A stretch of DNA of 64,000 nt from positions 11,469-75,468 of the forward strand of contig CANQFJ010000001.1 of the NCBI GenBank assembly GCA_947598485.1, in the 5' to 3' direction. The first letter of the stretch is position 1. Each line of letters begins with the position of its first letter. This document shows positions 1 to 64,000 of the stretch, in pieces. A program made the position numbers and the translations under genes. The stretch is from an uncultured Bacilli bacterium (GTDB taxonomy: Bacteria > Bacillota_I > Bacilli_A > RF39 > UBA660). Below the pieces are notes generated by a model. The model was not told where the DNA came from. It made no database searches and saw only the letters and a list, made by a program, of their open reading frames with translations.

Positions 1-995
1 TTACAAATTTAAAAGGAATAACTATTTATGATTTATTAACTTATAAACCTCTTAAAACTGATAGCAGAGTTGATGGGGCAAAATCAGCAGAAGAAGCCGA
101 AAAAATATTGTTTACTGCTAGCCCAAGAGAAGTTGAACCTAACCAAAGCATTTATAATGATTTTGATGCAATGACATTAAAATATGTCGTTGAAAGCGTT
201 ACAAAAATGCGTTATTATGATTTTTTAAAGAAATATCTTCTTGAACCTCTTGGCATGAATGATACTTTGACATCTTTTAGTGATAGTCAAAAGTCACGGA
301 TAGTATCCACTAATGGAGATATTAGAATTAATAAAGATGGTAGTATTATAGAAAGAAATTACATTGAAAGAGGTGTATCATCTGATGATAAAGCTAGAAT
401 TCTTGGCCAACCTTTCGGTAATTTAAGTGGCCATGCGGGATTATTTTCTAATGCTCAAGATATGGAAAAACTTACTAAAAGTTTTATTGCATCAAGTTTT
501 ATAAGTTATGAACTACGTGATGAGATGGCAAGAAATCATACTGGTCATTTATATTCTAAACCTACAGGAGCTACTTGGGCTACCCAATTTTTTGGAATGT
601 TATGTTACTCTAAAAATCCTATTGAAGATATAACCGAGGTTTATCATTCCTTAAGTGGTAATTCTTTTTCTGCCGCAGGCTGGTCAGGAACATACTATAC
701 CGTTGATCCTCTTAATGGCATAGGAGTATTCTTTGGCTCTAATAGAACTCATAATCGTGTATCTATTAATGCTTTACCAGATAATGTTAAAACCGCTCCT
801 ACGGGCGTTAAATATATAACTTTGCCTGATGGAAGAGATATTATCGATAGTTCAAGATATGCCTATGAAAGAGAATATATTGTTTCTCCAGCCATTGAGC
901 TTTCTTTAAAGCTTAAAGTTTTGGAGGACATTGTTCAAGCTCGAGAAAATGATCTTGAATTTGAATCTGAAGAAGAACACACAAAAGTAATGTAA
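1..995 (+). CDS. Beta-lactamase-family serine hydrolase, C-terminal part (5' end lies upstream of the window)
   Basis: Frame 3 is open from nt 3 (..GITIYDLLTYKPL..) and runs into listed ORF 108..995, whose first codon is only an in-frame TTG. LLEPLGMNDT and GHAGLFSNAQDMEKL resemble class-C beta-lactamase/PBP-like esterases. Confidence 0.65.
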   Translation, partial: TNLKGITIYDLLTYKPLKTDSRVDGAKSAEEAEKILFTASPREVEPNQSIYNDFDAMTLKYVVESVTKMRYYDFLKKYLLEPLGMNDTLTSFSDSQKSRIVSTNGDIRINKDGSIIERNYIERGVSSDDKARILGQPFGNLSGHAGLFSNAQDMEKLTKSFIASSFISYELRDEMARNHTGHLYSKPTGATWATQFFGMLCYSKNPIEDITEVYHSLSGNSFSAAGWSGTYYTVDPLNGIGVFFGSNRTHNRVSINALPDNVKTAPTGVKYITLPDGRDIIDSSRYAYEREYIVSPAIELSLKLKVLEDIVQARENDLEFESEEEHTKVM

Positions 996-1049
996 TTATA
1001 AAATTGTTAAATTAATCTAATTGGGTAATAATTTTATTTGTTAAAAGTT

Positions 1050-1085
1050 GATATTTATAATTGATAGTTATAAATATCTTTTTTT
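1050..1085 (+). terminator. Rho-independent terminator candidate after the hydrolase gene
   Basis: Perfect 11-bp AT-rich stem gatatttataa/ttataaatatc, 7-nt loop, then a run of 7 T. Confidence 0.45.
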
Positions 1086-1129
1086 AAGTTACGAAATTAA
1101 AACGATGTCGAAAAAGGTAATAAATTGTC

Positions 1130-1158
1130 TTGAAAAAACAGGTAAAAGGTGCTAAGAT
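1130..1158 (+). promoter_or_regulatory. Sigma-70-type promoter candidate for the surface-protein gene
   Basis: TTGAAA (1130..1135), 17-nt spacer, TGcTAAGAT extended -10 (1150..1158), about 80 nt upstream of ATG 1237. Confidence 0.4.
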
Positions 1159-1236
1159 AAGGGCAAAATCAATGACTTGGTTTGCATCACATATGTCACT
1201 GGTTTTAACATAAATTATATAGGAGGTTGATTATTT

Positions 1237-4200
1237 ATGAAGAACAAAAAGTTATATTTTATTATACCGATAGTTTTACTTATATTCATTGGATTTACAA
1301 TCTTTGCCGTTGTAAATTTTAAAGATGATGAAGAAATACTAGAAGGCAATAAGACACAAGAAGTAGAAGACAATAATGCAGAAGATATTGATTCAGAAGA
1401 TCATGAATCTGAAGAAAAAGATGATGATAAAGAAGAATCTGATAATAAAAATGATGCAGAAAGCACTAAACCAACATACTATCCAGAAGTAGTAGATCAT
1501 AGTTATGACGATGCTAAAAAACTAGTAGACGAGTTACAAAGCTTGCTAGGCAAAGCTGATAGTTTAAAAGCTTTAAATAATGTAAGAGATAGTTATAGTG
1601 CTGAAGATATTCAAAAAGCTATTGATGCCGTAACAGATAAAGCTTTAAAAAAAGAACTTCAAGCAATGCTAGATGAATTAGCTAAAGTATTAGATGATAC
1701 TACTGCACCTAAATTAAATATATCAGATGATACAGTATATGGTAGTAGCTTAGAAGTAACTTCTGATGATGAAAATGCTAAGATTACGATAATAGATTCA
1801 GAAGGTCAAATTGTTAATGGCAAGTTAAAAGATGGTAAATATACAGTTAAAGCCGTAGACGAAGCTTTTAATGAAGTTACAGCCGAAATTACAATAGATA
1901 CAACAGCACCACAAGTAACAGGAATAAATAATAAGGCTATAACAAAAGACAATGTAACCTTAAAAATAAATGATCTAACAAAGACAACAGTAAAAGTAAA
2001 TGGCAAAGAAGTAAAAAGTTTAACATTTGATGATGACGGAATATATGAAGTAGCCGTTGTTGATGAAGCCGGAAATGAAACAAATGTAGCATTTACAATA
2101 GATACAACCGCACCAATTATTAATGGAGTAGAAGATGGTGACATTACAGGAAAAATAGTTGAATTAGTATTAGTTGATTTAACAAAGACAACAGTTAAAG
2201 TAAATGGTGAAGAAACAGAAGATTTAACATTTGCAGAAGATGGCATATATGAAGTTGAAGTAATAGATGAAGTAGAAAATGCCTCTAATATAACATTCAC
2301 AGTTGATAGAACAGCTCCTATCGTTACAGGAATAAGTGATAAAGGTGTAACGAATGAAAATGTAACACTTGAAATAACTGATTTAACAAACACAACTGTT
2401 AAAATAAATGGCGTAGAATATACACCTAAAAGAGCTTTAAGAGCAATGGCAAGAGCAAAAGTAAGTGCAGCAACACCAAAGAGTTTAACATTTGAAAATG
2501 AAGGAAACTATGATGTAGAAATAATTGATGGTGCCAAAAACGTAACAGAAATTACATTTACAATTGATAGAACTAAACCTGTGCCAACTATTACGGCATA
2601 TTCTGATGAAGGCTTGACATCTGAAATAAAGGCTGGCAGTGTAACTAATGCTCAAAATATTTTCTTAATTGTAGAGTGGCCAGAAGATGTTGAAGGTGAT
2701 TTTAGTGGCAAAAGCTTTTGGCGCGATGGATTTGATATAGGAGCTACAGTTGGAAGACCAGATCCAGATAATAGTAACAAATATAGAGTTAAACTTTGGA
2801 CATTAGATGAGCAAGAAAATGAAGCAAAATTTGTTATTTATGCTGATGCTATGAAGGATAAAGCAGGTAACACAAACGATCAAATAACATTTAACATTAA
2901 GATAGATAGAAAAGATCCAGAAATAACTGTCAAAGATAGTAATGTTGAAATTACTGATGCTAATAATATTGTTTATTCTGTATCTAAAAAGGATGAGACC
3001 GAAATTCTTACTGATATAGATCCTAAAGATAATCATGCAAGATTTAATATTGGCTTGATGGGTGCAGGCGATTATATAATCGAGGCAGTTGATTTAGCTG
3101 GTAACTCTAGAACACTTGAAGTAAAACAAGAAGCTAGTTCTAGTGAACCACTAACTAATATCCAAGAAGGAGATACAGTGTATTTACCTGATGGTGATAC
3201 AAATGCTACACAATTAAGTGATTTACCAAGTGGTGTAACTATTATTGGTGGAGTTAATGGAGAAACGTCAACTATAAATGGTGATTTTACTATTAATAAG
3301 GAAAATATAACATTAGAAAACGTAACTGTTGGTGGTACCTTAACAGTAACTAGTTCAAACGTAACTTTAAATAATGTTAATGCTACAAGTACAGGTTCTG
3401 GTGCTTTAACAATAGGATCAGAAAATGATGGAAAAACCTATAAAAACATTGTTATAAATGGCGGAAACTATAAGACAACAAACGAAAACAATCAAGGTGA
3501 AGGAGCATTAAGAATATTCAATGCTGAGGATATTTCAATCCATAATCTAACCCTTAATGGTGGAATACATTTAATTAATTATAAAGGAAAAACTGCTGAT
3601 ATTTCAGATAACAAGATAATATATGATTATAAAGGAACAACTCCATTAGTAGGTATATTAATAACTACAGATAATCAAGGCGATTACACTGCTCAACAAT
3701 TATATAAAAATAATGAGTTTGATATGGACAGCTTAACTAATAGTTATTATGTAGCTATTCAAGGTGTAGATTGGCATAATATAGATGCTATTCAAGTTGG
3801 AAAATATGTAGAAATTAGTTCTGCTGATCAATTAAGAAAATTATCATCAAATACAAGTGATTATACAGGAAAAAGAATAGTACTTACAGATGACATAGAT
3901 TTAGCAGGAGAAAAATGGACGCCAATTGATGGAAGAAAGTTGAGTGGAACCATAATAGATGGAGATGGCCATTCAATTAAAAATATGACTATTGAAGTAA
4001 AAGAAGAGGCAGGTTTTATAGGATTCAATTCTAGTAATGTCATTATTAGAAATATTACATTTGATAATGCAAATGTTAAAACAACTGCTACTTCACAAGC
4101 ATATGCAGGCGTTGTAATTTCTAAGAACTATGCAGCAATTACATTAGAAAATGTTAACGTTATAAATAGTAGGGTTGATAATAACTGGCAAGCTGGTGGC

Positions 4201-5097
4201 CTTGTAGGATTTGCAGAAGGCAATGGTCCAACATTTATTAACTGCTTTATAAAAAATTCATTTGTAGGCGGTAAAAATTCTACTGCTGGCACTCTATTTG
4301 GCTTAGGCAAAGTTAATATTACTGTTAAAGGATGTAGTGCTGAAAATGTACAACTATATACTGATGGTCTAACTTGGGAGTCATTACAAAAAAAGAATAA
4401 TAATTTTTGGGTAGGAGATTTATACGATGAAGGTAAGCTAACAGTTGAAAATAGTACAGAAACAAATGTGACAGTTGTAGGTGAACAAGAACCTCAAGAA
4501 TCTGTGGCAAATGAAACAAGTAATTCTGAAGAAGAACAAATAAATACAAATTCTCAAGAAACTACACCTTCTGAACCTAATTTAGCAATAAGTAACTCAG
4601 AAATTGTTATAGAGGCTTTCCCTTATCTATTTCAACCATTTAATGTAACTAAAATGGGCGAATTAATTGAGGAAAGTAGCCTTACTATTACATCAGCAGA
4701 TGATTTAGAATTTAATGAATTTATTGCAAGTCACAATTATGAACCTAAAAATGTAATTTGGTGGGCACAATTTAGTTGCGATACAGATAAATGTGAAGGC
4801 TTTAAGAAGCAAGGAACAGATGAATTAACTGATACAGTAGTTGAAGGCAGAAGAGGAGACGCTTCTATTACTATAGAAGCTCCAAAAGCAAAAGAAGGAT
4901 ATACTTTTGTAGGATGGGAAAAATCTATAGTAGATTATTGCGGAATGAAAATCCAAGGATTTGAAGCAATATATGAAGAAATTAAAGCTGAAGAAGTAAC
5001 TGAAAATATTGAAGCTAGTGAAGACGAAATTATAGATAATAATATTAATGAATTAGATATTTTAGAAAAAGTTAATCCAGTTGAAGTACAAGATTAA
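1237..5097 (+). CDS. Large cell-surface protein: N-terminal membrane anchor/signal, acidic linker, tandem Ig-like modules, beta-helix-like region, GLUG-motif region
   Basis: GGAGG RBS 8 nt upstream. Hydrophobic N-terminus YFIIPIVLLIFIGFTIFAVV and a D/E-rich linker. Four modules are bounded by (T/V)ID(T/R)T(A/K)P. NVT/NVN-rich repeats (ITLENVTVGGTLTVTSSNVTLNNVNA) suggest a parallel beta-helix. AGGLVGFAEG..STAGTLFG resembles the GLUG motif. No LPXTG. Confidence 0.8.
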   Translation: MKNKKLYFIIPIVLLIFIGFTIFAVVNFKDDEEILEGNKTQEVEDNNAEDIDSEDHESEEKDDDKEESDNKNDAESTKPTYYPEVVDHSYDDAKKLVDELQSLLGKADSLKALNNVRDSYSAEDIQKAIDAVTDKALKKELQAMLDELAKVLDDTTAPKLNISDDTVYGSSLEVTSDDENAKITIIDSEGQIVNGKLKDGKYTVKAVDEAFNEVTAEITIDTTAPQVTGINNKAITKDNVTLKINDLTKTTVKVNGKEVKSLTFDDDGIYEVAVVDEAGNETNVAFTIDTTAPIINGVEDGDITGKIVELVLVDLTKTTVKVNGEETEDLTFAEDGIYEVEVIDEVENASNITFTVDRTAPIVTGISDKGVTNENVTLEITDLTNTTVKINGVEYTPKRALRAMARAKVSAATPKSLTFENEGNYDVEIIDGAKNVTEITFTIDRTKPVPTITAYSDEGLTSEIKAGSVTNAQNIFLIVEWPEDVEGDFSGKSFWRDGFDIGATVGRPDPDNSNKYRVKLWTLDEQENEAKFVIYADAMKDKAGNTNDQITFNIKIDRKDPEITVKDSNVEITDANNIVYSVSKKDETEILTDIDPKDNHARFNIGLMGAGDYIIEAVDLAGNSRTLEVKQEASSSEPLTNIQEGDTVYLPDGDTNATQLSDLPSGVTIIGGVNGETSTINGDFTINKENITLENVTVGGTLTVTSSNVTLNNVNATSTGSGALTIGSENDGKTYKNIVINGGNYKTTNENNQGEGALRIFNAEDISIHNLTLNGGIHLINYKGKTADISDNKIIYDYKGTTPLVGILITTDNQGDYTAQQLYKNNEFDMDSLTNSYYVAIQGVDWHNIDAIQVGKYVEISSADQLRKLSSNTSDYTGKRIVLTDDIDLAGEKWTPIDGRKLSGTIIDGDGHSIKNMTIEVKEEAGFIGFNSSNVIIRNITFDNANVKTTATSQAYAGVVISKNYAAITLENVNVINSRVDNNWQAGGLVGFAEGNGPTFINCFIKNSFVGGKNSTAGTLFGLGKVNITVKGCSAENVQLYTDGLTWESLQKKNNNFWVGDLYDEGKLTVENSTETNVTVVGEQEPQESVANETSNSEEEQINTNSQETTPSEPNLAISNSEIVIEAFPYLFQPFNVTKMGELIEESSLTITSADDLEFNEFIASHNYEPKNVIWWAQFSCDTDKCEGFKKQGTDELTDTVVEGRRGDASITIEAPKAKEGYTFVGWEKSIVDYCGMKIQGFEAIYEEIKAEEVTENIEASEDEIIDNNINELDILEKVNPVEVQD
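1696..2580 (+). repeat. Four tandem ~67-87-codon coding repeats (Ig-like modules) inside the surface-protein gene
   Basis: The boundary motif DTTAP/DRTAP/DRTKP recurs at residues 154, 221, 289, 357 and 444. Each unit contains ..DLTKTTVKVNG..LTF..DGIYEV.V.DE.GN.. Confidence 0.85.
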
Positions 5098-5120
5098 CTG
5101 AGAAAAAGGATATGATATAA

Positions 5121-5152
5121 AAAGATGAAAATGGGAAACCTTTCATCTTTTT
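5121..5152 (+). terminator. Rho-independent terminator of the surface-protein gene
   Basis: Perfect 10-bp stem aaagatgaaa/tttcatcttt, 10-nt loop, T-rich tail, 24 nt after the stop codon. Confidence 0.55.
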
Positions 5153-5228
5153 AGTTGTATAATTTTATTAGTTTTTTGTTTTCTTGATAATTTTATTAAT
5201 ATGCGTTAAAATTATCATAGGTGATAGT

Positions 5229-7082
5229 ATGCTAGGGATAATTCAAACAGTAGCAATAGTATTTTCAGCTAGTTATTTATTGTTAGTCTTTTTAATTTTT
5301 ATATCTAAAAAAAGAATTAATAATATTGAATCAAATATATATCGTAATTTGATTGTTATAAATTTATTTACTTTAACTGCAGAAATAGTATTATGTTTTT
5401 TATCAAAGATAATATTTATGAAAGCTCCTTGGGATGTTAATGCCATTCCTATTGTTGAAGGTGTCAATCCTGGTCAAAAGTTTTTATTTCTAATAACTAG
5501 TAAGATTTTTATCACACTTGTGTTACTATGGTTTGTTAATGTCTTTAAATATACTTTTTATTTGTGTCATAAAAGTACTATGAATACTAATAAATTTAAA
5601 AAAGTAAATAATATTTTTAATTTAGTTTATTTAGTATTTGCTTGTATTGTCATAATACTTCCTATTGAATATATTGTAAGTGAGTCAAGTGGTAGAGTTG
5701 CTGGAGCGTCTACTAATTTTGCTATGTTGGGTATTATGGCTTGCTTACTTGGTATTCTATTTTATATTGTAGCTAACTTTAAAAAGTTAGAAATTAAAAA
5801 AGTTATTCCCCTTATAATTTTAATACTTTTAATGGCTCTTGCTATTTTTGTTCAAATAATGTATCCTGAGTTATTAGTATTTAATACTGTTATCACTTTT
5901 ATAACAATATTTATGTATAATACAATTGAAAATCCGGATATAAAGATTATAAATGAACTATATCGTAATAAAGAGTTAGTTGAACAAAATTATGAAGACA
6001 AGTATAATTTCTTATTTGAAATTACGGGAGAGGCTAGAAAACCTCTTGCCGATATTACCAAGCTATGTAATGAACTTAAAAATCAAGAAGATCCGGCGAT
6101 TATAAATCAAGGATTAATGTTAATTAATAATATGGTATCTCAATTAAACTTTACAATTAATAATATTCTCGATATTTCAGTTATGGATGCTCATAAGATT
6201 AAATTTATTGATACTAAATATGACTTAGAGAAGTTTTGCAATGATATAATTACCCAAATTAAAACTAATATTAATAGTGATATTTCTCTTAAAGTATCTT
6301 TACCGAATAAAATGCCAATTTTATATGGCGATTATCTTAAGTTAAGACAAATACTATATTCGCTTATTATTACTCCTGCTCGGGATAAAAAGAATACAGT
6401 TATTGAATTTAAAGTCGATTTGATTGAACGTTTTGATTGTTGTAGAGTAATATTTACCATTATCGCGGATAATAGTAATATTTCCATTGAAGATATCAAT
6501 ACTATTTTAAGTGCCACTGGTGAATTTAATCAAAACGATTTATATAATTTAGAGAAGAAAGAATTAGACATGGTTTTATGCCAAAAAGTAATTAAAGTTA
6601 TGGGTGGTAGTCTAATGATTAAATCCAATAAAAGTGGTACAGAAATTAAGCTTGTTATTGACCAAAAAACTTATCAAGATAATGAAGAAAATTTATTAAA
6701 TAAATATTTAGATGAGTATAATGATCGAAAGAAAATACTTATTGTAACTCAAGATAAACAAATTAATGATAACATGAAAAAATATTTGGATAAAGATAGG
6801 TATTCGGTATTTAGCTATTTGTATGGTAAAGATGCCCTAGATCGAATAAAATCCGGACGTAAATATGATTATATATTTGTATCTGATACTATGGATATGA
6901 TGAGTGGGCTAGAGTTTTTAAAAGAATTAAAGATGATAAATAATTTCAATACTCCTGTATATATAATGATTCATAAAAATAGTGAAAACCTTGGTAAACA
7001 CTATATTGATGAAGGTTTTACTAATTATATAATTACAGAAGAATTAGTAAATGGACTAGAAGAATTATTTAAAAGAAATTAA
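5229..7082 (+). CDS. Polytopic membrane protein with degenerate histidine-kinase and degenerate receiver domains (pseudo hybrid sensor kinase)
   Basis: ATG 5229 is preceded by aggtga. There are about 6-7 hydrophobic helices. The H-box reads FLFEITGEARKPL, with Gly where the phospho-His should be. The N-box Asn and DxGxG are absent (IITPARD, IADNSNIS), while a G2-like VMGGSL is kept. The C-terminal REC-like fold keeps FVSD but lacks the DD pair and the conserved Lys. Confidence 0.65.
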   Translation: MLGIIQTVAIVFSASYLLLVFLIFISKKRINNIESNIYRNLIVINLFTLTAEIVLCFLSKIIFMKAPWDVNAIPIVEGVNPGQKFLFLITSKIFITLVLLWFVNVFKYTFYLCHKSTMNTNKFKKVNNIFNLVYLVFACIVIILPIEYIVSESSGRVAGASTNFAMLGIMACLLGILFYIVANFKKLEIKKVIPLIILILLMALAIFVQIMYPELLVFNTVITFITIFMYNTIENPDIKIINELYRNKELVEQNYEDKYNFLFEITGEARKPLADITKLCNELKNQEDPAIINQGLMLINNMVSQLNFTINNILDISVMDAHKIKFIDTKYDLEKFCNDIITQIKTNINSDISLKVSLPNKMPILYGDYLKLRQILYSLIITPARDKKNTVIEFKVDLIERFDCCRVIFTIIADNSNISIEDINTILSATGEFNQNDLYNLEKKELDMVLCQKVIKVMGGSLMIKSNKSGTEIKLVIDQKTYQDNEENLLNKYLDEYNDRKKILIVTQDKQINDNMKKYLDKDRYSVFSYLYGKDALDRIKSGRKYDYIFVSDTMDMMSGLEFLKELKMINNFNTPVYIMIHKNSENLGKHYIDEGFTNYIITEELVNGLEELFKRN

Positions 7083-7141
7083 ATTGTTTCCTGCTAGATA
7101 TACTTATAAATATAATGAAAAAGAATAAAGAGGTGTTTTAA

Positions 7142-9019
7142 ATGTTTGGGAAAATTCTTTATATAAGTGATAACGTGGCCCATGTTCAAAATTTGAATAT
7201 GGGTGATGAAACTACGGATTTGATGAACTTGCATGTTGTTTTTGAAAGTAATGATCAAAGAATCCTTGGGGAAATTACAGAAATTAATTCTGACGTTATA
7301 AAAATTCGCTTTTTAGGAGAATATCAAGGTAATAATTATATAAATGGTGTGCTTAGAAAACCTTTATTATCTTCGACTATAAGAGTTATAAATACTCAAG
7401 AATTAATTGCTTTAGTAGGTGAATATAGTAAAGATAGTTTCATACTAGGTCAAAGTGCTATTTATAAGCAATTTACTGTGTGTCCTAATATTAATGATTT
7501 ATTCTCAAACCATTTGTGTATATTTGGAAACTCAGGTTCTGGTAAATCATGTGGCGTATCGAGAATTATTCAAAATATTTTTGAAAATAAGTATGCAGCT
7601 GCGAAAAATGCAAACTTTTTCTTTTTCGATGCCTATGGTGAATATAAAAATGCTTTTAGTAAATTGCAAGAAGTTAATTCAGATTATTCCTATAAATTTA
7701 TTACTACTAATCCCCAAGAGGAAAGCGATGAAAGATTAGCTATCCCTGTTAATTTATTAACACTAGATGACTATGCCTTACTTTTACAAGCTAATACTCA
7801 TACGCAACTACCAATATTGGAAAAAACCTTAAAGCTTGCTAAAATATTTGCTACAGATAGTGAAGAGAGTCATCAATATAAAAATCACCTTATTGCTAAA
7901 GCCTTGATAGCTATTTTGTTTAGTAGTGAAACAACGGCTCAAAAGAAGAATGAAATCTTTACAATAATTGAAACTTGTCATACTCCTGAATTTAATTTTG
8001 ATACAACGATACAAGGTTTAGGATATACCCGTAGCTTTAGTGAGTGTTTTGAAATAGATTCTAATGGCTATTTTGGTGAATCTGTTTTAATAACAGAGTA
8101 TATATTAAGTTTTGTTAATGAAGATTTAGAAAATCTAGAGCCAGACCCTCATGCTTTCTATACTTTAAAAGACTATTCTAAAGCCTTAGAATTTTGTCTT
8201 ATTGGCGAAGGCTTTTTACACAATGATACTTTAGTAGATGAAGCATCTATTTTAAGAGTTAGAATTAATACGATTGCAAATGGGGTAGTAGGAACATATT
8301 TCGTTGGTGATAAATATGTTTCTAATACGGAATTTATTGATAACTTAAAAAGTTTAAATAATCGTAAGGCCCAAATAATTAATATTAATCTTGAAGATAT
8401 TGATGATGTTTATGCCAAGGTTATTGTTAAAATCTTTTCTAAATTCTTATTTGAATATGCTAAGGGGTTAAAAAATAGAGCCTCAATGCCATTTCATTTA
8501 TTTTTAGAGGAAGCACACAGGTATATTCAAAAAGACAGTGATACATTCTTATTAGGATATAATATTTTTGACCGTATTGCCAAAGAAGGACGTAAATATG
8601 GAGTTATACTAGATATAATCTCTCAAAGACCTGTTGAAATCTCTGAGACCGTTATCGCTCAATGTTCTAATTTTTTAATATTTAAAATGACTCACCCATT
8701 AGATATAAAGTATATTGAAGAAATGCTTCCTAACATGTCAACAGACGTTATAGAAAAGTTAAAAACTTTGCAACCTGGTACCTGTGTAGCCTTTGGTACA
8801 GCTTTTAAAATTCCTATGATATGTCGTTTAGAGATGCCTAATCCAACACCATATTCATCAAGCTGTGATGTAAGTAATTGCTGGCATCAAAATATATCAG
8901 TTGCAGATAATACTAGTGCTAGTGCTGAGCAAATACCAATGGTTAATTCTAGTAGTGAATTTAATGACAACATTATTCCTATCTCTAGTATGCAAGATGT
9001 TTCTACGTCAAATTCATAA
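7142..9019 (+). CDS. HerA/FtsK-superfamily (DUF87-type) P-loop ATPase
   Basis: RBS agagg upstream. N-terminal HAS-barrel-like segment (GKILYISDNVAHVQ..ILGEITEI), Walker A GNSGSGKS, Walker B-like FHLFLEEAHRY, RKYGVILDIISQRP, and a S/N-rich C-terminal tail. Confidence 0.75.
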   Translation: MFGKILYISDNVAHVQNLNMGDETTDLMNLHVVFESNDQRILGEITEINSDVIKIRFLGEYQGNNYINGVLRKPLLSSTIRVINTQELIALVGEYSKDSFILGQSAIYKQFTVCPNINDLFSNHLCIFGNSGSGKSCGVSRIIQNIFENKYAAAKNANFFFFDAYGEYKNAFSKLQEVNSDYSYKFITTNPQEESDERLAIPVNLLTLDDYALLLQANTHTQLPILEKTLKLAKIFATDSEESHQYKNHLIAKALIAILFSSETTAQKKNEIFTIIETCHTPEFNFDTTIQGLGYTRSFSECFEIDSNGYFGESVLITEYILSFVNEDLENLEPDPHAFYTLKDYSKALEFCLIGEGFLHNDTLVDEASILRVRINTIANGVVGTYFVGDKYVSNTEFIDNLKSLNNRKAQIININLEDIDDVYAKVIVKIFSKFLFEYAKGLKNRASMPFHLFLEEAHRYIQKDSDTFLLGYNIFDRIAKEGRKYGVILDIISQRPVEISETVIAQCSNFLIFKMTHPLDIKYIEEMLPNMSTDVIEKLKTLQPGTCVAFGTAFKIPMICRLEMPNPTPYSSSCDVSNCWHQNISVADNTSASAEQIPMVNSSSEFNDNIIPISSMQDVSTSNS

Positions 9020-9046
9020 AATTATATTTATTAAATAATAAGTCCA

Positions 9047-9055
9047 TGGTATAAT
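9047..9055 (+). promoter_or_regulatory. Extended -10 promoter element upstream of tcdA-dxs
   Basis: Exact TGgTATAAT. It would give a ~190-nt leader before ATG 9253. Confidence 0.45.
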
Positions 9056-9252
9056 TAAATTACCTAGATAAAGGTTTATAGTTTCATAAAACCGACAATG
9101 ATAGATATAAGGGAATCTAATTGATTTATGGTGTAGAAGACTTATCCAGTAAGTGAATAAGGATCCTAAAGTAAGTCATGTGATGCCCACCTGCGTAAGG
9201 CGGGATTTTATCATACATAAACCACTCTAGGTTTTTATTTAGGATAAAAAAG

Positions 9253-9918
9253 ATGTACGAAAGATTATATAATATATTTACAAAAGAAAAAGTTGAAAAA
9301 TTACATAAAGCTAACATTCTCTTGGCAGGAGTCGGAGGGGTTGGTTCTTTTTGCTTTGAAGCATTAATTAGAAGTGGAATTAAGAATATTACTATCATCG
9401 ATTATGACGTTTATGAAGAAAGTAACTTAAATCGTCAATTACATAGTAATATAAATAATATTGGTAGAAAAAAAGTTGAGGTATTAAAAGAATATGCTTT
9501 AAATATAAATCCCGAGATAAATGTTAAAATTATTGATGCATTTGTGGATGATAAATTAGATATTAATTTTTCTTCCTATGATTATGTTATTGATGCCATT
9601 GATAATATTATGGGCAAATGTCATTTGATTGAAAGGGCAATTAATGCTGATAAAAGGATTATTTCCTCGATGGGCATTGCTAAAAGAGTTGATGCTAGTA
9701 AAATAAAAGTTACAACTCTTGATAAAACCTATAATGACCCTTTAGCCAAAAAATTAAGACATGAACTTAAAAAGAGGAATATTAGTGGTAAAATAAAAGT
9801 TGTATTTTCAGAGGAAGAACCTGTCAAAATTGATAGTTTAGGCTCATATATGGTAGTTACTGCATATGCGGGTCTTCTTCTTGCTGATGCTGTTATAAAG
9901 GATATAATACATGAATGA
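9253..9918 (+). CDS. tcdA: ThiF/MoeB-family protein, most like tRNA threonylcarbamoyladenosine dehydratase TcdA
   Basis: N-terminal dinucleotide fold LLAGVGGVGSFCFEALIRSGI..ITIIDYDVYEESNLNRQ. 221 aa with no C-terminal rhodanese or Cys-rich domain. Confidence 0.7.
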   Translation: MYERLYNIFTKEKVEKLHKANILLAGVGGVGSFCFEALIRSGIKNITIIDYDVYEESNLNRQLHSNINNIGRKKVEVLKEYALNINPEINVKIIDAFVDDKLDINFSSYDYVIDAIDNIMGKCHLIERAINADKRIISSMGIAKRVDASKIKVTTLDKTYNDPLAKKLRHELKKRNISGKIKVVFSEEEPVKIDSLGSYMVVTAYAGLLLADAVIKDIIHE

Positions 9919-11770
9919 TTTAGAGAAAATAAAAAATGCCGATTTTATAAAAGATTTAAATAATGAAGAACTTGAAAAACTTTCGCAAAAAGTAAGAGAG
10001 TTTATTATTAATAAAGTTGCGAAAACCGGAGGACACTTATCTTCCAATTTAGGCGTTGTTGATTTAACAATTGCTTTATTAAAAGTATTTGATGTTAATA
10101 AAGATATTATATTATTTGATGTTGGCCATCAAGCTTATACCTATAAAATTCTTACCGGTAGAGCAAAAGATTTTGATAAATTACGTAAAAAAGATGGTTT
10201 ATGTGGGTTCCAATCCTTGAAGGAAAGTAAGTATGATCATTATGAAACAGGCCATAGTGGTACTTCCATTTCCGCGGGAGTAGGCTTTGCCCTTGCTAAT
10301 AAGCTAGATAATAGTGATCGTAACATCATATCAGTTATTGGCGACGGTTCTTTTTCAAATGGTCTTGCCTATGAGGCAATCAATCATTTAGGCGATCTAG
10401 GGATTAAACAAATTATTATTTTAAATGATAATCAAATGAGTATTTCCTTAAATGTTGGGGCCCTACATAATCTACTTGATAGTATTCGAAGCGCTAAGGG
10501 ATATAATAGTGTCAAAAAGGATGCTAAAAAGACACTTAAAAAAAGTAAAATTGGTAATTTTATCTATAATAAACTGGATAGTTTTAAAGATAGTTTAAAA
10601 AGAATTCATGTTAGACAAGGATCTATGTTTGAAGATCTAGGTATTAAATATTACGGACCCATAAATGGTCATGACTATAAGGAATTAATAAAATATTTGC
10701 AGATTGCTAAAGAAGCAGAAGGCCCAATTTTACTTCATGTGGTTACGCAAAAGGGAAGGGGATATCTTCCGGCGGAAAATGATAGTGAAGGAAAATATCA
10801 CGGTATTGGTTCGTTTGATGAAAAAACAGGTCTTATTACTGCCAAAACCAATTTACCATCTTATAGTGAAATTATTAGTTCTTACGTTTATAATTATGCC
10901 AAAAAAGATAAAGATATAATATGTATAACACCAGGTATGTGTTATGGTTCAAAACTCGAAGTTATAAAAGAAAAATTGCCACTTCAATATATTGATGTCG
11001 GCATATGTGAAGAACATGCTTTAGTGATGGCTAATACCTTAGCTTTAGCAGGTAAAAAGCCTTTTGTGTTCATCTACTCTAGCTTTATGCAAAGAGGAAT
11101 TGACGCCGTTATTCACGATATAGCAAGATGTCAAAGCAATGTAACAATATGTATAGATAGAGCAGGTTTTGTCTCTGAAGATGGTTCCTCACATCAAGGA
11201 TTATTTGATCTTCCGTTATTTTATAGTATTCCTAATATAGTTATTTCACAACCTAAAGATGCTCAAGAAGCTAATAATTTGCTTTTTACGGCCCTTAAAA
11301 CTGAAGGCCCTTTTGTCATTAGATATCCTAAAGAGAATATTAAATATGATTACTCATTAGCTAAACCGCTGGAGATAGGATCTTGGGAAGTTATCAGAAA
11401 GGGTAGTGATATAATTGTTATATCATATGGAGTATTTTTAGCAAAAGCTTTAAATACCGTGGAAAAACTATCCAAGGAACATATTGACGTTATGGTTATT
11501 AATGCTCGTTTTTTAAAACCCTATGATACAAGACTATTTAATGAGTTACTAAAAATGCATTTACCTATTATAGTGTACGAAGAAAGCTATCTTTCAGGCT
11601 CTTTGGGAAGTGTTTTAGCTATAGATGCACAAGAAGTAGGATTTAATAAATTATTCGTAATGGGGGCTAAAAATGTCTTTTATGAAACTGCTACCAGAGA
11701 GGAACTTATTAAAGAGGCTCATCTTACGGAAGAAGATTTATATGAACACATAAAAAGAAGACTGCGTTAA
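9911..11770 (+). CDS. dxs: 1-deoxy-D-xylulose-5-phosphate synthase
   Basis: GHSGTSISAGVGFA, IGDGSFSNGLAYEAINH and ICEEHA motifs over 619 aa. The start overlaps the tcdA stop (ATGAATGA). Confidence 0.92.
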   Translation: MNDLEKIKNADFIKDLNNEELEKLSQKVREFIINKVAKTGGHLSSNLGVVDLTIALLKVFDVNKDIILFDVGHQAYTYKILTGRAKDFDKLRKKDGLCGFQSLKESKYDHYETGHSGTSISAGVGFALANKLDNSDRNIISVIGDGSFSNGLAYEAINHLGDLGIKQIIILNDNQMSISLNVGALHNLLDSIRSAKGYNSVKKDAKKTLKKSKIGNFIYNKLDSFKDSLKRIHVRQGSMFEDLGIKYYGPINGHDYKELIKYLQIAKEAEGPILLHVVTQKGRGYLPAENDSEGKYHGIGSFDEKTGLITAKTNLPSYSEIISSYVYNYAKKDKDIICITPGMCYGSKLEVIKEKLPLQYIDVGICEEHALVMANTLALAGKKPFVFIYSSFMQRGIDAVIHDIARCQSNVTICIDRAGFVSEDGSSHQGLFDLPLFYSIPNIVISQPKDAQEANNLLFTALKTEGPFVIRYPKENIKYDYSLAKPLEIGSWEVIRKGSDIIVISYGVFLAKALNTVEKLSKEHIDVMVINARFLKPYDTRLFNELLKMHLPIIVYEESYLSGSLGSVLAIDAQEVGFNKLFVMGAKNVFYETATREELIKEAHLTEEDLYEHIKRRLR

Positions 11771-11783
11771 ACAGTCTTTTTAG
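11758..11783. terminator. Bidirectional terminator between convergent dxs and gpsA
   Basis: Stem aagactg/cagtctt (7 bp) with a 7-nt loop spanning the dxs stop codon, T-rich on the plus side, only 14 nt from the gpsA stop. Confidence 0.5.
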
Positions 11784-11784
11784 T

Positions 11785-12762
11785 TTATTCTTTATTAATA
11801 AGAAAATCGGCAAGTAGATGAGGGTCCTTTTTACCATCAACTATATCATTAATTAAGAAAATAAGGGGGATATCGATATTCTTACTATATAATAAATTAA
11901 CTATTGTTTTTAAAGTATAATATCCTTCGACAGTGGTATTATTCAAATATCTTTCTACTTCTTTATGATCTTTACTACTGCCTATTATATAGCCAAAAGA
12001 GTAATTACGGCTTTTTTTAGACATACTTGTCATTAATAAATCACCAACACCAGCGAATGATAAAACTGTTCGACCTTTACCTTTCAAAAGCTTAATTAAA
12101 TGTTTTATATCATGAAGTGATTCATTAATTAGGAAAGCTTGAGTGCTTTCACCATAACCTAGGCCTGCAAGGATACCAGATGCTATAGCGATAATGTTTT
12201 TAACGCTACCACATATTTGAACACCAATCAAATCACTTGATTTTCGTAGTTTTAGGGTTGGTCCACTTAAAGCCGTCATAACTTTCGCAATCGTCTTGTC
12301 ATTTGTTCCCGCGATAGCAAGAGCCACGGGCTCATTATTTATTACATCAATAGCAAACGTTGGTCCAGATATGACAGTAATATTTTTCGTGGGAAGTATT
12401 TCTTTGATAATATTTGAGAGTAGTTTGCCACTTTTTTCTTCAATTCCTTTACTTGCAATACATACTGGAGTATCTTTTTCAAAAAAAGGGAGCATATCTT
12501 TAGCAACACTTGAAACGTATTTGGAAGCACAAGTGATGAATACAATGTCGGGTTTTACTAAAGCATCTTGAATGGAGCCCGTTACAGTAATATTATTTGG
12601 TAAATCGTAACTTTCAATAATTGACTTAAGATTTTTAGTCGTTGCATACTCTTTAATTTTATCCTTGTTTTCACTCCACATGGTTATATCATGGTTATTT
12701 TTGGCAAGACAGCTTGCTATAGCAAGGCCGTAGGCACCTGTCCCAATTAAACTTATTTTCAT
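11785..12762 (-). CDS. gpsA: NAD(P)H-dependent glycerol-3-phosphate dehydrogenase
   Basis: N-terminal Rossmann fold MKISLIGTGAYG, plus GPTFAIDV and KNIIAIASGI motifs. 325 aa. ATGA overlap with the upstream rarA. Confidence 0.85.
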   Translation of the reverse strand: MKISLIGTGAYGLAIASCLAKNNHDITMWSENKDKIKEYATTKNLKSIIESYDLPNNITVTGSIQDALVKPDIVFITCASKYVSSVAKDMLPFFEKDTPVCIASKGIEEKSGKLLSNIIKEILPTKNITVISGPTFAIDVINNEPVALAIAGTNDKTIAKVMTALSGPTLKLRKSSDLIGVQICGSVKNIIAIASGILAGLGYGESTQAFLINESLHDIKHLIKLLKGKGRTVLSFAGVGDLLMTSMSKKSRNYSFGYIIGSSKDHKEVERYLNNTTVEGYYTLKTIVNLLYSKNIDIPLIFLINDIVDGKKDPHLLADFLINKE

Positions 12763-13958
12763 TTTTTACCTGTTCTTTCTTTATATATTTTATTTAAGTT
12801 ATTTTCGACATTATTATCTTTAGGAATATAATATTTATGATTAACAATATCATCGGGTAAGTATTGCTGAGCAACATAACTATTATAATATTCATGGGGA
12901 TATTTATAGTCTTTAGAATTAGTTTTTATATGATTAGGAATCTTTTTACCATGTCCCATATTTATATCTTCCATAGCTCTATTTAAAGCGGTATTAGTGC
13001 TGTTGCTTTTAGGTGATAAAGCCATTTCTGTAACTATATAGGCAAGGGGAATTTGGGCTTCAGGTAGTCCAACTCTTTCCGCGGCATTTATAGCACTATC
13101 AAGTCTTGGACCGATACCTGGATTAGCAAGTCCAATGTCTTCGTAAGCAATTACTGATAGTCTTCTTTCAATGGAATCTAAATCACCCATAGTAAGTAAT
13201 CTTGCTAGATAATATATACTTGCATCTACATCTGAGCCTCTTATAGATTTTTGCAAAGCAGATAGCATATCATAATAGGCATCATCGTTACCATCAAGAT
13301 ATAAATTAGGTTTACTATCAATTTGTTTTAAAACGTCGATGGTAATTTTATGGTCACTGCAACTATAGTAGGCCACCTCCAAAAGATTAAAAGCACTTCT
13401 TAAATCGCCACAGGCATAGGAAGCAATATATTTGGCAGCCTCTTTAGTTATCGAAGCATTATCTAAGGCTTTTATTCCTCGATTAATTCCTTTTATAATA
13501 TCTTCTTCACTTAATTCATGTAATTCTAAAACTTGTGATCTACTACGAATTGCGGGATTAACTTTCATATAAGGGTTAGAAGTTGTAAGGCCAATTAAAA
13601 TAATAGAGCCATTTTCAACATAGGGAAGGAGAATATCTTGTTTATCTTTATTCATGCGATGAATTTCATCAATTATTAAGACAATATCATCAAAGCCTTT
13701 AGCTTTTTCAATGGCGGCTTCAAAATCAGCTTTATTGTTAATTGTGGCATTTAAAAAAACGACCTCTTTATTTATTTCTTTAGCTATTACTCTAGCTAAA
13801 GAAGTTTTACCTGTACCTGGTCTTCCGTATAAAATTAAAGAAAACATTTTATGGTTATCAATTAAGTTTCTAAGAATTTTTCCTTTGCCAACTAAATGCT
13901 CTTGACCTAGAATTTCGTCTAATGAATTAGGTCGTAATTTATCTGCCAAAATTTCCAT
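12759..13958 (-). CDS. rarA: Replication-associated recombination protein A (AAA+ ATPase RarA/MgsA)
   Basis: LRPNSLDEILGQEHL, Walker A LYGRPGTGKTSLA, IIDEIHRMNK, and the MgsA C-terminal region DAYYDMLSALQKSIRGSD. Confidence 0.88.
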   Translation of the reverse strand: MEILADKLRPNSLDEILGQEHLVGKGKILRNLIDNHKMFSLILYGRPGTGKTSLARVIAKEINKEVVFLNATINNKADFEAAIEKAKGFDDIVLIIDEIHRMNKDKQDILLPYVENGSIILIGLTTSNPYMKVNPAIRSRSQVLELHELSEEDIIKGINRGIKALDNASITKEAAKYIASYACGDLRSAFNLLEVAYYSCSDHKITIDVLKQIDSKPNLYLDGNDDAYYDMLSALQKSIRGSDVDASIYYLARLLTMGDLDSIERRLSVIAYEDIGLANPGIGPRLDSAINAAERVGLPEAQIPLAYIVTEMALSPKSNSTNTALNRAMEDINMGHGKKIPNHIKTNSKDYKYPHEYYNSYVAQQYLPDDIVNHKYYIPKDNNVENNLNKIYKERTGKK

Positions 13959-14043
13959 TTTTACCTCGCATTTGTATTATATCATAATTGACTTTAATAA
14001 TATATGGGTGGTAGAATATTAGACATACAAAAGGAGAAAACTT

Positions 14044-14598
14044 ATGGATATTATTGGCCTTCGTGATATTGTTATGGCAGATGTTAAAAAAAGCATTAAT
14101 GAAAAATATCACTCTTATGATAATAATACGAGTTGGTATACAGCTTTAGATGAAAACGGAAGCGAAGTGCAAATTAGTAGCCTTTTATTTTCTGCATCTG
14201 TTACTTCTTTTAACTCTTTTACTAAATATCAATTTTTAAAAGCTCTTGGGGAAACCTTTACTTATTATAAATTTCAAGCAAACCAAAATGGTGGCTTAAA
14301 TATAATTCAAGGACGCTGTGTAAGGAGCGATGATGACAAATTTTTAGTAATGGCCAAAGCGGCAACTATCGAGGGTTATAGTGAAGACATTTTTAGGGTT
14401 ATTTCTCCTCGTTTAAATTCTTTTTGTGGTATTACCATAGAGGATACAATAAATTTTTTAGAGATATATCAAGGTCATCTAACATACGTTTCAGACCCTG
14501 AATATGTTTTTGATGTTCATGGGCAAGATATCTTTACGTCCATGGAAGAAGCTGTAAAAACTTGTGAGCAAAAGCTTAGTGACAATCCTTCAAGATAA
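14044..14598 (+). CDS. Hypothetical cytoplasmic protein (184 aa)
   Basis: AAGGAG RBS 6 nt upstream of the ATG. No motif I recognise. Confidence 0.6.
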   Translation: MDIIGLRDIVMADVKKSINEKYHSYDNNTSWYTALDENGSEVQISSLLFSASVTSFNSFTKYQFLKALGETFTYYKFQANQNGGLNIIQGRCVRSDDDKFLVMAKAATIEGYSEDIFRVISPRLNSFCGITIEDTINFLEIYQGHLTYVSDPEYVFDVHGQDIFTSMEEAVKTCEQKLSDNPSR

Positions 14599-14627
14599 TT
14601 AACAATTATCTTTTTTTTTGCTATAAT
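14599..14627 (+). promoter_or_regulatory. Promoter candidate for the Xer recombinase gene
   Basis: TTAACA (14599..14604), a 17-nt spacer containing a T9 tract, and TATAAT (14622..14627). Confidence 0.45.
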
Positions 14628-14644
14628 TAAAATAGTGATGTCGT

Positions 14645-15520
14645 ATGAATAATGATTATATTAATAAGTACTTAGATTATTTAAAATATGAAAGAAAACT
14701 ATCTAATAATACTTATGAGTCTTATTATTATAACTTAGATAAATTTAATAATTTTTTTGCTAAAAGAGATTTACTTACGCTTTCTACTGATGATATAAGA
14801 AATTTCTTATATGATGAAAATATATCCGCTAAAACAAGAGCTCATTATTTGACAGTTATTAACTCTTTCTATACTTATTTACTCGAAAATAAAATAATTG
14901 ATAAAATACCTACTAGCACTATTAAGCTTCCTAAACTTGCCAAAAAGCTCCCAGAATTTTTAACTATTGAAGAAGTTGATAAGCTTCTAAATATTAATCC
15001 TACAAAACCTATAGATTATCGCAACGTTGCGATGCTTGAAACGCTTTATGCCACGGGTCTTAGAGTAAGTGAGCTTGTGAATTTAGAAATTAGCAATATT
15101 GATTTTGATGAGTGTATAGTTCGTGTATTTGGCAAGGGTAGTAAAGAAAGAATTGTACCAATTAATGACTCGGCTAGAAATGCTTTAAATACTTATATTA
15201 ATGAGTATAGAGATTATTTATTAAAAGATAAGAATAGTTCATTTGTTTTTATTAATAATTTAGGCAGTAAGATAACTAGACAAGGTTTTTTTAAAATACT
15301 AAAAAAAATATGCCGAGAAAACGGTATTGAAAAACACGTTTCTCCGCATACTTTAAGACACTCTTTTGCCACCCATTTATTAAATAATGGGGCAGATTTA
15401 AGAGTTATTCAAGAACTTCTTGGGCATAGCAATATTACTACTACTGAAATCTATTCACATATATCTAATACAAAGGTACATGATGATTATAGCTTTCATC
15501 CAAGAAACGATCAAGAATAA
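14645..15520 (+). CDS. Tyrosine site-specific recombinase, XerC/XerD family
   Basis: N-terminal SAM-like domain (YLKYERKLSNNTYESY). Catalytic signature ATGLRVSEL .. HTLRHSFATHLL .. LGHSNITTTEIYSH. Confidence 0.85.
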   Translation: MNNDYINKYLDYLKYERKLSNNTYESYYYNLDKFNNFFAKRDLLTLSTDDIRNFLYDENISAKTRAHYLTVINSFYTYLLENKIIDKIPTSTIKLPKLAKKLPEFLTIEEVDKLLNINPTKPIDYRNVAMLETLYATGLRVSELVNLEISNIDFDECIVRVFGKGSKERIVPINDSARNALNTYINEYRDYLLKDKNSSFVFINNLGSKITRQGFFKILKKICRENGIEKHVSPHTLRHSFATHLLNNGADLRVIQELLGHSNITTTEIYSHISNTKVHDDYSFHPRNDQE

Positions 15521-15524
15521 TTAA

Positions 15525-15683
15525 TTATTTTGCACTTGATTTTGCATTACTTCTGGCGTTAGATCTTGCATTTGATCTAGCGTTAGAGTTAGCTCTGGCA
15601 TTTGATCTTGCATTAGAGTTAGCTCTAGCGTTGCTTCTAGCTTTTGCACCAGCAGCATTTGCGCGTGCTTTACTATTATTCAT
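15525..15683 (-). CDS. Small basic Ala/Asn/Arg/Ser repeat protein, 52 aa (MNNSKARANAAGAKARSNARANSNARSNARANSNARSNARSNARSNAKSSAK)
   Basis: My own translation; it falls below the 60-aa cutoff of the ORF track. ATG 15683 lies 4 nt after AGGAGG. The coding DNA consists of ~30-nt tandem units. It is co-oriented with, and 61 nt downstream of, the 447-aa gene. Confidence 0.5.
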   Translation of the reverse strand: MNNSKARANAAGAKARSNARANSNARSNARANSNARSNARSNARSNAKSSAK

Positions 15684-15744
15684 ATTACCTCCTACAAATA
15701 GTATGGATAATATTTAATAATATATCATGGAAATAATTGGAACT

Positions 15745-17088
15745 TTAATTTTCTCTTTTTAAAGTCATTTCGGCAGGTTCAGGAATATCCTCACTACCAA
15801 ATATTTCCTGACTATTGTTTACAAAGCCGTCATGAAACCAGGTAATGCTATTAATCCAAGTATCCATTGTAGCTTTGCAGGAAAGCAAATTAGCATTATT
15901 GGGATTTTCATAAATTTGATAGATTAAACCGGCATTGCCAAATACATAGGTGCCAGCAAGCTCATATATATTTTGAAAGCCAAAGGCTTCATATCTTTTT
16001 AAATTTCGACAGTGAGCTATAATACCTGCTTCAGGGCTTACATAAGTATAAAAGCCCGCACTACCTCTTAAACCGCCAAAATTATTATTATTTTGCGCAA
16101 GATTACTTGTAAGTCTTCCTGTTTCTAAATATGTTATTCCTAAAAGCCAATACTTATCTATTTGTAATAGGTCACAAACATGGCCAAAAAATTGTTCAAA
16201 AGTTTGTCCATTTGCAAGAATATGATCTGGCGATAGAGTAGTAATAGAGGAATCGAGGACAAAATTATCAATTGAATAGCCATAATCTAATAAACTGATA
16301 GCCAAATTATTATTGTATAACTCGTGAACGAATATTAGACAAGCGGCCTCTTTACTATTGATATCATAATTATCAGTACCAATTATATCTTGAAAATCTA
16401 GGGTATAATTATTTGTTACTTTACGAGCAAATTCGACTACTTTTTCACCATCTAAATGAAAGTAATTAGCATAGGTTTTTATGTAGTTATCATATTCTGA
16501 TTCTTCCTTAATTTCACTTACGTTATACGAAATGTCTTTATTATTTTCATCAAGCATAGCATAACTATTGTCATCTACTAATGAGTCACTATCCAATAAG
16601 TAGGGCTCTAATACATCGTCTTTTTTACCTAAGGTACCAAAATTAATTTTTGATATACTTAAAACTAGTATTCCTAAAGCCATGCCAAGGGGAGCAATAT
16701 GGCTGTGGAAAAAAGAAAATCTTTTTTTGTGAGCTTTAGTAGGAGGCTTCTTAGTAATGATTTTATTACCTTCCTCATCAGTAATAGTCAAGTTATATCC
16801 CTTGGCTTTTTTCACTTTTGCAATGTCTTTTCTTAATTCTTTAAATTTTTTATCATTAAGAACCCTTGTATCATTTAATATCACTATTACAGTAGAGGAT
16901 TTACCAAATTTCCTTTTGCTTTTTAAAATAATAAACTTGTCTTCATATGTTATAGTATATCCGGCATGAATAAAGTTTCTAATAATGGTTTTATATTCTT
17001 TATGGTTTTTAGAAATTTTTTCACCATTTAGAAATTCTTCAAATAGAAAACCATTCTTTTTCCAATATATAGCATATTTTTTAGGCAT
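15745..17088 (-). CDS. Membrane protein with C-terminal N-acetylglucosaminidase-like (FlgJ/Atl-type) domain
   Basis: GGAG RBS. Basic N-terminal domain and a single TM (IAPLGMALGILVLSI). The C-terminal ..LAQNNNNFGGLRGSAGFYTYVSPEAGI.. resembles the glucosaminidase motif. Confidence 0.6.
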   Translation of the reverse strand: MPKKYAIYWKKNGFLFEEFLNGEKISKNHKEYKTIIRNFIHAGYTITYEDKFIILKSKRKFGKSSTVIVILNDTRVLNDKKFKELRKDIAKVKKAKGYNLTITDEEGNKIITKKPPTKAHKKRFSFFHSHIAPLGMALGILVLSISKINFGTLGKKDDVLEPYLLDSDSLVDDNSYAMLDENNKDISYNVSEIKEESEYDNYIKTYANYFHLDGEKVVEFARKVTNNYTLDFQDIIGTDNYDINSKEAACLIFVHELYNNNLAISLLDYGYSIDNFVLDSSITTLSPDHILANGQTFEQFFGHVCDLLQIDKYWLLGITYLETGRLTSNLAQNNNNFGGLRGSAGFYTYVSPEAGIIAHCRNLKRYEAFGFQNIYELAGTYVFGNAGLIYQIYENPNNANLLSCKATMDTWINSITWFHDGFVNNSQEIFGSEDIPEPAEMTLKREN

Positions 17089-17338
17089 TTATTTCTCCTT
17101 CATTAATTTTATTCATAAGAAATTTATTAATGAATTTCCATTCATCACTAGAAGAAACATCATAAATTCTTATGACATTATTTTCTTTTGGTTCATATTT
17201 ACCTACTAAGATATCTATTTTATTATTTATTTTATCTTTCTTGGCATAAGCTATATAATGATTATCATTATTATGGAAAACAGCGACGACTTTACCTTCG
17301 TGACGTACATTATTAGCATCCAAAAAGCTTATTATCAT
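17081..17338 (-). CDS. Small cytoplasmic protein, DUF1292/UPF0473-like
   Basis: The listed ORF starts at a TTG (17347); the first ATG is at 17338. The pattern ..FLDANNVRHEGKVVAVF..NHYIAY.. followed by an acidic C-terminus resembles DUF1292. It overlaps the downstream gene by 8 nt. Confidence 0.45.
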   Translation of the reverse strand: MIISFLDANNVRHEGKVVAVFHNNDNHYIAYAKKDKINNKIDILVGKYEPKENNVIRIYDVSSSDEWKFINKFLMNKINEGEINA

Positions 17339-17422
17339 ATTAACCAAAAACCCCTTTATAACGGCATATTCCCGTTACAAGCTCTATATTCTAACATAAA
17401 ATGCTTTTTTTAGCAAGTTTGG

Positions 17423-18181
17423 ATGCTTTATAGCATATATATTGTTATGAATATAAAATTGGCATTAATATTATCATTGCTTGCGGGGCTTTCCACCGTA
17501 GTAGGGGGTTTACTAATATTCATTCCCTTTAAAGAGAAAAATAAAGATAAGATTATTTCTTTTTCTTTGAGCTTTTCAATGGTGATTATGATCGGCGTAA
17601 GTATCTTTGATTTAATTCCTGAGGCTATCAAAGAAAGTAGTAATAAGGTTTTGCTTTTAAGCCTAATAATCCCTCTTTTAGGAATAAGTTATTTATTATT
17701 GAAGTTAATTTATCATCTTTTAAATAAAATTGATAATAAACTTTATAAGTTAGGTATTTTATCAATGATAACATTAATGATTCATAATTTCCCTGAGGGA
17801 ATTCTGACTTTTTTAAGCACCTATTTAGATACAAGTTTGGGAATAAAGTTAACAATAGCTATTGCCATGCATAATATTCCTGAGGGTATTGCTATAGCAG
17901 TTCCCATTTTTTATGCTACCGGCTCAAGGTTAAAAGCCATTAGTAAAACGTTCATATCTGGTTTAGCAGAACCTTTAGGAGCCATTTTATCATATATTTT
18001 CCTAGCAAGATATATAAGCCCATTTGCAATATCACTTATTTTGGTTATTGTAAGTGGCATTATGATCACGTTAGCACTTGAAGATATTTTCCCTGAAGCC
18101 TTAAAATATAATAGCAAAAAATTTATTGTGATAGGTATGCTGACAGGATTAATATTTATGATTATAAGTTTAATAATTTAA
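17423..18181 (+). CDS. zupT: ZIP-family zinc transporter
   Basis: HNFPEGI and AMHNIPEGIAIAVP motifs with about 8 TM segments. An alternative start at ATG 17447 (MNIKLAL..) is equally plausible. Confidence 0.8.
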   Translation: MLYSIYIVMNIKLALILSLLAGLSTVVGGLLIFIPFKEKNKDKIISFSLSFSMVIMIGVSIFDLIPEAIKESSNKVLLLSLIIPLLGISYLLLKLIYHLLNKIDNKLYKLGILSMITLMIHNFPEGILTFLSTYLDTSLGIKLTIAIAMHNIPEGIAIAVPIFYATGSRLKAISKTFISGLAEPLGAILSYIFLARYISPFAISLILVIVSGIMITLALEDIFPEALKYNSKKFIVIGMLTGLIFMIISLII

Positions 18182-18218
18182 TTGAAAGTGATATAATCAT
18201 ATATGATATGAGGTAATT

Positions 18219-19526
18219 ATGAAAAAGTTAATTCTATTTTTCTTATTATTAATTCCCAATGTTGCTTTAGCCCAAGAGATTACTTCAAAGTGCACAATAA
18301 CCTCAAATAAGACCGTATATAAGGAATTAACGGATGATGATTTTACTTCTTATGTAAGCTTTAATAAAGATGAAGAAATTAATATTATTTGCCCATCGAA
18401 AATTACCTATCTTTATATAAGTTATGATAAAAACTATGTACCGGGCAAGATAACGGGTAATAAATCTTATTCTTTAGGAGAAAATGAGTATCTTCATGAA
18501 CTTGTAAAACTTGAAGATGAAGACAATATAACAATAAAATATGATGAAGATTATATATTAACGGATATTTATGTTTTTGATGAACAATTACCTAATTGGG
18601 TTCAAAATTGGGAAAGATTAAGTGATTGTGACTTAATGCTTTTTTCAACTCACTCTGATGATGAGCAACTATTTTTCGCAGGCTTACTTCCCACCTATGT
18701 TGATCGGGGTAAGAAAATCGAAGTAGTATATTATACAAATCATTATAATAATATCAGTAGATACCATGAGCTTTTAAATGGCCTTTGGACTCTAGGAATA
18801 AAGTATTACCCAGAGATAAGTGTTTTTCCTGATGAGTATTCAGAAAATCTTGATGATGCCTTAAATTATTTAAATGAAGCTGGTTATACTGAAGATGATG
18901 CCATTAATTTTCAAGTTGATATGATTAGAAAATATAAACCTAAAGTAGTAGTAGGGCATGATGAGAAAGGGGAGTACTCTCATGGCCAACATATTCTTAA
19001 TACCTATACCCTAGAAAAAGCAATCTTTAAAGCCGCGGATGAAAATTATAAAACCAATAACGATTATAAAGCCTATCAAATAAATAAATTATATTTACAT
19101 TTATACGAAGAAAAGCCTATTGTTATGAATTATGATATTCCTTTAGATTCCTTTGCAGGCAAAACTGCCTATGAAGTTGCTAAAGAAGGATATGCTAAAC
19201 ATTTATCTCAACAATATACATGGTTTACTTCATGGCTTGTAGGTGATAATAATGAATATACCAAAGCTACTGAAATCTCAGAATATTCACCTTGTAACTT
19301 TGGCTTATACTACTCCAACGTGGGAGATGACATTAATAAAGATGATATGTTTGAAAACATTGTAGATAAAATAATTGAAGAAAAACCAAATAAGGAACCC
19401 GTAGTAGATATAAAAAATATTGACAATAAGATATCTTGGCAAATGATTTTAGGAACCTTTTTAATACTTACTAGTATGACCGGGTTCTTAATAATATTTA
19501 TAATAAGATCAAGATACACTAAATAA
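18219..19526 (+). CDS. Secreted/membrane-tethered PIG-L (LmbE) family deacetylase
   Basis: Signal peptide MKKLILFFLLLIPNVALA, the PIG-L motif LFSTHSDDEQLFF, a downstream HGQHIL, and a C-terminal TM (ILGTFLILTSMTGFLIIFII). Confidence 0.7.
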   Translation: MKKLILFFLLLIPNVALAQEITSKCTITSNKTVYKELTDDDFTSYVSFNKDEEINIICPSKITYLYISYDKNYVPGKITGNKSYSLGENEYLHELVKLEDEDNITIKYDEDYILTDIYVFDEQLPNWVQNWERLSDCDLMLFSTHSDDEQLFFAGLLPTYVDRGKKIEVVYYTNHYNNISRYHELLNGLWTLGIKYYPEISVFPDEYSENLDDALNYLNEAGYTEDDAINFQVDMIRKYKPKVVVGHDEKGEYSHGQHILNTYTLEKAIFKAADENYKTNNDYKAYQINKLYLHLYEEKPIVMNYDIPLDSFAGKTAYEVAKEGYAKHLSQQYTWFTSWLVGDNNEYTKATEISEYSPCNFGLYYSNVGDDINKDDMFENIVDKIIEEKPNKEPVVDIKNIDNKISWQMILGTFLILTSMTGFLIIFIIRSRYTK

Positions 19527-19550
19527 GAAAGGTAAGATACTTAACTTTCT
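19526..19550. terminator. Hairpin at the 3' end of the deacetylase gene (weak terminator candidate)
   Basis: Stem agaaaggtaag/cttaactttct (11 bp, 1 mismatch) with a 3-nt loop, starting at the last base of the stop codon. No clear U-tract. Confidence 0.3.
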
Positions 19551-19736
19551 CGAAACTGAGGTTAACATAATATCGATTAAACGAACCAATATAAAATTCT
19601 AAATTAACTATATAAAATACATATTTAATTATAGCACAATCACTTCTTAGAAAGATATTATTGTATGCAAAATGACATACAAAATTAAATGCTAAAATTT
19701 TATTTGAACATATTTAAAAAAATTTCTCATACGCAT

Positions 19737-19823
19737 TATAACCTTATTATATATAAAATATAAGGATATATACGCGCGTTTATAACCTTATTTAATAATA
19801 TAATAAGGATATATATGTGTGCG
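19737..19823. repeat. Two tandem ~43-bp imperfect direct repeats, each a hairpin followed by an alternating purine-pyrimidine GC patch
   Basis: Copy 1 is ttataaccttattatatataaaatataaggatatatacgcgcg and copy 2 is ttataaccttatttaataatataataaggatatatatgtgtgcg. In both, tataacctta pairs with taaggatata. Confidence 0.6.
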
Positions 19824-19857
19824 TACGTATAGATAGGGTACCTACTCTTCTTTGCAT

Positions 19858-19886
19858 AAAAAAAGAAAGGGGAGTTACACCTTTCT
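19858..19886 (-). terminator. Rho-independent terminator of the rnc-smc-HTH unit
   Basis: On the minus strand: agaaagg-tgtaactcc-cctttct followed by T6. The stop codon of the HTH gene lies in the loop. Confidence 0.6.
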
Positions 19887-20654
19887 AGATTGTATTTCAG
19901 CTATCTTTTCAAATACTTCTGCTGCATTTCCTTCGTTTATATCATCATAACCAAGTTCTCTTAAAGCTTGAACTTTTATCGTATTTAATTGTTGAGTACG
20001 GCTTAATTTTTCTTCATTTTTTTGCTCAATTTCAGCAATAAATCTTCTTCTTGATTCAGCTACTTTAGACTTTGACGCTCCCCCATTGTTGTATAAAGTA
20101 AGGCCAGAATATAAAATGCCCTCGAAAATAAATTGGCGATCTTCATCATAAACGAATTCATCAGGTTCAATAAAGCCATTAGTTTTAGCTATATAAGCTA
20201 ATATGTATTTAATCTCCGGTACATTATCAATAGATTGTAGCATATAGTATAAATACTTAATGGTAGCGATATTAGTAAAGCCCCCTTGGATTAATTTCTC
20301 TTTAAGTAAATATACAATATCCGCTAAAAGAAGTTTACCATCTTTATCTACATCAGATAAGTCGAAACTATTTTCAATACTATCTTCTTTCTTAATATTA
20401 GCGTGTAACCTCTTCTCTACTTCCATTAAATAGTCGGTAGTAGGTTTTAAAGCTTTAATTTCTTCCTCGGTACCTTCTTCAATTCCAAGAAGTTGTAATA
20501 ATAATATTTTCTTTTCTTTAGGCCACTTTTCAATACTGTCAAAAGTTAAGTAATTGTATACCATTTGTCTTGAAACACCTAAATATTTAGCTAGCTTTAC
20601 TTTAGATACCCCTAATTCTTGTAATAATACGTTTAATGATTCCAATTTTTTCAC
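19875..20654 (-). CDS. Helix-turn-helix (XRE-like) domain protein with unknown C-terminal domain
   Basis: The N-terminal segment VSKVKLAKYLGVSRQMVYNYL is a typical HTH. The remaining ~200 aa are unrecognised. It lies directly downstream of smc. Confidence 0.65.
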   Translation of the reverse strand: MKKLESLNVLLQELGVSKVKLAKYLGVSRQMVYNYLTFDSIEKWPKEKKILLLQLLGIEEGTEEEIKALKPTTDYLMEVEKRLHANIKKEDSIENSFDLSDVDKDGKLLLADIVYLLKEKLIQGGFTNIATIKYLYYMLQSIDNVPEIKYILAYIAKTNGFIEPDEFVYDEDRQFIFEGILYSGLTLYNNGGASKSKVAESRRRFIAEIEQKNEEKLSRTQQLNTIKVQALRELGYDDINEGNAAEVFEKIAEIQSRKV

Positions 20655-20737
20655 ACTACTTTCTTTACATTTTTATTATAAAATCTTAACAGTTCTATGT
20701 CAATTAATTTTAATAAAAACACACGTTTTTTAGCTTA

Positions 20738-23647
20738 TTAATAATCTTCAAGCTTAACGCTAACTCTTGTAGATACTCCACTTTCTTGCATCGTAATACC
20801 ATATAAATTATCGGCATATTCCATCATTTTTTTCTTATGGGTTATTAAGATAAATTGGCTAGTATCTTTCATGTTTTTTAGATATTCGCCAAACATGCTG
20901 ACATTTTCTTCATCAAGAGGAGCTTCTGCTTCATCAAGAACAATAAAAGGCGCTGGTTTAACATTTAGAATAGCAAATATTAAGCATATAGCAGTTAAAG
21001 CCTTCTCCCCTCCTGATAAAAAGGTTGTCGAGTTTAGCTTTTTTCCTGGTGGAACTGCTAAAATATCAATTCCTGTATTTAGTAAATCATTTTCGTCAGT
21101 AAGTTTTAAAAGGCCATTACCACCTTTAAACATCACTCTAAACACCTTAGAAAATTCAGTAGCAATGCTATCAAAGGTTGATTTAAATTTTTCCTTCATT
21201 ATCTCGTCCATATCCTCAATAATACTTAATAACTCTTGTGATGAAGCCTCCAAATCATTACGTTGTTTATCAAGAAAGTCATATCTTTTTTTAAGTCTAT
21301 CATATTCGGCAATACTTCCCGTGTTAACATTATCAAGGCCTTTTAAATCCATTTTAAGCTTATTAACAGTGGTTCTAGCCTTTTCATGATCCATTGTAAG
21401 GTTATACTTCCCTACTGCATTTTCATACGTTAAACTATAGTCTGAAGCAAGCTCTGTTATTAAATTATCAATCTTTACTTCATATTTACCAATTTCTACT
21501 TCATTGGCATTAATTTTATTTTCTAGTTCTCTATAACTAGCATTTTGATCATGCATTTGCTTTTCTAAAGAATTTATTTCATTATTTAAATCAAATTTTT
21601 TACTTTGATATTCCGTGATATCATCTTCACAAAGTTGTTTTTCTTTCTCTTTATTAGCTATGTCTTTTAATAATTTATCTAAAGAGTCATTTAATTTATT
21701 ATTACTAACATCCTCAAGGCTAGTAATATTGGAACCGATTTCATTAATTTTGACTTTTAACTTTTCTTTATTATCTTCTTCCATCGAAATAATGAATCTT
21801 TTTTCACTTATTTTATGATTAATATCTTCGATTTCTTTATCAATGGAACTATATTTTTCATTATCACTAGCAAGAGCTATATTCTCGGCCTCTAAGCTTG
21901 TTTGGACGTCTTTTAGCTGCTTAGTAAGCTTTGTTATAAGACTACGAGAGCTACTAGCCACTTCACCACCAGCTATTGAGCCCCCAGGGAAAGTCACCTC
22001 ACCTGTTAGTGTAACCATTTTATAGCTATTATTAAGTTCATTAGCAAGTTTAAACATATGATCAATGTTATCCATGATTATGACATTTCCTAGTTGATTT
22101 TCAATAATATCTTGATATTTCTTATCATATTTTACAAGATCGGAAGCAATGCCCATGAAGCCGTCTTTATCCTTTAACTTATTTACTAAATCATTATTTA
22201 AATAACGTGATTTAATAACGCTTATTGGGAAAAATGTTGCTCTTCCTAAGCGGTTTTCTTTTAAGTATTCGATAGCCTTTTTGGCGCTATTTTGGTCGTC
22301 AACCACTAAGAAATTAGCAGAGGCTCCTAAAGCCGTAGTAATTGCGGTATCGTATTCATCATTGTATTTGATAAGAGCGGATATAACGTTATGGATTCCT
22401 TTTAGTTTAGGATTATTAATAATACTAGATACACTTCGAGGAAGATAAAGATTATTTTCATTATTTTCTTTTTCTAATTTAATTTTATTTTCTAATGTGA
22501 AGATATTTTTATTAAGCTCATTAATAGTGTTATTTTCATTTGTGATTTTAACTTTTAACTTTAGGGATTCATCAGATAGTTCATTTTTCTCATTATTTAG
22601 CGTTATAACCTCATTTTTAAGCCCCTCGAGCTTTTTTTCTAAAATATTTAAATCTTTATCAAGATTTAATTTTTCTTCTTTTAAAGATACTAAATTAGTA
22701 TTAATAGTATCTTTATCAAGATTATATTTAGCTCTTTCCATAATAATTTGTTTTTCACTAGTTAAGGAAGATAAAGAATTAGTAAGTTCAATTAGTTTCT
22801 TATTAAGATTGTTAATCGTTTCTTCCAATTTAAGGTTTTCTAATTTCTTTTTTTCAATACCCATAGGATGAATTATATTCATAACAGATAGTTTCTTTTG
22901 TAAAAGAGTATTATCTTGTTTTAACTGTTCATAATGATTGGTAAGGTCTGTTATATCACTTGTAATTAAAGCAATCTCTATAGCCTCTAAATCCCTTTTT
23001 AAATCAAGAAATCTTAGTGCCTCATCTTTTTGCTTAGCTAAGGGTTCCAAAGTAGTATTTAGCTCTTTAATAATTAAATTAACTCTTGTTAAGTTTTCTT
23101 TAGTACCTTCGAGTTTTCTAAGCGCTTCTTCTTTCCTTTTCTTATATTTTAAAACACCTGCGGCACTTTCAAATAAAATTCTTCTTTCACTCGATTTATT
23201 TTCTACTAAAGCATTAATATTTCCTTGCGATATTATATTAAATTTACTAGTTACATCAATAAGTAAATCACTTATATCTTTAAGCCTAACATGAGCATTA
23301 TTAATGTAATATTCCGTTTCACCCGTTTTATAAATTACTCTTTTAATCTCTACTTCATTAAAATCGGTATTAAGAGCGTGATCTGAGTTATCAAAAAGAA
23401 TTGATACACTAGCTTTTTTAGCTTCTTCACGTGTTTTAGAACCACTGAAAATAACATCGGTCATGCCGCTTTCACCACGTAAAGTCTTAATACTTTGCTC
23501 ACCGAGTACCCATAATATGGCATCAACAACATTCGACTTGCCTGAGCCATTAGGGCCTACTATGGCGTTTATGCCATTAGAAAAATCTAATTCCATTTTA
23601 TCCGCAAAGGATTTAAATCCTTGCGCTTTAATACCTTTAATGTACAT
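20738..23647 (-). CDS. smc: Chromosome segregation protein SMC
   Basis: Walker A GPNGSGKSN, long K/E/L/N-rich coiled coils, a hinge (..ASANFLVVDD..), signature LSGGEKALTA and Walker B FIVLDEAEAPLD. Confidence 0.93.
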   Translation of the reverse strand: MYIKGIKAQGFKSFADKMELDFSNGINAIVGPNGSGKSNVVDAILWVLGEQSIKTLRGESGMTDVIFSGSKTREEAKKASVSILFDNSDHALNTDFNEVEIKRVIYKTGETEYYINNAHVRLKDISDLLIDVTSKFNIISQGNINALVENKSSERRILFESAAGVLKYKKRKEEALRKLEGTKENLTRVNLIIKELNTTLEPLAKQKDEALRFLDLKRDLEAIEIALITSDITDLTNHYEQLKQDNTLLQKKLSVMNIIHPMGIEKKKLENLKLEETINNLNKKLIELTNSLSSLTSEKQIIMERAKYNLDKDTINTNLVSLKEEKLNLDKDLNILEKKLEGLKNEVITLNNEKNELSDESLKLKVKITNENNTINELNKNIFTLENKIKLEKENNENNLYLPRSVSSIINNPKLKGIHNVISALIKYNDEYDTAITTALGASANFLVVDDQNSAKKAIEYLKENRLGRATFFPISVIKSRYLNNDLVNKLKDKDGFMGIASDLVKYDKKYQDIIENQLGNVIIMDNIDHMFKLANELNNSYKMVTLTGEVTFPGGSIAGGEVASSSRSLITKLTKQLKDVQTSLEAENIALASDNEKYSSIDKEIEDINHKISEKRFIISMEEDNKEKLKVKINEIGSNITSLEDVSNNKLNDSLDKLLKDIANKEKEKQLCEDDITEYQSKKFDLNNEINSLEKQMHDQNASYRELENKINANEVEIGKYEVKIDNLITELASDYSLTYENAVGKYNLTMDHEKARTTVNKLKMDLKGLDNVNTGSIAEYDRLKKRYDFLDKQRNDLEASSQELLSIIEDMDEIMKEKFKSTFDSIATEFSKVFRVMFKGGNGLLKLTDENDLLNTGIDILAVPPGKKLNSTTFLSGGEKALTAICLIFAILNVKPAPFIVLDEAEAPLDEENVSMFGEYLKNMKDTSQFILITHKKKMMEYADNLYGITMQESGVSTRVSVKLEDY

Positions 23648-23650
23648 ATT

Positions 23651-24292
23651 TTACCTAGCACATTTCTTTAGGGCATCTGATGCAGCGTTTTGTTCAGCTT
23701 CTTTTTTACTCCGACCTTTACCACTACCTAGAATAATATTATCAACTTTTACATCTACGGCAAACTCAGGAACATGAGGGTTGTCAACCCGTAAAACGTA
23801 TTCTACTGACTTACGATCAGTTTGAACAAATTCTTGAAGTAAAGTTTTATAGTCTTTAAAAAAGATTTCTTCATTTTCTATTTCCGGAATGACTACATCA
23901 TTAATATAATCTTTACATTTTTCTAAACCACACTCAAGATATATAACGGCCAAAACAGATTCGAAAGTATCAGCAATAATCGTATCATTAACATGGCCAT
24001 GTAAACCATTTCCCACCCTAATAAGATCATTATAGCCAACTTTCTTAACATAATAAGCTAAGGCATCTTCACATACATAACTTGCTCTTTCTTTAGACAT
24101 TTTTCCTTCTTTTAGGTCCGTAGTATTATATAAATATTCAGAGATTAATACTTGAAGTACTGCATCACCTAAAAACTCTAGTCTTTCATAAGATTCGCAA
24201 TTATTTTCATTAGCATATGAAGAATGAGTTAAAGCCGTTAATAGTAAATCTTGATTATTTATTTTAATCCCATATTTATCTAAAAAATTCAT
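23651..24292 (-). CDS. rnc: Ribonuclease III
   Basis: ERLEFLGDAVL signature and a C-terminal dsRBD (GSGKGRSKKEAEQNAA). The start is trimmed to the second ATG of ATGATG, 5 nt after GGTGG. Confidence 0.9.
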   Translation of the reverse strand: MNFLDKYGIKINNQDLLLTALTHSSYANENNCESYERLEFLGDAVLQVLISEYLYNTTDLKEGKMSKERASYVCEDALAYYVKKVGYNDLIRVGNGLHGHVNDTIIADTFESVLAVIYLECGLEKCKDYINDVVIPEIENEEIFFKDYKTLLQEFVQTDRKSVEYVLRVDNPHVPEFAVDVKVDNIILGSGKGRSKKEAEQNAASDALKKCAR

Positions 24293-24389
24293 CATAACCA
24301 CCCATTCTATTAGCTTCTTTAAGTATACCATAAGACAATATAATTGTAAAACGAATTAAAATATAGTATAATCATCTTTGTTGGTGGTT

Positions 24390-24623
24390 ATGAAAAAAAT
24401 ATTAATTTATTTAATAAGAGCCTACCAAATAATACCTTTTTTAGGCCATAAAATGTGCAGATTTACTCCTACTTGTAGCGAGTATATGATTGAAGCTATA
24501 AACACTTATGGTGCTTTAAAGGGAATTAAAATGGGTTTAAAAAGAATAAAAAGGTGTCGTCCGTATGGCGATGTGGGATATGACCCTGTACCCCCGAAGG
24601 AGGAAAATTTTGAAAAAAATTAA
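24390..24623 (+). CDS. yidD: Membrane protein insertion efficiency factor YidD
   Basis: [39 protein letters not shown]. The listed ORF starts at a TTG, so the start is trimmed to ATG 24390. Confidence 0.85.
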
Positions 24624-25461
24624 TTTCCTAATAGCATTATTAGGTTTATTTTTAGTAATGACAGGTTGTTCTATAAAACAAGATGAAAATAAGGGAGAAA
24701 TTGTTTATACAACTGAATATCCCGTTAATTATTTAGTAAATGAACTTTATGGTGATAACGCTACTATATCAAGTATATATCCTGTCGATTGTGATATTGA
24801 TAATTACACCCTTACTACTAAACAAATAAACAATTATGCTAAAGGTGATGTATTCATCTATAATGGGTTAACTAAAGAAAAAGAAATTGCTAAAGATTTA
24901 ATAAATGAAAATTCTAATTTATATATCATGGATGTTGCAAGTGGCTTAAAGCTAAATAATGATATTACAGAATTATGGCTTAGCCCAAATAATTATCTTA
25001 TGCTTGCCAAAAACATTAAAGATGGATTAACGGAAAAAGAAAATAATAAATTTACTATTGAAAATATTGAGAGTAAATATAAAGATTTTGAAGAAAGAAT
25101 TTCACTAATGGATGCTTCTCTACATTCTCTTGGAAAAGCTGCTAAAGAAAAAAATAGTAATGTTATCGTATCTGCAAATAGCACATTTAAGTTTTTAGAG
25201 GCTTATGGTTTCGAAGTTATACCTTTAGATGAACAATTAAAAGATACTAAGCTAGACTCTATTAAAACTAATTTTAAAGATCGTAAATATAAATATATTT
25301 TAATGCTTGATACTGATAAAGATACAGATATAATTACTGATTTAATTAATAATTATAAAGCTGAAAAAATTACTGTATCATCTCTTACTGTTTCTAATGC
25401 TGATTATTTTAATGAAATGAATTCATTTATTGAAAACCTAAAAAAGATTTCAACTGATTGA
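24610..25461 (+). CDS. Lipoprotein, cluster-9 (ZnuA/TroA-like) solute-binding fold with degenerate metal site
   Basis: TTG 24610 lies 7 nt after GGAGG. Lipobox LVMTG|C. VFIYNG and ELWLSPNNY resemble metal SBP motifs, but the usual His ligands (PHxW, DPHxY) are replaced. It overlaps yidD by 14 nt and has no adjacent ABC genes. Confidence 0.6.
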
Positions 25462-25504
25462 CAAAAGGGCTACTATTTAGTAAAATGAATTAGTAGCTTG
25501 GTAT

Positions 25505-25597
25505 GGAGTAGTACTCAAGAGGCTGAAGAGGCGCCCCTGCTAAGGGTGTAGGACGGGTTAAACTGTCGCGAGAGTTCAAATCTCTCCTGCTCCGCCA
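25505..25597 (+). tRNA. tRNA-Ser (anticodon GCU), CCA encoded
   Basis: The cloverleaf folds by hand: acceptor GGAGTAG/CTGCTCC, anticodon stem CGCCC/GGGTG with loop CTGCTAA, long variable arm GACGG-GTTAAA-CTGTC, and T-arm GAGAG-TTCAAAT-CTCTC. Confidence 0.93.
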
Positions 25598-25612
25598 TTT
25601 AAGTTAATAATA

Positions 25613-25645
25613 AAAGTCTTGAAAGAAAATTTCAGGACTTTTTAA
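25613..25645 (+). terminator. Terminator after tRNA-Ser
   Basis: Stem aaagtcttgaaa/tttcaggacttt (one G:U), 5-nt loop, T-rich tail. Confidence 0.55.
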
Positions 25646-25659
25646 TTTGTAAAATTAAG

Positions 25660-25690
25660 CATTAAAAAATACCTCACTATAAGGTATTTT
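25660..25690 (-). terminator. Terminator after the tRNA-Ile/tRNA-Glu pair
   Basis: Perfect 9-bp stem aaaatacct/aggtatttt with a 7-nt loop, followed on the minus strand by T5. Confidence 0.6.
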
Positions 25691-25700
25691 AATTCAAATT

Positions 25701-25777
25701 TGGTGACCCGTACGGGATTTGAACCCATGAATCCATGCGTGAAAGGCATGTGTGTTAAACCGCTTCACCAACGGGCC
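25701..25777 (-). tRNA. tRNA-Glu (anticodon UUC), CCA encoded
   Basis: The reverse complement is GGCCCGTTGGTGAAGCGGTTTAACACACATGCCTTTCACGCATGGATTCATGGGTTCAAATCCCGTACGGGTCACCA. The anticodon stem is CATGC/GCATG with loop CTTTCAC. Confidence 0.93.
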
Positions 25778-25781
25778 ATAA

Positions 25782-25858
<77 letters not shown>

Positions 25859-25891
25859 ACATCAGATGTACTTATTAATTTTATCTTAAAA

Positions 25892-25920
25892 ATTATATAA
25901 ATGCAACTATTTTTTGTCAA
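25892..25920 (-). promoter_or_regulatory. Consensus sigma-70 promoter of the tRNA-Ile/tRNA-Glu unit
   Basis: On the minus strand: TTGACA (25920..25915), an exactly 17-nt spacer, and TATAAT (25897..25892), about 34 nt upstream of the tRNA-Ile 5' end. Confidence 0.7.
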
Positions 25921-25928
25921 TTTTATGA

Positions 25929-26732
25929 TTATTTTGCTTTTTGACATTTATCACAATAGTAAGATGTTCTACCACATATTTTTTCTTTTGTTATTTTATT
26001 ACCACACTCACATTGCTCTTTAGTATGGACCTTTAGAAAATTTTGGTATTCACCTTTTACGCCCAAAGAAGACGTATAACTTCTAATGGTAGTTCCCTTA
26101 TACTTAATTGCCATATCAAGCACTTTTTTCGCCCCGTTTAAGATATTTTGACAATCATTTAAAATGAGATTACACCCTAAGACATTTGGCCTCAATTTAG
26201 CCTCATAAAGCACTTCATCAGCATAAATATTACCAAGACCTGCTATTATACTTTGATCAAGAAGAAGGCCTTTTATAGTAGTTTTTTTATTCTTTACTTT
26301 GTTGTACAAGTATTCTGGCTTGATATCAGTATTAGCATCAGGACCAATATTTTGAAAATAGCTTTTTAACTGATCTTTATCAATTAATTCCATTCGGCCA
26401 AATTTGCGAGTATCATTGTAAATTAGTAAGCAATCTTCAAGTTCAAATATGATATGATCATGCTTCTGTATTTCAGCATTTTTATCTTTAACAAAATATT
26501 TTCCTTCCATTCTTAGATGACTAATTAAATAATTATCTTGAGTTTCAAATACTAAATATTTTGCTTTTTGTTTAATATCAATAAATTCTTTATTAATAAG
26601 TTTTGCCTTAAAATCTTCTATATCATTTTCAATTATCTTATTATATAAAATCTTTATATTTTTAATTCTTTTATGTAATATTTGTTTTTTTAATACTTCC
26701 TTTACAGTATATACTTCTGCAAGTTCTGGCAT
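25929..26732 (-). CDS. mutM: Formamidopyrimidine-DNA glycosylase
   Basis: N-terminal MPELAEV (catalytic Pro2/Glu3), an H2TH region (LLDQSIIAGLGNIYADE), and a C-terminal zinc finger CxxC..CxxC. Confidence 0.9.
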   Translation of the reverse strand: MPELAEVYTVKEVLKKQILHKRIKNIKILYNKIIENDIEDFKAKLINKEFIDIKQKAKYLVFETQDNYLISHLRMEGKYFVKDKNAEIQKHDHIIFELEDCLLIYNDTRKFGRMELIDKDQLKSYFQNIGPDANTDIKPEYLYNKVKNKKTTIKGLLLDQSIIAGLGNIYADEVLYEAKLRPNVLGCNLILNDCQNILNGAKKVLDMAIKYKGTTIRSYTSSLGVKGEYQNFLKVHTKEQCECGNKITKEKICGRTSYYCDKCQKAK

Positions 26733-26743
26733 AGAATCCTCCT

Positions 26744-29293
26744 TTACTTAGTAGTGTACCAATTGTCTCCTGTATCGCTACTTACTTTAAGTGGAACATT
26801 TAAATCAACAATATGTTCCATTGTGTCTTTAACTATTTTATTTACTTTATCAAGTTCTTCCTTTTTGACATCAAATATTAGTTCATCATGTACTTGAAGC
26901 ACCATTTTACTTTGAATCTTTTCTTCCCTAAATTTATCATATATCTTTATCATTGCCATCTTTATAATATCGGCCGCGGTACCTTGAATCGGAGCATTAA
27001 TAGCCATTCTTTCTCCACTTTGTCTTACCATATAATTAGTGCTACTAAGTTCATCAAGAACTCTTTTTCTTTTAAATAGTGTTGTGACATAGCCATTTTC
27101 TTTAGCCTTTTTTACAGTATTATCCATATAATTTTTTACTTCAGGATAAAGCTCATAATATTTATTTATAAAATAGGTAGCTTCACTATTTGTTATTTTA
27201 AGATTATCCATAAGGCCATAACTACTGATGCCATAAACAATACCAAAAATAACGGCCTTAGCTTTAGAACGCATTTCTTTCGTTACATCTTTTAGCTCTA
27301 CCCCATTAATATCCGCGGCGACTTTGGCATGGATATCGCCATCTTCCTTAAATGTTTCTATCATATGAGTACAACCAGTTACATGGGCAAGAACTCTTAA
27401 TTCAATTTGGGAATAATCACAGCTTAAAAATAAATCATTTTCAGGTATGAACGCTTCTCTTATCTTACGACCTAACTCTTCTCTAACGGGTATATTTTGT
27501 AAGTTAGGTTCAATTGAAGATAGCCTTCCTGTTCTTGCTATTGTTTGCTTAAAGATAGTATGGATTTTCATATCATCTTTAATATATCCTTGAAGACCAT
27601 CAAGATATGTTGTTTTAAGCTTATTTAATGTACGATATTCTAAAATTAAATCAATGATGGGATTAATACCTCTTAGGCTTTCCAAAGTCGCTACATCAGT
27701 CTTATATCCCGTTTTATTCTTTTTACCATGCGGAAGACCTAGTTTTTCAAATAATATTTCATTAAGTTGCTTAGTCGAAGAAATATTAAATTCCTCTCCT
27801 GCTACTTTATAAATTTCTTTGGTTATTTCCTCAAGTTTAATACTTATTTCTTCATCTTGTCTTTTAAGGGTATCTTTATCTACTTTAACGCCATTTTTTT
27901 CCATACTATATAATACTTTTATTAAGGGCATTTCTATATTTTGATATAAATCATACATATCTTCTTCTTTTAACTTTTTTAGCAATGTATCATTAATCTC
28001 AAATATTAACTTAGTGCATAAACAAAGGCTATTTATAATTTGTTCTAGGTTGTTTTCTTTAATTAAATTAGGCCATGATTTTATATCATAATTAAATATA
28101 CTTCCTAAAAGAGCTATATCATCTTTACTATTATAGTTAAGAATATAGCTTGATAGCATAATATCATCTTGACACTCTATATCAACGTCAAGATATAAAT
28201 TCTTTTTATAATCATAGGTTATAACTTGTTTGGCCTTTAAAGCATCTTTTAAGCGATGCATTTCATTTTTTGGAAAATAATAGTAATATTTACCATCAAA
28301 AACTGTTGCTCCTATAACAGTAGCTTTGGTATATATTTCATCTGAAGCCCCAACATATAAAGCTACTTTATCCCCCAGTACAATGTTAATATCATCATTT
28401 ACTTCAATATATTTTATACTATCATTTACAGGAGAATTTAACTTTTTTAAAAGAGATAAGAATTCATATTCACTATATAATTCTTTAAGTTTATCAATAA
28501 TAGGACCATTATATTTTAAATCATTTAAATTAATATTTAAGGGGACATCACGATATATAGTAGCAATTTTTTTAGACATAAAAGCATTATCTTTATCATT
28601 TACTAATTTATCATGAACACTACCCTTTATTTTATCAATATTATCATATAAGTTTTCAAGGGTGTTATACTCTCTTAAAAGCTTTAAAGCTGTCTTTTCA
28701 CCAATACCTTTTACACCAGGTATATTATCTGATGCATCACCCATTAAGGCCTTCAAATCAATAATTCTTATGGGATCTATTCCATAATCTTCTTTAAAGG
28801 TTTGTTCGTTATATCTTATATAATCATTTTGCTTTAATAGTTTTACATCAATTTCAAAATTAATTAATTGTAATAAATCTCGATCACTAGATATGATTGT
28901 AGCATTAAAATCACTATCATTTTCACACATCTTAACAAGCGTACCAATAATGTCGTCAGCTTCATATGGCTCAAGTTCAAGGTATTTTATGCCCATGGCA
29001 TCTAAAAGCTCTCGAGCAACAGGCATTTGCTTGATTAAATCCTCGGGTGTAGCATTACGTCCCTCTTTATAAAAATCGTACTCTTGCTTACGAAAATTTT
29101 TACCAATATCAAAAGCTACGGCAACATAGGCAGGTGATTCTTCCGTTATGATTTTATTAATCATATTAACAAAACCATAAAGCGCATTAGTAGGAAATCC
29201 CTTACTATTACGCATCACATTGCCTGTGTAAGCCGTAGCAAAATAACTTCTAAACATTAAATTGTTGCCATCAATTAAAACTATTTTTTTCAT
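26744..29293 (-). CDS. polA: DNA polymerase I
   Basis: 5' nuclease domain (LIDGNNLMFRSYFA, ISSDRDLLQL), motif A DYSQIELRVLAH, motif B RSKAKAVIFGIVYG, and motif C LQVHDELIF. Confidence 0.95.
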   Translation of the reverse strand: MKKIVLIDGNNLMFRSYFATAYTGNVMRNSKGFPTNALYGFVNMINKIITEESPAYVAVAFDIGKNFRKQEYDFYKEGRNATPEDLIKQMPVARELLDAMGIKYLELEPYEADDIIGTLVKMCENDSDFNATIISSDRDLLQLINFEIDVKLLKQNDYIRYNEQTFKEDYGIDPIRIIDLKALMGDASDNIPGVKGIGEKTALKLLREYNTLENLYDNIDKIKGSVHDKLVNDKDNAFMSKKIATIYRDVPLNINLNDLKYNGPIIDKLKELYSEYEFLSLLKKLNSPVNDSIKYIEVNDDINIVLGDKVALYVGASDEIYTKATVIGATVFDGKYYYYFPKNEMHRLKDALKAKQVITYDYKKNLYLDVDIECQDDIMLSSYILNYNSKDDIALLGSIFNYDIKSWPNLIKENNLEQIINSLCLCTKLIFEINDTLLKKLKEEDMYDLYQNIEMPLIKVLYSMEKNGVKVDKDTLKRQDEEISIKLEEITKEIYKVAGEEFNISSTKQLNEILFEKLGLPHGKKNKTGYKTDVATLESLRGINPIIDLILEYRTLNKLKTTYLDGLQGYIKDDMKIHTIFKQTIARTGRLSSIEPNLQNIPVREELGRKIREAFIPENDLFLSCDYSQIELRVLAHVTGCTHMIETFKEDGDIHAKVAADINGVELKDVTKEMRSKAKAVIFGIVYGISSYGLMDNLKITNSEATYFINKYYELYPEVKNYMDNTVKKAKENGYVTTLFKRKRVLDELSSTNYMVRQSGERMAINAPIQGTAADIIKMAMIKIYDKFREEKIQSKMVLQVHDELIFDVKKEELDKVNKIVKDTMEHIVDLNVPLKVSSDTGDNWYTTK

Positions 29294-29311
29294 ATATCCT
29301 CTTCGTAATCT

Positions 29312-29320
29312 ATTATACCA
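29312..29320 (-). promoter_or_regulatory. Extended -10 promoter element upstream of polA
   Basis: TGgTATAAT on the minus strand, 18 nt upstream of the polA ATG region (RBS gaagagga). Confidence 0.45.
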
Positions 29321-29360
29321 CGATGAGATAAAAATTTCTTATTTATGGCATCAAATAACT

Positions 29361-30059
29361 TTATTCTTGAACATTGAAATCGCTAGCAGTATATATGTTC
29401 TCGGCATTTGGAATAAATTCATCTTCTTTACCAATACCAATTGAACCAAAGTCCTTAATACAAGTATTCCATAAAGTACTTGCTGTATATTTACCATCTT
29501 CATCTTTTGAAACCTCATATGGAACATTATTATAAACAGTAAATAAACGATTATCAATTACTTTATATTCAGCTATATTCATGTCCACTTTTTCTTCAAG
29601 TCTAAAGCAAGGAGTAGCCGTTTTCTTAACATATAAAACATCATTTTGAGACATATATTGATTAGCATAACTACTAGACATAACTTTTCTTGCTCGAACT
29701 TCAGCCGCAGGTGTCAAATTATTAGTTATCAAATCATTAATATCACTTATATCATGAATATCTTCAAGAAGATAATCTGTAACGGCATAATATACATCAT
29801 CACTACCATCAATTCTTAAAGTACCTTCACCAACTTGAATATCTCCTTCCAAGATGTATGTTATAAGGAAATTATTATAAAAAGCGTTTCTTACTTGTTC
29901 TTCAACATCCTTTTCATTATATTCAGTAGGATTTTCTTTTTCTTTAGGTTTATTATTTTTTATTACTAGATATACTACAGCTCCAGCTATTAAAGCTAAA
30001 ACACATACTATACTAATGATAATAATTATTAATTTCTTTTTATTTTTACCACTTTTCAT
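29361..30059 (-). CDS. Membrane-anchored extracytoplasmic protein, unknown function (last gene of the pilin unit)
   Basis: N-terminal KKK + TM (LIIIIISIVCVLALIAGAVVYLVI). GGAG RBS. Only 13 nt downstream of giant pilin copy 2. Confidence 0.65.
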   Translation of the reverse strand: MKSGKNKKKLIIIIISIVCVLALIAGAVVYLVIKNNKPKEKENPTEYNEKDVEEQVRNAFYNNFLITYILEGDIQVGEGTLRIDGSDDVYYAVTDYLLEDIHDISDINDLITNNLTPAAEVRARKVMSSSYANQYMSQNDVLYVKKTATPCFRLEEKVDMNIAEYKVIDNRLFTVYNNVPYEVSKDEDGKYTASTLWNTCIKDFGSIGIGKEDEFIPNAENIYTASDFNVQE

Positions 30060-30072
30060 TTATTTTTTCTCC

Positions 30073-32394
30073 TTATTTTATAACATAATAGTTAATAGTT
30101 ACACTATATTCCCAATAATCACGATATTGAGTACATGGATAATAGCATGTGCCATTGCTGTATGATCCATATGAGCAATGGCTGCACTCACTACCATTTC
30201 GATAATCGCCAGAATTACAAGTATAATCTTCATACCCTGAACACGAAGCTTGATAATTACCATCCCAATCGCAATTACCCTTACATGCCGAGTCAACAAT
30301 TGTTTCTTGTCCATCAGTACATGGCCCTGATGGATTATTACATCCCCAGAAGTTGCTTGGGTCATCTCTAGAGTATCCCGTATCGCACGAAGTATAAGGG
30401 TCGTCACCTCCCCAACGTTTCCATTTACCATTGACACACTTCCAAGGTTGACGTTCAGTTGGGCAAGATGTTATTATATATCGAGTTCCTAGATAATACG
30501 AATTTCCACAAGCATCACTAGTATAATAATTTTCGGGTGTACACAACCCGTCACTGGTAGGAGATCCACCTCTTGGACAGTAATAACCGGTAGAACATGT
30601 AAGGGAAGCAGTATATGTACTTAAATAATATGTACTACTGCATGTACCTGTATATGGTTGGGGATCATTTTGTCCACCATAGACATTAACATAAGCATAG
30701 GAGCCAGATAGACTAGCATTAATATATCCTTGATCTGTTGTATAACTAGCTATTTCAACAGGATTATCTAATTTAAATTGGTTACTAATTGATGAAGATG
30801 AATAACTAGATAAACTACCTTGATATGTTTTTTCAATAACGATATCTTTAACTGTTACATAACTATATTTCCAGTTGCCCGCGGCATCTATTACATGGAA
30901 ATAATATGTTTTGTTTTCATCTGCGGTATAGTCAAAAGTTACTTGACTATTTGTTTTAGTTATATTAGTAAATGTTGATGGTTTACTACTGCTTGTTGTA
31001 AAAGCATATCCTACTATGCCAGCTTTAGTATCTAAGGCAGTTCCTCTAAGTACAGTTGATTTTCTATATCCTGACATCGTATTTGATACATTTACAGAAT
31101 CGATAGTTTTATCGACATTTTCTACTTTATAACTTGCTTTTCCTATATTCCCTACATTATCTTTAGCATATAAATAATATTCTCCATTTTCTGTGGCACT
31201 AGTTGGGCAAGTTACATTAGTTTTACTATTTGTTCTTGTTATCGTTTTCCAACCTTTATCACTTGCTGATGGTGTTTTATTTGTTTTTGTACACATCCAA
31301 GCTACTACGCCTGATTTTTGATCTTCAACTGTTCCTGTTAAAGTTACAGATTGTGAATAGGTATTATTATCTGGTGTTCCAGTTAAAGTTACACTATCAA
31401 AACCTACATCCATATTATTTATTTGTAGTGATGCAGATCCATTTGGTGTTACTTCACTTTTATTTATGTTTCCTACAACATCCTTAACCCATACATAGAT
31501 GTAGTCGCCTTCTTTTAGAGTTTTTAAATCTTTGGTCACTTTTACTTTTTCACTTGTTTTTCCTGATGGTGTTACTTTTGTCCAAGTAGTAGGTTCTTTA
31601 GTATCATAAGTTATTTGATAGCCATATATTCCTGATTCAGCATCACTTAATTCAAATGATATATTCTTCTTAGTTGACCAGTTTTCCGGATTTTCATCAA
31701 TTAAGTTATATACTTTTGGTGGTTCTCTATCTATTTTTACACTGCCATATGCTGTATATTTATTATTTCCTACTCTTACTGTTACTTGGAATGTATCATT
31801 TACATATTTATCATCTATTACTAGTTCTTTTCCCGTTTCTACTTTATCAGGTGCTAATGGTGAAGACCAACTATAGCTGGCACTAGCTAAATCAACACTT
31901 ACTAATCCGGTTGTATCTACAGATAGAGTTACTCCTTGATTAAACCATTTATCACCTTTTAAGTCTTGTTTTTTATTACTCGTATCATTATTTAATCTAT
32001 ATTGGATTTTAATTGCTTCATCATTTAATACTGTTACATCACAAAGAGGATTTTCATCTTGTTCAAGATTTGCTTTACCATTACTATAATTTATAACTTG
32101 GCAATTAATTGATTCTTCATTTCGCGGATCATATATTTGCTTTGTTTCATCATCTGCTTCAATTAATCCTTTATCAATAAGAGTTTGCACAAACATCTTA
32201 TTTACACCAGTTTCTTCAGCATAATTTTCTGCAGCAACTTCTATCTTACTGGCTAATGATTCATATTCTCTTTCATTTACTCTACTTCTGACTGTTGATA
32301 CTGATACCATTGCTAATACTGCGATTATTCCTAGTATCACTATTACAGCGATTAGCTCCATGAGTGTGAAGCCCTTATTTTTTACTTTCTTCAT
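30073..32394 (-). CDS. Giant modular type IV pilin-like protein, copy 2 (773 aa)
   Basis: The start is trimmed from TTG 32400 to ATG 32394. MKKVKNKG|FTLMELIAVIVILGIIA is a class-III prepilin signal (Gly-1, Phe+1, Glu+5). A pseudopilin-like head is followed by Ig-like modules (DAESGIYGY, DQKSGVVAW, DTKAGIVGY) and an 18-Cys C-terminal module ending RDYWEYSVTINYYVIK. Confidence 0.8.
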   Translation of the reverse strand: MKKVKNKGFTLMELIAVIVILGIIAVLAMVSVSTVRSRVNEREYESLASKIEVAAENYAEETGVNKMFVQTLIDKGLIEADDETKQIYDPRNEESINCQVINYSNGKANLEQDENPLCDVTVLNDEAIKIQYRLNNDTSNKKQDLKGDKWFNQGVTLSVDTTGLVSVDLASASYSWSSPLAPDKVETGKELVIDDKYVNDTFQVTVRVGNNKYTAYGSVKIDREPPKVYNLIDENPENWSTKKNISFELSDAESGIYGYQITYDTKEPTTWTKVTPSGKTSEKVKVTKDLKTLKEGDYIYVWVKDVVGNINKSEVTPNGSASLQINNMDVGFDSVTLTGTPDNNTYSQSVTLTGTVEDQKSGVVAWMCTKTNKTPSASDKGWKTITRTNSKTNVTCPTSATENGEYYLYAKDNVGNIGKASYKVENVDKTIDSVNVSNTMSGYRKSTVLRGTALDTKAGIVGYAFTTSSSKPSTFTNITKTNSQVTFDYTADENKTYYFHVIDAAGNWKYSYVTVKDIVIEKTYQGSLSSYSSSSISNQFKLDNPVEIASYTTDQGYINASLSGSYAYVNVYGGQNDPQPYTGTCSSTYYLSTYTASLTCSTGYYCPRGGSPTSDGLCTPENYYTSDACGNSYYLGTRYIITSCPTERQPWKCVNGKWKRWGGDDPYTSCDTGYSRDDPSNFWGCNNPSGPCTDGQETIVDSACKGNCDWDGNYQASCSGYEDYTCNSGDYRNGSECSHCSYGSYSNGTCYYPCTQYRDYWEYSVTINYYVIK

Positions 32395-32416
32395 TTCCAA
32401 CCATCCTATTATCCAT

Positions 32417-32446
32417 ATTCTATCACATTTGTTTTTATCATGTCTA
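32417..32446 (-). promoter_or_regulatory. Promoter candidate of giant pilin copy 2
   Basis: On the minus strand: TAGACA (32446..32441), an 18-nt spacer, and TGaTAGAAT extended -10 (32425..32417). Confidence 0.45.
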
Positions 32447-32502
32447 GATAATAATTAATAATAATAGATTTTTATGAACTACTTAATGATTTTAAAAACG
32501 AT

Positions 32503-32534
32503 AAAACAGATATTTTAAGCAAATTATCTGTTTT
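32503..32534 (-). terminator. Terminator between the two giant pilin genes
   Basis: Perfect 10-bp stem aaaacagata/tatctgtttt with a 12-nt loop. On the minus strand it is followed by atcgttttta. Confidence 0.5.
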
Positions 32535-32555
32535 TAAAATTTTTTATAAGCAAGA

Positions 32556-34907
32556 TTATTTAATAACATAATAATTAATAGTTATGTTATATTCCCAATA
32601 ATCACGAAATAGAGTACATGAATAATTGCATGTGCCATTGCTGTATGAACCTCTTGAACAAGAGTAACAATCGCTATCATCTCTATAATCGCCAGATTTA
32701 CAAGCATAATCTTTGTTTCCTGAACAAGAAGCTGGATACTTCGTAAACTTACAGGTTGCATGGCATCCATATTTACCATCATTTGTACTTCCGTCTGGGC
32801 TACAAGCTCCTTCAGGACTTGTGCAATCATAATAGTCTTTAGGTTTTTCAGGTAATTTTATTCTAACATAGCCTACTTCACAAGGTGTGGCGCCATAATT
32901 ATCATCAACTTGTGTCCATGTTCCGTTGATACAAGTAAAGTGTTGATACGGTATTGGGCAAGTGGATAATTCATATTCATCGTCTAAGTAATAAGTGTGA
33001 CCACACTCATCAGTTATACGAGTTTTAGTAGGATAGCACCATCCATCACTGCCAGCGGTACCACCATCTGGACAATAATAACCTGTAGAACATGTAAGAG
33101 AAGCAGCATACGTATTTAAATAAGATGTACTACTACATGTGCCTGTATATGGTTGGGGATTATTTTGACCACCATAGACTCTGACATAAGCATATGAATC
33201 TGAATCTGATAGACTAGCACTAATATATCCTTGATCTGTTGTAGAACTAACTATTTCAACAGGATTGTCTAATTCATCTAATTCAATTTGATCTTCTATA
33301 TTCGAAGATGAATAGCTAAATAAATTACCAGGATATGTTCTTTCTTCAACTATGTTTTCGACTTTTACGGAATCATGATTCCAATTGCCGGCTGCATCTA
33401 TTACATGAAAATAATAAGTTATGTTTTCATCTGCTTTATCATAGTAAAATGTTACTTCATTTTTTGTTTTAGTTATATTAGTAAATGTGGATGGTTTACT
33501 ACTGCTTGTTGTAAAAGCATATCCTACTATACCAGCTTTGGTATCTAGGGCTGTGCCACTTAATATAGTTGATTCTCTGTATCCAGACTTGGTATCTGAT
33601 ATTTTTACAGAGTCGATAGTTTTATCGACATTTTCTACTTTATAGCTGGCTTTTCCTATATTCTCTACATTATCTTTAGCATATAAATAATATTCTCCAT
33701 TTTCTGCGGCACTAGTTGGGCAAGTTACATTAGTTTTACTATTTGTTCTTGTTATCGTTTTCCAACCTTTATCACTTGCTGATGGTGTTTTATTTGTTTT
33801 TGTACACATCCAAGCTACTACGCCTGATTTTTGATCTTCAACTGTTCCTGTTAAAGTTACAGATTGTGAATAGGTATTATTATCTGGTGTTCCAGTTAAA
33901 GTTACACTATCAAAACCTACATCCATATTATTTATTTGTAGTGATGCAGATCCATTTGGTGTTACTTCACTTTTATTTATGTTTCCTACAACATCCTTAA
34001 CCCATACATAGATGTAGTCGCCTTCTTTTAGAGTTTTTAAATCTTTGGTCACTTTTACTTTTTCACTTGTTTTTCCTGAAGGATCAACCTTTGTCCAAGT
34101 AGTAGGTTCTTTAGTATCATAAGTTATTTGATAGCCATATATTCCTGATTCCGCATCACTTAATTCAAATGATAAATTTTTCTTAGTTGACCAGTTTTCA
34201 GGATTTTCATCAATTAAGTTATATACCTTTGGAGGCTCTCTATCTATTTTTACATTTCCATATGCTGTATATTTATTATTGCCTACCTTTACAGTTACTT
34301 GGAATATATCATTTACATATTTATCATCTATTACTAGTTCTTTTCCTGTCTCGACTTTATCTGGAGCTACAGGTGAAGACCAACTATAGCTGGCACTAGC
34401 TAAATCAACACTTACTAATCCGGTTGTATCTACGGATAGAGTTACTCCTTGGTTAAACCATTTATCACCTTTTAAATCTTGCTTTTTATTACTTGTATCA
34501 TTATTTAATCTATATTGGATTTTAATAGCTTCATCATTTAGAACTGTTATATCGCAAAGAGGATTTTCAGCTTGTTCAAGAGTTGCTTTACCATTACTAT
34601 AATTTATAACTTGGCAATTAATTGATTCTTCATTTCGCGGATCATATATTTGTTTTGTTTCATCATCGGCTTCAATTAATCCTTTATCAATAAGAGTTTG
34701 CACAAACATCTTATTTACGCCAGTTTCTTCAGCATAATTTTCAGCAGCAACTTCTATCTTACTGGCTAATGATTCGTATTCTCTTTCATTTACTCTACTT
34801 CTGACTGTTGATACTGATACCATTGCCAATACCGCGATTATTCCTAGTATCACTATTACAGCAATTAGCTCCATGAGCGTGAAGCCCTTATTTTTTACTT
34901 TCTTCAT
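32556..34907 (-). CDS. Giant modular type IV pilin-like protein, copy 1 (783 aa)
   Basis: Same prepilin N-terminus MKKVKNKG|FTLMELIAVIVILGIIA and the same domain order. The C-terminal ~340 aa diverge from copy 2, but all 18 Cys and the terminal RDYWEY.ITINYYVIK are kept. Confidence 0.8.
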   Translation of the reverse strand: MKKVKNKGFTLMELIAVIVILGIIAVLAMVSVSTVRSRVNEREYESLASKIEVAAENYAEETGVNKMFVQTLIDKGLIEADDETKQIYDPRNEESINCQVINYSNGKATLEQAENPLCDITVLNDEAIKIQYRLNNDTSNKKQDLKGDKWFNQGVTLSVDTTGLVSVDLASASYSWSSPVAPDKVETGKELVIDDKYVNDIFQVTVKVGNNKYTAYGNVKIDREPPKVYNLIDENPENWSTKKNLSFELSDAESGIYGYQITYDTKEPTTWTKVDPSGKTSEKVKVTKDLKTLKEGDYIYVWVKDVVGNINKSEVTPNGSASLQINNMDVGFDSVTLTGTPDNNTYSQSVTLTGTVEDQKSGVVAWMCTKTNKTPSASDKGWKTITRTNSKTNVTCPTSAAENGEYYLYAKDNVENIGKASYKVENVDKTIDSVKISDTKSGYRESTILSGTALDTKAGIVGYAFTTSSSKPSTFTNITKTKNEVTFYYDKADENITYYFHVIDAAGNWNHDSVKVENIVEERTYPGNLFSYSSSNIEDQIELDELDNPVEIVSSTTDQGYISASLSDSDSYAYVRVYGGQNNPQPYTGTCSSTSYLNTYAASLTCSTGYYCPDGGTAGSDGWCYPTKTRITDECGHTYYLDDEYELSTCPIPYQHFTCINGTWTQVDDNYGATPCEVGYVRIKLPEKPKDYYDCTSPEGACSPDGSTNDGKYGCHATCKFTKYPASCSGNKDYACKSGDYRDDSDCYSCSRGSYSNGTCNYSCTLFRDYWEYNITINYYVIK

Positions 34908-34944
34908 ATTCTACATTCCTTACTACTAAGCCTATTCTCTTATA

Positions 34945-34974
34945 ATTGTATTATATATATATATATATAGTCAA
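34945..34974 (-). promoter_or_regulatory. Promoter candidate of giant pilin copy 1 with a dinucleotide-repeat spacer
   Basis: On the minus strand: TTGACT (34974..34969), an 18-nt spacer made almost entirely of (TA)9, and TACAAT (34950..34945). An overlapping consensus TATAAT (34955..34950) sits at only 13 nt. Confidence 0.45.
34952..34969. repeat. (TA)9 microsatellite
   Basis: Nine uninterrupted TA units, counted directly. Confidence 0.95.
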
Positions 34975-34978
34975 GCAT

Positions 34979-35009
34979 AAAAAAAGAAAAACTAACATTC
35001 ATAGTTTCC
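34979..35009 (-). terminator. Terminator candidate after the WG-repeat genes
   Basis: On the minus strand: GGAAACUA-UGAAUGU-UAGUUUUU (8 bp, two G:U pairs), then C + U7. Confidence 0.4.
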
Positions 35010-35025
35010 TTTTTTAAAATTATTA

Positions 35026-35988
35026 TTAGTAATTATATTCCGTTGTATCTTCAACTGGTAAAGCATGATCTTCATCAATAGGAATGGTAGCTATTGTATT
35101 ACCATCAACGTCCGTAACTATAACTTTACCATCTTCTTCACTAAATGATATGTTTTCGGAATCACATGGTTCATCATAATATATATAGTTAAAGTCTTTG
35201 CTATAAATTTTAATCATAAAGCTAGTACTAATTAAAGCATTACAATTTTCTAATAAATTGACTACCTTAAAGTCATCATCAATAATTGTATTTCCTTGAT
35301 AATCGACAACTATATAGTTGCCTAAATTAGTTTTGGCATAAATAAAATCTTTATCATAAGTATATATAGCGTCCGCGATTTTAGCTGTTAATTCATTTTC
35401 TGTTTCATCAATTAAACAATAATATCCATCTTTATTTACAATAATCTTATCTATACTTATTTTATCATCCACTAAATCATTACCCGTTAAACCCATATAA
35501 TCATAGGTAGGATTAATAACATAAGAGCCTGTAAAAGGATCGAATAAACCATATTTAAATGTTTCATCTTGAACAATAAGTAAGTTTCCTTGAATGCCAA
35601 TACCATAATCTTTCACCGAATTTAAGTTATAAATTATTTTATCGTTTTTTACCCAATAGTACGATATTTGTTCACCATCTTGAATAAAAGCAAATTCATC
35701 ATTGTAAATAGGTAGCATGGCTGCGTCTATACTTTTATATTCATTATCAGCATCATCAACCGTCGTAGTTACCCGGTCACATAAATTTTTTTGCTTGCAT
35801 TCATAAATGCCTAATAAAACATCATCAGCACTATAAAAGTATAATTTATTATTATTTTTATAAAGATGTTTAGGGTTATCACGATCAAGAATACTACTAT
35901 TATGTTTATGAACCCCATATATCGAAGCAGGAACAAAAAATAGTAAAAGAATGATTAAGATTGGCAATACAAAATCATTCTTTTTCAC
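35026..35988 (-). CDS. Membrane-anchored WG-repeat-like protein (320 aa)
   Basis: N-terminal TM (FVLPILIILLLFFVPASIYGV). FKYGLFDPFTGSYVINPTYDYMG resembles the KWG/WG beta-repeat. It shares the module LYFYSADDVLLGIYECKQKNLC with the upstream 724-aa protein. Confidence 0.55.
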   Translation of the reverse strand: MKKNDFVLPILIILLLFFVPASIYGVHKHNSSILDRDNPKHLYKNNNKLYFYSADDVLLGIYECKQKNLCDRVTTTVDDADNEYKSIDAAMLPIYNDEFAFIQDGEQISYYWVKNDKIIYNLNSVKDYGIGIQGNLLIVQDETFKYGLFDPFTGSYVINPTYDYMGLTGNDLVDDKISIDKIIVNKDGYYCLIDETENELTAKIADAIYTYDKDFIYAKTNLGNYIVVDYQGNTIIDDDFKVVNLLENCNALISTSFMIKIYSKDFNYIYYDEPCDSENISFSEEDGKVIVTDVDGNTIATIPIDEDHALPVEDTTEYNY

Positions 35989-38149
35989 TAGTATCTTCTC
36001 CTTTATCTTTATTATCGTCTGGCTTTTCTTCTTCGTCTGTTGCTGGTTCAGTTATTTTTTTACCTTGACGATCATATTTATAAACCATTTCTGTCTTATC
36101 ACTTAACTTAATCGTAATAACGTAGCCGTCTTTATTATCAACACTAATATCAGTATATTTAATAGAACTTAAATCAATTTCCTCTTGAAGAATACCTTTA
36201 GCATCTTGATCATAAGAATATAAGTTTAGCTTTTTATCTTTAACACCAATTAAAAGATCTGACTCAAGTTTAGCAAAATCTAAATCTACACTAACTATTT
36301 TGCCATTTTCATTATAAACAGTATATTTCTTATCTTTATTTACAATAAAATTACCATATGAATAATCCACTATTGTATATTTACTACGAATAATTTCATT
36401 TTCTGGTGATAATTTTGTAAGGTCAAACAAGCGATAGTATTCAGAGTCTTTAGCAAGTAAATAATCATTTTTAAATATAGATATACTACTATAATCAAAA
36501 TTTAATTTTTTAGATGCAGTTGTAGCATCAATTTTAATGACACCATATTTACCACTGGTATTTTGAGCATAAACAAGTTCATCTAAACTAGATATATGAG
36601 ACACATCAGCAGTTCTATATAAAACATCTACTTTTTGATATGTACCTAATACTTTAGCATTTTCAATATCTGTAATAACTATTCTTTGATTAGTATCACT
36701 AGAACTAGTATCTCTAATAAAGACATACTTATTATTTATAATTGGAATATATCCCATAGTATCAGAATCATTAACAATATTTTGCGCTTGAGCTACAAAA
36801 CAATTATCAAGAGTCTTCGTAGAACTTGTAACATTATTTTCATTAGTACATGTATAACTACCTATTAAATCAGTTTTCTCTTGATCAGCGTAAAAGAATA
36901 AAGAACCATCAAAATAATTTACATAAGGAAGTTGTTTGCTTATCCTTCCTTCATTAACGTTAATTTCTCTATCTTTGCCATCAATCTCGATTGTAATTTT
37001 AGCATCATCTATCGTTAATGAATATGCACTCTTCGTTTCTTTATAATTATTCTTATCATCAAATATGTATGCTGGGCGATATTCTTTGGCTTTTAATTTA
37101 TAGCCCGTTTCTGTTAACTTATATAATGTATCATCATAGGCATAAATTCGGCCATCTTTAATAGCAAAAACATAGTTATCTTTAAAATCAAGATATTCTA
37201 TACCATCATCTTGAATTAAAGCCGTTCCTTTATAATCATATAGCGCATATTTATCACTAGTATATAAGGAAATATACTTATCACTAAATTGCTTTATATC
37301 ACCGTTTAATTTAGCCGTTAAGACTTCATTAGCACTATTTATTAAGAATGATTTATCATCTTCTTTAGCAACAAAAGCTTTAGAACTATTCATAATGCCA
37401 AGATATTCATAAGAAGGTTTTATTAATTCTTCATAAGAACTATCTTTAAAAGATAGAATACCATAGCCATTGGCTCTTTCTTTAACAACAACATAATTCT
37501 CATCTATGTTACCAGTTTTAATAAGTTCATAATCACCATAACTAGCTTCTTCTTTCATATCATATAAACTTATTTTATCTTCATCAAAGACAAAGACATA
37601 TCTATTAGAAATAACTTTTGATGTTCTTTGAATTTCTTCATTTTTACTATTAAGATACTCCGCTACATCAAAATCATCTTCATTAGATAATGGAGCTACA
37701 TAACATCTATCAACGTCTTTATTTTTACACTCATATTTTCCTATTTCATTATCACTTTCATCAAGAAATATTAAAAAACCATTTTGATATTTATAATTGT
37801 CTTTTTCAATGACAATTGTTTCGGCAGGATCAAGAGGTTTTTCTTCATCCTTTTTAAGAACTAAGAAGTATACCAATAAAGCAATTATTACTAAAATGAC
37901 TATAACAGGTATAACAATAATCGCAATTTTTGTTCCCTTAGGTAAATCCGACCATTTTTCTTTAAAGCTTTTTTTATTATATTTATTACTTCTTTTAGGC
38001 ATAGGTTTTACTTTAAGTTCAGTATCAGAAATTTCTTCTACCTCAACACTATCCATTTTCGCGGTTTCTTCATCAGTACTATTAAGTTCAATGATTGTAT
38101 TTTGATTTTTACTTTCTTCGATATCATTTAAATCGTCTATATTTGGCAT
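35975..38149 (-). CDS. Membrane-anchored WG-repeat-like protein (724 aa) with acidic cytoplasmic N-terminus
   Basis: TM IAIIVIPVIVILVIIALLVYFLVL. Repeats such as NGYGILSFKDSSYEELIKPSYEYLG and GKYGVIKID. Two copies of the F..(D/A)......GxYxC...C module. K/D/E-rich C-terminus. Confidence 0.55.
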   Translation of the reverse strand: MPNIDDLNDIEESKNQNTIIELNSTDEETAKMDSVEVEEISDTELKVKPMPKRSNKYNKKSFKEKWSDLPKGTKIAIIVIPVIVILVIIALLVYFLVLKKDEEKPLDPAETIVIEKDNYKYQNGFLIFLDESDNEIGKYECKNKDVDRCYVAPLSNEDDFDVAEYLNSKNEEIQRTSKVISNRYVFVFDEDKISLYDMKEEASYGDYELIKTGNIDENYVVVKERANGYGILSFKDSSYEELIKPSYEYLGIMNSSKAFVAKEDDKSFLINSANEVLTAKLNGDIKQFSDKYISLYTSDKYALYDYKGTALIQDDGIEYLDFKDNYVFAIKDGRIYAYDDTLYKLTETGYKLKAKEYRPAYIFDDKNNYKETKSAYSLTIDDAKITIEIDGKDREINVNEGRISKQLPYVNYFDGSLFFYADQEKTDLIGSYTCTNENNVTSSTKTLDNCFVAQAQNIVNDSDTMGYIPIINNKYVFIRDTSSSDTNQRIVITDIENAKVLGTYQKVDVLYRTADVSHISSLDELVYAQNTSGKYGVIKIDATTASKKLNFDYSSISIFKNDYLLAKDSEYYRLFDLTKLSPENEIIRSKYTIVDYSYGNFIVNKDKKYTVYNENGKIVSVDLDFAKLESDLLIGVKDKKLNLYSYDQDAKGILQEEIDLSSIKYTDISVDNKDGYVITIKLSDKTEMVYKYDRQGKKITEPATDEEEKPDDNKDKGEDTSEKE

Positions 38150-38224
38150 TATATCACTTCCCTATTTTCTTTTTAGATTATATCAAAAAAAATTATAAGT
38201 GTAAACTCCAATAAGATTTTTATA

Positions 38225-38251
38225 AAAAATAAAAAGCACCATTAAGTGCTT
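38225..38251 (-). terminator. Terminator after the 248-aa gene (end of the tad unit)
   Basis: On the minus strand: aagcac-ttaatg-gtgctt followed by tttttatttttt. Confidence 0.55.
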
Positions 38252-38255
38252 AAAT

Positions 38256-39002
38256 TTATTTTCGCGTTGAATCAATTTCCTCGGTTAAATGCTTTAAATA
38301 AGCCTTAAAGCAAAGATTAACACCTTTAGCTTCTGCTAAAAAACGACAAAAATAATGATCATCATAATACACATCACAGGCTATATCTGGGTCAAGTTCA
38401 TCATCTTTGTGCCAAGCTTCACACCATGGCATTGCTGGTTGTAACCATACGACTTTTTTGCCAGTTTGTTTAGCTAACTCTTCCTGCGTAATAGCCTGAG
38501 GATTATCTGATATTAAAACAATATGATCAATATAGTACATTCCTTCAAGCTCATTAACGTATGAAACAGTTTTAGTCAAAAGTGATCTTGGATCATAATG
38601 GCACTCTCTTTCCCATGCTCCAGCTCCTTTTGAACGATCGATATCAAGATACCATCTGTTAAGTAAAGTTTTACCTATAAGGCCAAATGGATTAGTTTGG
38701 TAGTGAGTTACTCCACTTGCATCGTTTTGACCCATGACTTCAATCATGCTAGCTTCGCTAAGTGCCGCAGAAATATGGTTTTCCCATGTGTAATCGCCAG
38801 CATAACGATCAACTTCAGGATAGCTAATATCCGTTATTATCGAAAGTATCGTTTTAGCATTGCCAGATTTTTGGCCAAGTGTTTTGACATTATTAATAAA
38901 GTCTAAAAATGTTTGATAAAAATCATGGGCATCTTTTTCAGTATAAGTGTCCCATAATGTTCTCAAATCAACATAAATTAATATAGCTTTTTCCTTATCC
39001 AT
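38256..39002 (-). CDS. Hypothetical cytoplasmic protein (248 aa), Trp/Tyr/Cys/His-rich, unknown family
   Basis: AGAGGA RBS. No TM or signal. No motif I recognise. It is the last gene before the terminator of the tad-like unit. Confidence 0.65.
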   Translation of the reverse strand: MDKEKAILIYVDLRTLWDTYTEKDAHDFYQTFLDFINNVKTLGQKSGNAKTILSIITDISYPEVDRYAGDYTWENHISAALSEASMIEVMGQNDASGVTHYQTNPFGLIGKTLLNRWYLDIDRSKGAGAWERECHYDPRSLLTKTVSYVNELEGMYYIDHIVLISDNPQAITQEELAKQTGKKVVWLQPAMPWCEAWHKDDELDPDIACDVYYDDHYFCRFLAEAKGVNLCFKAYLKHLTEEIDSTRK

Positions 39003-39063
39003 TTTTTCCTCTTTAATGGTTGTTTATTATATATTAAAGGAAATTTTATTGCAACTATATTAT

Positions 39064-39765
39064 TTAGCTTATAAAATATTTTAAAAGAATTGGTCCCAAT
39101 ATTAATAACATAATAAGAGGAATAAAAAATAAGACAGATATTATAGATATTTGGGTAGGTATTTTATTAATCTTACCTTTAATATTTAAAATTCGCTTAT
39201 CCGTTAAATACTCAATTTGATTATTAAGAGTATCAATAACATTTGTACCATAGGTATATGATTCAATTAAATTTAAAAGAATATTATTAACGTTTTTAGA
39301 AGGTATTCTTTCTTTCGCAGCATTTAATGCTTCCGTTAAAGATTTACCTATTTCTACTTCTTTTAAAACCTCTTTAAATTCACTAGCCATTTCACTATCT
39401 ATGGCATTACAGGTATTTTCTAAACAGATTTTTAGATTTTTCTCGGTTTGTAAGCTTAAAACCAGAATTTCAAAAAAGAAGATAGCATCTTTTTCGATAA
39501 TATTAGCCCGTTTTTTTATTCTAGTATCAAGAAGTAAATAATCATATAAAAAATATGAAATAATAGTTAATAAAGGAGCAAGGAAATAACCATAATCAAA
39601 CATAAATAATGATATTAAAAATACAAGTACTAATAAAATAAATTTACAAATAAGATATTTATTAATATCAATTTTATTATTAATACCTAGAAGATTAATC
39701 TTGGTTTGCGTTTTATTAATTATATTTTTTGAATAAAGTATTTTAACAATGTAATCTATTTTCAT
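39064..39765 (-). CDS. tadC: Tad pilus platform protein, TadC-like (T2SS-F family)
   Basis: Polytopic, with a cytoplasmic helical segment ..LQTEKNLKICLENTCNAIDSEMASEFKEVLKEVEIGKSLTEALNAAKERIP.. typical of GspF/TadC. There is a 4-nt overlap with the tadB-like gene. Confidence 0.65.
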   Translation of the reverse strand: MKIDYIVKILYSKNIINKTQTKINLLGINNKIDINKYLICKFILLVLVFLISLFMFDYGYFLAPLLTIISYFLYDYLLLDTRIKKRANIIEKDAIFFFEILVLSLQTEKNLKICLENTCNAIDSEMASEFKEVLKEVEIGKSLTEALNAAKERIPSKNVNNILLNLIESYTYGTNVIDTLNNQIEYLTDKRILNIKGKINKIPTQISIISVLFFIPLIMLLILGPILLKYFIS

Positions 39766-40772
39766 ACTTCATCCACCTTCATTATCTTACGAATAGCTAT
39801 AATATAAACAACATATAAGGTAATCATAATTCCTAATACAACAAGCCCAACGATAGAGTTAAAAAACGGAGCAAAATAGTTATGATCAAAGATCATAATA
39901 AATAAAATAAAAATAAAAGGAATAAAGCATAGGAAATTTTTTAAAAGCCTACTTGTTGAAGTTAAAGATTTAAGCTCATCTCTTATTTTTAAACGATTAT
40001 AAAATCTTTTCTCAATCATGTTAAAAACAGATACAACACTACCTCCGGTTTTATTTAAAAGAGATAGTGATGATGTAATGTATTTGGCTTCATCTACTTT
40101 TACTCTTTCATAAAATCTAGCAAAGATAATATTAACATCAAGACCATAGTCTAAATCTTTAGCAATAATTTCAAATTCTTCTTTAATAGGATTAGGAAGT
40201 TCATTTTTTATTATTTGCACAGCTTGATAGATATTTTTACCACTTTTAAAAGCCCCATTCATTATAATAATAGCCTGAAGTAGTTGCTCTTCAATTATTT
40301 TCTTTTTACTTTGATATAAAATAATAAGAATAATGTCCATAAAATAAAAACTAATAATATTTACTAAAATAAAATGCCATATATTAAAGCTTAAAGTTCT
40401 TGTTCCTAATACTAAGAAGTACAATAAGTTAATAAACATTGTGATTACGAATTTACCAGCGACAAAGTCCATACCCGCAAAAGTATTCTTTTGGATATAT
40501 AATAGATATTTATCAAATCTTTGGCAATACTTTGTAAATAAATGATGTTTCTTAAAAAATGATGATATTTTAGCTACTAATTTTAAATATATTCCCGTTA
40601 AAATATCAATAATGGATACTTGATCATCATTTTTGACATTAATAACGTATGGTTTAATTCTTTTATTTAACTTAATAGATAAATAATATTTTATAATAAG
40701 AAAAGCCAATATTAAAAAAATACTGATACATATAAGATCAAATAAAAAATTTCTTATTATAATATCTTTCAT
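39762..40772 (-). CDS. tadB: Tad pilus platform protein, TadB-like (T2SS-F family)
   Basis: Polytopic. ..LLQAIIIMNGAFKSGKNIYQAVQIIKNELPNPIKEEFEIIAKDLDYGLDVNIIFARFYERV.. matches the GspF/TadB helical domain pattern. It lies directly downstream of the CpaF-type ATPase. Confidence 0.65.
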   Translation of the reverse strand: MKDIIIRNFLFDLICISIFLILAFLIIKYYLSIKLNKRIKPYVINVKNDDQVSIIDILTGIYLKLVAKISSFFKKHHLFTKYCQRFDKYLLYIQKNTFAGMDFVAGKFVITMFINLLYFLVLGTRTLSFNIWHFILVNIISFYFMDIILIILYQSKKKIIEEQLLQAIIIMNGAFKSGKNIYQAVQIIKNELPNPIKEEFEIIAKDLDYGLDVNIIFARFYERVKVDEAKYITSSLSLLNKTGGSVVSVFNMIEKRFYNRLKIRDELKSLTSTSRLLKNFLCFIPFIFILFIMIFDHNYFAPFFNSIVGLVVLGIMITLYVVYIIAIRKIMKVDEV

Positions 40773-40789
40773 TATTTATCCTTTCTTAA

Positions 40790-42112
40790 TTATTTAAAAT
40801 ACTCTTCTATATCTTTATAACCATAAGAAACTATCTTATCTAAACATTTAGGCCTAATATGGCTTTTTTCAAAAGTACCATCAACTTCTTTATTTTCCGT
40901 TAAGCCTTTTTGCACAAAGCTATAAATATGGTTAAGTTTTATTTCATCATTTTCAAAGCCATTAACTTCGGCTATATCCGTTATTTTTCTTTTTCCATCA
41001 GCAAGACGATCAACGGTAACAACTAAATTTATGGCTCCCTCAATATATTCCCGAATTGCTTTAACAGGAAGTTCCATGCTAGCCATTAAAACCATTGTTT
41101 CAAGACGATGCAAAGCATCATGCCCTCCATTAGCGTGCAAAGTGGTTAAGCTTCCTTCATGGCCGGTATTCATTGCTTGAAGCATATCAAAAGCTTCCTT
41201 ACCTCTTACTTCACCTACAATTATACGATCCGGCCGCATTCTTAGAGAGTTACGTACTAAATCTCTAATTGTGATTTCCCCACTTTTTTCATAGTTAGTA
41301 GTTCTTGTTTCCAAACTTATAACGTGAGGTTGAAGTAGCTTTAACTCTGCCGCATCCTCAATTGTTATAATTCTTTCATTGGAAGAAATAAAGGTACTTA
41401 AAACATTTAACAAAGTAGTTTTACCTGAACCGGTTCCGCCACAGACAATAATATTTAGTTTAGCTTTAACAGCCGCATCGAGAAAGTGCGCCATCTCACT
41501 TGTTAATGTTCCCAGCCTTAAAAGTTCATCAACATTATTAAGTTGTTTTTTAAATTTACGAATAGTTATAACAGGTCCTTTTGTTGAAAGGGGCGGAATA
41601 ATGGCATTAATACGCGCTCCATTTTCAAGCCTTGAATCCACCATAGGATTATTAACATCTATTGTCCTACCCATAGGTTCAACGATTCTTTGAATAGTTC
41701 GCATAATATGTGCATCATTAATAAAAGATACTGTTTCGTCTTTAATAAGATTACCATCGATTTCAATATATATCTCTTTAGGAGAATTAACCATTATTTC
41801 GGTAATATTATTATCATCAAGAAGCTCTGTTAAAGGGCCAAAGCCTTTTATTTCGTTTTCAATCAAATTAAATAAATGACTTCTTTCAATGGCCGTTAAG
41901 TCATATCCTTCAATCGCCTTATTGATTTGTTCATTAATAAAGACTGATGTATCAATATTTTCGGGAATCTTGTTATCAATAAGATTCTCTACTATTTTGG
42001 TTCTTAAACTATCAAGTAAATCTTTATCTTTAAATATTTCATAATCACTAATTGTAGCGGGAGCTATATTTTTATTAGAATAATCAAATTCATTTAAAAG
42101 GCTACTTTTCAT
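40790..42112 (-). CDS. cpaF: Tad/Flp-type secretion ATPase (CpaF/TadA family)
   Basis: Walker A VCGGTGSGKTTLLN, RIITIEDAAEL, Walker B/Asp box RPDRIIVGEVRGKEAFDMLQAMNTGHEGSLTTLHAN. Confidence 0.9.
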   Translation of the reverse strand: MKSSLLNEFDYSNKNIAPATISDYEIFKDKDLLDSLRTKIVENLIDNKIPENIDTSVFINEQINKAIEGYDLTAIERSHLFNLIENEIKGFGPLTELLDDNNITEIMVNSPKEIYIEIDGNLIKDETVSFINDAHIMRTIQRIVEPMGRTIDVNNPMVDSRLENGARINAIIPPLSTKGPVITIRKFKKQLNNVDELLRLGTLTSEMAHFLDAAVKAKLNIIVCGGTGSGKTTLLNVLSTFISSNERIITIEDAAELKLLQPHVISLETRTTNYEKSGEITIRDLVRNSLRMRPDRIIVGEVRGKEAFDMLQAMNTGHEGSLTTLHANGGHDALHRLETMVLMASMELPVKAIREYIEGAINLVVTVDRLADGKRKITDIAEVNGFENDEIKLNHIYSFVQKGLTENKEVDGTFEKSHIRPKCLDKIVSYGYKDIEEYFK

Positions 42113-42863
42113 CTTGTACCTCCTCTAGATCATCTATCAAAGTTTTAAACGCTTTATTAATGTTCGGATATGCCTTTGGCATTTTAGGATTTAGAGTTAG
42201 TATTTGACCATCATAAATATATTTATCAATAGTAGCAAGATAAAAAGATGAATCTATATAATAGTCAATATTAGCTTTAATAGCATTTTTAATATCAAAT
42301 AAACTATAATATTTTCTATTAGGGTTTATGGAATTATTTAGCATAACTTTATAATTAGTTTTACCCGCATCTTTAAAAACACTAACAAGATTAGCAGTAT
42401 TTTTAATATCAATTAAATCATTAGACATAACAAGTAAACATAAATCACAATTATCTAAAATAGTTAAATTAAATTCATTTAAGCTATGGTTCATATCAAT
42501 AATTAGATAATCATAACTATAAATTGCTCTTTCAATGATTAAAGGAATAATATTTGTATCAAGTTTACTACCTACTCTTGGATCTTTAGCAGATGCTAAT
42601 ATATCAATATTTTCGTTATATTTAGTAACATAATTTTCAATTTTATCAAAAACATGGCCAATATAATCTTCTGCACAGTTAGCGATTGTTTTAAGAGGAT
42701 TCTTTCGAAGATAAGTAGCAATAGCTCCGGAAGTATTATCTAAATCAATTAATAAAACTTTTTTTTGTAAACATGACAAAACTCCGGCAATATTGATTGC
42801 GGTTGTTGTTTTTCCGACACCACCCTTAGTAGAAAAAATACATAAACTTTTTCCTTTTTTCAT
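42102..42863 (-). CDS. MinD/ParA-type ATPase, TadZ/CpaE-like (no receiver domain)
   Basis: Deviant Walker A STKGGVGKTTTAINIA. Position immediately upstream of cpaF with an 11-nt overlap. Confidence 0.7.
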   Translation of the reverse strand: MKKGKSLCIFSTKGGVGKTTTAINIAGVLSCLQKKVLLIDLDNTSGAIATYLRKNPLKTIANCAEDYIGHVFDKIENYVTKYNENIDILASAKDPRVGSKLDTNIIPLIIERAIYSYDYLIIDMNHSLNEFNLTILDNCDLCLLVMSNDLIDIKNTANLVSVFKDAGKTNYKVMLNNSINPNRKYYSLFDIKNAIKANIDYYIDSSFYLATIDKYIYDGQILTLNPKMPKAYPNINKAFKTLIDDLEEVQDEK

Positions 42864-42868
42864 CTACA

Positions 42869-43219
42869 TCAACTAACCCTTTTTATTATTATTTTATCAT
42901 CTACTTTAGTCCCTACTAAAGTTAGATTTAAATAACTATCATTTATAAAACTATCAGCTTTTACTTTAATATTAATTTCTAAATCATCATTTCTTTTTAT
43001 ATCAATAAAATTATAATTAATATTATTCTTTTTTAATAATTCTTTAATATTATCATCACTGCATTTATCATAGCAAGAAGATATTACAGTTTTTAAATTA
43101 CTAATAATTTTCTTCTTTTGATAATTAACATTTATACCTTGGATTGTTCCCATGAATAGTAATAAAATAAGAGGAACAAGTAAGATAACAAAGACTAAAG
43201 CTTGCCCTTTATTATTCAT
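42869..43219 (-). CDS. TadE/TadF-like pseudopilin (116 aa), lacks Glu+5
   Basis: MNNKG|QALVFVILLVPLILLLF. It has the same first 8 residues as the upstream paralog and overlaps it by 8 nt. Confidence 0.55.
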   Translation of the reverse strand: MNNKGQALVFVILLVPLILLLFMGTIQGINVNYQKKKIISNLKTVISSCYDKCSDDNIKELLKKNNINYNFIDIKRNDDLEINIKVKADSFINDSYLNLTLVGTKVDDKIIIKRVS

Positions 43220-43517
43220 ATATCACTCTTTTTACTTCCACAGGATAAGGGTTATCCATAACTATATTTAAAAATGGTGATAATAATTCAATTTTTTTTC
43301 TTAAGTAATAACTTATCTCCCCATCGGTCGTTACTTCATTAAATGTGATATCTGAAGGTAGTTTATAATTAGCGTTATCAACTACTTCTTCCATCATGTC
43401 CTCTAAATCGCTTCTTGTCTTTATTATTTGCGAATAATCAAATATAGCCAGAATTATTAAAATAAGCACTGGGATTATAATAATAAACTCGACTAAAGCT
43501 TGCCCCTTATTATTCAT
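43212..43517 (-). CDS. TadE-like pseudopilin (101 aa)
   Basis: MNNKG|QALVEFIIIIPVLILIILAIFDY carries a TadE-type N-terminus with a G|xxxxEF processing motif. Confidence 0.65.
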   Translation of the reverse strand: MNNKGQALVEFIIIIPVLILIILAIFDYSQIIKTRSDLEDMMEEVVDNANYKLPSDITFNEVTTDGEISYYLRKKIELLSPFLNIVMDNPYPVEVKRVIYE

Positions 43518-43569
43518 CTTTGTTACCTACCATCTTCTTAATTATAAAATAAAATACTTAAAAATACAA

Positions 43570-45744
43570 TCAAAAACGCGCTGGGTTAAAAGTTATCTCA
43601 AGTTCAACTTTATCTTGGTTATATATATTCTCTATCTCTTTTAATAATTGATTTAGATTATTGTCAAAAGTATATTTAATAGTTATTTGAAAATGATATA
43701 TATTATTTACCCTAAATACACTCGCAGGAGTGGGACCATAAATAATAGTTTTGGCATCAACTTTTGGCTCCATATACTTCTTGATATCCGTGGCAACTTT
43801 AGCACATAAATCATAATTAGCGCTTTTAATAACAATTAAACAAATATAAGTATAAGGTGGATATTTAAGCTTATGCCTAATATTCATTTCGTATAAGTAA
43901 AAGCCATCATAGTCATTATTTTTAACATAATTTAAGACTTCGTTATCAGGATTAAATGTTTGAACTATAACTTCTCCCATTTTCTTATCTCTTCCTGCAC
44001 GGCCTGCGGTTTGATACAAAAGATCAAAAGTTTTTTCATTAGCCCTAAAGTCTGGTAAATTAAGCGATGTATCAGCATTAATGATACCTACTAAAGTAAC
44101 ATTTTTAAAATCTAACCCTTTAGAAATCATTTGGGTTCCTAATAAAATATCATATTTATTGTCAGCAAAGTCATCAATAATTCTTTGATAACTGCCTTTC
44201 TTTGTCGTCGTATCTTGATCCATGCGTATTATTCTAGCATCAGGATAAAGTTCTTGAAGCATTTGTTCAACTTTTTGCGTTCCAACTCCTAAATAATTTA
44301 AACTATTTTCATGACATTTAGGGCATACATCATCTTTTTTAGTAACATAGCCACAATAATGACATCTTAGATTATTAGAAGTCTTATGATATGTAAGGGT
44401 TATATCACAATTTGGGCATTTATAGGTATAGCCACATGAAGAGCAAGTAATATAGGTTGCAAATCCCCGGCGATTAAGAAGAAGTATTATTTGTTCTTTT
44501 TTTTGCAGACGGTCTTTTATTTTTTCTTTAAGTACAGAGGAAAATAAGTAATGTCCTTGTTTAAGCTCCAAAGCCATATCTACCATTTCAACCTTAGGTA
44601 AAACCATATTATTTACTCTATTTTTTAAGGTTAATAACGTATATACTTTCTTATCAGCCCTGGCTCTTGATTCTAATGTAGGAGTGGCGGACGCTAATAA
44701 CAAAGGGCAATTATGATATTTAGCTCTAAAGTCAGCCATATCTTTGGCATCATATCTAGGATTAGAATCTTGACGATAAGTTTCAGAATGCTCTTCATCA
44801 ATAATAATAATTCCTAAATCCTTAAGAGGCACAAATATACTTGATCTTGTACCAACAACTATTTTTACTTCGCCACGATATATCTTTAAATACTCATCAT
44901 ACTTTTCTCCTGGCGTAAGGCCACTATGAAAAACAGCTACATCAGAGCCAAATCGATCATAAAATCTTTTTACTGTTTGGGTAGTAAGGCATATTTCAGG
45001 AACCAAAACAATCGCGGTTTTACCTTTTCCAAGAGCATCAGAAATTAAATGCATATAGACTTCTGTTTTACCACTTCCCGTTACCCCTTCAAGAAGATAA
45101 ATGCCATATTTGTCTAAGGATACCTTGTCATACACTTCTTTTTGGTCTTTAGTTAAATTGAAAGTATCTTTTATTTCTTTTTTTTCATTATTAAGGCGAT
45201 ATTTTTTTACTTTTATTTCTTTAATTAAACCAAGTTTTTCTAAAGTCTTAGTACTTGATGAATTAATGTCTTTTTTTAAAACATCGCCCTTAATGAGCAT
45301 ATCTAAAATGCTAATTTGCTTAAATCTTTTTTCATTTTCCACAATATATTTATTTACTTCATCTAGCGATTTATTTAAAGTATAATAAGTATCAAATTTA
45401 TCATATGATTTATTTTGGCTTTTCACTTTAAGTGCTGAGGGAAGCATAGTTTGATATGCGGTTATTAAAGTACATAAGGTTTTTTCTTGCAAATATTTGC
45501 CTAGCTTTAATAATTCTTCATTCAAATAAATATCTTTATTATCAATACGATAAATCTTTTTAGTTATAAAGTTTGGTTTAGCGCTTGTGAGTTCTAATAC
45601 AATGCCAAAAACGGTATTTTTACCAAATGGTACTAATACCTTCATACCTACTTTAATATCACTAACCATATCTTCAGGCACTTCATAGGTAAAACATTTA
45701 TCTAAAGTTTTAACGGGATATTCAATTATTATTTTTGCGTACAT
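43570..45744 (-). CDS. priA: Primosomal protein N' (replication restart helicase PriA)
   Basis: Walker A GVTGSGKTEVY, IIIDEEH, Cys-rich zinc module CSSCGYTYKCPNCDITLTYHKTSNNLRCHYCG, and LLGTQMISKGLDF. Confidence 0.92.
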   Translation of the reverse strand: MYAKIIIEYPVKTLDKCFTYEVPEDMVSDIKVGMKVLVPFGKNTVFGIVLELTSAKPNFITKKIYRIDNKDIYLNEELLKLGKYLQEKTLCTLITAYQTMLPSALKVKSQNKSYDKFDTYYTLNKSLDEVNKYIVENEKRFKQISILDMLIKGDVLKKDINSSSTKTLEKLGLIKEIKVKKYRLNNEKKEIKDTFNLTKDQKEVYDKVSLDKYGIYLLEGVTGSGKTEVYMHLISDALGKGKTAIVLVPEICLTTQTVKRFYDRFGSDVAVFHSGLTPGEKYDEYLKIYRGEVKIVVGTRSSIFVPLKDLGIIIIDEEHSETYRQDSNPRYDAKDMADFRAKYHNCPLLLASATPTLESRARADKKVYTLLTLKNRVNNMVLPKVEMVDMALELKQGHYLFSSVLKEKIKDRLQKKEQIILLLNRRGFATYITCSSCGYTYKCPNCDITLTYHKTSNNLRCHYCGYVTKKDDVCPKCHENSLNYLGVGTQKVEQMLQELYPDARIIRMDQDTTTKKGSYQRIIDDFADNKYDILLGTQMISKGLDFKNVTLVGIINADTSLNLPDFRANEKTFDLLYQTAGRAGRDKKMGEVIVQTFNPDNEVLNYVKNNDYDGFYLYEMNIRHKLKYPPYTYICLIVIKSANYDLCAKVATDIKKYMEPKVDAKTIIYGPTPASVFRVNNIYHFQITIKYTFDNNLNQLLKEIENIYNQDKVELEITFNPARF

Positions 45745-46225
45745 ATTTAAGTCCTATATTTATTCCCACGAAGCCACCAACTAAAGAAACTAAAATACTA
45801 AAAACAAGGGTTTTATGATTATAAAAAAATTTAAGATAGTTGCCAACATTAGGAATCACCTTAATCATTTTACCATAAACATTTATATCATTAACTAAAT
45901 GGCCATCGGTAAATTTATTATTATCACCTCGGGTTACATAAGACCCATTTTCGATATTAATAATACGATGAGTTACAGTCATACCATTTTCATCAAAACT
46001 TATTACATCACCTATCTTATAAGAATCATGTTTTTTAAGAATAACTAAGTCTCCTTTTTGAATGGTTGGAAGCATACTTGTCCCTGTATTAACAAAGCCT
46101 GTATATCCTAGAAAATATGGTATATTACCAGAGCTTTTTTGCACATAAAAAGATATTGCAATAATAAATAAAAGTGCGATAATGACACTTAGAATGGATA
46201 AAACTATTCTTACAAAATATTTCAT
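45722..46225 (-). CDS. Signal peptidase I, archaeal/SipW type
   Basis: N-terminal TM, catalytic region NTGTSMLPTIQKGDLVILKK, VTHRI, TRGDNN, and a C-terminal TM. Its 3' end overlaps the priA start by 23 nt. Confidence 0.8.
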   Translation of the reverse strand: MKYFVRIVLSILSVIIALLFIIAISFYVQKSSGNIPYFLGYTGFVNTGTSMLPTIQKGDLVILKKHDSYKIGDVISFDENGMTVTHRIINIENGSYVTRGDNNKFTDGHLVNDINVYGKMIKVIPNVGNYLKFFYNHKTLVFSILVSLVGGFVGINIGLKYVRKNNN

Positions 46226-46249
46226 AGCTTAATTATCTCACGGTGGCAT

Positions 46250-46273
46250 AAAAAAAGCTAGTAATAACTAGCC
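46250..46273 (-). terminator. Terminator after the two small helical-protein genes
   Basis: On the minus strand: gctagt-tatt-actagc followed by T7. Confidence 0.55.
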
Positions 46274-46302
46274 ATCTATTAATATTAGATTTAGTTTAAT
46301 AA

Positions 46303-46563
46303 TTATTTATTATCCTCAAAAATTTTAATTAAATTATTAACTTCAGGAATAACATTTGTTCTTGCTTGCGATACTTTAGCTGCTAATTCTGTAATAGCTA
46401 TTCCTAATGAGGAGTCTTGGCCACAGGCAGTAGATAAATCACTTAAAAGGCCTTGACCATCAGAAGCATATAATAAATCAAGTATCGAATTTAAATCTTC
46501 TTTTTTCAAAATTACATTTTGTTCTAGTCCTTGTAGATTATTAAGATCATTATTCATTATCAT
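46303..46563 (-). CDS. Small helical protein (86 aa; 84 aa if started at ATG 46557)
   Basis: ATG 46557 lies 6 nt after GGAGA. It overlaps the upstream 103-aa gene by 8-14 nt. No signal peptide or TM. Confidence 0.55.
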   Translation of the reverse strand: MIMNNDLNNLQGLEQNVILKKEDLNSILDLLYASDGQGLLSDLSTACGQDSSLGIAITELAAKVSQARTNVIPEVNNLIKIFEDNK

Positions 46564-46861
46564 TCTCCATAGAGCTTGTTCTAATTGCTCTTCTTGAATT
46601 AAGTACTAATGAAGAAATTGTTTGGTGCAATCTTTCTAATGTAGAGGCCATTTGTTCAATGGAGTCACAATATTTTAAAATATTATATTTAGTTATTTTA
46701 TTATTCTCATTTTTTTCTAAAACTTCTTTAAAGTTTTCTCCATCTACACTACTGCGAAATGCCTCTGCACATAGGCGTAATCTTTCGGGCAAACTTTCAA
46801 TAACATTATTTACTTGCTCAGCCTTATTACAGTTTTCTAATGACAGAAATGCCATTGCCAT
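46550..46861 (-). CDS. Small helical protein (103 aa)
   Basis: GGAAGGTGA RBS 9 nt upstream of the ATG. No signal peptide or TM. No recognised motif. Confidence 0.55.
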   Translation of the reverse strand: MAMAFLSLENCNKAEQVNNVIESLPERLRLCAEAFRSSVDGENFKEVLEKNENNKITKYNILKYCDSIEQMASTLERLHQTISSLVLNSRRAIRTSSMENDNE

Positions 46862-46893
46862 TTAGCATGTCACCTTCCTATTCTTATAATATA

Positions 46894-46923
46894 AGTATAA
46901 TTTCATTCAAGCCATCTTGTCAA
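46894..46923 (-). promoter_or_regulatory. Promoter of the small-protein bicistron
   Basis: On the minus strand: TTGACA (46923..46918), an 18-nt spacer, and TATACT (46899..46894). Confidence 0.55.
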
Positions 46924-46952
46924 TTATATTTTTATTTAGATATTAATAAGCC

Positions 46953-46991
46953 AAAGAAAAAGACCATTAACAAATTTTGGGTTAACAGTCT
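46953..46991 (-). terminator. Terminator of topA
   Basis: On the minus strand: agactgttaa-(11-nt loop)-ttaatggtct (10 bp, two G:U pairs) followed by ttttctttgg. Confidence 0.5.
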
Positions 46992-47001
46992 AAAAAATTT
47001 T

Positions 47002-49035
47002 TTACTTTTCTTCTTTATCATTTGCACTACAGGTTGGACAAATGGTTTCACCATTTTTATCTACTAATAAATCTTTACAAACCGGACATTTTTCTCCTGT
47101 TGGTTTATACCAAGAAGCATACTTACATTTAGGAAAATTACTACATCCCCAGAAAACTTTACCTTTTTTAGTAGTTCTTTCAATGATATCTCCATCGCAC
47201 TTAGGACATTTGCAAACTACGGTATTTTGTTTAACTTCCTTTTTAATATATTTACATTCAGGATAATTAGAACAAGCAACAAATTCACCATATTTACCTT
47301 TTCTAATAACTAAAGGATTACCACATTCTGGACAATTCTCTCCTGTTTGCTCAGGTGCTTTCTTTTCCATATTTTTAAAAGCATTATCCACAAGAGGAGC
47401 AAAACCATCGTAAAAATTCCTTAATACTTTAAGATAATCTGCTTTGTCTTCAGCAATTTTATCAAGATCATCTTCCATAGCTGCCGTATATTTAACATTG
47501 ACGATAGAGGAAAAAAACTCTTGAAGCTTATCTGTGGTTTCAAAGCCTACTTCGGTTGGTACAAACTTTTTATCTTCAATATTAACATAGCCTCGGTCTT
47601 TAATTGTGGCGATAATTGTAGCGTAAGTTGATGGTCTTCCAATACCTAAGCTTTCTAGTTCTTTAATAAGTGAACTTTCGGTATATCTAGCAGGAGGTTT
47701 CGTAAAATGTTGTAGTTTATCAATTTTTTTAGTATTCAGGCTTTTTACCCCTTGTAAATTAGGAAGAACAGTATCATTTTGATCTTCATATTCACTATAT
47801 ACTTTTAGATAACCATCAAAAGTAAGAACTGATCCCGTAGCTTTAAAAATATAATCATTATTATTCAGCTTTAATGTCGTAGCCAAAACTTTAGCATCGG
47901 CCATTAATGAAGCTACAGCTCGAGCATAAATTAACTTATATAGTTTTAACTCCTCGCTAGTTAAATATTTTGCTACATCTTCAGGTTTTCTATTAATGGA
48001 TGTTGGTCTAATACCTTCATGTCCATCTTGTTCATTTTCTACTTTTTTGCCTTTTTTTACATACCCTACATATTCTTTGCCATAATGTTCATTAATAAAA
48101 GCAAATGCGGATTTAACAAATTCATCAGAGATACGTGTTGAATCTGTACGCATATAAGTAATTAAACCAGCATGGTCACCACCCATATTAATACCTTCAT
48201 AAAGCTTTTGGGCAATGCTCATTGTTCTCGATGCCGAAAAGCCTAGCTTTGAAGAAGCAACTTGTTGTAAGGTTGATGTTCTAAAAACTTCTTTAGAACT
48301 ACGATTCTTTTCTTTTTCTTCAATATCTTCAATAATAAAGTCATTACCTAATTTATCTAAAATAACATCTGCTTCAGCTTCATTATTAATCTCAACTTCT
48401 TTGCCATGATAAGTATCTAAAGTTGCCACAAAATCTTTAAAATCAGCCTCAATTGTCCAATATTCTTTAGGAACAAAAGCAAGTATTTCTCTTTCCCGAT
48501 CAACAATTAATTTTAAAGCAACACTTTGAACCCTGCCCGCGGATTTCCCCGATGTTTTCGCTTGCATTAACTTACTTAAACGAAAACCGATTATCCGATC
48601 TAAGAACCTTCTTGTTTCGCCACTATGAACAAGATTCATATCAATTCTTCGAGGATTTTTTAAAGCATTTAAAACAACATCTTTGGTAATTTCATTAAAG
48701 ACTACTCTATCGTATTTACTGTCTTTAATAGCAAGTTCATCATATAAATGCCAAGAAATAGTCTCTCCTTCACGGTCGGGATCGGTAGCAAGATAAATGT
48801 GATCGGCTTCGGCTACTAGTTTCTTTAAAGCAGAGACTTCTTTTTTCTTACCTTTAATTATCTCATAAGTAGGCTTAAAGTCATTTTCAATATCAATGCC
48901 AAGACCATATTTACCACTGGTAGCTAAATCTCTTATATGTCCCTTAGAGGAAACAACTTCATAATCTTTACTACCTAAATACTTTTCAATAGTACGACAT
49001 TTAGCAGGAGATTCTACAATAATAACGTTTTTCAT
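47002..49035 (-). CDS. topA: DNA topoisomerase I
   Basis: Toprim domain VIIVESPAKCRTI .. ATDPDREGE, active-site Tyr region GLITYMRTDS, and three C-terminal CxxC..CxxC zinc ribbons. Confidence 0.95.
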   Translation of the reverse strand: MKNVIIVESPAKCRTIEKYLGSKDYEVVSSKGHIRDLATSGKYGLGIDIENDFKPTYEIIKGKKKEVSALKKLVAEADHIYLATDPDREGETISWHLYDELAIKDSKYDRVVFNEITKDVVLNALKNPRRIDMNLVHSGETRRFLDRIIGFRLSKLMQAKTSGKSAGRVQSVALKLIVDREREILAFVPKEYWTIEADFKDFVATLDTYHGKEVEINNEAEADVILDKLGNDFIIEDIEEKEKNRSSKEVFRTSTLQQVASSKLGFSASRTMSIAQKLYEGINMGGDHAGLITYMRTDSTRISDEFVKSAFAFINEHYGKEYVGYVKKGKKVENEQDGHEGIRPTSINRKPEDVAKYLTSEELKLYKLIYARAVASLMADAKVLATTLKLNNNDYIFKATGSVLTFDGYLKVYSEYEDQNDTVLPNLQGVKSLNTKKIDKLQHFTKPPARYTESSLIKELESLGIGRPSTYATIIATIKDRGYVNIEDKKFVPTEVGFETTDKLQEFFSSIVNVKYTAAMEDDLDKIAEDKADYLKVLRNFYDGFAPLVDNAFKNMEKKAPEQTGENCPECGNPLVIRKGKYGEFVACSNYPECKYIKKEVKQNTVVCKCPKCDGDIIERTTKKGKVFWGCSNFPKCKYASWYKPTGEKCPVCKDLLVDKNGETICPTCSANDKEEK

Positions 49036-51044
49036 TAGCTATCAACCTCTTTTTCTATATTTTTTAATGCCTTTTCCAGGTAGGCAAAATAATTATACCT
49101 TATTGCGAGCAGAGATGCATTATTTTTATTATATATTTTTTGATTTATTTTCTTTATTTCTTCAGATGTATATGTTTTATCTGTAAAATAAGTGACTTCA
49201 CCCGTTGTCGATTCATAATACATGTCATTATTTATCCATGATAAATCAGGAAATACTACAATGCCATCATATTCGCTACTAAAATAATCTTCGCCTAAGT
49301 ATAACCGTGGGTCAAAATTTAAAGCAAATAAATTGGCTAGAGTTGGCGTTAGATTCATAAAGCTTGTATAGTCAGTAAATTCTTCAGCCTTTAAATTAGA
49401 ATTATATATTACTAAAGGAGTTCTTTCTCTTTCATAACTATCTAATGAGCGATCTAATACCTCATTTATTAACTCATCACTTAAAGTATATGGATAATGA
49501 TCACCATATAATACAATTACTGTATCATCCAAGATTCCTTTTTCTTTTAAACCATCAAGTAAAACCCCCAAAGCATTATCGAGAACTTTTAATTTTGATA
49601 AATATCTTCGCGTATATATTGAATAGTCAGTATCTTCTGTCATATCTAAATACATATCGCCAGTTACGGAAGGATATTGATAAGAGCCATGAGAAGATAC
49701 AGTAACAATATAACTCATAAAATTCTTACCCTTGGGAATTTCGCTATCAAGTGTTTCTAAATAGTAATTCATCATATCAATATCAGATGGATAATCATAA
49801 TCAGAAACTTCGATTCCCATCTCTTCAGCACCATGATAATTTTGTGAGCCCATATTAGGGTGGTATATTTCTCTATCATAAAATTTATCATAGTAATCAT
49901 GAAAGCTATTAGTATAATAACCGGCCTTGTTAAATAAATTAAAAAGCGATTCAAAATAGGTATTGTCTTCATATACATTTGCAGTACAAATATTAGGATT
50001 AGCATAAATGCCTGTTAAAGAAGAAAATTCATTATTCGAAGTTGGGCAATTGCTGCGTGGTGACAAATGATTAGTAAAAGACCACCCATTATTTTTTAAA
50101 AAAGCAAAATTAGGAAAATATTCAGGATTATCAATAACATCATTAACAGATTCCATCATAATAACTATTAAGTTTTTATCTTTAAAGAGACCTGTTTTGC
50201 TATTAGTACTGGTTACCGTATTACTTATAAAATAATTATTAAGTGAATTTAAATTATCATCGTTTTCTTTAGAAATAAGCTCAAGCCATGAAGAATCATC
50301 ATACTCTCTAGTATTATTCAAAGCCAAAGCTAAATTATTGTTGCTTACCAAAGTAAGTTCCTCCGAAGGAACAATTTTATTTTTTAAATCAATAATAGTA
50401 TATGGCATAATACCAAATTCTTTTACGTAAAGAGCTGGTTGACTGCCCGTTTTAAAAAGATCTAACAATGATATTGCTTGTTCTCCTTGCATATAATGGT
50501 CAGATAAAAAATTATAATAAAGCATCGAAAAACTTAAAATACTAATCATGGCTGTTAAAAGTTTGATGGCACTTTCATGAGTATATCTTTTTTTAATTTT
50601 AAAGAAACTTATATTATTTTTATTATGGTTAAATATGATAATGCTTACCAAAAAAAATGTTAAAAACGGAATAAACTCACAATAATATACAGGCTTTAAA
50701 GACTTAATAAATTCAGGGATATATGATGTAATAGCGCCAAATTGCGATGACATAGAAGTAGACATATAAGTTCCCATATAATTAAGATAGCCAATATGAA
50801 TAAATGTATAAAGTGAATATACAAACATAATCATAAGATTAACAATAATCATAATTTTTGGTTTTAAAGAAGATGTAAGATAACTAATGATTGTCGATAA
50901 TATAACACTAAAAAGAAATACTCTTAATAAAGAATAATTAAAAATCGTGTAATCGTTAATAAGTCTAAAGGTTATCTCAATGAACATTAGTGAAAATAAC
51001 TGAATTATAAAGCTTAAAGCCATCTTATTTTTGAGAAACTTCAT
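49035..51044 (-). CDS. LTA synthase (LtaS) family sulfatase-like membrane enzyme
   Basis: The start is set at ATG 51044, with AAAGGAG 5 nt upstream. Five N-terminal TM helices and an extracellular sulfatase-like domain (NLIVIMMESVN, CPTSNNEFSSLTG, IVLYGDHYPY). Its stop overlaps the topA ATG by 1 nt. Confidence 0.8.
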   Translation of the reverse strand: MKFLKNKMALSFIIQLFSLMFIEITFRLINDYTIFNYSLLRVFLFSVILSTIISYLTSSLKPKIMIIVNLMIMFVYSLYTFIHIGYLNYMGTYMSTSMSSQFGAITSYIPEFIKSLKPVYYCEFIPFLTFFLVSIIIFNHNKNNISFFKIKKRYTHESAIKLLTAMISILSFSMLYYNFLSDHYMQGEQAISLLDLFKTGSQPALYVKEFGIMPYTIIDLKNKIVPSEELTLVSNNNLALALNNTREYDDSSWLELISKENDDNLNSLNNYFISNTVTSTNSKTGLFKDKNLIVIMMESVNDVIDNPEYFPNFAFLKNNGWSFTNHLSPRSNCPTSNNEFSSLTGIYANPNICTANVYEDNTYFESLFNLFNKAGYYTNSFHDYYDKFYDREIYHPNMGSQNYHGAEEMGIEVSDYDYPSDIDMMNYYLETLDSEIPKGKNFMSYIVTVSSHGSYQYPSVTGDMYLDMTEDTDYSIYTRRYLSKLKVLDNALGVLLDGLKEKGILDDTVIVLYGDHYPYTLSDELINEVLDRSLDSYERERTPLVIYNSNLKAEEFTDYTSFMNLTPTLANLFALNFDPRLYLGEDYFSSEYDGIVVFPDLSWINNDMYYESTTGEVTYFTDKTYTSEEIKKINQKIYNKNNASLLAIRYNYFAYLEKALKNIEKEVDS

Positions 51045-51657
51045 TGTTGCTCCTTTCAATAATCTTTTGGACCGGTTTATATGTTTTCCTATAGATATCC
51101 AATATACCATACATTTCAATTTTTTCAAGATGACTTTTCGTAGGATAACCCTTATGTTTAGCAAATTCATACTGAGGATATATTTTATCATACTCTTCCA
51201 TAATATGGTCTCTGGTAACTTTAGCAATGACCGAAGCCGCGGCAATTGTAAGGCTTTTGGCATCACCTTTAATGATAGCTAAATGATTAGGCGTGTGAAT
51301 ATCCATGGCGTCAGTTAAAACAAAATCTGGTTTAACGTCAAGTTTACTAATTGCTTCACACATTGCTTTACGGCTTGCTTCAAGAATGTTTATTCGATCT
51401 ATTTCATCATTATCAATGACACTAACACCGACACTGATAGCATCCCTCATAATAATCGGATAGAACTCTTCTCTTTTCTTTTCACTTAACTTCTTAGAAT
51501 CGGTAAGGCCAGGAAGATTATAGCCTTTGGGTAAAATAACGGCCGCGGCCACTACAGGGCCACATAAAGGACCACGGCCAGCTTCATCAGTGCCCGCGAT
51601 ATATTCGTAACCTAAGTCATGATATTTTGTTTCATACTCTAATAAATCTACTTGCAT
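51025..51657 (-). CDS. rnhB: Ribonuclease HII
   Basis: GTDEAGRGPLCGPVVAAAV and DSKKLSEKKRE motifs. 210 aa. Confidence 0.92.
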   Translation of the reverse strand: MQVDLLEYETKYHDLGYEYIAGTDEAGRGPLCGPVVAAAVILPKGYNLPGLTDSKKLSEKKREEFYPIIMRDAISVGVSVIDNDEIDRINILEASRKAMCEAISKLDVKPDFVLTDAMDIHTPNHLAIIKGDAKSLTIAAASVIAKVTRDHIMEEYDKIYPQYEFAKHKGYPTKSHLEKIEMYGILDIYRKTYKPVQKIIERSNNEVSQK

Positions 51658-52529
51658 ATATCTAATGTTATATTATTTACCTTTCCATTTGCAACATCGT
51701 TTAAAATTCTTTCAGAAGTTTTATAATAATCGACTTCTCCATCTTTTACAAAGCCCCATTTCCTGGCAAGGTTTTCCATAATTTCTAAATCATTATTACC
51801 AGAAACGGTATATATATTTTCTAATACATTTATGAAGTTGGCGTGATAAATATTAAGTAAATGTAAAGCAATATCGGTAGTATTTAAAACCTCTCTTTTA
51901 ATTGATCCTAAAGCGGCGATATTATAGGCTATTTCTTGATTTTCAAATTTTGGCCATAAAATGCCTGGGGTATCAAGTAATGTAATACCTAAATTAGTCT
52001 TTAGAAAATTAAGTTGACGAGTTACCCCTGGTTTGTTTTCAACATTTGCTACTTTTCTTCCAGCCATTTTATTGATAAGACTACTTTTACCGACATTAGG
52101 TATACCAATTACTAAAGCTTTTATCTCTTTATTTTTTAGGCCTTTATCTGCCCTTTTCTCTTGAATATAACTAGTAAGTTTATGAGTTAAGTCAACAACT
52201 TTTTTATAGTCTTTATCATCCTTTAAATTAACTGCGATAGCATTATAACCTTTATCTTCATAATACTTTAACCACTTATTAGTCATATCCATATTACATA
52301 AGTCTTTTTTAGTCATAATAAGTATTCTTTGTTTATTTTTAATAATATCTTCAATATCATTAATCTTAGTTGAATATGGGGCCCTTGCATCCACAAGTTC
52401 ATAGACTATATCTATTAAATCCATATTTTCTATTATTTGCCTTTTAGCTTTAGCCATATGACCTGGATAATAGTTAATGGAGACGTTAGGAAAACTTTTT
52501 GTATCGTTATTTTTAATATTTTTTTCCAT
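51648..52529 (-). CDS. rbgA: Ribosome biogenesis GTPase A (YlqF/RbgA)
   Basis: YYPGHMAKAKR. Circularly permuted G motifs: MTKKDL (G4), GIPNVGKSSLIN (G1) and DTPGIL (G3). Confidence 0.9.
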   Translation of the reverse strand: MEKNIKNNDTKSFPNVSINYYPGHMAKAKRQIIENMDLIDIVYELVDARAPYSTKINDIEDIIKNKQRILIMTKKDLCNMDMTNKWLKYYEDKGYNAIAVNLKDDKDYKKVVDLTHKLTSYIQEKRADKGLKNKEIKALVIGIPNVGKSSLINKMAGRKVANVENKPGVTRQLNFLKTNLGITLLDTPGILWPKFENQEIAYNIAALGSIKREVLNTTDIALHLLNIYHANFINVLENIYTVSGNNDLEIMENLARKWGFVKDGEVDYYKTSERILNDVANGKVNNITLDICK

Positions 52530-52571
52530 AAAAAAATCATTCCTTTCACTTTATAATTTTTTAATACGCTT

Positions 52572-52862
52572 TCAACTTGATGACATTATATCACATTTAT
52601 GTTGTTTTATAAAGTCTAATGCCTCCAAATATTTATCTTCATATTTAAAAATAATCTTTATGTTTTTACTTTTATCTATTACTATATCTTCAATAAGTTC
52701 ATCAACAATCCTTTTATTTAATTCCTTTAATTCTTTTTTATCTGAAAATTTTCTTAACCATTCTTTATTTTCATCTGACTCAAAAGAGATACTTTCTAAT
52801 TTCTTCTGCAATTCACTTTTGTTATTTTTTAATTTCTTAATTTTATTGCTCGTGTTTCTAAA
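52572..52862 (-). pseudogene. C-terminal remnant of a large serine recombinase (coiled coil + DUF4368-like end)
   Basis: A 96-codon open frame, ..NKIKKLKNNKSELQKKLESISFESDENKEWLRKFSDKKELKELNKRIVDELIEDIVIDKSKNIKIIFKY.., with no ATG start, no resolvase catalytic domain and no RBS. Confidence 0.45.
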
Positions 52863-53092
52863 TTATTTTCAAATATTTCAGAATGTTCTATATGTCTGTC
52901 ATACTCATTAAGTTCCTTAATATCTTGTAATTCGGATTTATCAAATACTTTATATATTTCTCTACTTACTTCTACCTCCTGTAAATGTCCTTTACCATCT
53001 TTAAAACTAACAATATAAATATTTTTTTCTTCAATATAATTTAATGTATAAGGATTATCCTTTTATTTTCTTCTTTTTGGGCGTTCTGCCAT
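52829..53092 (-). pseudogene. Disrupted small mobile-element-type gene (in-frame stop at codon 10, truncated 3' end)
   Basis: GGAGGAAAGAAAG-ATG, then MAERPKRRK*KDNPYTLNYIEEKNIYIVSFKDGKGHLQEVEVSREIYKVFDKSELQDIKELNEYDRHIEHSEIF... It runs out of frame into the recombinase remnant. Confidence 0.4.
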
Positions 53093-53186
53093 CTTTCTTT
53101 CCTCCTATCAATTTCAAATTTTTTTTAATTCAAAATTGATAAAAGGTGGGCTTCTGCACTTACATAATTTTCCAGTTAATAGGTAC

Positions 53187-53232
53187 AAAAAAAGCCGGTT
53201 ATTCCCCTCAACAAATGAGAGAAACAACCGGC
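53187..53232 (-). terminator. Strong Rho-independent terminator of an orphan transcription unit
   Basis: On the minus strand: GCCGGUU-G-UUUCUCUC-AUUUGUU-GAGGGGAA-U-AACCGGC (7 + 8 bp) followed by U7. Confidence 0.7.
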
Positions 53233-53630
53233 ACTAAAAAAGGCACAAAGACGCAACAATATATCTTTAAGTATTATTTCATCGTATAAAATGTCATTAA
53301 ATATTATATAATCCTTAATACACATAAAAGGCATACGACCTCCTACAAAGTCAATGCCTTAAATTAAGAACTATAAGTATAAAAGTATATCTTTTATTAC
53401 TTATGTGAATATACAACATACTACTAATAAATTAGAATATACTGCATACTCCTTATCTAATCTTTATTATTTATTTTTTTTACAACTTACTACTCCTCTT
53501 TTCACATAATACATAGCCTTATGGCATTGCTACTATGAACATTATAAGACAATATTTTTGCAAAATTTGTCGAACTTTGTAGGCAATGATAAAGTTTTGT
53601 ATTTTTTTATATAGATAACCCCAAATAATC

Positions 53631-53658
53631 AAAAAAAAGACGAACTTTATTGTTCATC
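53631..53658 (-). terminator. Rho-independent terminator of the acc-fab-...-ACP operon
   Basis: On the minus strand: GAUGAAC-AAUAAA-GUUCGUC (7 bp, one G:U) spanning the ACP stop codon, followed by U8. Confidence 0.65.
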
Positions 53659-53871
53659 TGTTTTTGATTTTACTATTTTATAAATATCTTCATAAGAATT
53701 TATTTCAGCCATTTCCTCTGGCGAAAAAGATATTCCATATTTTTTTTCTATATTTACTAAAATATCCAAATGATTAAATGAGTCCCATACATCAGTGTTT
53801 TGTCTATTAGAATCATCAGATATTTCAACTTTGAGAATGTTCTTCATTATCTCTTTTATTTCATTCTCCAT
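53647..53871 (-). CDS. Acyl/peptidyl carrier protein (74 aa)
   Basis: Four-helix carrier-protein pattern with the phosphopantetheine Ser in VWDSFNHLDILVNIE. It overlaps the FkbH-like gene by 11 nt. Confidence 0.8.
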   Translation of the reverse strand: MENEIKEIMKNILKVEISDDSNRQNTDVWDSFNHLDILVNIEKKYGISFSPEEMAEINSYEDIYKIVKSKTDEQ

Positions 53872-55426
53872 TAAATACTACCTCCATATTATCATTCAAA
53901 TCATATTTCTTTATATTAAAATTGTATTTCTTGTTAGTATCACTTTCTTCATATTTATTAAATCCAAATTTATCATAGAAGTCTGCAACTTGCGAGTTTT
54001 TATTAGTCTTAATATATTCACTATTTATTGTATTTATATTCTTACTATATAGATCATTTAAAATAACTTTTAAAAACTCATTTTCTATTGTTCTACCCAA
54101 AACTCTACAACTTAATAAATATTCATCAATATAATAACAATTATTATCATTTTTTATAATACATACACCACATATACCTAAATCCCCAAATCTATCGCTT
54201 ACTCTAACACAATATACAAAATCTTTGTTTGTGATGTTATTTAATAATTCTTCTTTTGTGTATCTTTTTGTAGTTAAATTAAATTGATTACTTTTATTGA
54301 TTAACTGAACTATTCTATCAATATTTAAGTCATTCATATAATTTATCTCTAACTTCATATCTAGTTCTTTTAAGTATGTATCATAGTCAGAAATAGACAA
54401 TTTCAATTTTTCTGCTTCTTGCATATTCTTATACATTTTATTTTTTTCCAAGTCTTCATTTGATAATTCATATATAGAAAAACAATCTTTGAAACTTTCT
54501 ACTAATGTACTTGGTATTTTATATTTTTCTTCTGGTAATAAAATAGCAACAATATCATCTAATGATTTTTTTACTAATTCAATTTCAAAATTATTATCAT
54601 CAATAAACACAACAGAGTCCATTCCTATATTGAGTTGATTTACTGTTTCCATAATAGAATTAACTTTATTGTCCCAACCACTTTTAATAATAGTAAAATC
54701 ATCTTTTGTTAAGTATAAATCTTTTCTCTTATCAAATAATTCATCTATATCTTCTGGATTGTTTTTAGTTGCTGCACATATTATTATTCCATTATCCTTT
54801 AATTGTTTTATAATTTTCTGAACTTCACCATAAATATTATTAGGATATGAACCATTGAATCCTATACCCTCTATTCCATCTTCTCCTAAAACTCCATTCC
54901 AAATAGTATTATCAAAATCAACAATTAAACATTTTTTTCTTGTTTCATTTATAAGTTTGTACTGCTTATCAAACCAATTTGCAAATTCTATTTTTAATTT
55001 TGGAGATATTATAGCATTATAATTATAATAAAATCTTTCATCAAACACAGGTGAATATTCAACAAAAAAATTCTTTATATCAATTACATATACATTATTT
55101 TTAAAATTGTATATGTACTCATTAAACTTGCTAATTTCCTTTTCAATTTCATTATCAGATAGTATAAAAGAACTATTAAAATAATTATATAAAGTTAAAA
55201 CATATATTTTTTTATCTTTAATATTTTTAGTTATAAAATCAAAATTGAATTTTGCTTTTTTTATACAATTAAGTATTTCATTTTTACTATTTGAATAATC
55301 TATAAAATAACAGAAATAGTATTCATCATATATATCATCTACTGAAACATCACTATATCCACTAAAATTATAATCTTCATTGAATAAATACTCTATTGCA
55401 GTATTTCTAAATATATATTTTTTCAT
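53861..55426 (-). CDS. FkbH-like HAD-IIIC phosphatase/acyltransferase
   Basis: CLIVDFDNTIWNGVLGEDGIEGI (DxDxT plus the FkbH-type WxGVxGEDG), ICAATKNN, and a C-terminal GNAT-like region (RFGDLGICGV .. LSCRVLGR). Confidence 0.8.
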   Translation of the reverse strand: MKKYIFRNTAIEYLFNEDYNFSGYSDVSVDDIYDEYYFCYFIDYSNSKNEILNCIKKAKFNFDFITKNIKDKKIYVLTLYNYFNSSFILSDNEIEKEISKFNEYIYNFKNNVYVIDIKNFFVEYSPVFDERFYYNYNAIISPKLKIEFANWFDKQYKLINETRKKCLIVDFDNTIWNGVLGEDGIEGIGFNGSYPNNIYGEVQKIIKQLKDNGIIICAATKNNPEDIDELFDKRKDLYLTKDDFTIIKSGWDNKVNSIMETVNQLNIGMDSVVFIDDNNFEIELVKKSLDDIVAILLPEEKYKIPSTLVESFKDCFSIYELSNEDLEKNKMYKNMQEAEKLKLSISDYDTYLKELDMKLEINYMNDLNIDRIVQLINKSNQFNLTTKRYTKEELLNNITNKDFVYCVRVSDRFGDLGICGVCIIKNDNNCYYIDEYLLSCRVLGRTIENEFLKVILNDLYSKNINTINSEYIKTNKNSQVADFYDKFGFNKYEESDTNKKYNFNIKKYDLNDNMEVVFNGE

Positions 55427-55440
55427 TACATTTGCTCCTT

Positions 55441-56865
55441 TTATTTTACTCCCATAAATGAATTATAGAAATCCGATTTTTTTCCAAGTTCGTTTTTTAC
55501 CTTTTCATATTTATACTTTTCAATTAAAGTTTTTTCATTACTAAATAGATTTGTTCCTAAACCTAATCTATCTCCATCAATCTTACCACCTATTGCACTA
55601 ATTGTTGTAGGTAGCATATCTAATTGAGTAAATAATCTTTCTTTTGTTTTAATATTTTCTTTTTGATAGTCAGTATTTATAAAGACATTATATGTTGTTC
55701 TTTCATAATTATTTGGTACATTTTTAAAGAAATCTGTATCCATTGATATATGATCACCAACCATAATAATTACTGTATCTTCATAAAAATCTTGTGCTTT
55801 TATCCAATCAACAAAATCATTTATCATTGAATCACTGCAATATATTACATTTGAATATTGGTCATCAAACTTATTTTTACAATCTTTCTCTACATATCCA
55901 TTTTCAAAATGGGTATCTACTGTAAGTATAGTATAGTTAAAAGGCTTATCATTCTTTGATATTTCAAGTAATTCTTCTTTGGCATACTTAAATAAATCCT
56001 CATCACTATATCCCCACCAAACAATATCTTCTTTCGTCATTTTGCCTTTTGCTATTGCAGTATTTACATCTGAAATAGTGTAATGATGATTCCCATATAA
56101 AGTATTTCTTGCTCCATATTTTGAATTAGAGCCCATAATTATATAATTATCATAGCCATTATCATATAATATATCTCCAAGCGTTGTACCTGTATAAAAC
56201 TTATCAAAGTCATATTTATAAACTAAATCCAAATTTATTTTTAATGGCATTCCAGATGTTTGTGCTAACATTGAAGCAACTGTAAAATTACTACCATCTA
56301 AATATAAACTACCACCAGATTTATTAGTATTTGAAAAACTTATATTTTCATTTGCAAGAGTGGTCAATTTTGGAATTAAGTTTTCTTTCATAATTCCACC
56401 ATATTCTTTTGACGAATATGTATTTTCCATTGACTCTAAAATAATATAAACTACATTTTTCTTTTCATCAAATTCAATATTTACATCATCTGGATTAACA
56501 TAGTTTTTCTCTATAAAATCTGATTTAACAATGTTGCTATATAAATATTTATATATATCTAACTGATTAAATGCAAAACATAAAGAAATTACTGTTAGTG
56601 GAATATAAATCCATAACTTTTTCTTTTCGCTTTTTATAATTAAAATCATAATGATTGCAGCAATAATTATAGTTGGTATTATCGCAGTAAATATATAACT
56701 TTTATAATAATCAGAATTAACACCATTTAGAGGCACTAATAAATGGAATACTTTTTCTTCACCGGTAGTATGGCCATAAGTATTATTTAACCAAATAACC
56801 CCAATAAATAAGTGTACAATTATAAAATTTAGTATATATTCAAAAGTGGACTTTATACATCTCAT
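55441..56865 (-). CDS. LtaS-family sulfatase-like membrane transferase (second paralog in the window)
   Basis: N-terminal TM helices, VVYIILESMEN, IIMVGDHISMD, and MLPTTISAIGG. ATGA overlap with the GT gene. Confidence 0.72.
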   Translation of the reverse strand: MRCIKSTFEYILNFIIVHLFIGVIWLNNTYGHTTGEEKVFHLLVPLNGVNSDYYKSYIFTAIIPTIIIAAIIMILIIKSEKKKLWIYIPLTVISLCFAFNQLDIYKYLYSNIVKSDFIEKNYVNPDDVNIEFDEKKNVVYIILESMENTYSSKEYGGIMKENLIPKLTTLANENISFSNTNKSGGSLYLDGSNFTVASMLAQTSGMPLKINLDLVYKYDFDKFYTGTTLGDILYDNGYDNYIIMGSNSKYGARNTLYGNHHYTISDVNTAIAKGKMTKEDIVWWGYSDEDLFKYAKEELLEISKNDKPFNYTILTVDTHFENGYVEKDCKNKFDDQYSNVIYCSDSMINDFVDWIKAQDFYEDTVIIMVGDHISMDTDFFKNVPNNYERTTYNVFINTDYQKENIKTKERLFTQLDMLPTTISAIGGKIDGDRLGLGTNLFSNEKTLIEKYKYEKVKNELGKKSDFYNSFMGVK

Positions 56866-58004
56866 TTAATTAACCTCTCTATATTATCAAATGCTATTTT
56901 TGTTCCATCATAAGATTTGATAATATTTTTATACTTATCTATATTTTTCTTGTATTCTTTCTTACATAATTCTATTTTATCTTTTTTCAGATTGTCAAAG
57001 TTTTTAATATATAATCCTATTTTTTTCTTATTTACAATAATGGCTGTCATTCTTTGTTCTTCTTGTTGAGGAATACATATTTGGAATTTACCAAAATATA
57101 AACTTTCATAAACACTATTAAGTCCTCCGTGATTTATAAACAATTCAATATTAGGCAATAGTGATAATTGGTCTGTTGATTTTACAAATTCAACATTTTT
57201 TGAATTGTCAATTTTCAAGTTTCCTACACTCATTATTGATTTTTTATTTTTTAATAATTCACTATCAACTATTATATTTAGCAATTCATTGTTTTCAGTA
57301 AAAATAGATCCAAGTGAAATATAAGTGTCATATTTATCATATTTTGTCTTATTTGTAATTCTATCTTTAATTGTTGTACCTACAAAAACAAAATTTTTTG
57401 GAAAAGTTTTATAAAAAGGTTGTAATTCTTTTGGTGTAAATACTATGGTTATATCTCCCTTATTAACAAATAAATCCATAACATTCAATTTAACAACTTC
57501 ATTATCTTTTCTAAACCTTTTTTCTTCTTTATACAACTTTATGATAGGCTTTAAGTTTCTACACATTAACTTTATTGTTGAAAAGAACATATTTGAAAAA
57601 GTAAATGTAAAGGAATTATATGCCATAGTAGTACAAAAGCAAACTGATTTAATATTTAATTTTTTTGAAATGTTTTTTGCAAAAGAACACATTGAATCGT
57701 AAATAATTAAATCAGGCTTATTATTTCTTATATCATTTAAGTATTCTAAATAGCATTCTCTATTCAAACTCAATAATCCCTGATAAAGATTATAAAAGTT
57801 TGCAGTCAAATCACTTAAACTATATTTATCAAAATCAACTTTGTATTCTATAAAGTTTGCACCTGTTTGCTCTACAAATTGTTTATACTTTTTACTACAA
57901 TACCAATCTACTTGATAATTATTCTTTACTAATTTTGAAATTACAGGATATACAGAGTTTATATGTCCGAAAGCAGGAGTTGAGAAAAACACAATTCTTT
58001 TCAT
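56862..58004 (-). CDS. GT1 glycosyltransferase, MGT (macrolide/UDP-glucosyl) family
   Basis: N-terminal FFSTPAFGHINSVYPVISKLV and C-terminal nucleotide-sugar motif FINHGGLNSVYESLYFGKFQICIPQQEEQ. Confidence 0.8.
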   Translation of the reverse strand: MKRIVFFSTPAFGHINSVYPVISKLVKNNYQVDWYCSKKYKQFVEQTGANFIEYKVDFDKYSLSDLTANFYNLYQGLLSLNRECYLEYLNDIRNNKPDLIIYDSMCSFAKNISKKLNIKSVCFCTTMAYNSFTFTFSNMFFSTIKLMCRNLKPIIKLYKEEKRFRKDNEVVKLNVMDLFVNKGDITIVFTPKELQPFYKTFPKNFVFVGTTIKDRITNKTKYDKYDTYISLGSIFTENNELLNIIVDSELLKNKKSIMSVGNLKIDNSKNVEFVKSTDQLSLLPNIELFINHGGLNSVYESLYFGKFQICIPQQEEQRMTAIIVNKKKIGLYIKNFDNLKKDKIELCKKEYKKNIDKYKNIIKSYDGTKIAFDNIERLIK

Positions 58005-58006
58005 AC

Positions 58007-59152
58007 TTATTCAACTCCTTCCATATCTTCTATAATACTTTTTAATGTATCTTTTGGTATCTGATTTTTATAACTACAAATTGCTATATTCGTTTTATTT
58101 TTATATTCTGTAATTACTATTGAAAAAGGTGTTAAAGGTTGATGATTAGGTAGTGAAATGATATTTTCAATGTTAAATTTATAAGAACTATTGAAAGTTA
58201 ATCTTCCTAAATGAGATACTATTGCACCAACAAAGTATTTATTTTTATTTCTTAAATAATTAAAAAACTTTTTTATTACAAATCTTCTTATTTTCTCTGG
58301 ATAGTTATGATAGTTATATCCTTTTGCACTATACATATTTAATTCTTTTTTCTCTTTCAATGATAAAAGTAATTCTCCACCAATTTTATTTATATCATCA
58401 TCTTTATTAACGTCTATATAAATGGGCAAAATTAGATTTCCAATTCTTTTAGTAGTTCTATCATAATTTCTTAAATCAACAGGTATCATAAACTTGACAG
58501 TATCATTTTTAAAATGTTTTTGTAATATTTTTGATATTTTAGCAACAATATTTGGAATATAATTATCTATTGTTAGAACATTCCATTGTAGTTTATAACT
58601 GTTAATTTTGTTTATATTATTTAAAGAATATTTAGGTTTTAATTTTACTTTTTTATTATAGTAATTCTGATTTTTTATAAATTCTTTATCTGTTATATCA
58701 TTCTTTAATAAGTGTTCTTCCTTACCACATATTTTATTTACAAAGTTTTCAATAATTAAAATTGCACCCTTACCATCAATAACGCCGTGAAAGAACTTAA
58801 AAACTAAATATCTTCTTTTTTCATCTTTTATATTCAATAAATAAAGTTCTATACTATGCTTTCTAAAATTTGTTGTTTCATTAAAAAAGTCTTCATTAAG
58901 CATATAGGCTTCAGAATCAAAAGTTAATTCTTCTACATATATTCTATCCTTACTTACAAACCAATTATTATTGTTTTTAAATACATTGCTTCCGGTATTT
59001 TTTATTACTATCTCATTTATTGTATCTTCTATTTCTTTAATTGATATATTGCCTGTAAATTCTACTAAAAATTGAATTGTATAAGAATTAACTAACTCTT
59101 GTACATCACAAAACATCAATTCTCCATCAGAAATACCTCTTACCTTTTCCAT
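58007..59152 (-). CDS. Stand-alone condensation-domain-like / PapA-WS-type acyltransferase
   Basis: The start is trimmed from GTG 59164 to ATG 59152 (AAGGTGG 8 nt upstream). FKFFHGVIDGKG matches the HxxxDG catalytic motif. Size ~380 aa. Confidence 0.55.
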   Translation of the reverse strand: MEKVRGISDGELMFCDVQELVNSYTIQFLVEFTGNISIKEIEDTINEIVIKNTGSNVFKNNNNWFVSKDRIYVEELTFDSEAYMLNEDFFNETTNFRKHSIELYLLNIKDEKRRYLVFKFFHGVIDGKGAILIIENFVNKICGKEEHLLKNDITDKEFIKNQNYYNKKVKLKPKYSLNNINKINSYKLQWNVLTIDNYIPNIVAKISKILQKHFKNDTVKFMIPVDLRNYDRTTKRIGNLILPIYIDVNKDDDINKIGGELLLSLKEKKELNMYSAKGYNYHNYPEKIRRFVIKKFFNYLRNKNKYFVGAIVSHLGRLTFNSSYKFNIENIISLPNHQPLTPFSIVITEYKNKTNIAICSYKNQIPKDTLKSIIEDMEGVE

Positions 59153-59157
59153 TATTA

Positions 59158-60756
59158 CTACCACCTTTTTATTTTCAAAGTTGATGTTTTTGGGAACTCT
59201 TGCTCCTCTATTACATAATTACTTATATGTTTAAAAATAGGAAGATTATTATTTATATCATCAATCATTATTTTAATGGATTCTTCTATATTTTTTTTCT
59301 TTTTATACTCATCTTCCAAAACAATATGAGCGACTAAATATGATTCCTTTTTAACTTCTTTTGCTTTAACCAAGACTTCTTTAACAAAATCATATTCTAA
59401 TATTCTTTCTTCAATTTCTTCTGGATATATATTTTCTCCATTATTTGCTATTATTACATTTTTAATTCTACCTACTATATAAAGATAACCATCTTTATCA
59501 AGATATCCTAAATCCCCTGTATAAAACCAACCTTTTTTAAACACTTCCTCATTTTGTGATTTATTGTTGTATCCTATCATTACTTGTGGACCTTTTGCAA
59601 TTATCTCACCAATTCCATCTTTATCTTTATTTACTATTCTAATTTGTGTTTCTTTTAAAGGCTTTCCTACACTATTATTTCTTTTAGATTTTATTCCCAT
59701 TACGGTTAATATAGGTGATGTTTCTGTTAAACCATAGCCTTGATAAATATTAAATCCTAATCCCATCAAGAACTCAAATACATCATCTTCAAGTCTTGCA
59801 GCACCACAAGGAATTATGCGTAAATTACCTCCTAATTCATTATGAATTGACTTAAATACTTTCTTTTTGATATTTATCTTAAACTTCAATAAAAAATCCG
59901 TTAATTTAATCATATTGCTTACTAATTTTTCTTTCTTTTGATTTTTTATTTCCATTTTTATTCCCAATGTAATAAATTCTAATACTCTTGGAACACAATT
60001 TATTACTGTCGGCTTATACTTTTTTAAATCTTTCTTAATATTTTTAAATGATGAGCAAAAACATACAGATGATCCACTCATTAAAGGTGTCACTACTGAA
60101 CAAGTAAATTCATAGGTATGGTGTAGAGGCAATATAGAAAAAAACTTGTCATTAGTATCTAAATCAAATCTAAAATTCAAATTATAAGCGTCACGAATTA
60201 TATTATATTGTGATAGTTTAACTATTTTGGCTTTTGCAGAAGTTCCAGATGTAAAAAGTAATATTGATAATTCACTATCACTTCTTTTAATTTCATCAAC
60301 AGATTTGTCTTTAAAATATATTTTTTTTCCATCTTTAATTATTTTCTTAAAATCGTATGAATCCATATTAAGATACTTTATCTTCCTAAAATCTTTATTT
60401 ACATCATTTATTTTTTCTTCCATATCAGAAGAATAGAATAATAAATCTACATTAGATTGTTTTATTACTCTTTCAATTTCAGTGGGTGTTAGTTCTTTAT
60501 CAAGTGGAACAATTACTCCAACATAAGACACTACTGATAAATATGTTAGAATCCAATTATAAGAATTTTTACCTATAACAGCAATTCTCTTGTTTTCAAA
60601 TCCTTTTTTTAATAGATATGTTGCAAAATATTTTGTCTTATTATATAAATCTTCAAATGTATCATAATCATCAACATTACGATATATTGCAACATCATTA
60701 GGATACAATTCATAACATTTTTCTAAAAAGTCTTTAAATGTCTTTGCGTTGTTCAT
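59158..60756 (-). CDS. Acyl-AMP/acyl-CoA ligase (ANL adenylate-forming superfamily, fatty-acid type)
   Basis: LLFTSGTSAKAKIVKLS, QGYGLTETSP, WFYTGDLGYLDKDGYLYIVGRIKN, and a C-terminal TLKIKR. Confidence 0.88.
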   Translation of the reverse strand: MNNAKTFKDFLEKCYELYPNDVAIYRNVDDYDTFEDLYNKTKYFATYLLKKGFENKRIAVIGKNSYNWILTYLSVVSYVGVIVPLDKELTPTEIERVIKQSNVDLLFYSSDMEEKINDVNKDFRKIKYLNMDSYDFKKIIKDGKKIYFKDKSVDEIKRSDSELSILLFTSGTSAKAKIVKLSQYNIIRDAYNLNFRFDLDTNDKFFSILPLHHTYEFTCSVVTPLMSGSSVCFCSSFKNIKKDLKKYKPTVINCVPRVLEFITLGIKMEIKNQKKEKLVSNMIKLTDFLLKFKINIKKKVFKSIHNELGGNLRIIPCGAARLEDDVFEFLMGLGFNIYQGYGLTETSPILTVMGIKSKRNNSVGKPLKETQIRIVNKDKDGIGEIIAKGPQVMIGYNNKSQNEEVFKKGWFYTGDLGYLDKDGYLYIVGRIKNVIIANNGENIYPEEIEERILEYDFVKEVLVKAKEVKKESYLVAHIVLEDEYKKKKNIEESIKIMIDDINNNLPIFKHISNYVIEEQEFPKTSTLKIKRW

Positions 60757-60758
60757 TA

Positions 60759-61271
60759 CTATTCCTCGCTTTCTATTTCTTTTATTAACCCACTTATTAT
60801 ATCTTCTTTTTTGTATAATCTACCTGTTTCAATAGAAAGTGATGTTGCAATCTCTTGTATATCTTCTGACAAAGATTTTTGATTAACATTTATTCCTATA
60901 CCAATTATCAAGTAATCAAGTTTATTTAAAGAATATTGTGTTTCTATCAAAATACCACCTAATTTTTTACCATTATAATAAATATCATTAGGTTTCTTTA
61001 CATAAGTTTCAACATTACAGACTCTATTTATAACTTTTGAAACAATTTTTCCAATTCTATATGAATAATCTAATGGAATAGTTTTATTACTATCTTTAAT
61101 AAGAAAACTACAAATAATACTATTCTCGTCAGAATACCATTTTCTATTATTAGTTCCATATCCACTTGTTTGCTTATTTGCAATAATAACCACGTTATTT
61201 TTCACTTCATCTGCTATTTGCTTTGCATAAGTGTTTGTGCTATCTACACTTTCTATCTTAATTATTTCCAT
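60759..61271 (-). CDS. Biotin-protein ligase catalytic-domain protein (BirA-like, no HTH, short)
   Basis: The start is trimmed from GTG 61280 to ATG 61271 (a TAATG overlap with the fabF stop). Motifs are VDSTNTYAK, a degenerate GRGRxGRxW (QTSGYGTNNRKWYS), KKPNDIYYNGKKLGGILIE and GIGINVN. Confidence 0.7.
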   Translation of the reverse strand: MEIIKIESVDSTNTYAKQIADEVKNNVVIIANKQTSGYGTNNRKWYSDENSIICSFLIKDSNKTIPLDYSYRIGKIVSKVINRVCNVETYVKKPNDIYYNGKKLGGILIETQYSLNKLDYLIIGIGINVNQKSLSEDIQEIATSLSIETGRLYKKEDIISGLIKEIESEE

Positions 61272-62494
61272 TATTCCCACTTCTTAAATATCAAACATAC
61301 ATTATGCCCACCAAATCCAAATGAATTAGACATTGCATATTTCATAGTTGTGTTCTCCTTTGCTTTATTAGCGACAAAGTTTAAATCACACTCTGGATCA
61401 AACTCTTTATAATTTATCATTGGTGGCATTATACCTGTTTCAATGGCTTTAACTGTGACAAGTGCTTCTATTGCTCCACTTGCACTTAATAAATGTCCTG
61501 TCATTGATTTAGTTGATGAAACATAAGGTTTTGACTTAAATATTTCATTTATCGCTTTTGTTTCAGTTTTATCATTTAATGGTGTAGATGTTCCGTGAGC
61601 ATTTATATATGAAATATCACTTTCTTTAATATTTGCTTCTTCTAATGCTCTATTCATTGCTTTTGTACAAGTTAATCCCTCATAATCTGGCGAAACCATA
61701 TTATAAGCGTCACAATTACAACCATATCCTACTATTTCTGCATATATTTTAGCATTTCTTGCTTTTGCGTGTTCTAATTCTTCTAATATTAGTATTGCAG
61801 AGCCTTCTCCTATTACAAATCCACTTCTTCTTTTATCAAATGGGATTGAGGCTTCATCTTTATTATTTCCTCTATATAATGCTTTCATTGCAGAAAAACA
61901 AGCAACTGAAAATGGTGTTATTGAAGCATCACTTGCTCCTGCTACCATTACTTTTTCATAACCGTGTTTTATCTTTAAATAGGCTTCACCTATTGCGTTT
62001 GCTCCACCACTACAAGCAGCAGCAGTTGCCATATTTGAGCCTTTTGCACCTAAATCTATTGCAACTTTACCAGAAGCCATATTAGGAAGCATTGCCGGAA
62101 CTAACATAGGCGACATTCTTGAAGGACCTTTATCTTTTAAAGTTTCAAATCCTTCATTTACTTTTTCAACTCCACCCATACTATTTGAAATATAAACTCC
62201 AAAATAGTCTTTATCAAAATCTATATTATCTAATTTACTATCTTTATATGCTTGTGTAGAAGCAACCCTAGCAAGATTTATAAATTTAGAATCAAATAGT
62301 AAATCTCTCTTTGGTATTCCATTATAGTCAATATCTTTAACCTCTGCTGCATATTTAGAATCAAATTGTTCTGTATCAAAACTTGTTATTAAATCTATGC
62401 CATTTTTTCCGTTTATGATATTATTCCAGAATGTTTCTACATCATTTCCTAATGCAGATATAACACCCATTCCTGTAATAACAACTCTATTCAT
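61271..62494 (-). CDS. fabF: 3-oxoacyl-ACP synthase II
   Basis: Active-site Cys in ATAAACSGGANAIG, His residues in NAHGTSTP and GHLLSASG, and a C-terminal SFGFGGHN. Confidence 0.92.
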   Translation of the reverse strand: MNRVVITGMGVISALGNDVETFWNNIINGKNGIDLITSFDTEQFDSKYAAEVKDIDYNGIPKRDLLFDSKFINLARVASTQAYKDSKLDNIDFDKDYFGVYISNSMGGVEKVNEGFETLKDKGPSRMSPMLVPAMLPNMASGKVAIDLGAKGSNMATAAACSGGANAIGEAYLKIKHGYEKVMVAGASDASITPFSVACFSAMKALYRGNNKDEASIPFDKRRSGFVIGEGSAILILEELEHAKARNAKIYAEIVGYGCNCDAYNMVSPDYEGLTCTKAMNRALEEANIKESDISYINAHGTSTPLNDKTETKAINEIFKSKPYVSSTKSMTGHLLSASGAIEALVTVKAIETGIMPPMINYKEFDPECDLNFVANKAKENTTMKYAMSNSFGFGGHNVCLIFKKWE

Positions 62495-63395
62495 TATTTA
62501 TCGCCTCCAAATCTTGTAGTTTTTCTATATGAATTACTTTTAATTTCAACTTGTTGTATATAGCAATAGAACGAATAAAACTATCAATAGATTTTCCTAT
62601 TCCTATGACATAAAATTCATCTACTCCATCATTTATCATATTTAAAATACTTTGTTCAAATCTTACAGAATTATATAATTGTTTAACAAGTAATTCTTTT
62701 ATATTTTCATTTGATTTGTTTCCTACATAATTATAATAAATTGGCAAAGATGGTGTATTAAAATTATATTTATTTAAAACTTCTTTTAATTCATTACTTG
62801 CTTCTTTAAGTAGTCCAGAATGGAATGCACCAATTACATCAAGTTTAACAACTTTTTTTGCACCACTTTCTAAACACTTTTTAGAGCATTTTTCTAATTC
62901 ATCATTATTACCTGCAATTACAACTTGGTCTGGTGAATTATAATTTGCTATCCATACATTATCAAACTCACTAACTATTTTTTCAATTTCATTTGAGTTT
63001 AAAAACATAACTGCATACATTCCTGTATTCTTACCATTTAATGCTTCATACATTATATTTGACCTATTTTCTAAAATTGAAACTGTATCGTCTATACTAA
63101 TTGCATTTGAATAACAAAGTGCAGTATATTCTCCAAGTGATAGTCCTGCACATACATCTGCATATATTCCTTTATCATTTAATAATTTAGTTAAAATTGT
63201 GCTAATAACAAAATTACCAATTTGTGAATATCTTGTATCGTGAATTAAATCGCTTTCGTTCACAAATATATCTTTAAAATTGAAATTTATATCTAATTTA
63301 TCTATAAAGTTTTTGGCAAACTCATTTTTTTCATATAATTCTTTTGCCATCTCACTATATTCATTACCTTGACCTGTAAATACAAAAGCCCTCAT
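62487..63395 (-). CDS. fabD: Malonyl-CoA:ACP transacylase
   Basis: The start is set at ATG 63395 (AAGGAG 9 nt upstream, ATGA overlap with the accA stop). FVFTGQGNEY, GLSLGEYTAL, and GAFHSGLL. Confidence 0.9.
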   Translation of the reverse strand: MRAFVFTGQGNEYSEMAKELYEKNEFAKNFIDKLDINFNFKDIFVNESDLIHDTRYSQIGNFVISTILTKLLNDKGIYADVCAGLSLGEYTALCYSNAISIDDTVSILENRSNIMYEALNGKNTGMYAVMFLNSNEIEKIVSEFDNVWIANYNSPDQVVIAGNNDELEKCSKKCLESGAKKVVKLDVIGAFHSGLLKEASNELKEVLNKYNFNTPSLPIYYNYVGNKSNENIKELLVKQLYNSVRFEQSILNMINDGVDEFYVIGIGKSIDSFIRSIAIYNKLKLKVIHIEKLQDLEAINNE

Positions 63396-64000
63396 TTTAT
63401 CATTCTCCTTACTGCAATATCCCAATTTCTAATTCTTTCATATCTATTATCAATAAGTTCTTGTAAGTCTTTCTTTATTAAATCATCATATTTATCTAAT
63501 ATGAAGTCTTTAATGTTCTTAACATTAAAATCTAAATCTTCATTTTCATCAATAACTTCGTCTATAATTTTATCTTCATATAAATCTTGTGCCGTAAATC
63601 GCATACTTTTTAACAATTCATTACTTACTTTTTCTTCTTTGTGCATTATTTTTAGATATGCTTCAGGAGAAATAACTGTATATATTGAGTGTTTTAACAT
63701 ACCGATTGAATCACAAACTGACAATGCAAGTGCTCCACCACTAGATCCTTCTCCAACAACAATAGATATTATTATTGTTTTTAAATCTGAAAAAGTATAT
63801 AAACAATCTGCTATTGCTTTGGCTTGTCCATTTTCTTCTGAATAAATGCTTGGGTCTGCTCCTGCACTATCTATAATGTTGATTATTGGAATATTAAATT
63901 TTTCGGCAAGTTTTGATATTCGGAGTGCTTTTCTATATCCCTCTGGTCTTGTAAGTCCATAATTGGTATCTTCATTTTCTTTTAGTGTTCTTCCTTTATT
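63392..64000 (-). CDS. accA: Acetyl-CoA carboxylase carboxyltransferase alpha subunit, C-terminal part (5' end beyond the window)
   Basis: The frame is open to nt 64000. ..RPEGYRKALRISKLAEKFNIPIINIIDSAGADP.., VVGEGSSGGALAL and VISPEAY motifs. Ends with TGA. Confidence 0.85.
   Translation of the reverse strand, partial: NKGRTLKENEDTNYGLTRPEGYRKALRISKLAEKFNIPIINIIDSAGADPSIYSEENGQAKAIADCLYTFSDLKTIIISIVVGEGSSGGALALSVCDSIGMLKHSIYTVISPEAYLKIMHKEEKVSNELLKSMRFTAQDLYEDKIIDEVIDENEDLDFNVKNIKDFILDKYDDLIKKDLQELIDNRYERIRNWDIAVRRMIK

What the first reader, a model, noticed from the sequence alone, without database searches (positions are those of the whole stretch)
30073..34907. Tandem giant-pilin paralogs: homogenised N-terminal two-thirds and an 18-Cys hypervariable C-terminal module
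The two genes are direct repeats with a 2513-nt offset. The first ~440 codons differ by only scattered substitutions. They contain a perfectly identical 372-nt block (31195..31566 = 33708..34079) flanked by regions with synonymous differences, a mosaic pattern expected from gene conversion.

The last ~340 codons diverge strongly, with indels. I nevertheless count 18 Cys at equivalent positions in each C-terminal ~200 residues, and the extreme end RDYWEY..TINYYVIK is conserved. A scaffold with conserved cysteines and variable loops, placed at the distal end of a pilin, is what would be expected of a receptor-binding or antigenically variable tip.

Recombination between the direct repeats could also delete one copy or create chimeras.
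Basis: seen in the sequence. Interest (0 to 1): 0.65.

Follow-up and report, generated by a model that had tools for sequence, protein, structure and literature searches.

The report
Tandem modular pilins with variable heads
An uncultured rabbit-gut bacterium carries two side-by-side genes for very large pilus-type surface proteins whose front two-thirds are kept nearly identical by gene conversion, while their cysteine-rich far ends differ, which probably gives the cell alternative binding heads on one common stalk.

Summary
Two minus-strand genes (A 30073-32394, 773 aa; B 32556-34907, 783 aa) are tandem paralogs. Their first 434 codons differ at 53 of 1302 nt and contain an exact 372-nt block (permutation P<5e-6). 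Their last ~340 codons are divergent (dS ~0.7-1.0, dN/dS ~0.37). All 18 C-terminal Cys align.

Each protein has a type IV prepilin signal and alpha-1 helix, a predicted stalk of Ig-like domains, and a C-terminal Cys-rich head. The head is confidently modelled (pLDDT 90.5) but has no Pfam, PDB or BFVD match. The genes follow a Tad-like pilus operon and precede a conserved membrane-anchored companion gene.

Gene conversion is well supported. A and B are 98% alike where A and a related allele (P0001) are 87% alike, a chimeric A/B unitig occurs in the source metagenome, and a mosaic allele (L085) exists. A distant relative independently shows the same pattern, with an 827-nt identical block.

"Hypervariable" is overstated. 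The heads look like old alleles under purifying selection that are shuffled by recombination. A tip-adhesin role is inferred, not shown.

This is a new variant of the known class of modular type IV pilins. Interest is moderate.

The parts
30073..32394 (-). Copy A: 773-aa modular type IV pilin-like protein. It occupies the ancestral position, followed by the companion gene.
   Evidence: ORF. N_methyl PF07963 and TIGR02532 hits on residues 7-30. Its upstream promoter-like motif matches that of the single-copy orthologs L081 and L083.
32556..34907 (-). Copy B: 783-aa paralog inserted between the upstream gene g320 and copy A.
   Evidence: ORF. N_methyl hit. 82% identical to A overall.
31093..32394 (-). 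Homogenised part of A (codons 1-434): prepilin signal, alpha-1 helix, pilin module and the first Ig-like domains.
   Evidence: 53 differences in 1302 nt against B; dS 0.164, dN 0.012.
33606..34907 (-). Homogenised part of B (codons 1-434).
   Evidence: Same comparison.
31195..31566 (-). Exact 372-nt block in A, a recent gene-conversion tract. It lies in the second and third Ig-like domains.
   Evidence: Exact identity with no extension. Permutation P<5e-6. Unitig depth about twice the flanks.
33708..34079 (-). The same exact 372-nt block in B.
30670..32028 (-). Predicted stalk of A (residues ~123-575): about five beta-sandwich, Ig-like domains. Three are homologous ~100-aa repeats with a D-x-x-SG-[IV]-x-x-[YW] motif.
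   Evidence: AlphaFold2 blocks mostly pLDDT 78-95. Foldseek hits to tandem Ig arrays of adhesins such as GhpA and SiiE, E down to 1e-8.
30073..30669 (-). Cys-rich head of A (residues ~576-773): 18 Cys and a conserved C-terminal strand YWEYxVTINYYVIK.
   Evidence: Model pLDDT 90.5. No PDB or BFVD match. Profile search finds 49 clusters at 50% identity, almost all with the module at the C-terminus.
32556..33170 (-). Cys-rich head of B: 52% identical to A's head, with 18 Cys in the same columns.
32494..32544 (-). Terminator-like hairpin followed by a U-run, just after B's stop codon.
   Evidence: RNA fold gives dG -10.2 kcal/mol and z -2.9. Sequence. The simple scan did not call it because the stem is AT-rich.
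32417..32446 (-). Promoter-like site for A: TAGACA, 18 nt, extended -10 TGnTAGAAT.
   Evidence: The motif is conserved upstream of the orthologs in L081 and L083.
34945..34974 (-). Promoter-like site for B: TTGACT, 18 nt, TACAAT. The spacer is almost entirely a (TA)9 tract at 34952-34969.
   Evidence: It is the only such tract in 64 kb, and 0 of 100 shuffles contained one. One run's contig carries an extra TA.
29361..30059 (-). Companion gene g232: an N-terminally membrane-anchored 232-aa protein that follows the giant pilin in all relatives examined.
   Evidence: Synteny in L081-L084. Weak homology to the companions in L086, 27% identity, E 2e-4.
35026..38149 (-). g320 and g724: paralogous membrane-anchored repeat proteins upstream of the pilins, of unknown function.
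   Evidence: BLASTP of g320 against both halves of g724, E 7e-10 and 4e-5. g320-like genes lie upstream of the pilin in L081, L082 and L084.
39064..43517 (-). Tad-like pilus machinery: two TadE-like pseudopilins, a ParA/MinD-like TadZ, a TadA-family ATPase, and TadB- and TadC-like T2SSF proteins.
   Evidence: Pfam and NCBIfam hits.

Best explanation
What the two genes are: A and B are old tandem duplicates of one gene for a modular ('giant') type IV pilin. The predicted parts, in order, are:
- a prepilin leader (MKKVKNKG|FTLMEL...) and hydrophobic alpha-1 helix, which would insert the protein into a type IV filament;
- a small pilin module;
- a rigid stalk of about five Ig-like domains;
- a C-terminal, probably disulfide-bonded, head of a fold not seen before.

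Likely function (inferred): both are low-abundance, tip-displayed adhesins of the pilus built by the adjacent Tad-like operon. Each presents a different head and so a different binding specificity.

Evolution:
- Shown: non-reciprocal recombination (gene conversion) between the direct repeats repeatedly overwrites the proximal 1.3 kb. This keeps the filament-fitting part and proximal stalk of both copies alike.
- Shown: the conversion stops at a domain boundary near codon 434.
- Inferred: the distal stalk and head stay distinct because selection keeps them so.
- Shown (mosaic alleles) and inferred (cause): in the population, head segments are exchanged between alleles by homologous recombination, so divergent old heads sit on near-identical bodies.

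Expression (inferred): each copy has its own promoter-like site. B's promoter has a (TA)9 spacer that varies in length in the metagenome, so B may switch on and off by slipped-strand mispairing.
For: Pilin identity:
- N_methyl/TIGR02532 hits.
- The profile matches only the alpha-1 region of solved type IV pilins.
- The leader ends in Gly, with Phe at +1 and Glu at +5.

Architecture:
- AlphaFold2 stalk, mostly pLDDT 78-95, with Foldseek hits to Ig-array adhesins.
- Head model pLDDT 90.5.
- All 30 aligned family heads have an even Cys count (14, 16 or 18), and 12 Cys columns are invariant.
- The two extra Cys of A and B lie inside one insertion that is absent from P0001.

Context:
- The Tad-like genes lie upstream on the same strand.
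- The order g320, pilin, g232, polA is conserved in L081-L084, which carry a single pilin, so the duplication is specific to this lineage.

Gene conversion:
- The 372-nt run has P<5e-6.
- dS is 0.16 in the proximal part against ~1.0 in the distal part.
- In residues 331-430, A and B are 98% identical but A and P0001 only 87%. In residues 431-583 the order reverses: A-P0001 88-92%, A-B 76%.
- An in-register A/B chimeric unitig is present at depth 9-16 in three runs.

Head alleles:
- A-B 52%, A-P0001 56% and B-P0001 52% identity, on bodies that are >94% identical.
- L085 matches A at ~100% over about 560 nt of the head but only 63-90% on both sides.

Recurrence: in L086 and L087, two independent assemblies of a relative ~31% identical, paralogs p1 and p2 share an 827-nt identical block. 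Their distal 320 codons have dS 1.06 and dN 0.46.

(TA)9 tract.
Against: - No prepilin peptidase and no obvious Flp-type major pilin lie in the 64-kb window.
- The prepilin motif GFTLxE is of the type IVa/Com kind, whereas the neighbouring machinery is Tad-like.
- In the distant relatives L086 and L088, no pilus machinery lies within 10 kb of the giant pilins.
- No transcript data could be found.
- dN/dS is below 1 throughout the head, so diversifying selection is not demonstrated.
- Unitig depths do not fit a simple two-copy single-strain genome.
- P0001 may be a further paralog rather than an ortholog.
Confidence: 0.55

Rival explanations
1. Membrane-anchored surface adhesins rather than pilus subunits. 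The prepilin-like N-terminus would serve only as a cleaved membrane anchor, and the Ig-like stalk would carry the head through the Gram-positive wall without any filament being formed.
For: The giant pilin arrays of L086 and L088 have no pilus genes within 10 kb. Two family heads (P0053, P0077) sit on ordinary or SipW-type signal peptides instead of a prepilin signal. The window has no prepilin peptidase. A stalk of about five Ig-like domains is long.
Against: The window and its closest relatives keep the gene at the 3' end of a Tad-like operon and its associated genes. The full class III motif (Gly-1, Phe+1, Glu+5) is conserved across the family, and Glu5 is needed only for filament assembly (established knowledge of type IV pilins).
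Confidence: 0.25
2. A polymorphic recognition or antagonism module. The variable head and the small membrane protein encoded downstream would form a cognate pair, such as kin recognition or toxin and immunity, delivered on a pilus or stalk.
For: The layout is a conserved body, an abrupt switch to a divergent C-terminus, and a small downstream gene. In L086 the companions c1 and c2 have diverged as much as the heads (dS 1.04 against 1.06; dN 0.40 against 0.46). Arrays and gene relics resemble orphan-module arrays.
Against: All heads share one Cys framework and one fold, unlike the unrelated toxin domains of polymorphic toxins. No toxin or immunity family was hit. Copy B has no companion of its own. 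Equal divergence of head and companion is what an old duplication outside the conversion tract would give anyway.
Confidence: 0.1
3. Assembly artefact. Under this reading A and B are alleles of one gene from two co-resident strains that the metagenome assembler wrongly joined in tandem, and the identical block is a collapsed consensus.
For: The sample holds several haplotypes and the unitig depths are uneven. A P0001-type N-terminus is present at depth 39 in the same sample.
Against: A 231-nt unitig that exactly spans B's 3' end, the 155-nt spacer and A's start is present in three runs. The two genes have different upstream regions and different neighbours. The same tandem pattern occurs in two independent assemblies of a distant relative.
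Confidence: 0.05
4. No gene conversion. Under this reading the N-terminal similarity simply reflects stronger purifying selection on the pilin and stalk after an old duplication.
For: dN/dS is lowest in the N-terminal part, at 0.08.
Against: Synonymous divergence is six-fold lower in the N-terminal part than in the distal part (0.16 against ~1.0), and it is zero over 372 nt. A and B are more alike than A and P0001 only inside this part.
Confidence: 0.03

Closest known systems
Modular minor type IV pilins of Streptococcus sanguinis (PilB with a vWA module, PilC with a lectin module; Raynaud et al. 2021, PMC8179133; PMC9934059)
   Same: [quoted passage not shown] They occur in a monoderm bacterium, are proposed to be tip-exposed adhesins, and add binding functions to a filament.
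   Different: Here about five Ig-like domains form a long stalk. The terminal module is a Cys-rich domain with no Pfam or PDB relative. The neighbouring machinery is Tad-like rather than type IVa-like. The gene is tandemly duplicated with concerted evolution. A conserved membrane-anchored companion gene follows it.
Large tip-located minor pilins of type IVb pili: CofB of enterotoxigenic E. coli and TcpB of Vibrio cholerae (as discussed in PMC8179133; otherwise my own knowledge)
   Same: A pilin module is followed by beta-rich extra domains that sit at the filament tip and mediate binding.
   Different: No sequence or fold match was found here. Those proteins are single-copy, not Cys-rich, and belong to diderm type IVb systems.
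Neisseria pilE/pilS antigenic variation (my own knowledge)
   Same: RecA-type non-reciprocal recombination between pilin gene copies. The variable part is C-terminal and framed by cysteines.
   Different: In Neisseria, silent promoterless partial cassettes donate variable sequence to one expression locus. Here both copies are complete genes with their own start and promoter-like sites. The detected conversion tracts homogenise the conserved part rather than diversify the variable part.
Phase-variable fimbrial promoter of Haemophilus influenzae hifA/hifB, with (TA)n between the -35 and -10 elements (my own knowledge)
   Same: A TA dinucleotide repeat fills the spacer of a sigma-70-type promoter in front of a fimbrial gene. 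Changes in unit number would alter spacer length.
   Different: Only a sequence resemblance plus one +TA variant in a metagenome contig. No expression data. The tract is absent from copy A and from all relatives examined.
Polymorphic toxin and recognition systems with a conserved body and variable C-terminus: CdiA-CT/CdiI, Rhs, and Myxococcus TraA (my own knowledge)
   Same: A sharp switch from a conserved to a divergent C-terminal region, a small gene immediately downstream, and tandem arrays with relic fragments.
   Different: The heads are homologous variants of one scaffold. No toxin or immunity domains were found. The companion is one conserved family. One copy lacks a companion.

Membership tests
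Type IV pilin (class III signal peptide protein) | A short basic leader ending in Gly, then Phe/Met at +1 and Glu at +5, then a ~20-residue hydrophobic alpha-1N segment. | tested here: met
   MKKVKNKG|FTLMELIAVIVILGIIAVLAMV in both copies. PF07963 26.8 bits (cut-off 21.2) and TIGR02532 28.3 bits (cut-off 16.3). The profile aligns to alpha-1 of solved pilins, E 1.5e-5.
Type IV pilin (class III signal peptide protein) | Cleavage and N-methylation by a prepilin peptidase, and polymerisation into a filament. | not testable with these tools
   No A24-family peptidase among the window ORFs scanned. No proteomic or imaging data.
Modular pilin (sense of Raynaud et al. 2021) | An N-terminal pilin module fused to one or more additional structural or functional modules that are not specific to pilus biology. 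| tested here: met
   The AlphaFold2 model shows Ig-like domains over residues ~123-575 and a separate C-terminal head. Foldseek matches the stalk to Ig arrays of unrelated adhesins.
Modular pilin (sense of Raynaud et al. 2021) | The extra module has a direct role in a pilus function such as adhesion. | not testable with these tools
   No ligand, expression or localisation data. The head has no characterised relative.
Tad/Flp (type IVc) pilus locus | A TadA/CpaF-type ATPase, TadB- and TadC-type platform proteins, a TadZ/CpaE ParA-like protein and TadE/F pseudopilins. | tested here: met
   TIGR03819 TadA family 318 bits (below its 373-bit cut-off but the best hit). T2SSF hits on two proteins, a ParA/MinD-like protein, and TadE PF07811 37 bits.
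Tad/Flp (type IVc) pilus locus | The pilin is a short Flp-type protein with a G/XXXXEY processing motif. | tested here: not met
   The giant pilins carry a GFTLxE motif of the type IVa/Com kind and are 773 and 783 aa long. No Flp-like ORF was recognised in 38-47 kb.
Cassette-based pilin antigenic variation (Neisseria pilE/pilS type) | Silent, promoterless, 5'-truncated donor copies and a single expression locus. | tested here: not met
   Both copies are full length, each with a start codon, a ribosome-binding site and a promoter-like site.
Cassette-based pilin antigenic variation (Neisseria pilE/pilS type) | Non-reciprocal transfer of variable-region sequence between copies. | tested here: inconclusive
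   The within-genome conversion tracts lie in the conserved part. Mosaic head alleles do exist in the population (L085) and so does a chimeric A/B unitig, but donor and recipient cannot be identified.
Polymorphic toxin / immunity pair | A C-terminal toxin domain, with unrelated folds among alleles, plus a cognate immunity gene downstream. | tested here: not met
   All heads share 12 invariant Cys columns and one profile. No toxin or immunity family hits. Copy B has no downstream companion.
Slipped-strand phase-variable promoter | A simple-sequence repeat within the -35/-10 spacer whose unit number varies within a population. | tested here: inconclusive
   (TA)9 fills the 18-nt spacer of B's promoter-like site and is unique in the window. 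One of three runs of the same sample gives a contig with one extra TA. These are contigs, not reads, and promoter activity is untested.

The most novel reading that the evidence does not exclude
The most novel reading is that this is an undescribed family of pilus- or stalk-borne recognition devices in uncultured gut Bacilli. A new disulfide-rich head fold would exist as many old alleles that are shuffled between strains and multiplied in tandem arrays. The companion membrane protein would be its cognate partner. Together they would set strain-specific cell-cell or cell-host recognition, with on/off control by a (TA)n promoter.
Probability: 0.15. Interest if true: 0.8.

Novelty: new variant of a known kind. 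Interest (0 to 1): 0.55.

Why it matters
Modular pilins are known to be widespread, but few have been studied, and none with this architecture has been described in the literature I could search.

The locus provides several things:
- A clean natural example of how a bacterium keeps the filament-fitting part of two adhesin genes identical by gene conversion while preserving different heads. The pattern evolved twice in the family.
- A confidently predicted, Cys-paired head domain with no solved or viral structural relative, in an anaerobic gut Firmicute where extracellular disulfides are unusual.
- Evidence that head alleles are old and are recombined among strains sharing one gut. This is the signature expected of surface molecules under frequency-dependent selection from hosts, phages or competitors.

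It also offers testable targets for learning how uncultured gut Bacilli attach to their substrates.

Tried and rejected
- The genome-contig scan with the family alignment found only distant relatives (<=30% identity) and neither the source genome nor P0001's genome.
- P0001 could not be located on any contig, so its DNA, neighbours and copy number are unknown.
- A word-indexed search with the head alignment returned only the fragment P0048. The exhaustive representative search was the informative one.
- Foldseek of the full-length model gave only generic Ig arrays. Foldseek of the head against the PDB (best E 0.18, TM <=0.18) and against BFVD (one E 1.4e-4 hit with TM 0.23/0.06 and rmsd 23 A) gave nothing usable.
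- Model coordinates are not exposed, so disulfide pairing and solvent exposure could not be computed.
- No RNA-seq run holds the locus.
- The idea that X4's strain has a single copy, from the joint 32384->35022, was dropped. X4 also covers the inter-copy spacer, and its region upstream of B simply differs.
- The signal peptidase near the arrays was considered as a link. In L086 it is the housekeeping rplS-lepB pair, so the co-occurrence is probably chance.
- Positive selection was rejected as a demonstrated feature, because no 50-codon window has dN/dS above 0.56.

Full report
**Observation**

The window has 28.7% G+C. Two long minus-strand ORFs lie at the reported coordinates: A at 30073..32400 and B at 32556..34907. 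A's likely start is the ATG at 32394, which gives 773 aa; B is 783 aa. The two genes are direct repeats, offset by 2513 nt in the 5' two-thirds and by 2483-2510 nt further on because of indels.

The block 31195-31566 is exactly identical to 33708-34079 and is bounded by a mismatch on each side. In the 434 shared N-terminal codons there are 53 differences in 1302 nt (40.5 synonymous, 12.5 non-synonymous; dS 0.164, dN 0.012). The next longest identical run is 70 nt. None of 200,000 random placements of 53 differences gave a run of 372 nt, whether over all sites or over third positions only.

Beyond codon ~436 the divergence rises. Codons 437-590 have dS 0.45 and dN 0.14. The last ~190 codons have dS ~1.0 and dN 0.36. 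All 22 Cys of each protein align, 18 of them in the last ~190 residues, and the tail RDYWEY..TINYYVIK is shared.

**Is the tandem arrangement real?**

The stretch is held by runs from a rabbit-gut metagenome. Independent unitigs from three runs of one sample reproduce four features at 100% identity:
- B's specific head;
- A's head joined to the downstream gene;
- B's start joined to the upstream gene;
- a 231-nt unitig spanning B's 3' end, the 155-nt spacer and A's start.

The identical block appears as a single unitig at about twice the flank depth (54 against 26-30). This is as expected if both copies really share it.

**What the proteins are**

Pfam and NCBIfam recognise only the prepilin N-terminal methylation motif. 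The leader is MKKVKNKG, followed by FTLMEL and a hydrophobic helix. A profile of the family aligns only to the alpha-1 helix of solved type IV pilins.

An AlphaFold2 model of A, built from a 7-sequence alignment, is poor for the first 122 residues. It is confident for a run of beta-sandwich domains over ~123-575. Foldseek matches these to tandem Ig-like arrays of large adhesins such as GhpA and SiiE. Three of the domains are homologous ~100-residue repeats with a D-x-x-SG motif.

An exhaustive profile search with the last ~200 residues found 49 clusters at 50% identity. Almost all carry this module at the very C-terminus of 650-950-aa pilin-like proteins. With a 30-sequence alignment, the segment 515-773 is modelled at mean pLDDT 90.5. 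It has no significant match in the PDB (best E 0.18, TM <=0.18) and no usable match among predicted viral structures.

All 30 aligned heads have an even number of Cys (14, 16 or 18), and 12 Cys columns are invariant. The two Cys that A and B have beyond P0001 lie in one insertion. Gain and loss in pairs argues for disulfide bonds rather than free thiols or four-Cys metal sites.

**Context**

Upstream on the same strand lie, in order:
- two TadE-like pseudopilins;
- a ParA/MinD-like protein;
- a TadA-family ATPase;
- two T2SSF platform proteins;
- a 248-aa protein of unknown function;
- two paralogous membrane-anchored repeat proteins, g724 and g320.

Then come B, A, a membrane-anchored 232-aa protein (g232) and polA. 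No prepilin peptidase, Flp-type pilin or thiol-disulfide oxidoreductase is in the window.

Only six full-length homologs exist among 5.8 billion proteins. Four of them could be placed on contigs. All four show a g232-like gene after a single pilin; a g320-like gene precedes the pilin on three of them (L081, L082, L084), and polA follows on L081. In L081 the g232-like gene is itself duplicated. The pilin duplication is therefore specific to this lineage.

In L081 the first 187 residues of PolA are 88% identical to the window's, while the pilin is 50%, g232 53% and g320 42% identical. The whole surface module evolves fast.

Copy A keeps a promoter-like motif (TAGACA ... TGTGATAGAAT) that is also found upstream of the single-copy orthologs in L081 and L083. 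A therefore sits at the ancestral position, and B was inserted between g320 and that promoter. After B's stop there is a terminator-like hairpin (dG -10.2 kcal/mol, z -2.9).

**Gene conversion**

Four observations beyond the run-length test support it.
- First, synonymous divergence is six-fold lower in the proximal 1.3 kb than in the distal part.
- Second, P0001 is a 758-aa protein from another NCBI contig, and its N-terminal haplotype is visible in the same sample (recoding A25V26 to S25T26, depth 39 in run X3). In residues 331-430, A and B are 98% identical but A and P0001 only 87%. In residues 431-583 the order reverses, with A-P0001 at 88-92% and A-B at 76%. This incongruence is what conversion between paralogs produces. 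The caveat is that P0001 may itself be a paralog.
- Third, an in-register chimeric unitig joins A-type sequence at 30854 to B-type sequence at 33365, at depth 9-16 in all three runs.
- Fourth, the pattern recurs independently. In a relative only ~31% identical, two assemblies from different samples (L086, L087) carry an array of three giant pilins. Each is followed by a companion gene, and a 126-aa relic of a pilin N-terminus lies between them. Paralogs p1 and p2 share an 827-nt identical block. Their distal 320 codons have dS 1.06 and dN 0.46, and their companions have dS 1.04 and dN 0.40.

**The heads**

A, B and P0001 heads are mutually 52-56% identical. That is hardly more than A's head against P0003's (45%), although P0003's pilin module is only 68% identical to A's. 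For A and P0001, identity drops from ~90% to 56% within a few residues.

A low-coverage ENA contig (L085) is ~100% identical to A over about 560 nt of the head core, but only 63-87% identical in the 3' tail and 77-90% in the 5' flank. It is followed by different genes.

These are mosaic alleles. Divergent old head segments are being moved between genes by recombination. dN/dS in the head is ~0.37 and never exceeds 0.56 in any 50-codon window, with dS saturated. The data therefore show long-lived, constrained alleles, not demonstrable positive selection. 'Variable among strains' is supported; 'hypervariable' is not.

**Mechanism proposed**

The best reading is that A and B are modular minor pilins that present two different heads on a common stalk.
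- Shown: conversion keeps the filament-fitting part of both copies uniform.
- Inferred: selection or sequence divergence keeps the heads apart.
- Inferred from adjacency only: the proteins are assembled by the neighbouring Tad-like system and sit at the pilus tip.

This last point is weakened in two ways. The prepilin motif is of the type IVa/Com kind. The distant arrays in L086 and L088 have no pilus genes within 10 kb. A membrane-anchored, filament-independent display is therefore a serious rival. A cognate head-companion recognition pair is a less likely but more novel one.

**Regulation lead**

B's promoter-like site (TTGACT, 18 nt, TACAAT) has a spacer made of (TA)9. This is the only such tract in 64 kb, and none appeared in 100 shuffles. 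It is absent upstream of A and of all relatives examined. One of three runs of the same sample yields a contig with one extra TA. The layout resembles known slipped-strand phase-variable fimbrial promoters (my own knowledge) but is untested.

**Unresolved**

Unitig depths do not fit one two-copy genome. The inter-copy junction is at 47-65, the flanks at 26-30, B's head at ~15 and A-like N-terminal sequence at 46. Either further array-bearing strains share the junction, or the true array has more copies than were assembled. Only long reads can tell.

**Comparison with known systems, and novelty**

The closest known class is the modular type IV pilins defined by S. sanguinis PilB and PilC. That work reports more than 1,200 such proteins in 264 architectures and notes that many modules lack signatures (PMC8179133). 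The features that define a type IV pilin and a modular pilin are met here. The functional criteria could not be tested.

The locus is not a Neisseria-type cassette system, because both copies are complete and the conversion tracts lie in the conserved part. It is not a polymorphic toxin either, because the heads share one scaffold.

I found no paper describing this family. I rate it a new variant of a known kind, with moderate interest (0.55).

Noticed in passing
window 34945-34974 (minus strand), tract 34952-34969: A (TA)9 tract forms the spacer of the promoter-like site in front of copy B. It is unique in the 64-kb window. One run's contig has one extra TA. It may be a slipped-strand phase-variation switch.
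   Followed up: partly
window 32359-32589 and the whole 30073-34907 stretch, runs X1-X3: The inter-copy junction unitig is at about twice the flank depth and three to four times the depth of B's head. A P0001-type N-terminal haplotype (A25V26 recoded to S25T26) is present at depth 39 in X3. There may be extra tandem copies, or co-resident strains that share the junction.
   Followed up: partly
L086 10001-19093 (and the identical layout in L087): A distant relative has an array of three giant pilins, each with a companion gene. A 126-aa ORF between them is a relic of the third pilin's N-terminal region. Paralogs p1 and p2 share an 827-nt identical block.
   Followed up: yes
L081 2715-4252: In this single-pilin relative the companion (g232-like) gene is tandemly duplicated instead. 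The two copies are 44% identical.
   Followed up: partly
L085 1-2443: A mosaic A-like head allele, with a frameshift in a contig of coverage 2.5, is followed by SpoU-methylase and PedC-like (thiol-disulfide oxidoreductase family) genes rather than by g232 and polA. This is either a different genomic context or a chimeric contig.
   Followed up: partly
proteins P0053 and P0077: The same Cys-rich head occurs on proteins that start with an ordinary or SipW-type signal-anchor sequence (...GATFAYF) instead of a prepilin signal. The head is therefore a transferable module.
   Followed up: no
window 45722-46225 (minus strand): An archaeal/SipW-type signal peptidase I (TIGR02228, 81 bits) lies just upstream of priA and the Tad-like operon. 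Two small unannotated ORFs (46303-46861) precede it.
   Followed up: no
window 35026-38149 (minus strand): g320 and g724 are paralogous membrane-anchored repeat proteins with recurring ...KYG[LV]... motifs and no Pfam or NCBIfam hit. g320-like genes lie upstream of the pilin in three of the four close relatives placed on contigs (L081, L082, L084).
   Followed up: partly
window 38256-39002 (minus strand): A 248-aa protein without a membrane segment or any family hit lies between the TadC-like gene and g724.
   Followed up: no
window 1237-5097 (plus strand): A 1286-aa ORF with no significant family hit, possibly another large surface protein.
   Followed up: no

What the first reader, a model, noticed from the sequence alone, without database searches (positions are those of the whole stretch)
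53647..64000. Ten-gene operon fusing a private ACC/FAS-II supply with acyl-AMP ligase, C-domain acyltransferase, GT1, LtaS-like transferase, FkbH-like enzyme and a dedicated carrier protein
Seen in the sequence: accA (partial), fabD, fabF, a BirA-like ligase, an ANL acyl ligase, an HxxxDG condensation-like protein, an MGT-family glycosyltransferase, an LtaS-family membrane enzyme, an FkbH-like HAD-IIIC protein and a 74-aa carrier protein are co-oriented. The junctions are overlaps of 1-11 nt or gaps of 14 nt or less, and the operon ends in a strong terminator (53631..53658).

Established knowledge:
- FkbH-type enzymes load a glycerate-derived unit onto a dedicated ACP.
- Acyl-AMP ligases activate fatty acids.
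- Stand-alone C/PapA-type enzymes transfer carrier-bound acyl groups.
- MGT GT1 enzymes glycosylate lipophilic acceptors.
- LtaS-family enzymes transfer phosphoglycerol outside the membrane.

Inference: this is a carrier-protein-dependent pathway to an acylated glyceryl/glycerate glycolipid, or to a decoration of a lipoteichoic-acid-like polymer. It would be conceptually parallel to DltA/DltC but with different chemistry. The gene order is unlike the usual Firmicute fab cluster. The operon abuts a mobile-element scar, and the lines I counted in its distal genes are only ~20-28% GC.
Basis: partly seen in the sequence, partly recalled or inferred. Interest (0 to 1): 0.7.

Follow-up and report, generated by a model that had tools for sequence, protein, structure and literature searches.

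The report
Mobile self-sufficient glycolipid-type biosynthesis island
The ten genes are real and intact, but they are the tail of an 18-gene operon on a horizontally transferred island in an uncultured gut bacterium; the operon carries its own malonyl-CoA supply and carrier proteins and most likely makes an acylated sugar-lipid whose structure is still unknown.

Summary
All ten co-oriented minus-strand genes exist, their catalytic motifs are intact, and dN/dS is 0.04-0.24.

The window cuts the operon. An identical metagenome contig and sister contigs show 18 genes: Sfp-type PPTase, OleD-like SDR, lactonase-like MBL, F390-synthetase-related ligase (TIGR02304), KAS III, ACP1, AccB, AccC, AccD-AccA fusion, FabD, FabF-type KS, short BirA, ANL ligase, a Pfam-less C-fold acyltransferase, YjiC/MGT-type GT1, OpgB/LtaS-like transferase, FkbH and ACP2. 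No FabG, FabZ or FabI is encoded, so this is not a fatty-acid synthase.

The operon sits on a roughly 19.5-kb island beside rbgA. Island proteins are 95-97% identical between two hosts whose RbgA proteins are 36% identical.

Across relatives, the conserved core is the SDR-MBL-F390rel-KAS III cassette plus GT1 and/or the C-like enzyme. ACC/FabD/BirA, ANL and LtaS-like/FkbH/ACP2 are optional modules.

Best reading, at class level: a dedicated thiotemplate pathway to an acylated, glycosylated lipid. FkbH/ACP2 would add a glycerate unit and the LtaS-like enzyme an extracellular phosphoglycerol.

The lipoteichoic-acid and Dlt readings have no support here. This is an orphan cluster family with no literature found in the searchable library.

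The parts
63392..64000 (-). C-terminal (AccA) half of an AccD-AccA fusion carboxyltransferase. The full gene is 546 aa and runs beyond the window end.
   Evidence: PF03255, 221 bits. The full-length fusion is seen on the identical contig L001 at 5319-6959.
62487..63395 (-). FabD-like malonyl-CoA:ACP transacylase, 302 aa from the ATG start.
   Evidence: TIGR00128, 220 bits, below the equivalog cutoff of 261. PF00698 also hits. The gene call is on L001.
61271..62494 (-). FabF-type elongating ketosynthase.
   Evidence: TIGR03150, 523 bits, above the cutoff of 494. dN/dS is 0.04-0.055.
60759..61271 (-). Short biotin-protein ligase of 170 aa: catalytic domain only, with no C-terminal or HTH domain.
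   Evidence: TIGR00121, 132 bits, covering model positions 1-166 of 235. The KPNDI lysine motif is visible in the sequence. The same short form (164-177 aa) is conserved in L005, L007, L008, L010-L012 and L017.
59158..60756 (-). ANL-superfamily acyl ligase of the FadD/MenE type.
   Evidence: PF00501, 213 bits. The best NCBIfam hit is long-chain-fatty-acid-CoA ligase. The best PDB hits are oxalyl-CoA, MenE and FadD ligases, not NRPS A domains.
58007..59152 (-). Stand-alone condensation-fold acyltransferase ('C-like') of 381 aa, with motif FHGVIDG. It belongs to a family with no Pfam or NCBIfam model.
   Evidence: No family hit. The AlphaFold2 model has pLDDT 85.8. Foldseek top hits are the SrfA-C C domain (E 3e-17), WS/DGAT and PapA5. 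H122, D126 and G127 are invariant. The profile search finds 427 cluster representatives, many of them C-A-T fusions.
56862..58004 (-). GT1 glycosyltransferase of the MGT/YjiC type.
   Evidence: TIGR01426, 170 bits, below the cutoff of 260. The best PDB hits are Bacillus YjiC-type UDP-glucosyltransferases, E 3e-30.
55441..56865 (-). Membrane-anchored OpgB/LtaS-like phosphotransferase of the alkaline-phosphatase/sulfatase fold.
   Evidence: Phosphoglycerol transferase I, 155 bits; LtaS, 39 bits; both below their cutoffs. In the alignment to Listeria LtaS 4uoo, the Glu, nucleophile Thr, His and Asp-His metal ligands are all conserved.
53861..55426 (-). FkbH-family HAD-IIIC enzyme of 521 aa: about 160 aa of N-terminal domain followed by the FkbH domain.
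   Evidence: TIGR01686, 255 bits, above the cutoff of 147. The family invariants D170, D172, T174, K221, D276, D277, S439, C440 and R441 are all present.
53647..53871 (-). ACP2, a dedicated 74-aa carrier protein with the serine in WDSFNHLD.
   Evidence: PF00550, 21.5 bits, above the cutoff of 20.8. Orthologous carriers lie next to FkbH or the C-like gene in L011, L012, L025 and L026.
53638..53659 (-). Weak intrinsic-terminator-like hairpin overlapping the ACP2 stop codon.
   Evidence: -9.3 kcal/mol, z = -3.0.
53194..53232 (-). Strong terminator-like hairpin about 400 nt downstream of ACP2. It lies inside a non-coding stretch that is conserved as part of the island.
   Evidence: 17-bp stem, -28.5 kcal/mol, z = -8. 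The stretch is 92% identical to L029.
52572..52811 (-). Remnant of a large serine recombinase C-terminus, marking the right end of the island. Host rbgA starts at 52529.
   Evidence: Weak DUF4368 hit, E 5e-4. Homology to the sister island ends at about 52571. In L029, a serine recombinase and KilA-N occupy the same place.

Best explanation
**What it is.** The ten genes are the 3' two-thirds of an 18-gene, roughly 17.7-kb operon. It sits on a horizontally mobile island of about 19.5 kb inserted directly upstream of rbgA in an uncultured low-GC Bacillota from animal guts. It is a dedicated, host-independent thiotemplate pathway to an acylated glycoside, that is, a glycolipid-type secondary lipid. 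It is neither a housekeeping FAS-II locus nor a lipoteichoic-acid locus.

**Shown here.**
- Gene content, intact catalytic motifs and purifying selection.
- The extent of the operon.
- The modular architecture across relatives.
- The condensation-domain fold of the Pfam-less protein.
- Recent horizontal transfer.

**Inferred chemistry.**
1. The Sfp-type PPTase and the short BirA activate the cluster's own carrier proteins and its biotin carrier (BCCP). AccB, AccC and AccDA make malonyl-CoA, and FabD loads it on ACP1.
2. A carboxylic acid, probably a fatty acid taken from the environment, is activated by the ANL ligase and/or the F390-synthetase-related ligase. KAS III and the FabF-type KS condense it with malonyl-ACP1. 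No KR, DH or ER is encoded, so the chain stays a beta-keto (or fused or pyrone-type) intermediate. Only the single OleD-like SDR can reduce it to a beta-hydroxy acid. The lactonase-like MBL hydrolase releases or processes it, by analogy with PqsA/D/E and OleA/D.
3. The YjiC/MGT-type GT1 glycosylates the resulting hydroxyl.
4. FkbH turns a glycolytic C3 unit into glyceryl-S-ACP2. The C-fold enzyme forms an ester between a carrier-bound acyl group and a hydroxyl of that glyceryl unit or of the sugar.
5. The OpgB/LtaS-like enzyme adds a phosphoglycerol head group on the outer face of the membrane.

Steps 4 and 5 belong to a detachable module found only in some lineages.
For: **Operon extent and lack of reductive enzymes.** L001 is 100% identical to the window over 10,638 bp and extends it upstream. 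L013-L016 give the 5' end, with the PPTase and a divergent XRE-family regulator.

**Dedicated rather than housekeeping.** ACP1, FabD and AccB score below the NCBIfam equivalog cutoffs.

**Neighbourhood matrix**.
- The SDR-MBL-F390rel-KAS III cassette accompanies the C-like family down to 25% identity (L024-L027).
- The minimal form is the cassette plus GT1 (L019, L020).
- The C-like gene is present wherever a carrier gene or domain is present, and it is absent from the carrier-less minimal form.

**FkbH recurrence.** FkbH with an ACP2-type carrier and a C-like gene recurs in three independent architectures: the window, L010-L012 and L026.

**The FkbH module is discrete and coupled to the C-like gene**.
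- In L005 and L007, homology stops within 25 nt of the GT1 stop codon.
- There the C-like gene is either the most diverged gene (61% identity, against 81-96% for its neighbours) or has lost residues 48-186, which include the HxxxDG motif.

**Individual enzymes.**
- C fold.
- FkbH invariants.
- LtaS catalytic residues.
- GT1 nearest to YjiC.
- SDR best hit is OleD, 210-215 bits.
- KAS III is as close to the chain-fusing, pyrone-forming MxnB and CorB as to any FabH.
- MBL is nearest to AHL lactonases.
- F390rel is nearest to PaaK.

**Selection and transfer.** dN/dS is 0.04-0.24. Island proteins are 95-97.5% identical between two hosts whose flanking RbgA proteins are 36% identical.

**Precedent.** A free-standing ligase + ACP + C-domain triad has been reconstituted in vitro from a gut Firmicute: the OaaA/OaaACP/OaaC pathway (PMC13310621).
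Against: - No product is known, and every chemical step is inferred from family membership.
- The island encodes no flippase or transporter, yet the LtaS-like enzyme should act outside the membrane.
- The window's C-like protein is closer to the C domain of the C-A-T fusions (257 bits) than to the stand-alone C-like paralogue next to FkbH-ACP2 in L011 (74 bits). Its pairing with glyceryl-ACP2 is therefore not secure.
- The roles of the two ligases (ANL and F390rel) and of the two carriers are not resolved.
- GT1, the LtaS-like enzyme, the SDR and KAS III all score below curated equivalog cutoffs.
- FkbH chemistry has been demonstrated only for distant actinomycete and myxobacterial homologues (my own knowledge). 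It has not been shown for the 520-aa form common in gut bacteria.
- The host genome is not available, so the 'self-sufficiency' rationale is untested.
Confidence: 0.45

Rival explanations
1. **Acyl-tetronate, pyrone or tetramate small molecule.** KS and KAS III make a beta-ketoacyl-ACP1. This is joined to FkbH-derived glyceryl-ACP2, or to an aminoacyl-T in the C-A-T relatives, and cyclised to a 3-acyl-tetronate (tetramate) or an alpha-pyrone. GT1 then modifies the product or masks it. The product would be a diffusible antibiotic or signal rather than a membrane glycolipid.
For: - FkbH + dedicated ACP + KAS III + an unreduced beta-keto chain is the ingredient list of tetronate pathways (my own knowledge of RK-682 and agglomerin; the tetronate cassette is described in PMC7489565, which was found but not read).
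- No KR, DH or ER is encoded.
- Relatives replace the FkbH context with, or add to it, a C-A-T module.
- KAS III is as close to the pyrone-forming MxnB and CorB as to FabH.
- The MBL is lactonase-like.
- MGT-type GTs often mask antibiotics (my own knowledge).
Against: - KAS III belongs to the four-gene cassette and is retained in many clusters without FkbH, so it is not a dedicated tetronate-forming enzyme.
- The E2-like acyltransferase and the eliminase of tetronate cassettes are absent.
- An extracellular LtaS/OpgB-like membrane enzyme fits a membrane-bound product better.
Confidence: 0.2
2. **Ole-like or mycolate-like head-to-head condensation.** The cassette fuses two fatty acyl chains (KAS III). 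It reduces the 2-alkyl-3-keto acid (OleD-like SDR) and activates it (F390rel). The 2-alkyl-3-hydroxy acid is then glycosylated and further acylated.
For: - The four functional classes parallel OleA/D/C/B. The best NCBIfam hit of the SDR is OleD, full length, at 210-215 bits, with the next family at 127 bits.
- KAS III is near the chain-fusing MxnB and CorB.
- In E. coli the cassette sits with PAP2, sterol-desaturase-family and acyl-CoA desaturase genes, which are long-chain lipid enzymes.
Against: - The SDR is far below the OleD cutoff of 580.
- KAS III is not in the OleA clade, as no OleA model was among its hits.
- F390rel is PaaK-like rather than OleC-like.
- The hydrolase has an MBL fold, not the alpha/beta-hydrolase fold of OleB.
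Confidence: 0.15
3. **The first reader's alternative.** The locus decorates a lipoteichoic-acid-like polymer through a carrier protein, in parallel to DltA/DltC.
For: An LtaS-family enzyme, a ligase and a small carrier protein lie in one operon. A second LtaS-like gene lies 2.4 kb away, at 49035-51266.
Against: - There is no MBOAT (DltB), DltD, polymerase, flippase or CDP-glycerol gene.
- The ANL is FadD/MenE-like.
- The LtaS-like enzyme is closer to OpgB (155 bits) than to LtaS (39 bits).
- The LtaS-like/FkbH/ACP2 block is dispensable in sister clusters, and the whole island is horizontally mobile.
Confidence: 0.07
4. **Housekeeping fatty-acid and lipid synthesis locus of the organism.**
For: It contains accBCDA, fabD, fabH-like, fabF, acp and birA. 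If the host lacks another set, these would be its only acc/fab genes; this was not tested.
Against: - No fabG, fabZ, fabI/K or plsX/Y/C is present.
- ACP1 and FabD score below equivalog cutoffs.
- Content varies between close relatives.
- The island is flanked by mobile-element debris and is 95-97% identical between hosts whose RbgA proteins are 36% identical.
Confidence: 0.03

Closest known systems
Free-standing ligase / ACP / condensation-domain pathways of gut Firmicutes (fatty-acid amide pathway OaaA-OaaACP-OaaC of Coprococcus eutactus; PMC13310621)
   Same: An ANL/A-type ligase, a small carrier protein and a stand-alone C-fold enzyme are encoded as separate proteins in a gut Bacillota. 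The ligase loads an exogenous fatty acid on the carrier, and the C enzyme transfers it to a small nucleophile.
   Different: - Here the triad is embedded in an 18-gene operon with ACC, FabD, KS, KAS III, GT1, FkbH and an LtaS-like enzyme.
- The C-like family has no sequence-detectable similarity to any solved C domain and no Pfam hit.
- The likely acceptor is a hydroxyl (sugar or glyceryl), not an amine.
FkbH / dedicated-ACP glyceryl-loading pairs of polyketide pathways (OzmB, FkbH/FkbJ; tetronate cassettes such as RkE/RkF with the FabH-like RkD)
   Same: The FkbH domain scores above the trusted cutoff, with the DxDxT and Ser-Cys-Arg invariants. A dedicated carrier follows directly, overlapping by 11 nt. 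A KAS III and an unreduced beta-keto chain are available.
   Different: - There are no FkbG, FkbI or FkbK genes, so no methoxymalonyl route.
- There are no tetronate-specific E2-like or eliminase genes.
- The protein carries an extra N-terminal domain of about 160 aa, typical of gut-bacterial homologues.
- The host is a low-GC Bacillota.
- The partner appears to be a C-fold enzyme.
Mycobacterial FadD / Pks / PapA acyl-sugar lipid pathways (sulfolipid-1, polyacyltrehalose)
   Same: An acyl ligase, a carrier-bound acyl chain and a stand-alone C-superfamily acyltransferase (PapA5 is among the Foldseek hits) together give an acylated sugar lipid.
   Different: Here there is a type II KS/KAS III instead of a type I Pks, a GT1 instead of a preformed trehalose acceptor, no MmpL transporter, and a different phylum.
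PqsA/PqsD/PqsE and OleA/OleD/OleC/OleB
   Same: The functional classes match: ligase + KAS III + MBL-fold hydrolase (Pqs), or thiolase-fold condensing enzyme + 3beta-HSD-type SDR + adenylating enzyme + hydrolase (Ole). The best family hit of the SDR is OleD.
   Different: - No component reaches the family cutoffs.
- F390rel is PaaK-like.
- The hydrolase is nearest to AHL lactonases, and PqsE is not among its PDB hits.
- The cassette, built around TIGR02304, has no published function in the searchable library.
OpgB (MdoB) phosphoglycerol transferase I and LtaS
   Same: An N-terminal membrane anchor is followed by a sulfatase-fold domain with the conserved Thr nucleophile and metal ligands. The best family hits are OpgB.
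   Different: The protein is 474 aa, against 703-763 aa for the OpgB models and 626 aa for the LtaS model. It scores far below the equivalog cutoffs. It is encoded inside a biosynthetic island rather than as a core envelope gene.

Membership tests
Housekeeping type II fatty-acid synthesis locus | A complete elongation cycle is encoded: FabG, FabZ/A and FabI/K/L/V. | tested here: not met
   None of the 18 genes belongs to these families.
Housekeeping type II fatty-acid synthesis locus | Core-genome behaviour: the same content and order across relatives, and vertical inheritance. | tested here: not met
   The ACC/FabD/BirA/ANL modules come and go. Island proteins are 95-97% identical against 36% for the flanking RbgA. 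Mobile-element genes lie at both ends.
Housekeeping type II fatty-acid synthesis locus | The components reach the curated equivalog scores. | tested here: inconclusive
   FabF passes (523 > 494). FabD (220 < 261), ACP1 (54 < 70), AccB (63 < 115) and KAS III (307 < 402) do not.
FkbH-type glyceryl-carrier loading system | FkbH domain above the trusted cutoff, with the HAD motif DxDxT and the conserved Cys. | tested here: met
   TIGR01686, 255 bits, above the cutoff of 147. D170, D172, T174, D276, D277, S439, C440 and R441 are invariant across 14 homologues.
FkbH-type glyceryl-carrier loading system | A dedicated carrier protein with a phosphopantetheine-attachment serine lies next to it. | tested here: met
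   ACP2 overlaps the FkbH stop codon by 11 nt. PF00550 is above its cutoff. The WDSF(N/L/M)HLD motif is conserved in L011 and L012. A PPTase is encoded in the operon.
FkbH-type glyceryl-carrier loading system | Converts 1,3-bisphosphoglycerate to glyceryl-S-carrier. | not testable with these tools
   Needs an in vitro assay with intact-protein mass spectrometry.
NRPS condensation / PapA / WS-DGAT superfamily | The two-lobed chloramphenicol-acetyltransferase-like fold. | tested here: met
   The AlphaFold2 model has pLDDT 85.8 and pTM 0.88. 291 PDB matches have E<=1e-3, and all of the top 50 are C-superfamily enzymes: C, Cy, E, CT, PapA5 and WS/DGAT.
NRPS condensation / PapA / WS-DGAT superfamily | Catalytic (H)HxxxDG motif. 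| tested here: met
   The motif is F-H122-G-V-I-D126-G127. H122 and D126 are invariant, and G127 is at least 90% conserved, in 20 family members down to 22% identity.
NRPS condensation / PapA / WS-DGAT superfamily | Recognised by the curated sequence model PF00668. | tested here: not met
   No Pfam or NCBIfam hit at E<=0.01. A profile of the family finds no solved C domain by sequence. Only distant family members touch PF00668.
LtaS / OpgB phosphoglycerol transferases | Sulfatase-fold domain with a Thr nucleophile and the Glu, His and Asp-His metal ligands. | tested here: met
   The alignment to Listeria LtaS 4uoo shows ILES, NFT, THF and GDH all conserved.
LtaS / OpgB phosphoglycerol transferases | Reaches the equivalog score of LtaS or OpgB. 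| tested here: not met
   OpgB 155 (cutoff 572), PG-oligosaccharide glycerophosphotransferase 147 (cutoff 574), LtaS 39 (cutoff 970).
LtaS / OpgB phosphoglycerol transferases | N-terminal transmembrane segments place the catalytic domain outside the cell. | tested here: inconclusive
   Three hydrophobic stretches (about residues 8-26, 56-77 and 84-102) are visible in the sequence. No topology predictor was run.
MGT/YjiC-type GT1 glycosyltransferases | Family model score and nucleotide-sugar motif. | tested here: inconclusive
   TIGR01426 gives 170 bits, below the cutoff of 260. The best PDB relatives are YjiC-type UGTs, E 3e-30. The N-terminal GH motif and the C-terminal HGG...EQ motif are present in the sequence.
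Tetronate glycerate-utilisation cassette | A FabH-like enzyme dedicated to FkbH/ACP, plus an E2-like acyltransferase and an eliminase. | tested here: not met
   KAS III travels with the SDR-MBL-F390rel cassette, also where FkbH is absent. No E2-like or alpha/beta-hydrolase gene is in the operon.
OleABCD olefin / beta-lactone pathway | OleA thiolase, OleD reductase, OleC beta-lactone synthetase and OleB hydrolase. | tested here: not met
   Only the SDR points to OleD, and it does so below the cutoff (210-215 against 580). KAS III hits FabH-type models. F390rel is TIGR02304/PaaK-like. The hydrolase has an MBL fold.
Dlt D-alanylation system | DltA-type ligase, DltC, the MBOAT DltB, and DltD. | tested here: not met
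   No MBOAT or DltD is in the operon. The ANL's best hits are FadD, MenE and oxalyl-CoA ligases. ACP2 hits DltC only at 18 bits against a cutoff of 68.

The most novel reading that the evidence does not exclude
The FkbH-ACP2-C-domain-GT1-LtaS-like part of the island builds a membrane lipid on a glycerate backbone instead of a glycerol-3-phosphate backbone. Glyceryl-S-ACP2 taken from glycolysis is O-acylated by the C-fold enzyme with island-made or scavenged acyl chains, then glycosylated, then capped outside the cell with phosphoglycerol. This would be a PlsX/PlsY/PlsC-independent, horizontally portable route to an anionic glycolipid. It would be carried by an island that brings its own PPTase, biotin ligase, ACC and FabD, so that it works even in fatty-acid-auxotrophic, reduced-genome gut Bacilli.
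Probability: 0.1. Interest if true: 0.85.

Novelty: new variant of a known kind. Interest (0 to 1): 0.55.

Why it matters
1. It defines an orphan family of biosynthetic clusters in uncultured gut and rumen Bacillota, and more distantly in other bacteria. The family is built round a four-gene cassette: OleD-like SDR, lactonase-like MBL, TIGR02304 ligase and KAS III. The cassette has no published function in the searchable library, yet it is also present in about 12% of complete E. coli genomes, including LF82, ABU 83972 and UPEC strains. Its chemistry is therefore directly testable in a tractable organism.

2. It reveals a deep-branching condensation-fold family of about 430 cluster representatives with no Pfam or NCBIfam model. 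The family occurs both free-standing and as C-A-T fusions.

3. It is an unusually self-contained mobile biosynthetic island, carrying PPTase, BirA, ACC, FabD, ACPs, KAS III and KS. The island has moved recently between distantly related hosts. This bears on how lipid-type metabolites spread in gut communities.

4. The combination of FkbH with a C-fold enzyme and an LtaS/OpgB-like ecto-enzyme suggests chemistry (a glycerate-containing phosphoglycolipid) not described for Bacillota.

It remains an in silico orphan cluster: the product and the phenotype are unknown.

Tried and rejected
- **Look-ups that failed.** An exact look-up of FabD using the TTG-start ORF found nothing because the start was wrong; FabF worked.
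- **Genome-contig scan.** The scan with the C-like alignment found one 3-kb contig, binned in a 'Muribaculaceae' MAG. At 23% GC it is almost certainly mis-binned. No host taxonomy came from it.
- **Host taxonomy.** The listing of cluster members gave no organism names. The host is known only as a chromosomal low-GC Bacillota-like genome with dxs, smc, polA, topA, priA, rnhB and rbgA. A relative lies in the NCBI MAG GCA_028709685.1, labelled 'Bacilli bacterium'.
- **Literature.** Searches for F390 synthetase, TIGR02304, 'CoF synthetase', and FkbH with glycolipid found no description of the cassette or the cluster. The chlorosphaerolactylate paper (PMC7923214) turned out not to involve FkbH. The ladderane paper concerns a different cluster.
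- **Is the ANL the split A domain of the C-A-T relatives?** Rejected: 22% identity, and the ANL is FadD-like. ACP2 shows no similarity to the T domain of P0016.
- **Is the hypothetical gene after the B. mycoides cassette a C-like gene?** Rejected.
- **'The island sits at different chromosomal sites.'** I first noted this and then corrected it. Both copies lie directly upstream of rbgA.
- **Promoter scans.** They are uninformative in this AT-rich DNA, with no more matches than in shuffled sequence.
- **Rfam.** No riboswitch or leader RNA was found at the operon.

Full report
**1. Observation**

The ORF list shows ten co-oriented minus-strand ORFs between 53647 and 64000.
- ACP2, 53647-53871.
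- FkbH, 53861-55426: TIGR01686, 255 bits against a cutoff of 147.
- A sulfatase-fold enzyme, 55441-56865: best hits are OpgB phosphoglycerol transferase I (155 bits) and, weakly, LtaS (39 bits).
- An MGT-type GT1, 56862-58004.
- An HxxxDG protein with no family hit, 58007-59152.
- A FadD/MenE-like ANL ligase, 59158-60756.
- A 170-aa BirA catalytic domain, 60759-61271.
- FabF, 61271-62494: 523 bits, above the equivalog cutoff.
- FabD, 62487-63395.
- The AccA part of a carboxyltransferase, 63392-64000.

GC is 25.0% against 29.6% for the rest of the window.

The hairpin after ACP2 exists but is weak: -9.3 kcal/mol, with 3 GC pairs. A far stronger hairpin (-28.5 kcal/mol) lies about 400 nt further on, at 53232-53194. 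No terminator-like site interrupts the ten genes.

**2. The operon is larger than the window**

An ENA metagenome contig (L001) is 100% identical to window 64000-53363 and continues 6.35 kb upstream. Contigs carrying the identical F390-related protein (L013-L016) give the 5' end.

The operon has 18 genes over about 17.7 kb:

| # | Gene | Note |
|---|---|---|
| 1 | Sfp-type PPTase | 172 aa, AusB-like |
| 2 | Extended SDR | 329 aa; best NCBIfam hit OleD (2-alkyl-3-oxoalkanoate reductase), 210-215 bits; next family 127 bits |
| 3 | MBL-fold hydrolase | nearest AHL lactonases |
| 4 | F390-synthetase-related adenylating enzyme | TIGR02304, 536 bits |
| 5 | KAS III | |
| 6 | ACP1 | |
| 7 | AccB | |
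| 8 | AccC | |
| 9 | AccD-AccA fusion | |
| 10 | FabD | |
| 11 | KS | |
| 12 | BirA | |
| 13 | ANL | |
| 14 | C-like | |
| 15 | GT1 | |
| 16 | LtaS-like | |
| 17 | FkbH | |
| 18 | ACP2 | |

A divergent XRE-type regulator lies upstream of the PPTase.

No FabG, FabZ, FabI/K or Pls gene is present. ACP1, FabD, AccB and KAS III fall below the NCBIfam equivalog cutoffs. The 'private FAS-II' is therefore a malonyl-ACP supply plus two condensing enzymes without a reductive cycle.

**3. The Pfam-less protein is a true condensation-fold enzyme of a rare, deep clade**

- The word-index search found only 13 homologues, all metagenomic.
- The exhaustive profile search found 427 cluster representatives. 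Many are proteins of 950-1000 aa in which this domain is N-terminal to an AMP-binding domain and a PP-binding domain, that is, C-A-T.
- The AlphaFold2 model (pLDDT 85.8) matches NRPS C, Cy, E and CT domains, WS/DGAT and PapA5.
- H122 and D126 are invariant, and G127 is at least 90% conserved, in members down to 22% identity.
- A profile of the family finds no solved C domain by sequence.

**4. Comparative anatomy**

I mapped the 18 reference proteins onto about 30 fetched loci.

*(a) The cassette follows the C-like family.* The SDR-MBL-F390rel-KAS III cassette accompanies the C-like family even at 25-27% identity.
- L024: cassette plus a C-A fusion.
- L025 and L027: cassette placed divergently from C-like plus a carrier.
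- L026: cassette, then FkbH, then C-like plus a carrier.

*(b) A minimal form exists.* An abundant minimal form is the cassette plus GT1 only (L019, L020). It lacks both a carrier protein and the C-like gene. Wherever the C-like gene occurs, a carrier gene or domain occurs too.

*(c) A spore-former variant.* L002-L004 and L022 have cassette-ACP-KS-GT2-GT1-C-like and none of ACC, FabD, BirA, ANL, FkbH or LtaS-like.

*(d) The supply module is optional.* The ACC/FabD/BirA block is present in the window lineage, L005, L007, L008, L010-L012 and L017.

*(e) The closest FkbH relatives outside the lineage sit in related clusters.* These homologues (45-46% identity) lie in ...AccDA-FabD-KS-BirA-ANL-[C-A-T]-VOC protein-FkbH-ACP2-like-second C-like. 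Examples are L010/L011, from the NCBI MAG 'Bacilli bacterium', and L012.

So FkbH + an ACP2-type carrier + a C-fold enzyme recur in three architectures, while the LtaS-like gene is confined to the window lineage.

**5. The last three genes are a detachable module functionally tied to the C-like gene**

In L005 and L007, nucleotide homology to the window stops within 25 nt of the GT1 stop codon. No remnant of LtaS-like, FkbH or ACP2 exists there.

In exactly those clusters the C-like gene behaves differently:
- In L007 it is by far the most diverged shared gene: 61% amino-acid identity and dN 0.25, against 81-96% identity and dN 0.02-0.10 for its neighbours.
- In L005 and L006 it has lost residues 48-186, which include the catalytic motif.

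**6. The genes are functional**

- dN/dS is 0.04-0.24 for all nine genes compared.
- The FkbH invariants (DxDxT, DD, Ser-Cys-Arg) are present.
- The LtaS-like enzyme keeps the Thr nucleophile and the metal ligands when aligned to Listeria LtaS.
- The BCCP lysine, the ACP serines, the KS Cys-His-His triad and the KAS III Cys-His-Asn triad are visible in the sequences.

**7. It is a mobile island**

- Downstream of ACP2, about 900 bp of non-coding DNA is 92% identical to the sister copy L029. Homology ends at about 52571, just before rbgA.
- In L029, a 7-kb block with KilA-N, SLFN_AlbA_2 and a split large serine recombinase lies between the island and its rbgA.
- The window keeps a 79-aa DUF4368-like fragment at that position.
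- Upstream, the window organism has KilA-N, RhuM and peptidase-C39-like genes. The sister copy has IS66 fragments after rplS.
- Island proteins AccC to FkbH are 95-97.5% identical between the two copies. PPTase to AccB are 57-89% identical, so the island is a mosaic.
- The flanking RbgA proteins are only 36% identical.

The island has therefore moved recently between distantly related hosts. This also offers a simple reason for carrying its own PPTase, BirA, ACC and FabD: independence from the host.

**8. Mechanism (inferred)**

Precedents are the following:
- PqsA/D/E: ligase, KAS III, MBL thioesterase.
- OleA/D.
- MxnB and CorB: they are the top and third PDB hits of KAS III, on a par with Aquifex FabH.
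- YjiC-type GT1s.
- FkbH/ACP glyceryl loading (my own knowledge).
- The reconstituted OaaA/OaaACP/OaaC pathway of a gut Firmicute (PMC13310621).
- OpgB/LtaS.

The most economical pathway has five stages:
1. Self-supplied malonyl-ACP1.
2. Activation of an acid by ANL and/or F390rel, followed by one or a few non-reducing condensations by KAS III and KS.
3. A single ketoreduction by the OleD-like SDR, with release or processing by the MBL hydrolase.
4. Glycosylation by GT1, and ester formation by the C-fold enzyme involving carrier-bound substrates, in this lineage probably glyceryl-S-ACP2 made by FkbH.
5. Extracellular phosphoglycerol transfer by the LtaS-like enzyme.

Weak points:
- No exporter or flippase is encoded.
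- Two ligases and two carriers have unresolved roles.
- The window's C-like protein is nearer to the C domain of the C-A-T fusions than to the FkbH-adjacent paralogue.

Rival readings are scored separately: a tetronate or pyrone small molecule, an Ole-like branched hydroxy acid, LTA decoration, and housekeeping FAS.

**9. Comparison and novelty**

All component families are known, and thiotemplated acyl-sugar lipid pathways are known. The combination is not described in the searchable library, and neither is the TIGR02304 cassette.

The cassette also occurs, with other lipid-modifying genes, in 674 of 5426 complete E. coli genomes. There it sits between narI and purU and includes strains LF82 and ABU 83972. 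It also occurs on a B. mycoides plasmid and in Fusobacterium vincentii.

I rate this a new variant of a known kind, and an orphan cluster of moderate interest. Its function can be tested through these tractable relatives.

Noticed in passing
window 53740-53747 (minus strand, inside ACP2); L029 about 11680-11690: An A8 homopolymer in ACP2 is A7 in the sister island L029. This shifts the frame and truncates ACP2 to 56 aa there. It could be an assembly error or a slippage-prone (phase-variable) tract.
   Followed up: partly
L033 4999-11880 (E. coli KE48); 674 of 5426 complete E. coli genomes: A distant copy of the KAS III-SDR-MBL-F390rel cassette lies between narI and purU in about 12% of complete E. 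coli genomes, including LF82, ABU 83972 and UPEC 26-1. It is followed by PAP2, sterol-desaturase-family and acyl-CoA desaturase genes. No function was found in the literature searched.
   Followed up: partly
L013 vs L017/L029 (island-wide): The island is a mosaic. PPTase to AccB are 57-89% identical between the two lineages and AccC to FkbH are 95-97.5% identical, which implies a recombination breakpoint near AccB/AccC. The flanking RbgA proteins are 36% identical.
   Followed up: yes
window 52997-53640: The non-coding stretch downstream of ACP2 is 92% identical to L029 and holds a very stable hairpin (53232-53194, -28.5 kcal/mol). No Rfam family matched it. Its role (terminator, attachment site or small RNA) is unknown.
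   Followed up: partly
L005 10001-10687; L006 2157-2843: In a sister lineage that lacks the FkbH module, the C-like gene carries an in-frame internal deletion of residues 48-186, which includes the HxxxDG motif.
   Followed up: yes
L028 1800-11050: A complete cassette-ACP-KS-GT2-GT1-C-like cluster on a 274-kb contig is broken into dozens of short ORFs. It is either a decayed copy or an error-rich long-read assembly.
   Followed up: no
window 49035-51266 (minus strand): A second sulfatase-fold LtaS-like gene (LtaS model, 97 bits) lies 2.4 kb from the island, next to rnhB. The listed 743-aa ORF overlaps rnhB, so the true start is probably further downstream.
   Followed up: no
window 9058-9237; 25704-25858: A 6S RNA (48.9 bits, just above the gathering score) and two tRNA genes.
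   Followed up: no
window 7142-9019; 38256-42863: A HerA-like helicase of the anti-phage-associated type, and a Tad/Flp-type pilus ATPase with neighbouring genes. These are chromosomal context unrelated to the island.
   Followed up: no
L021 3-2237: In one 90%-identical metagenome copy the BirA gene between KS and ANL is missing, so KS is followed directly by ANL. This is another sign of modular gain and loss.
   Followed up: no
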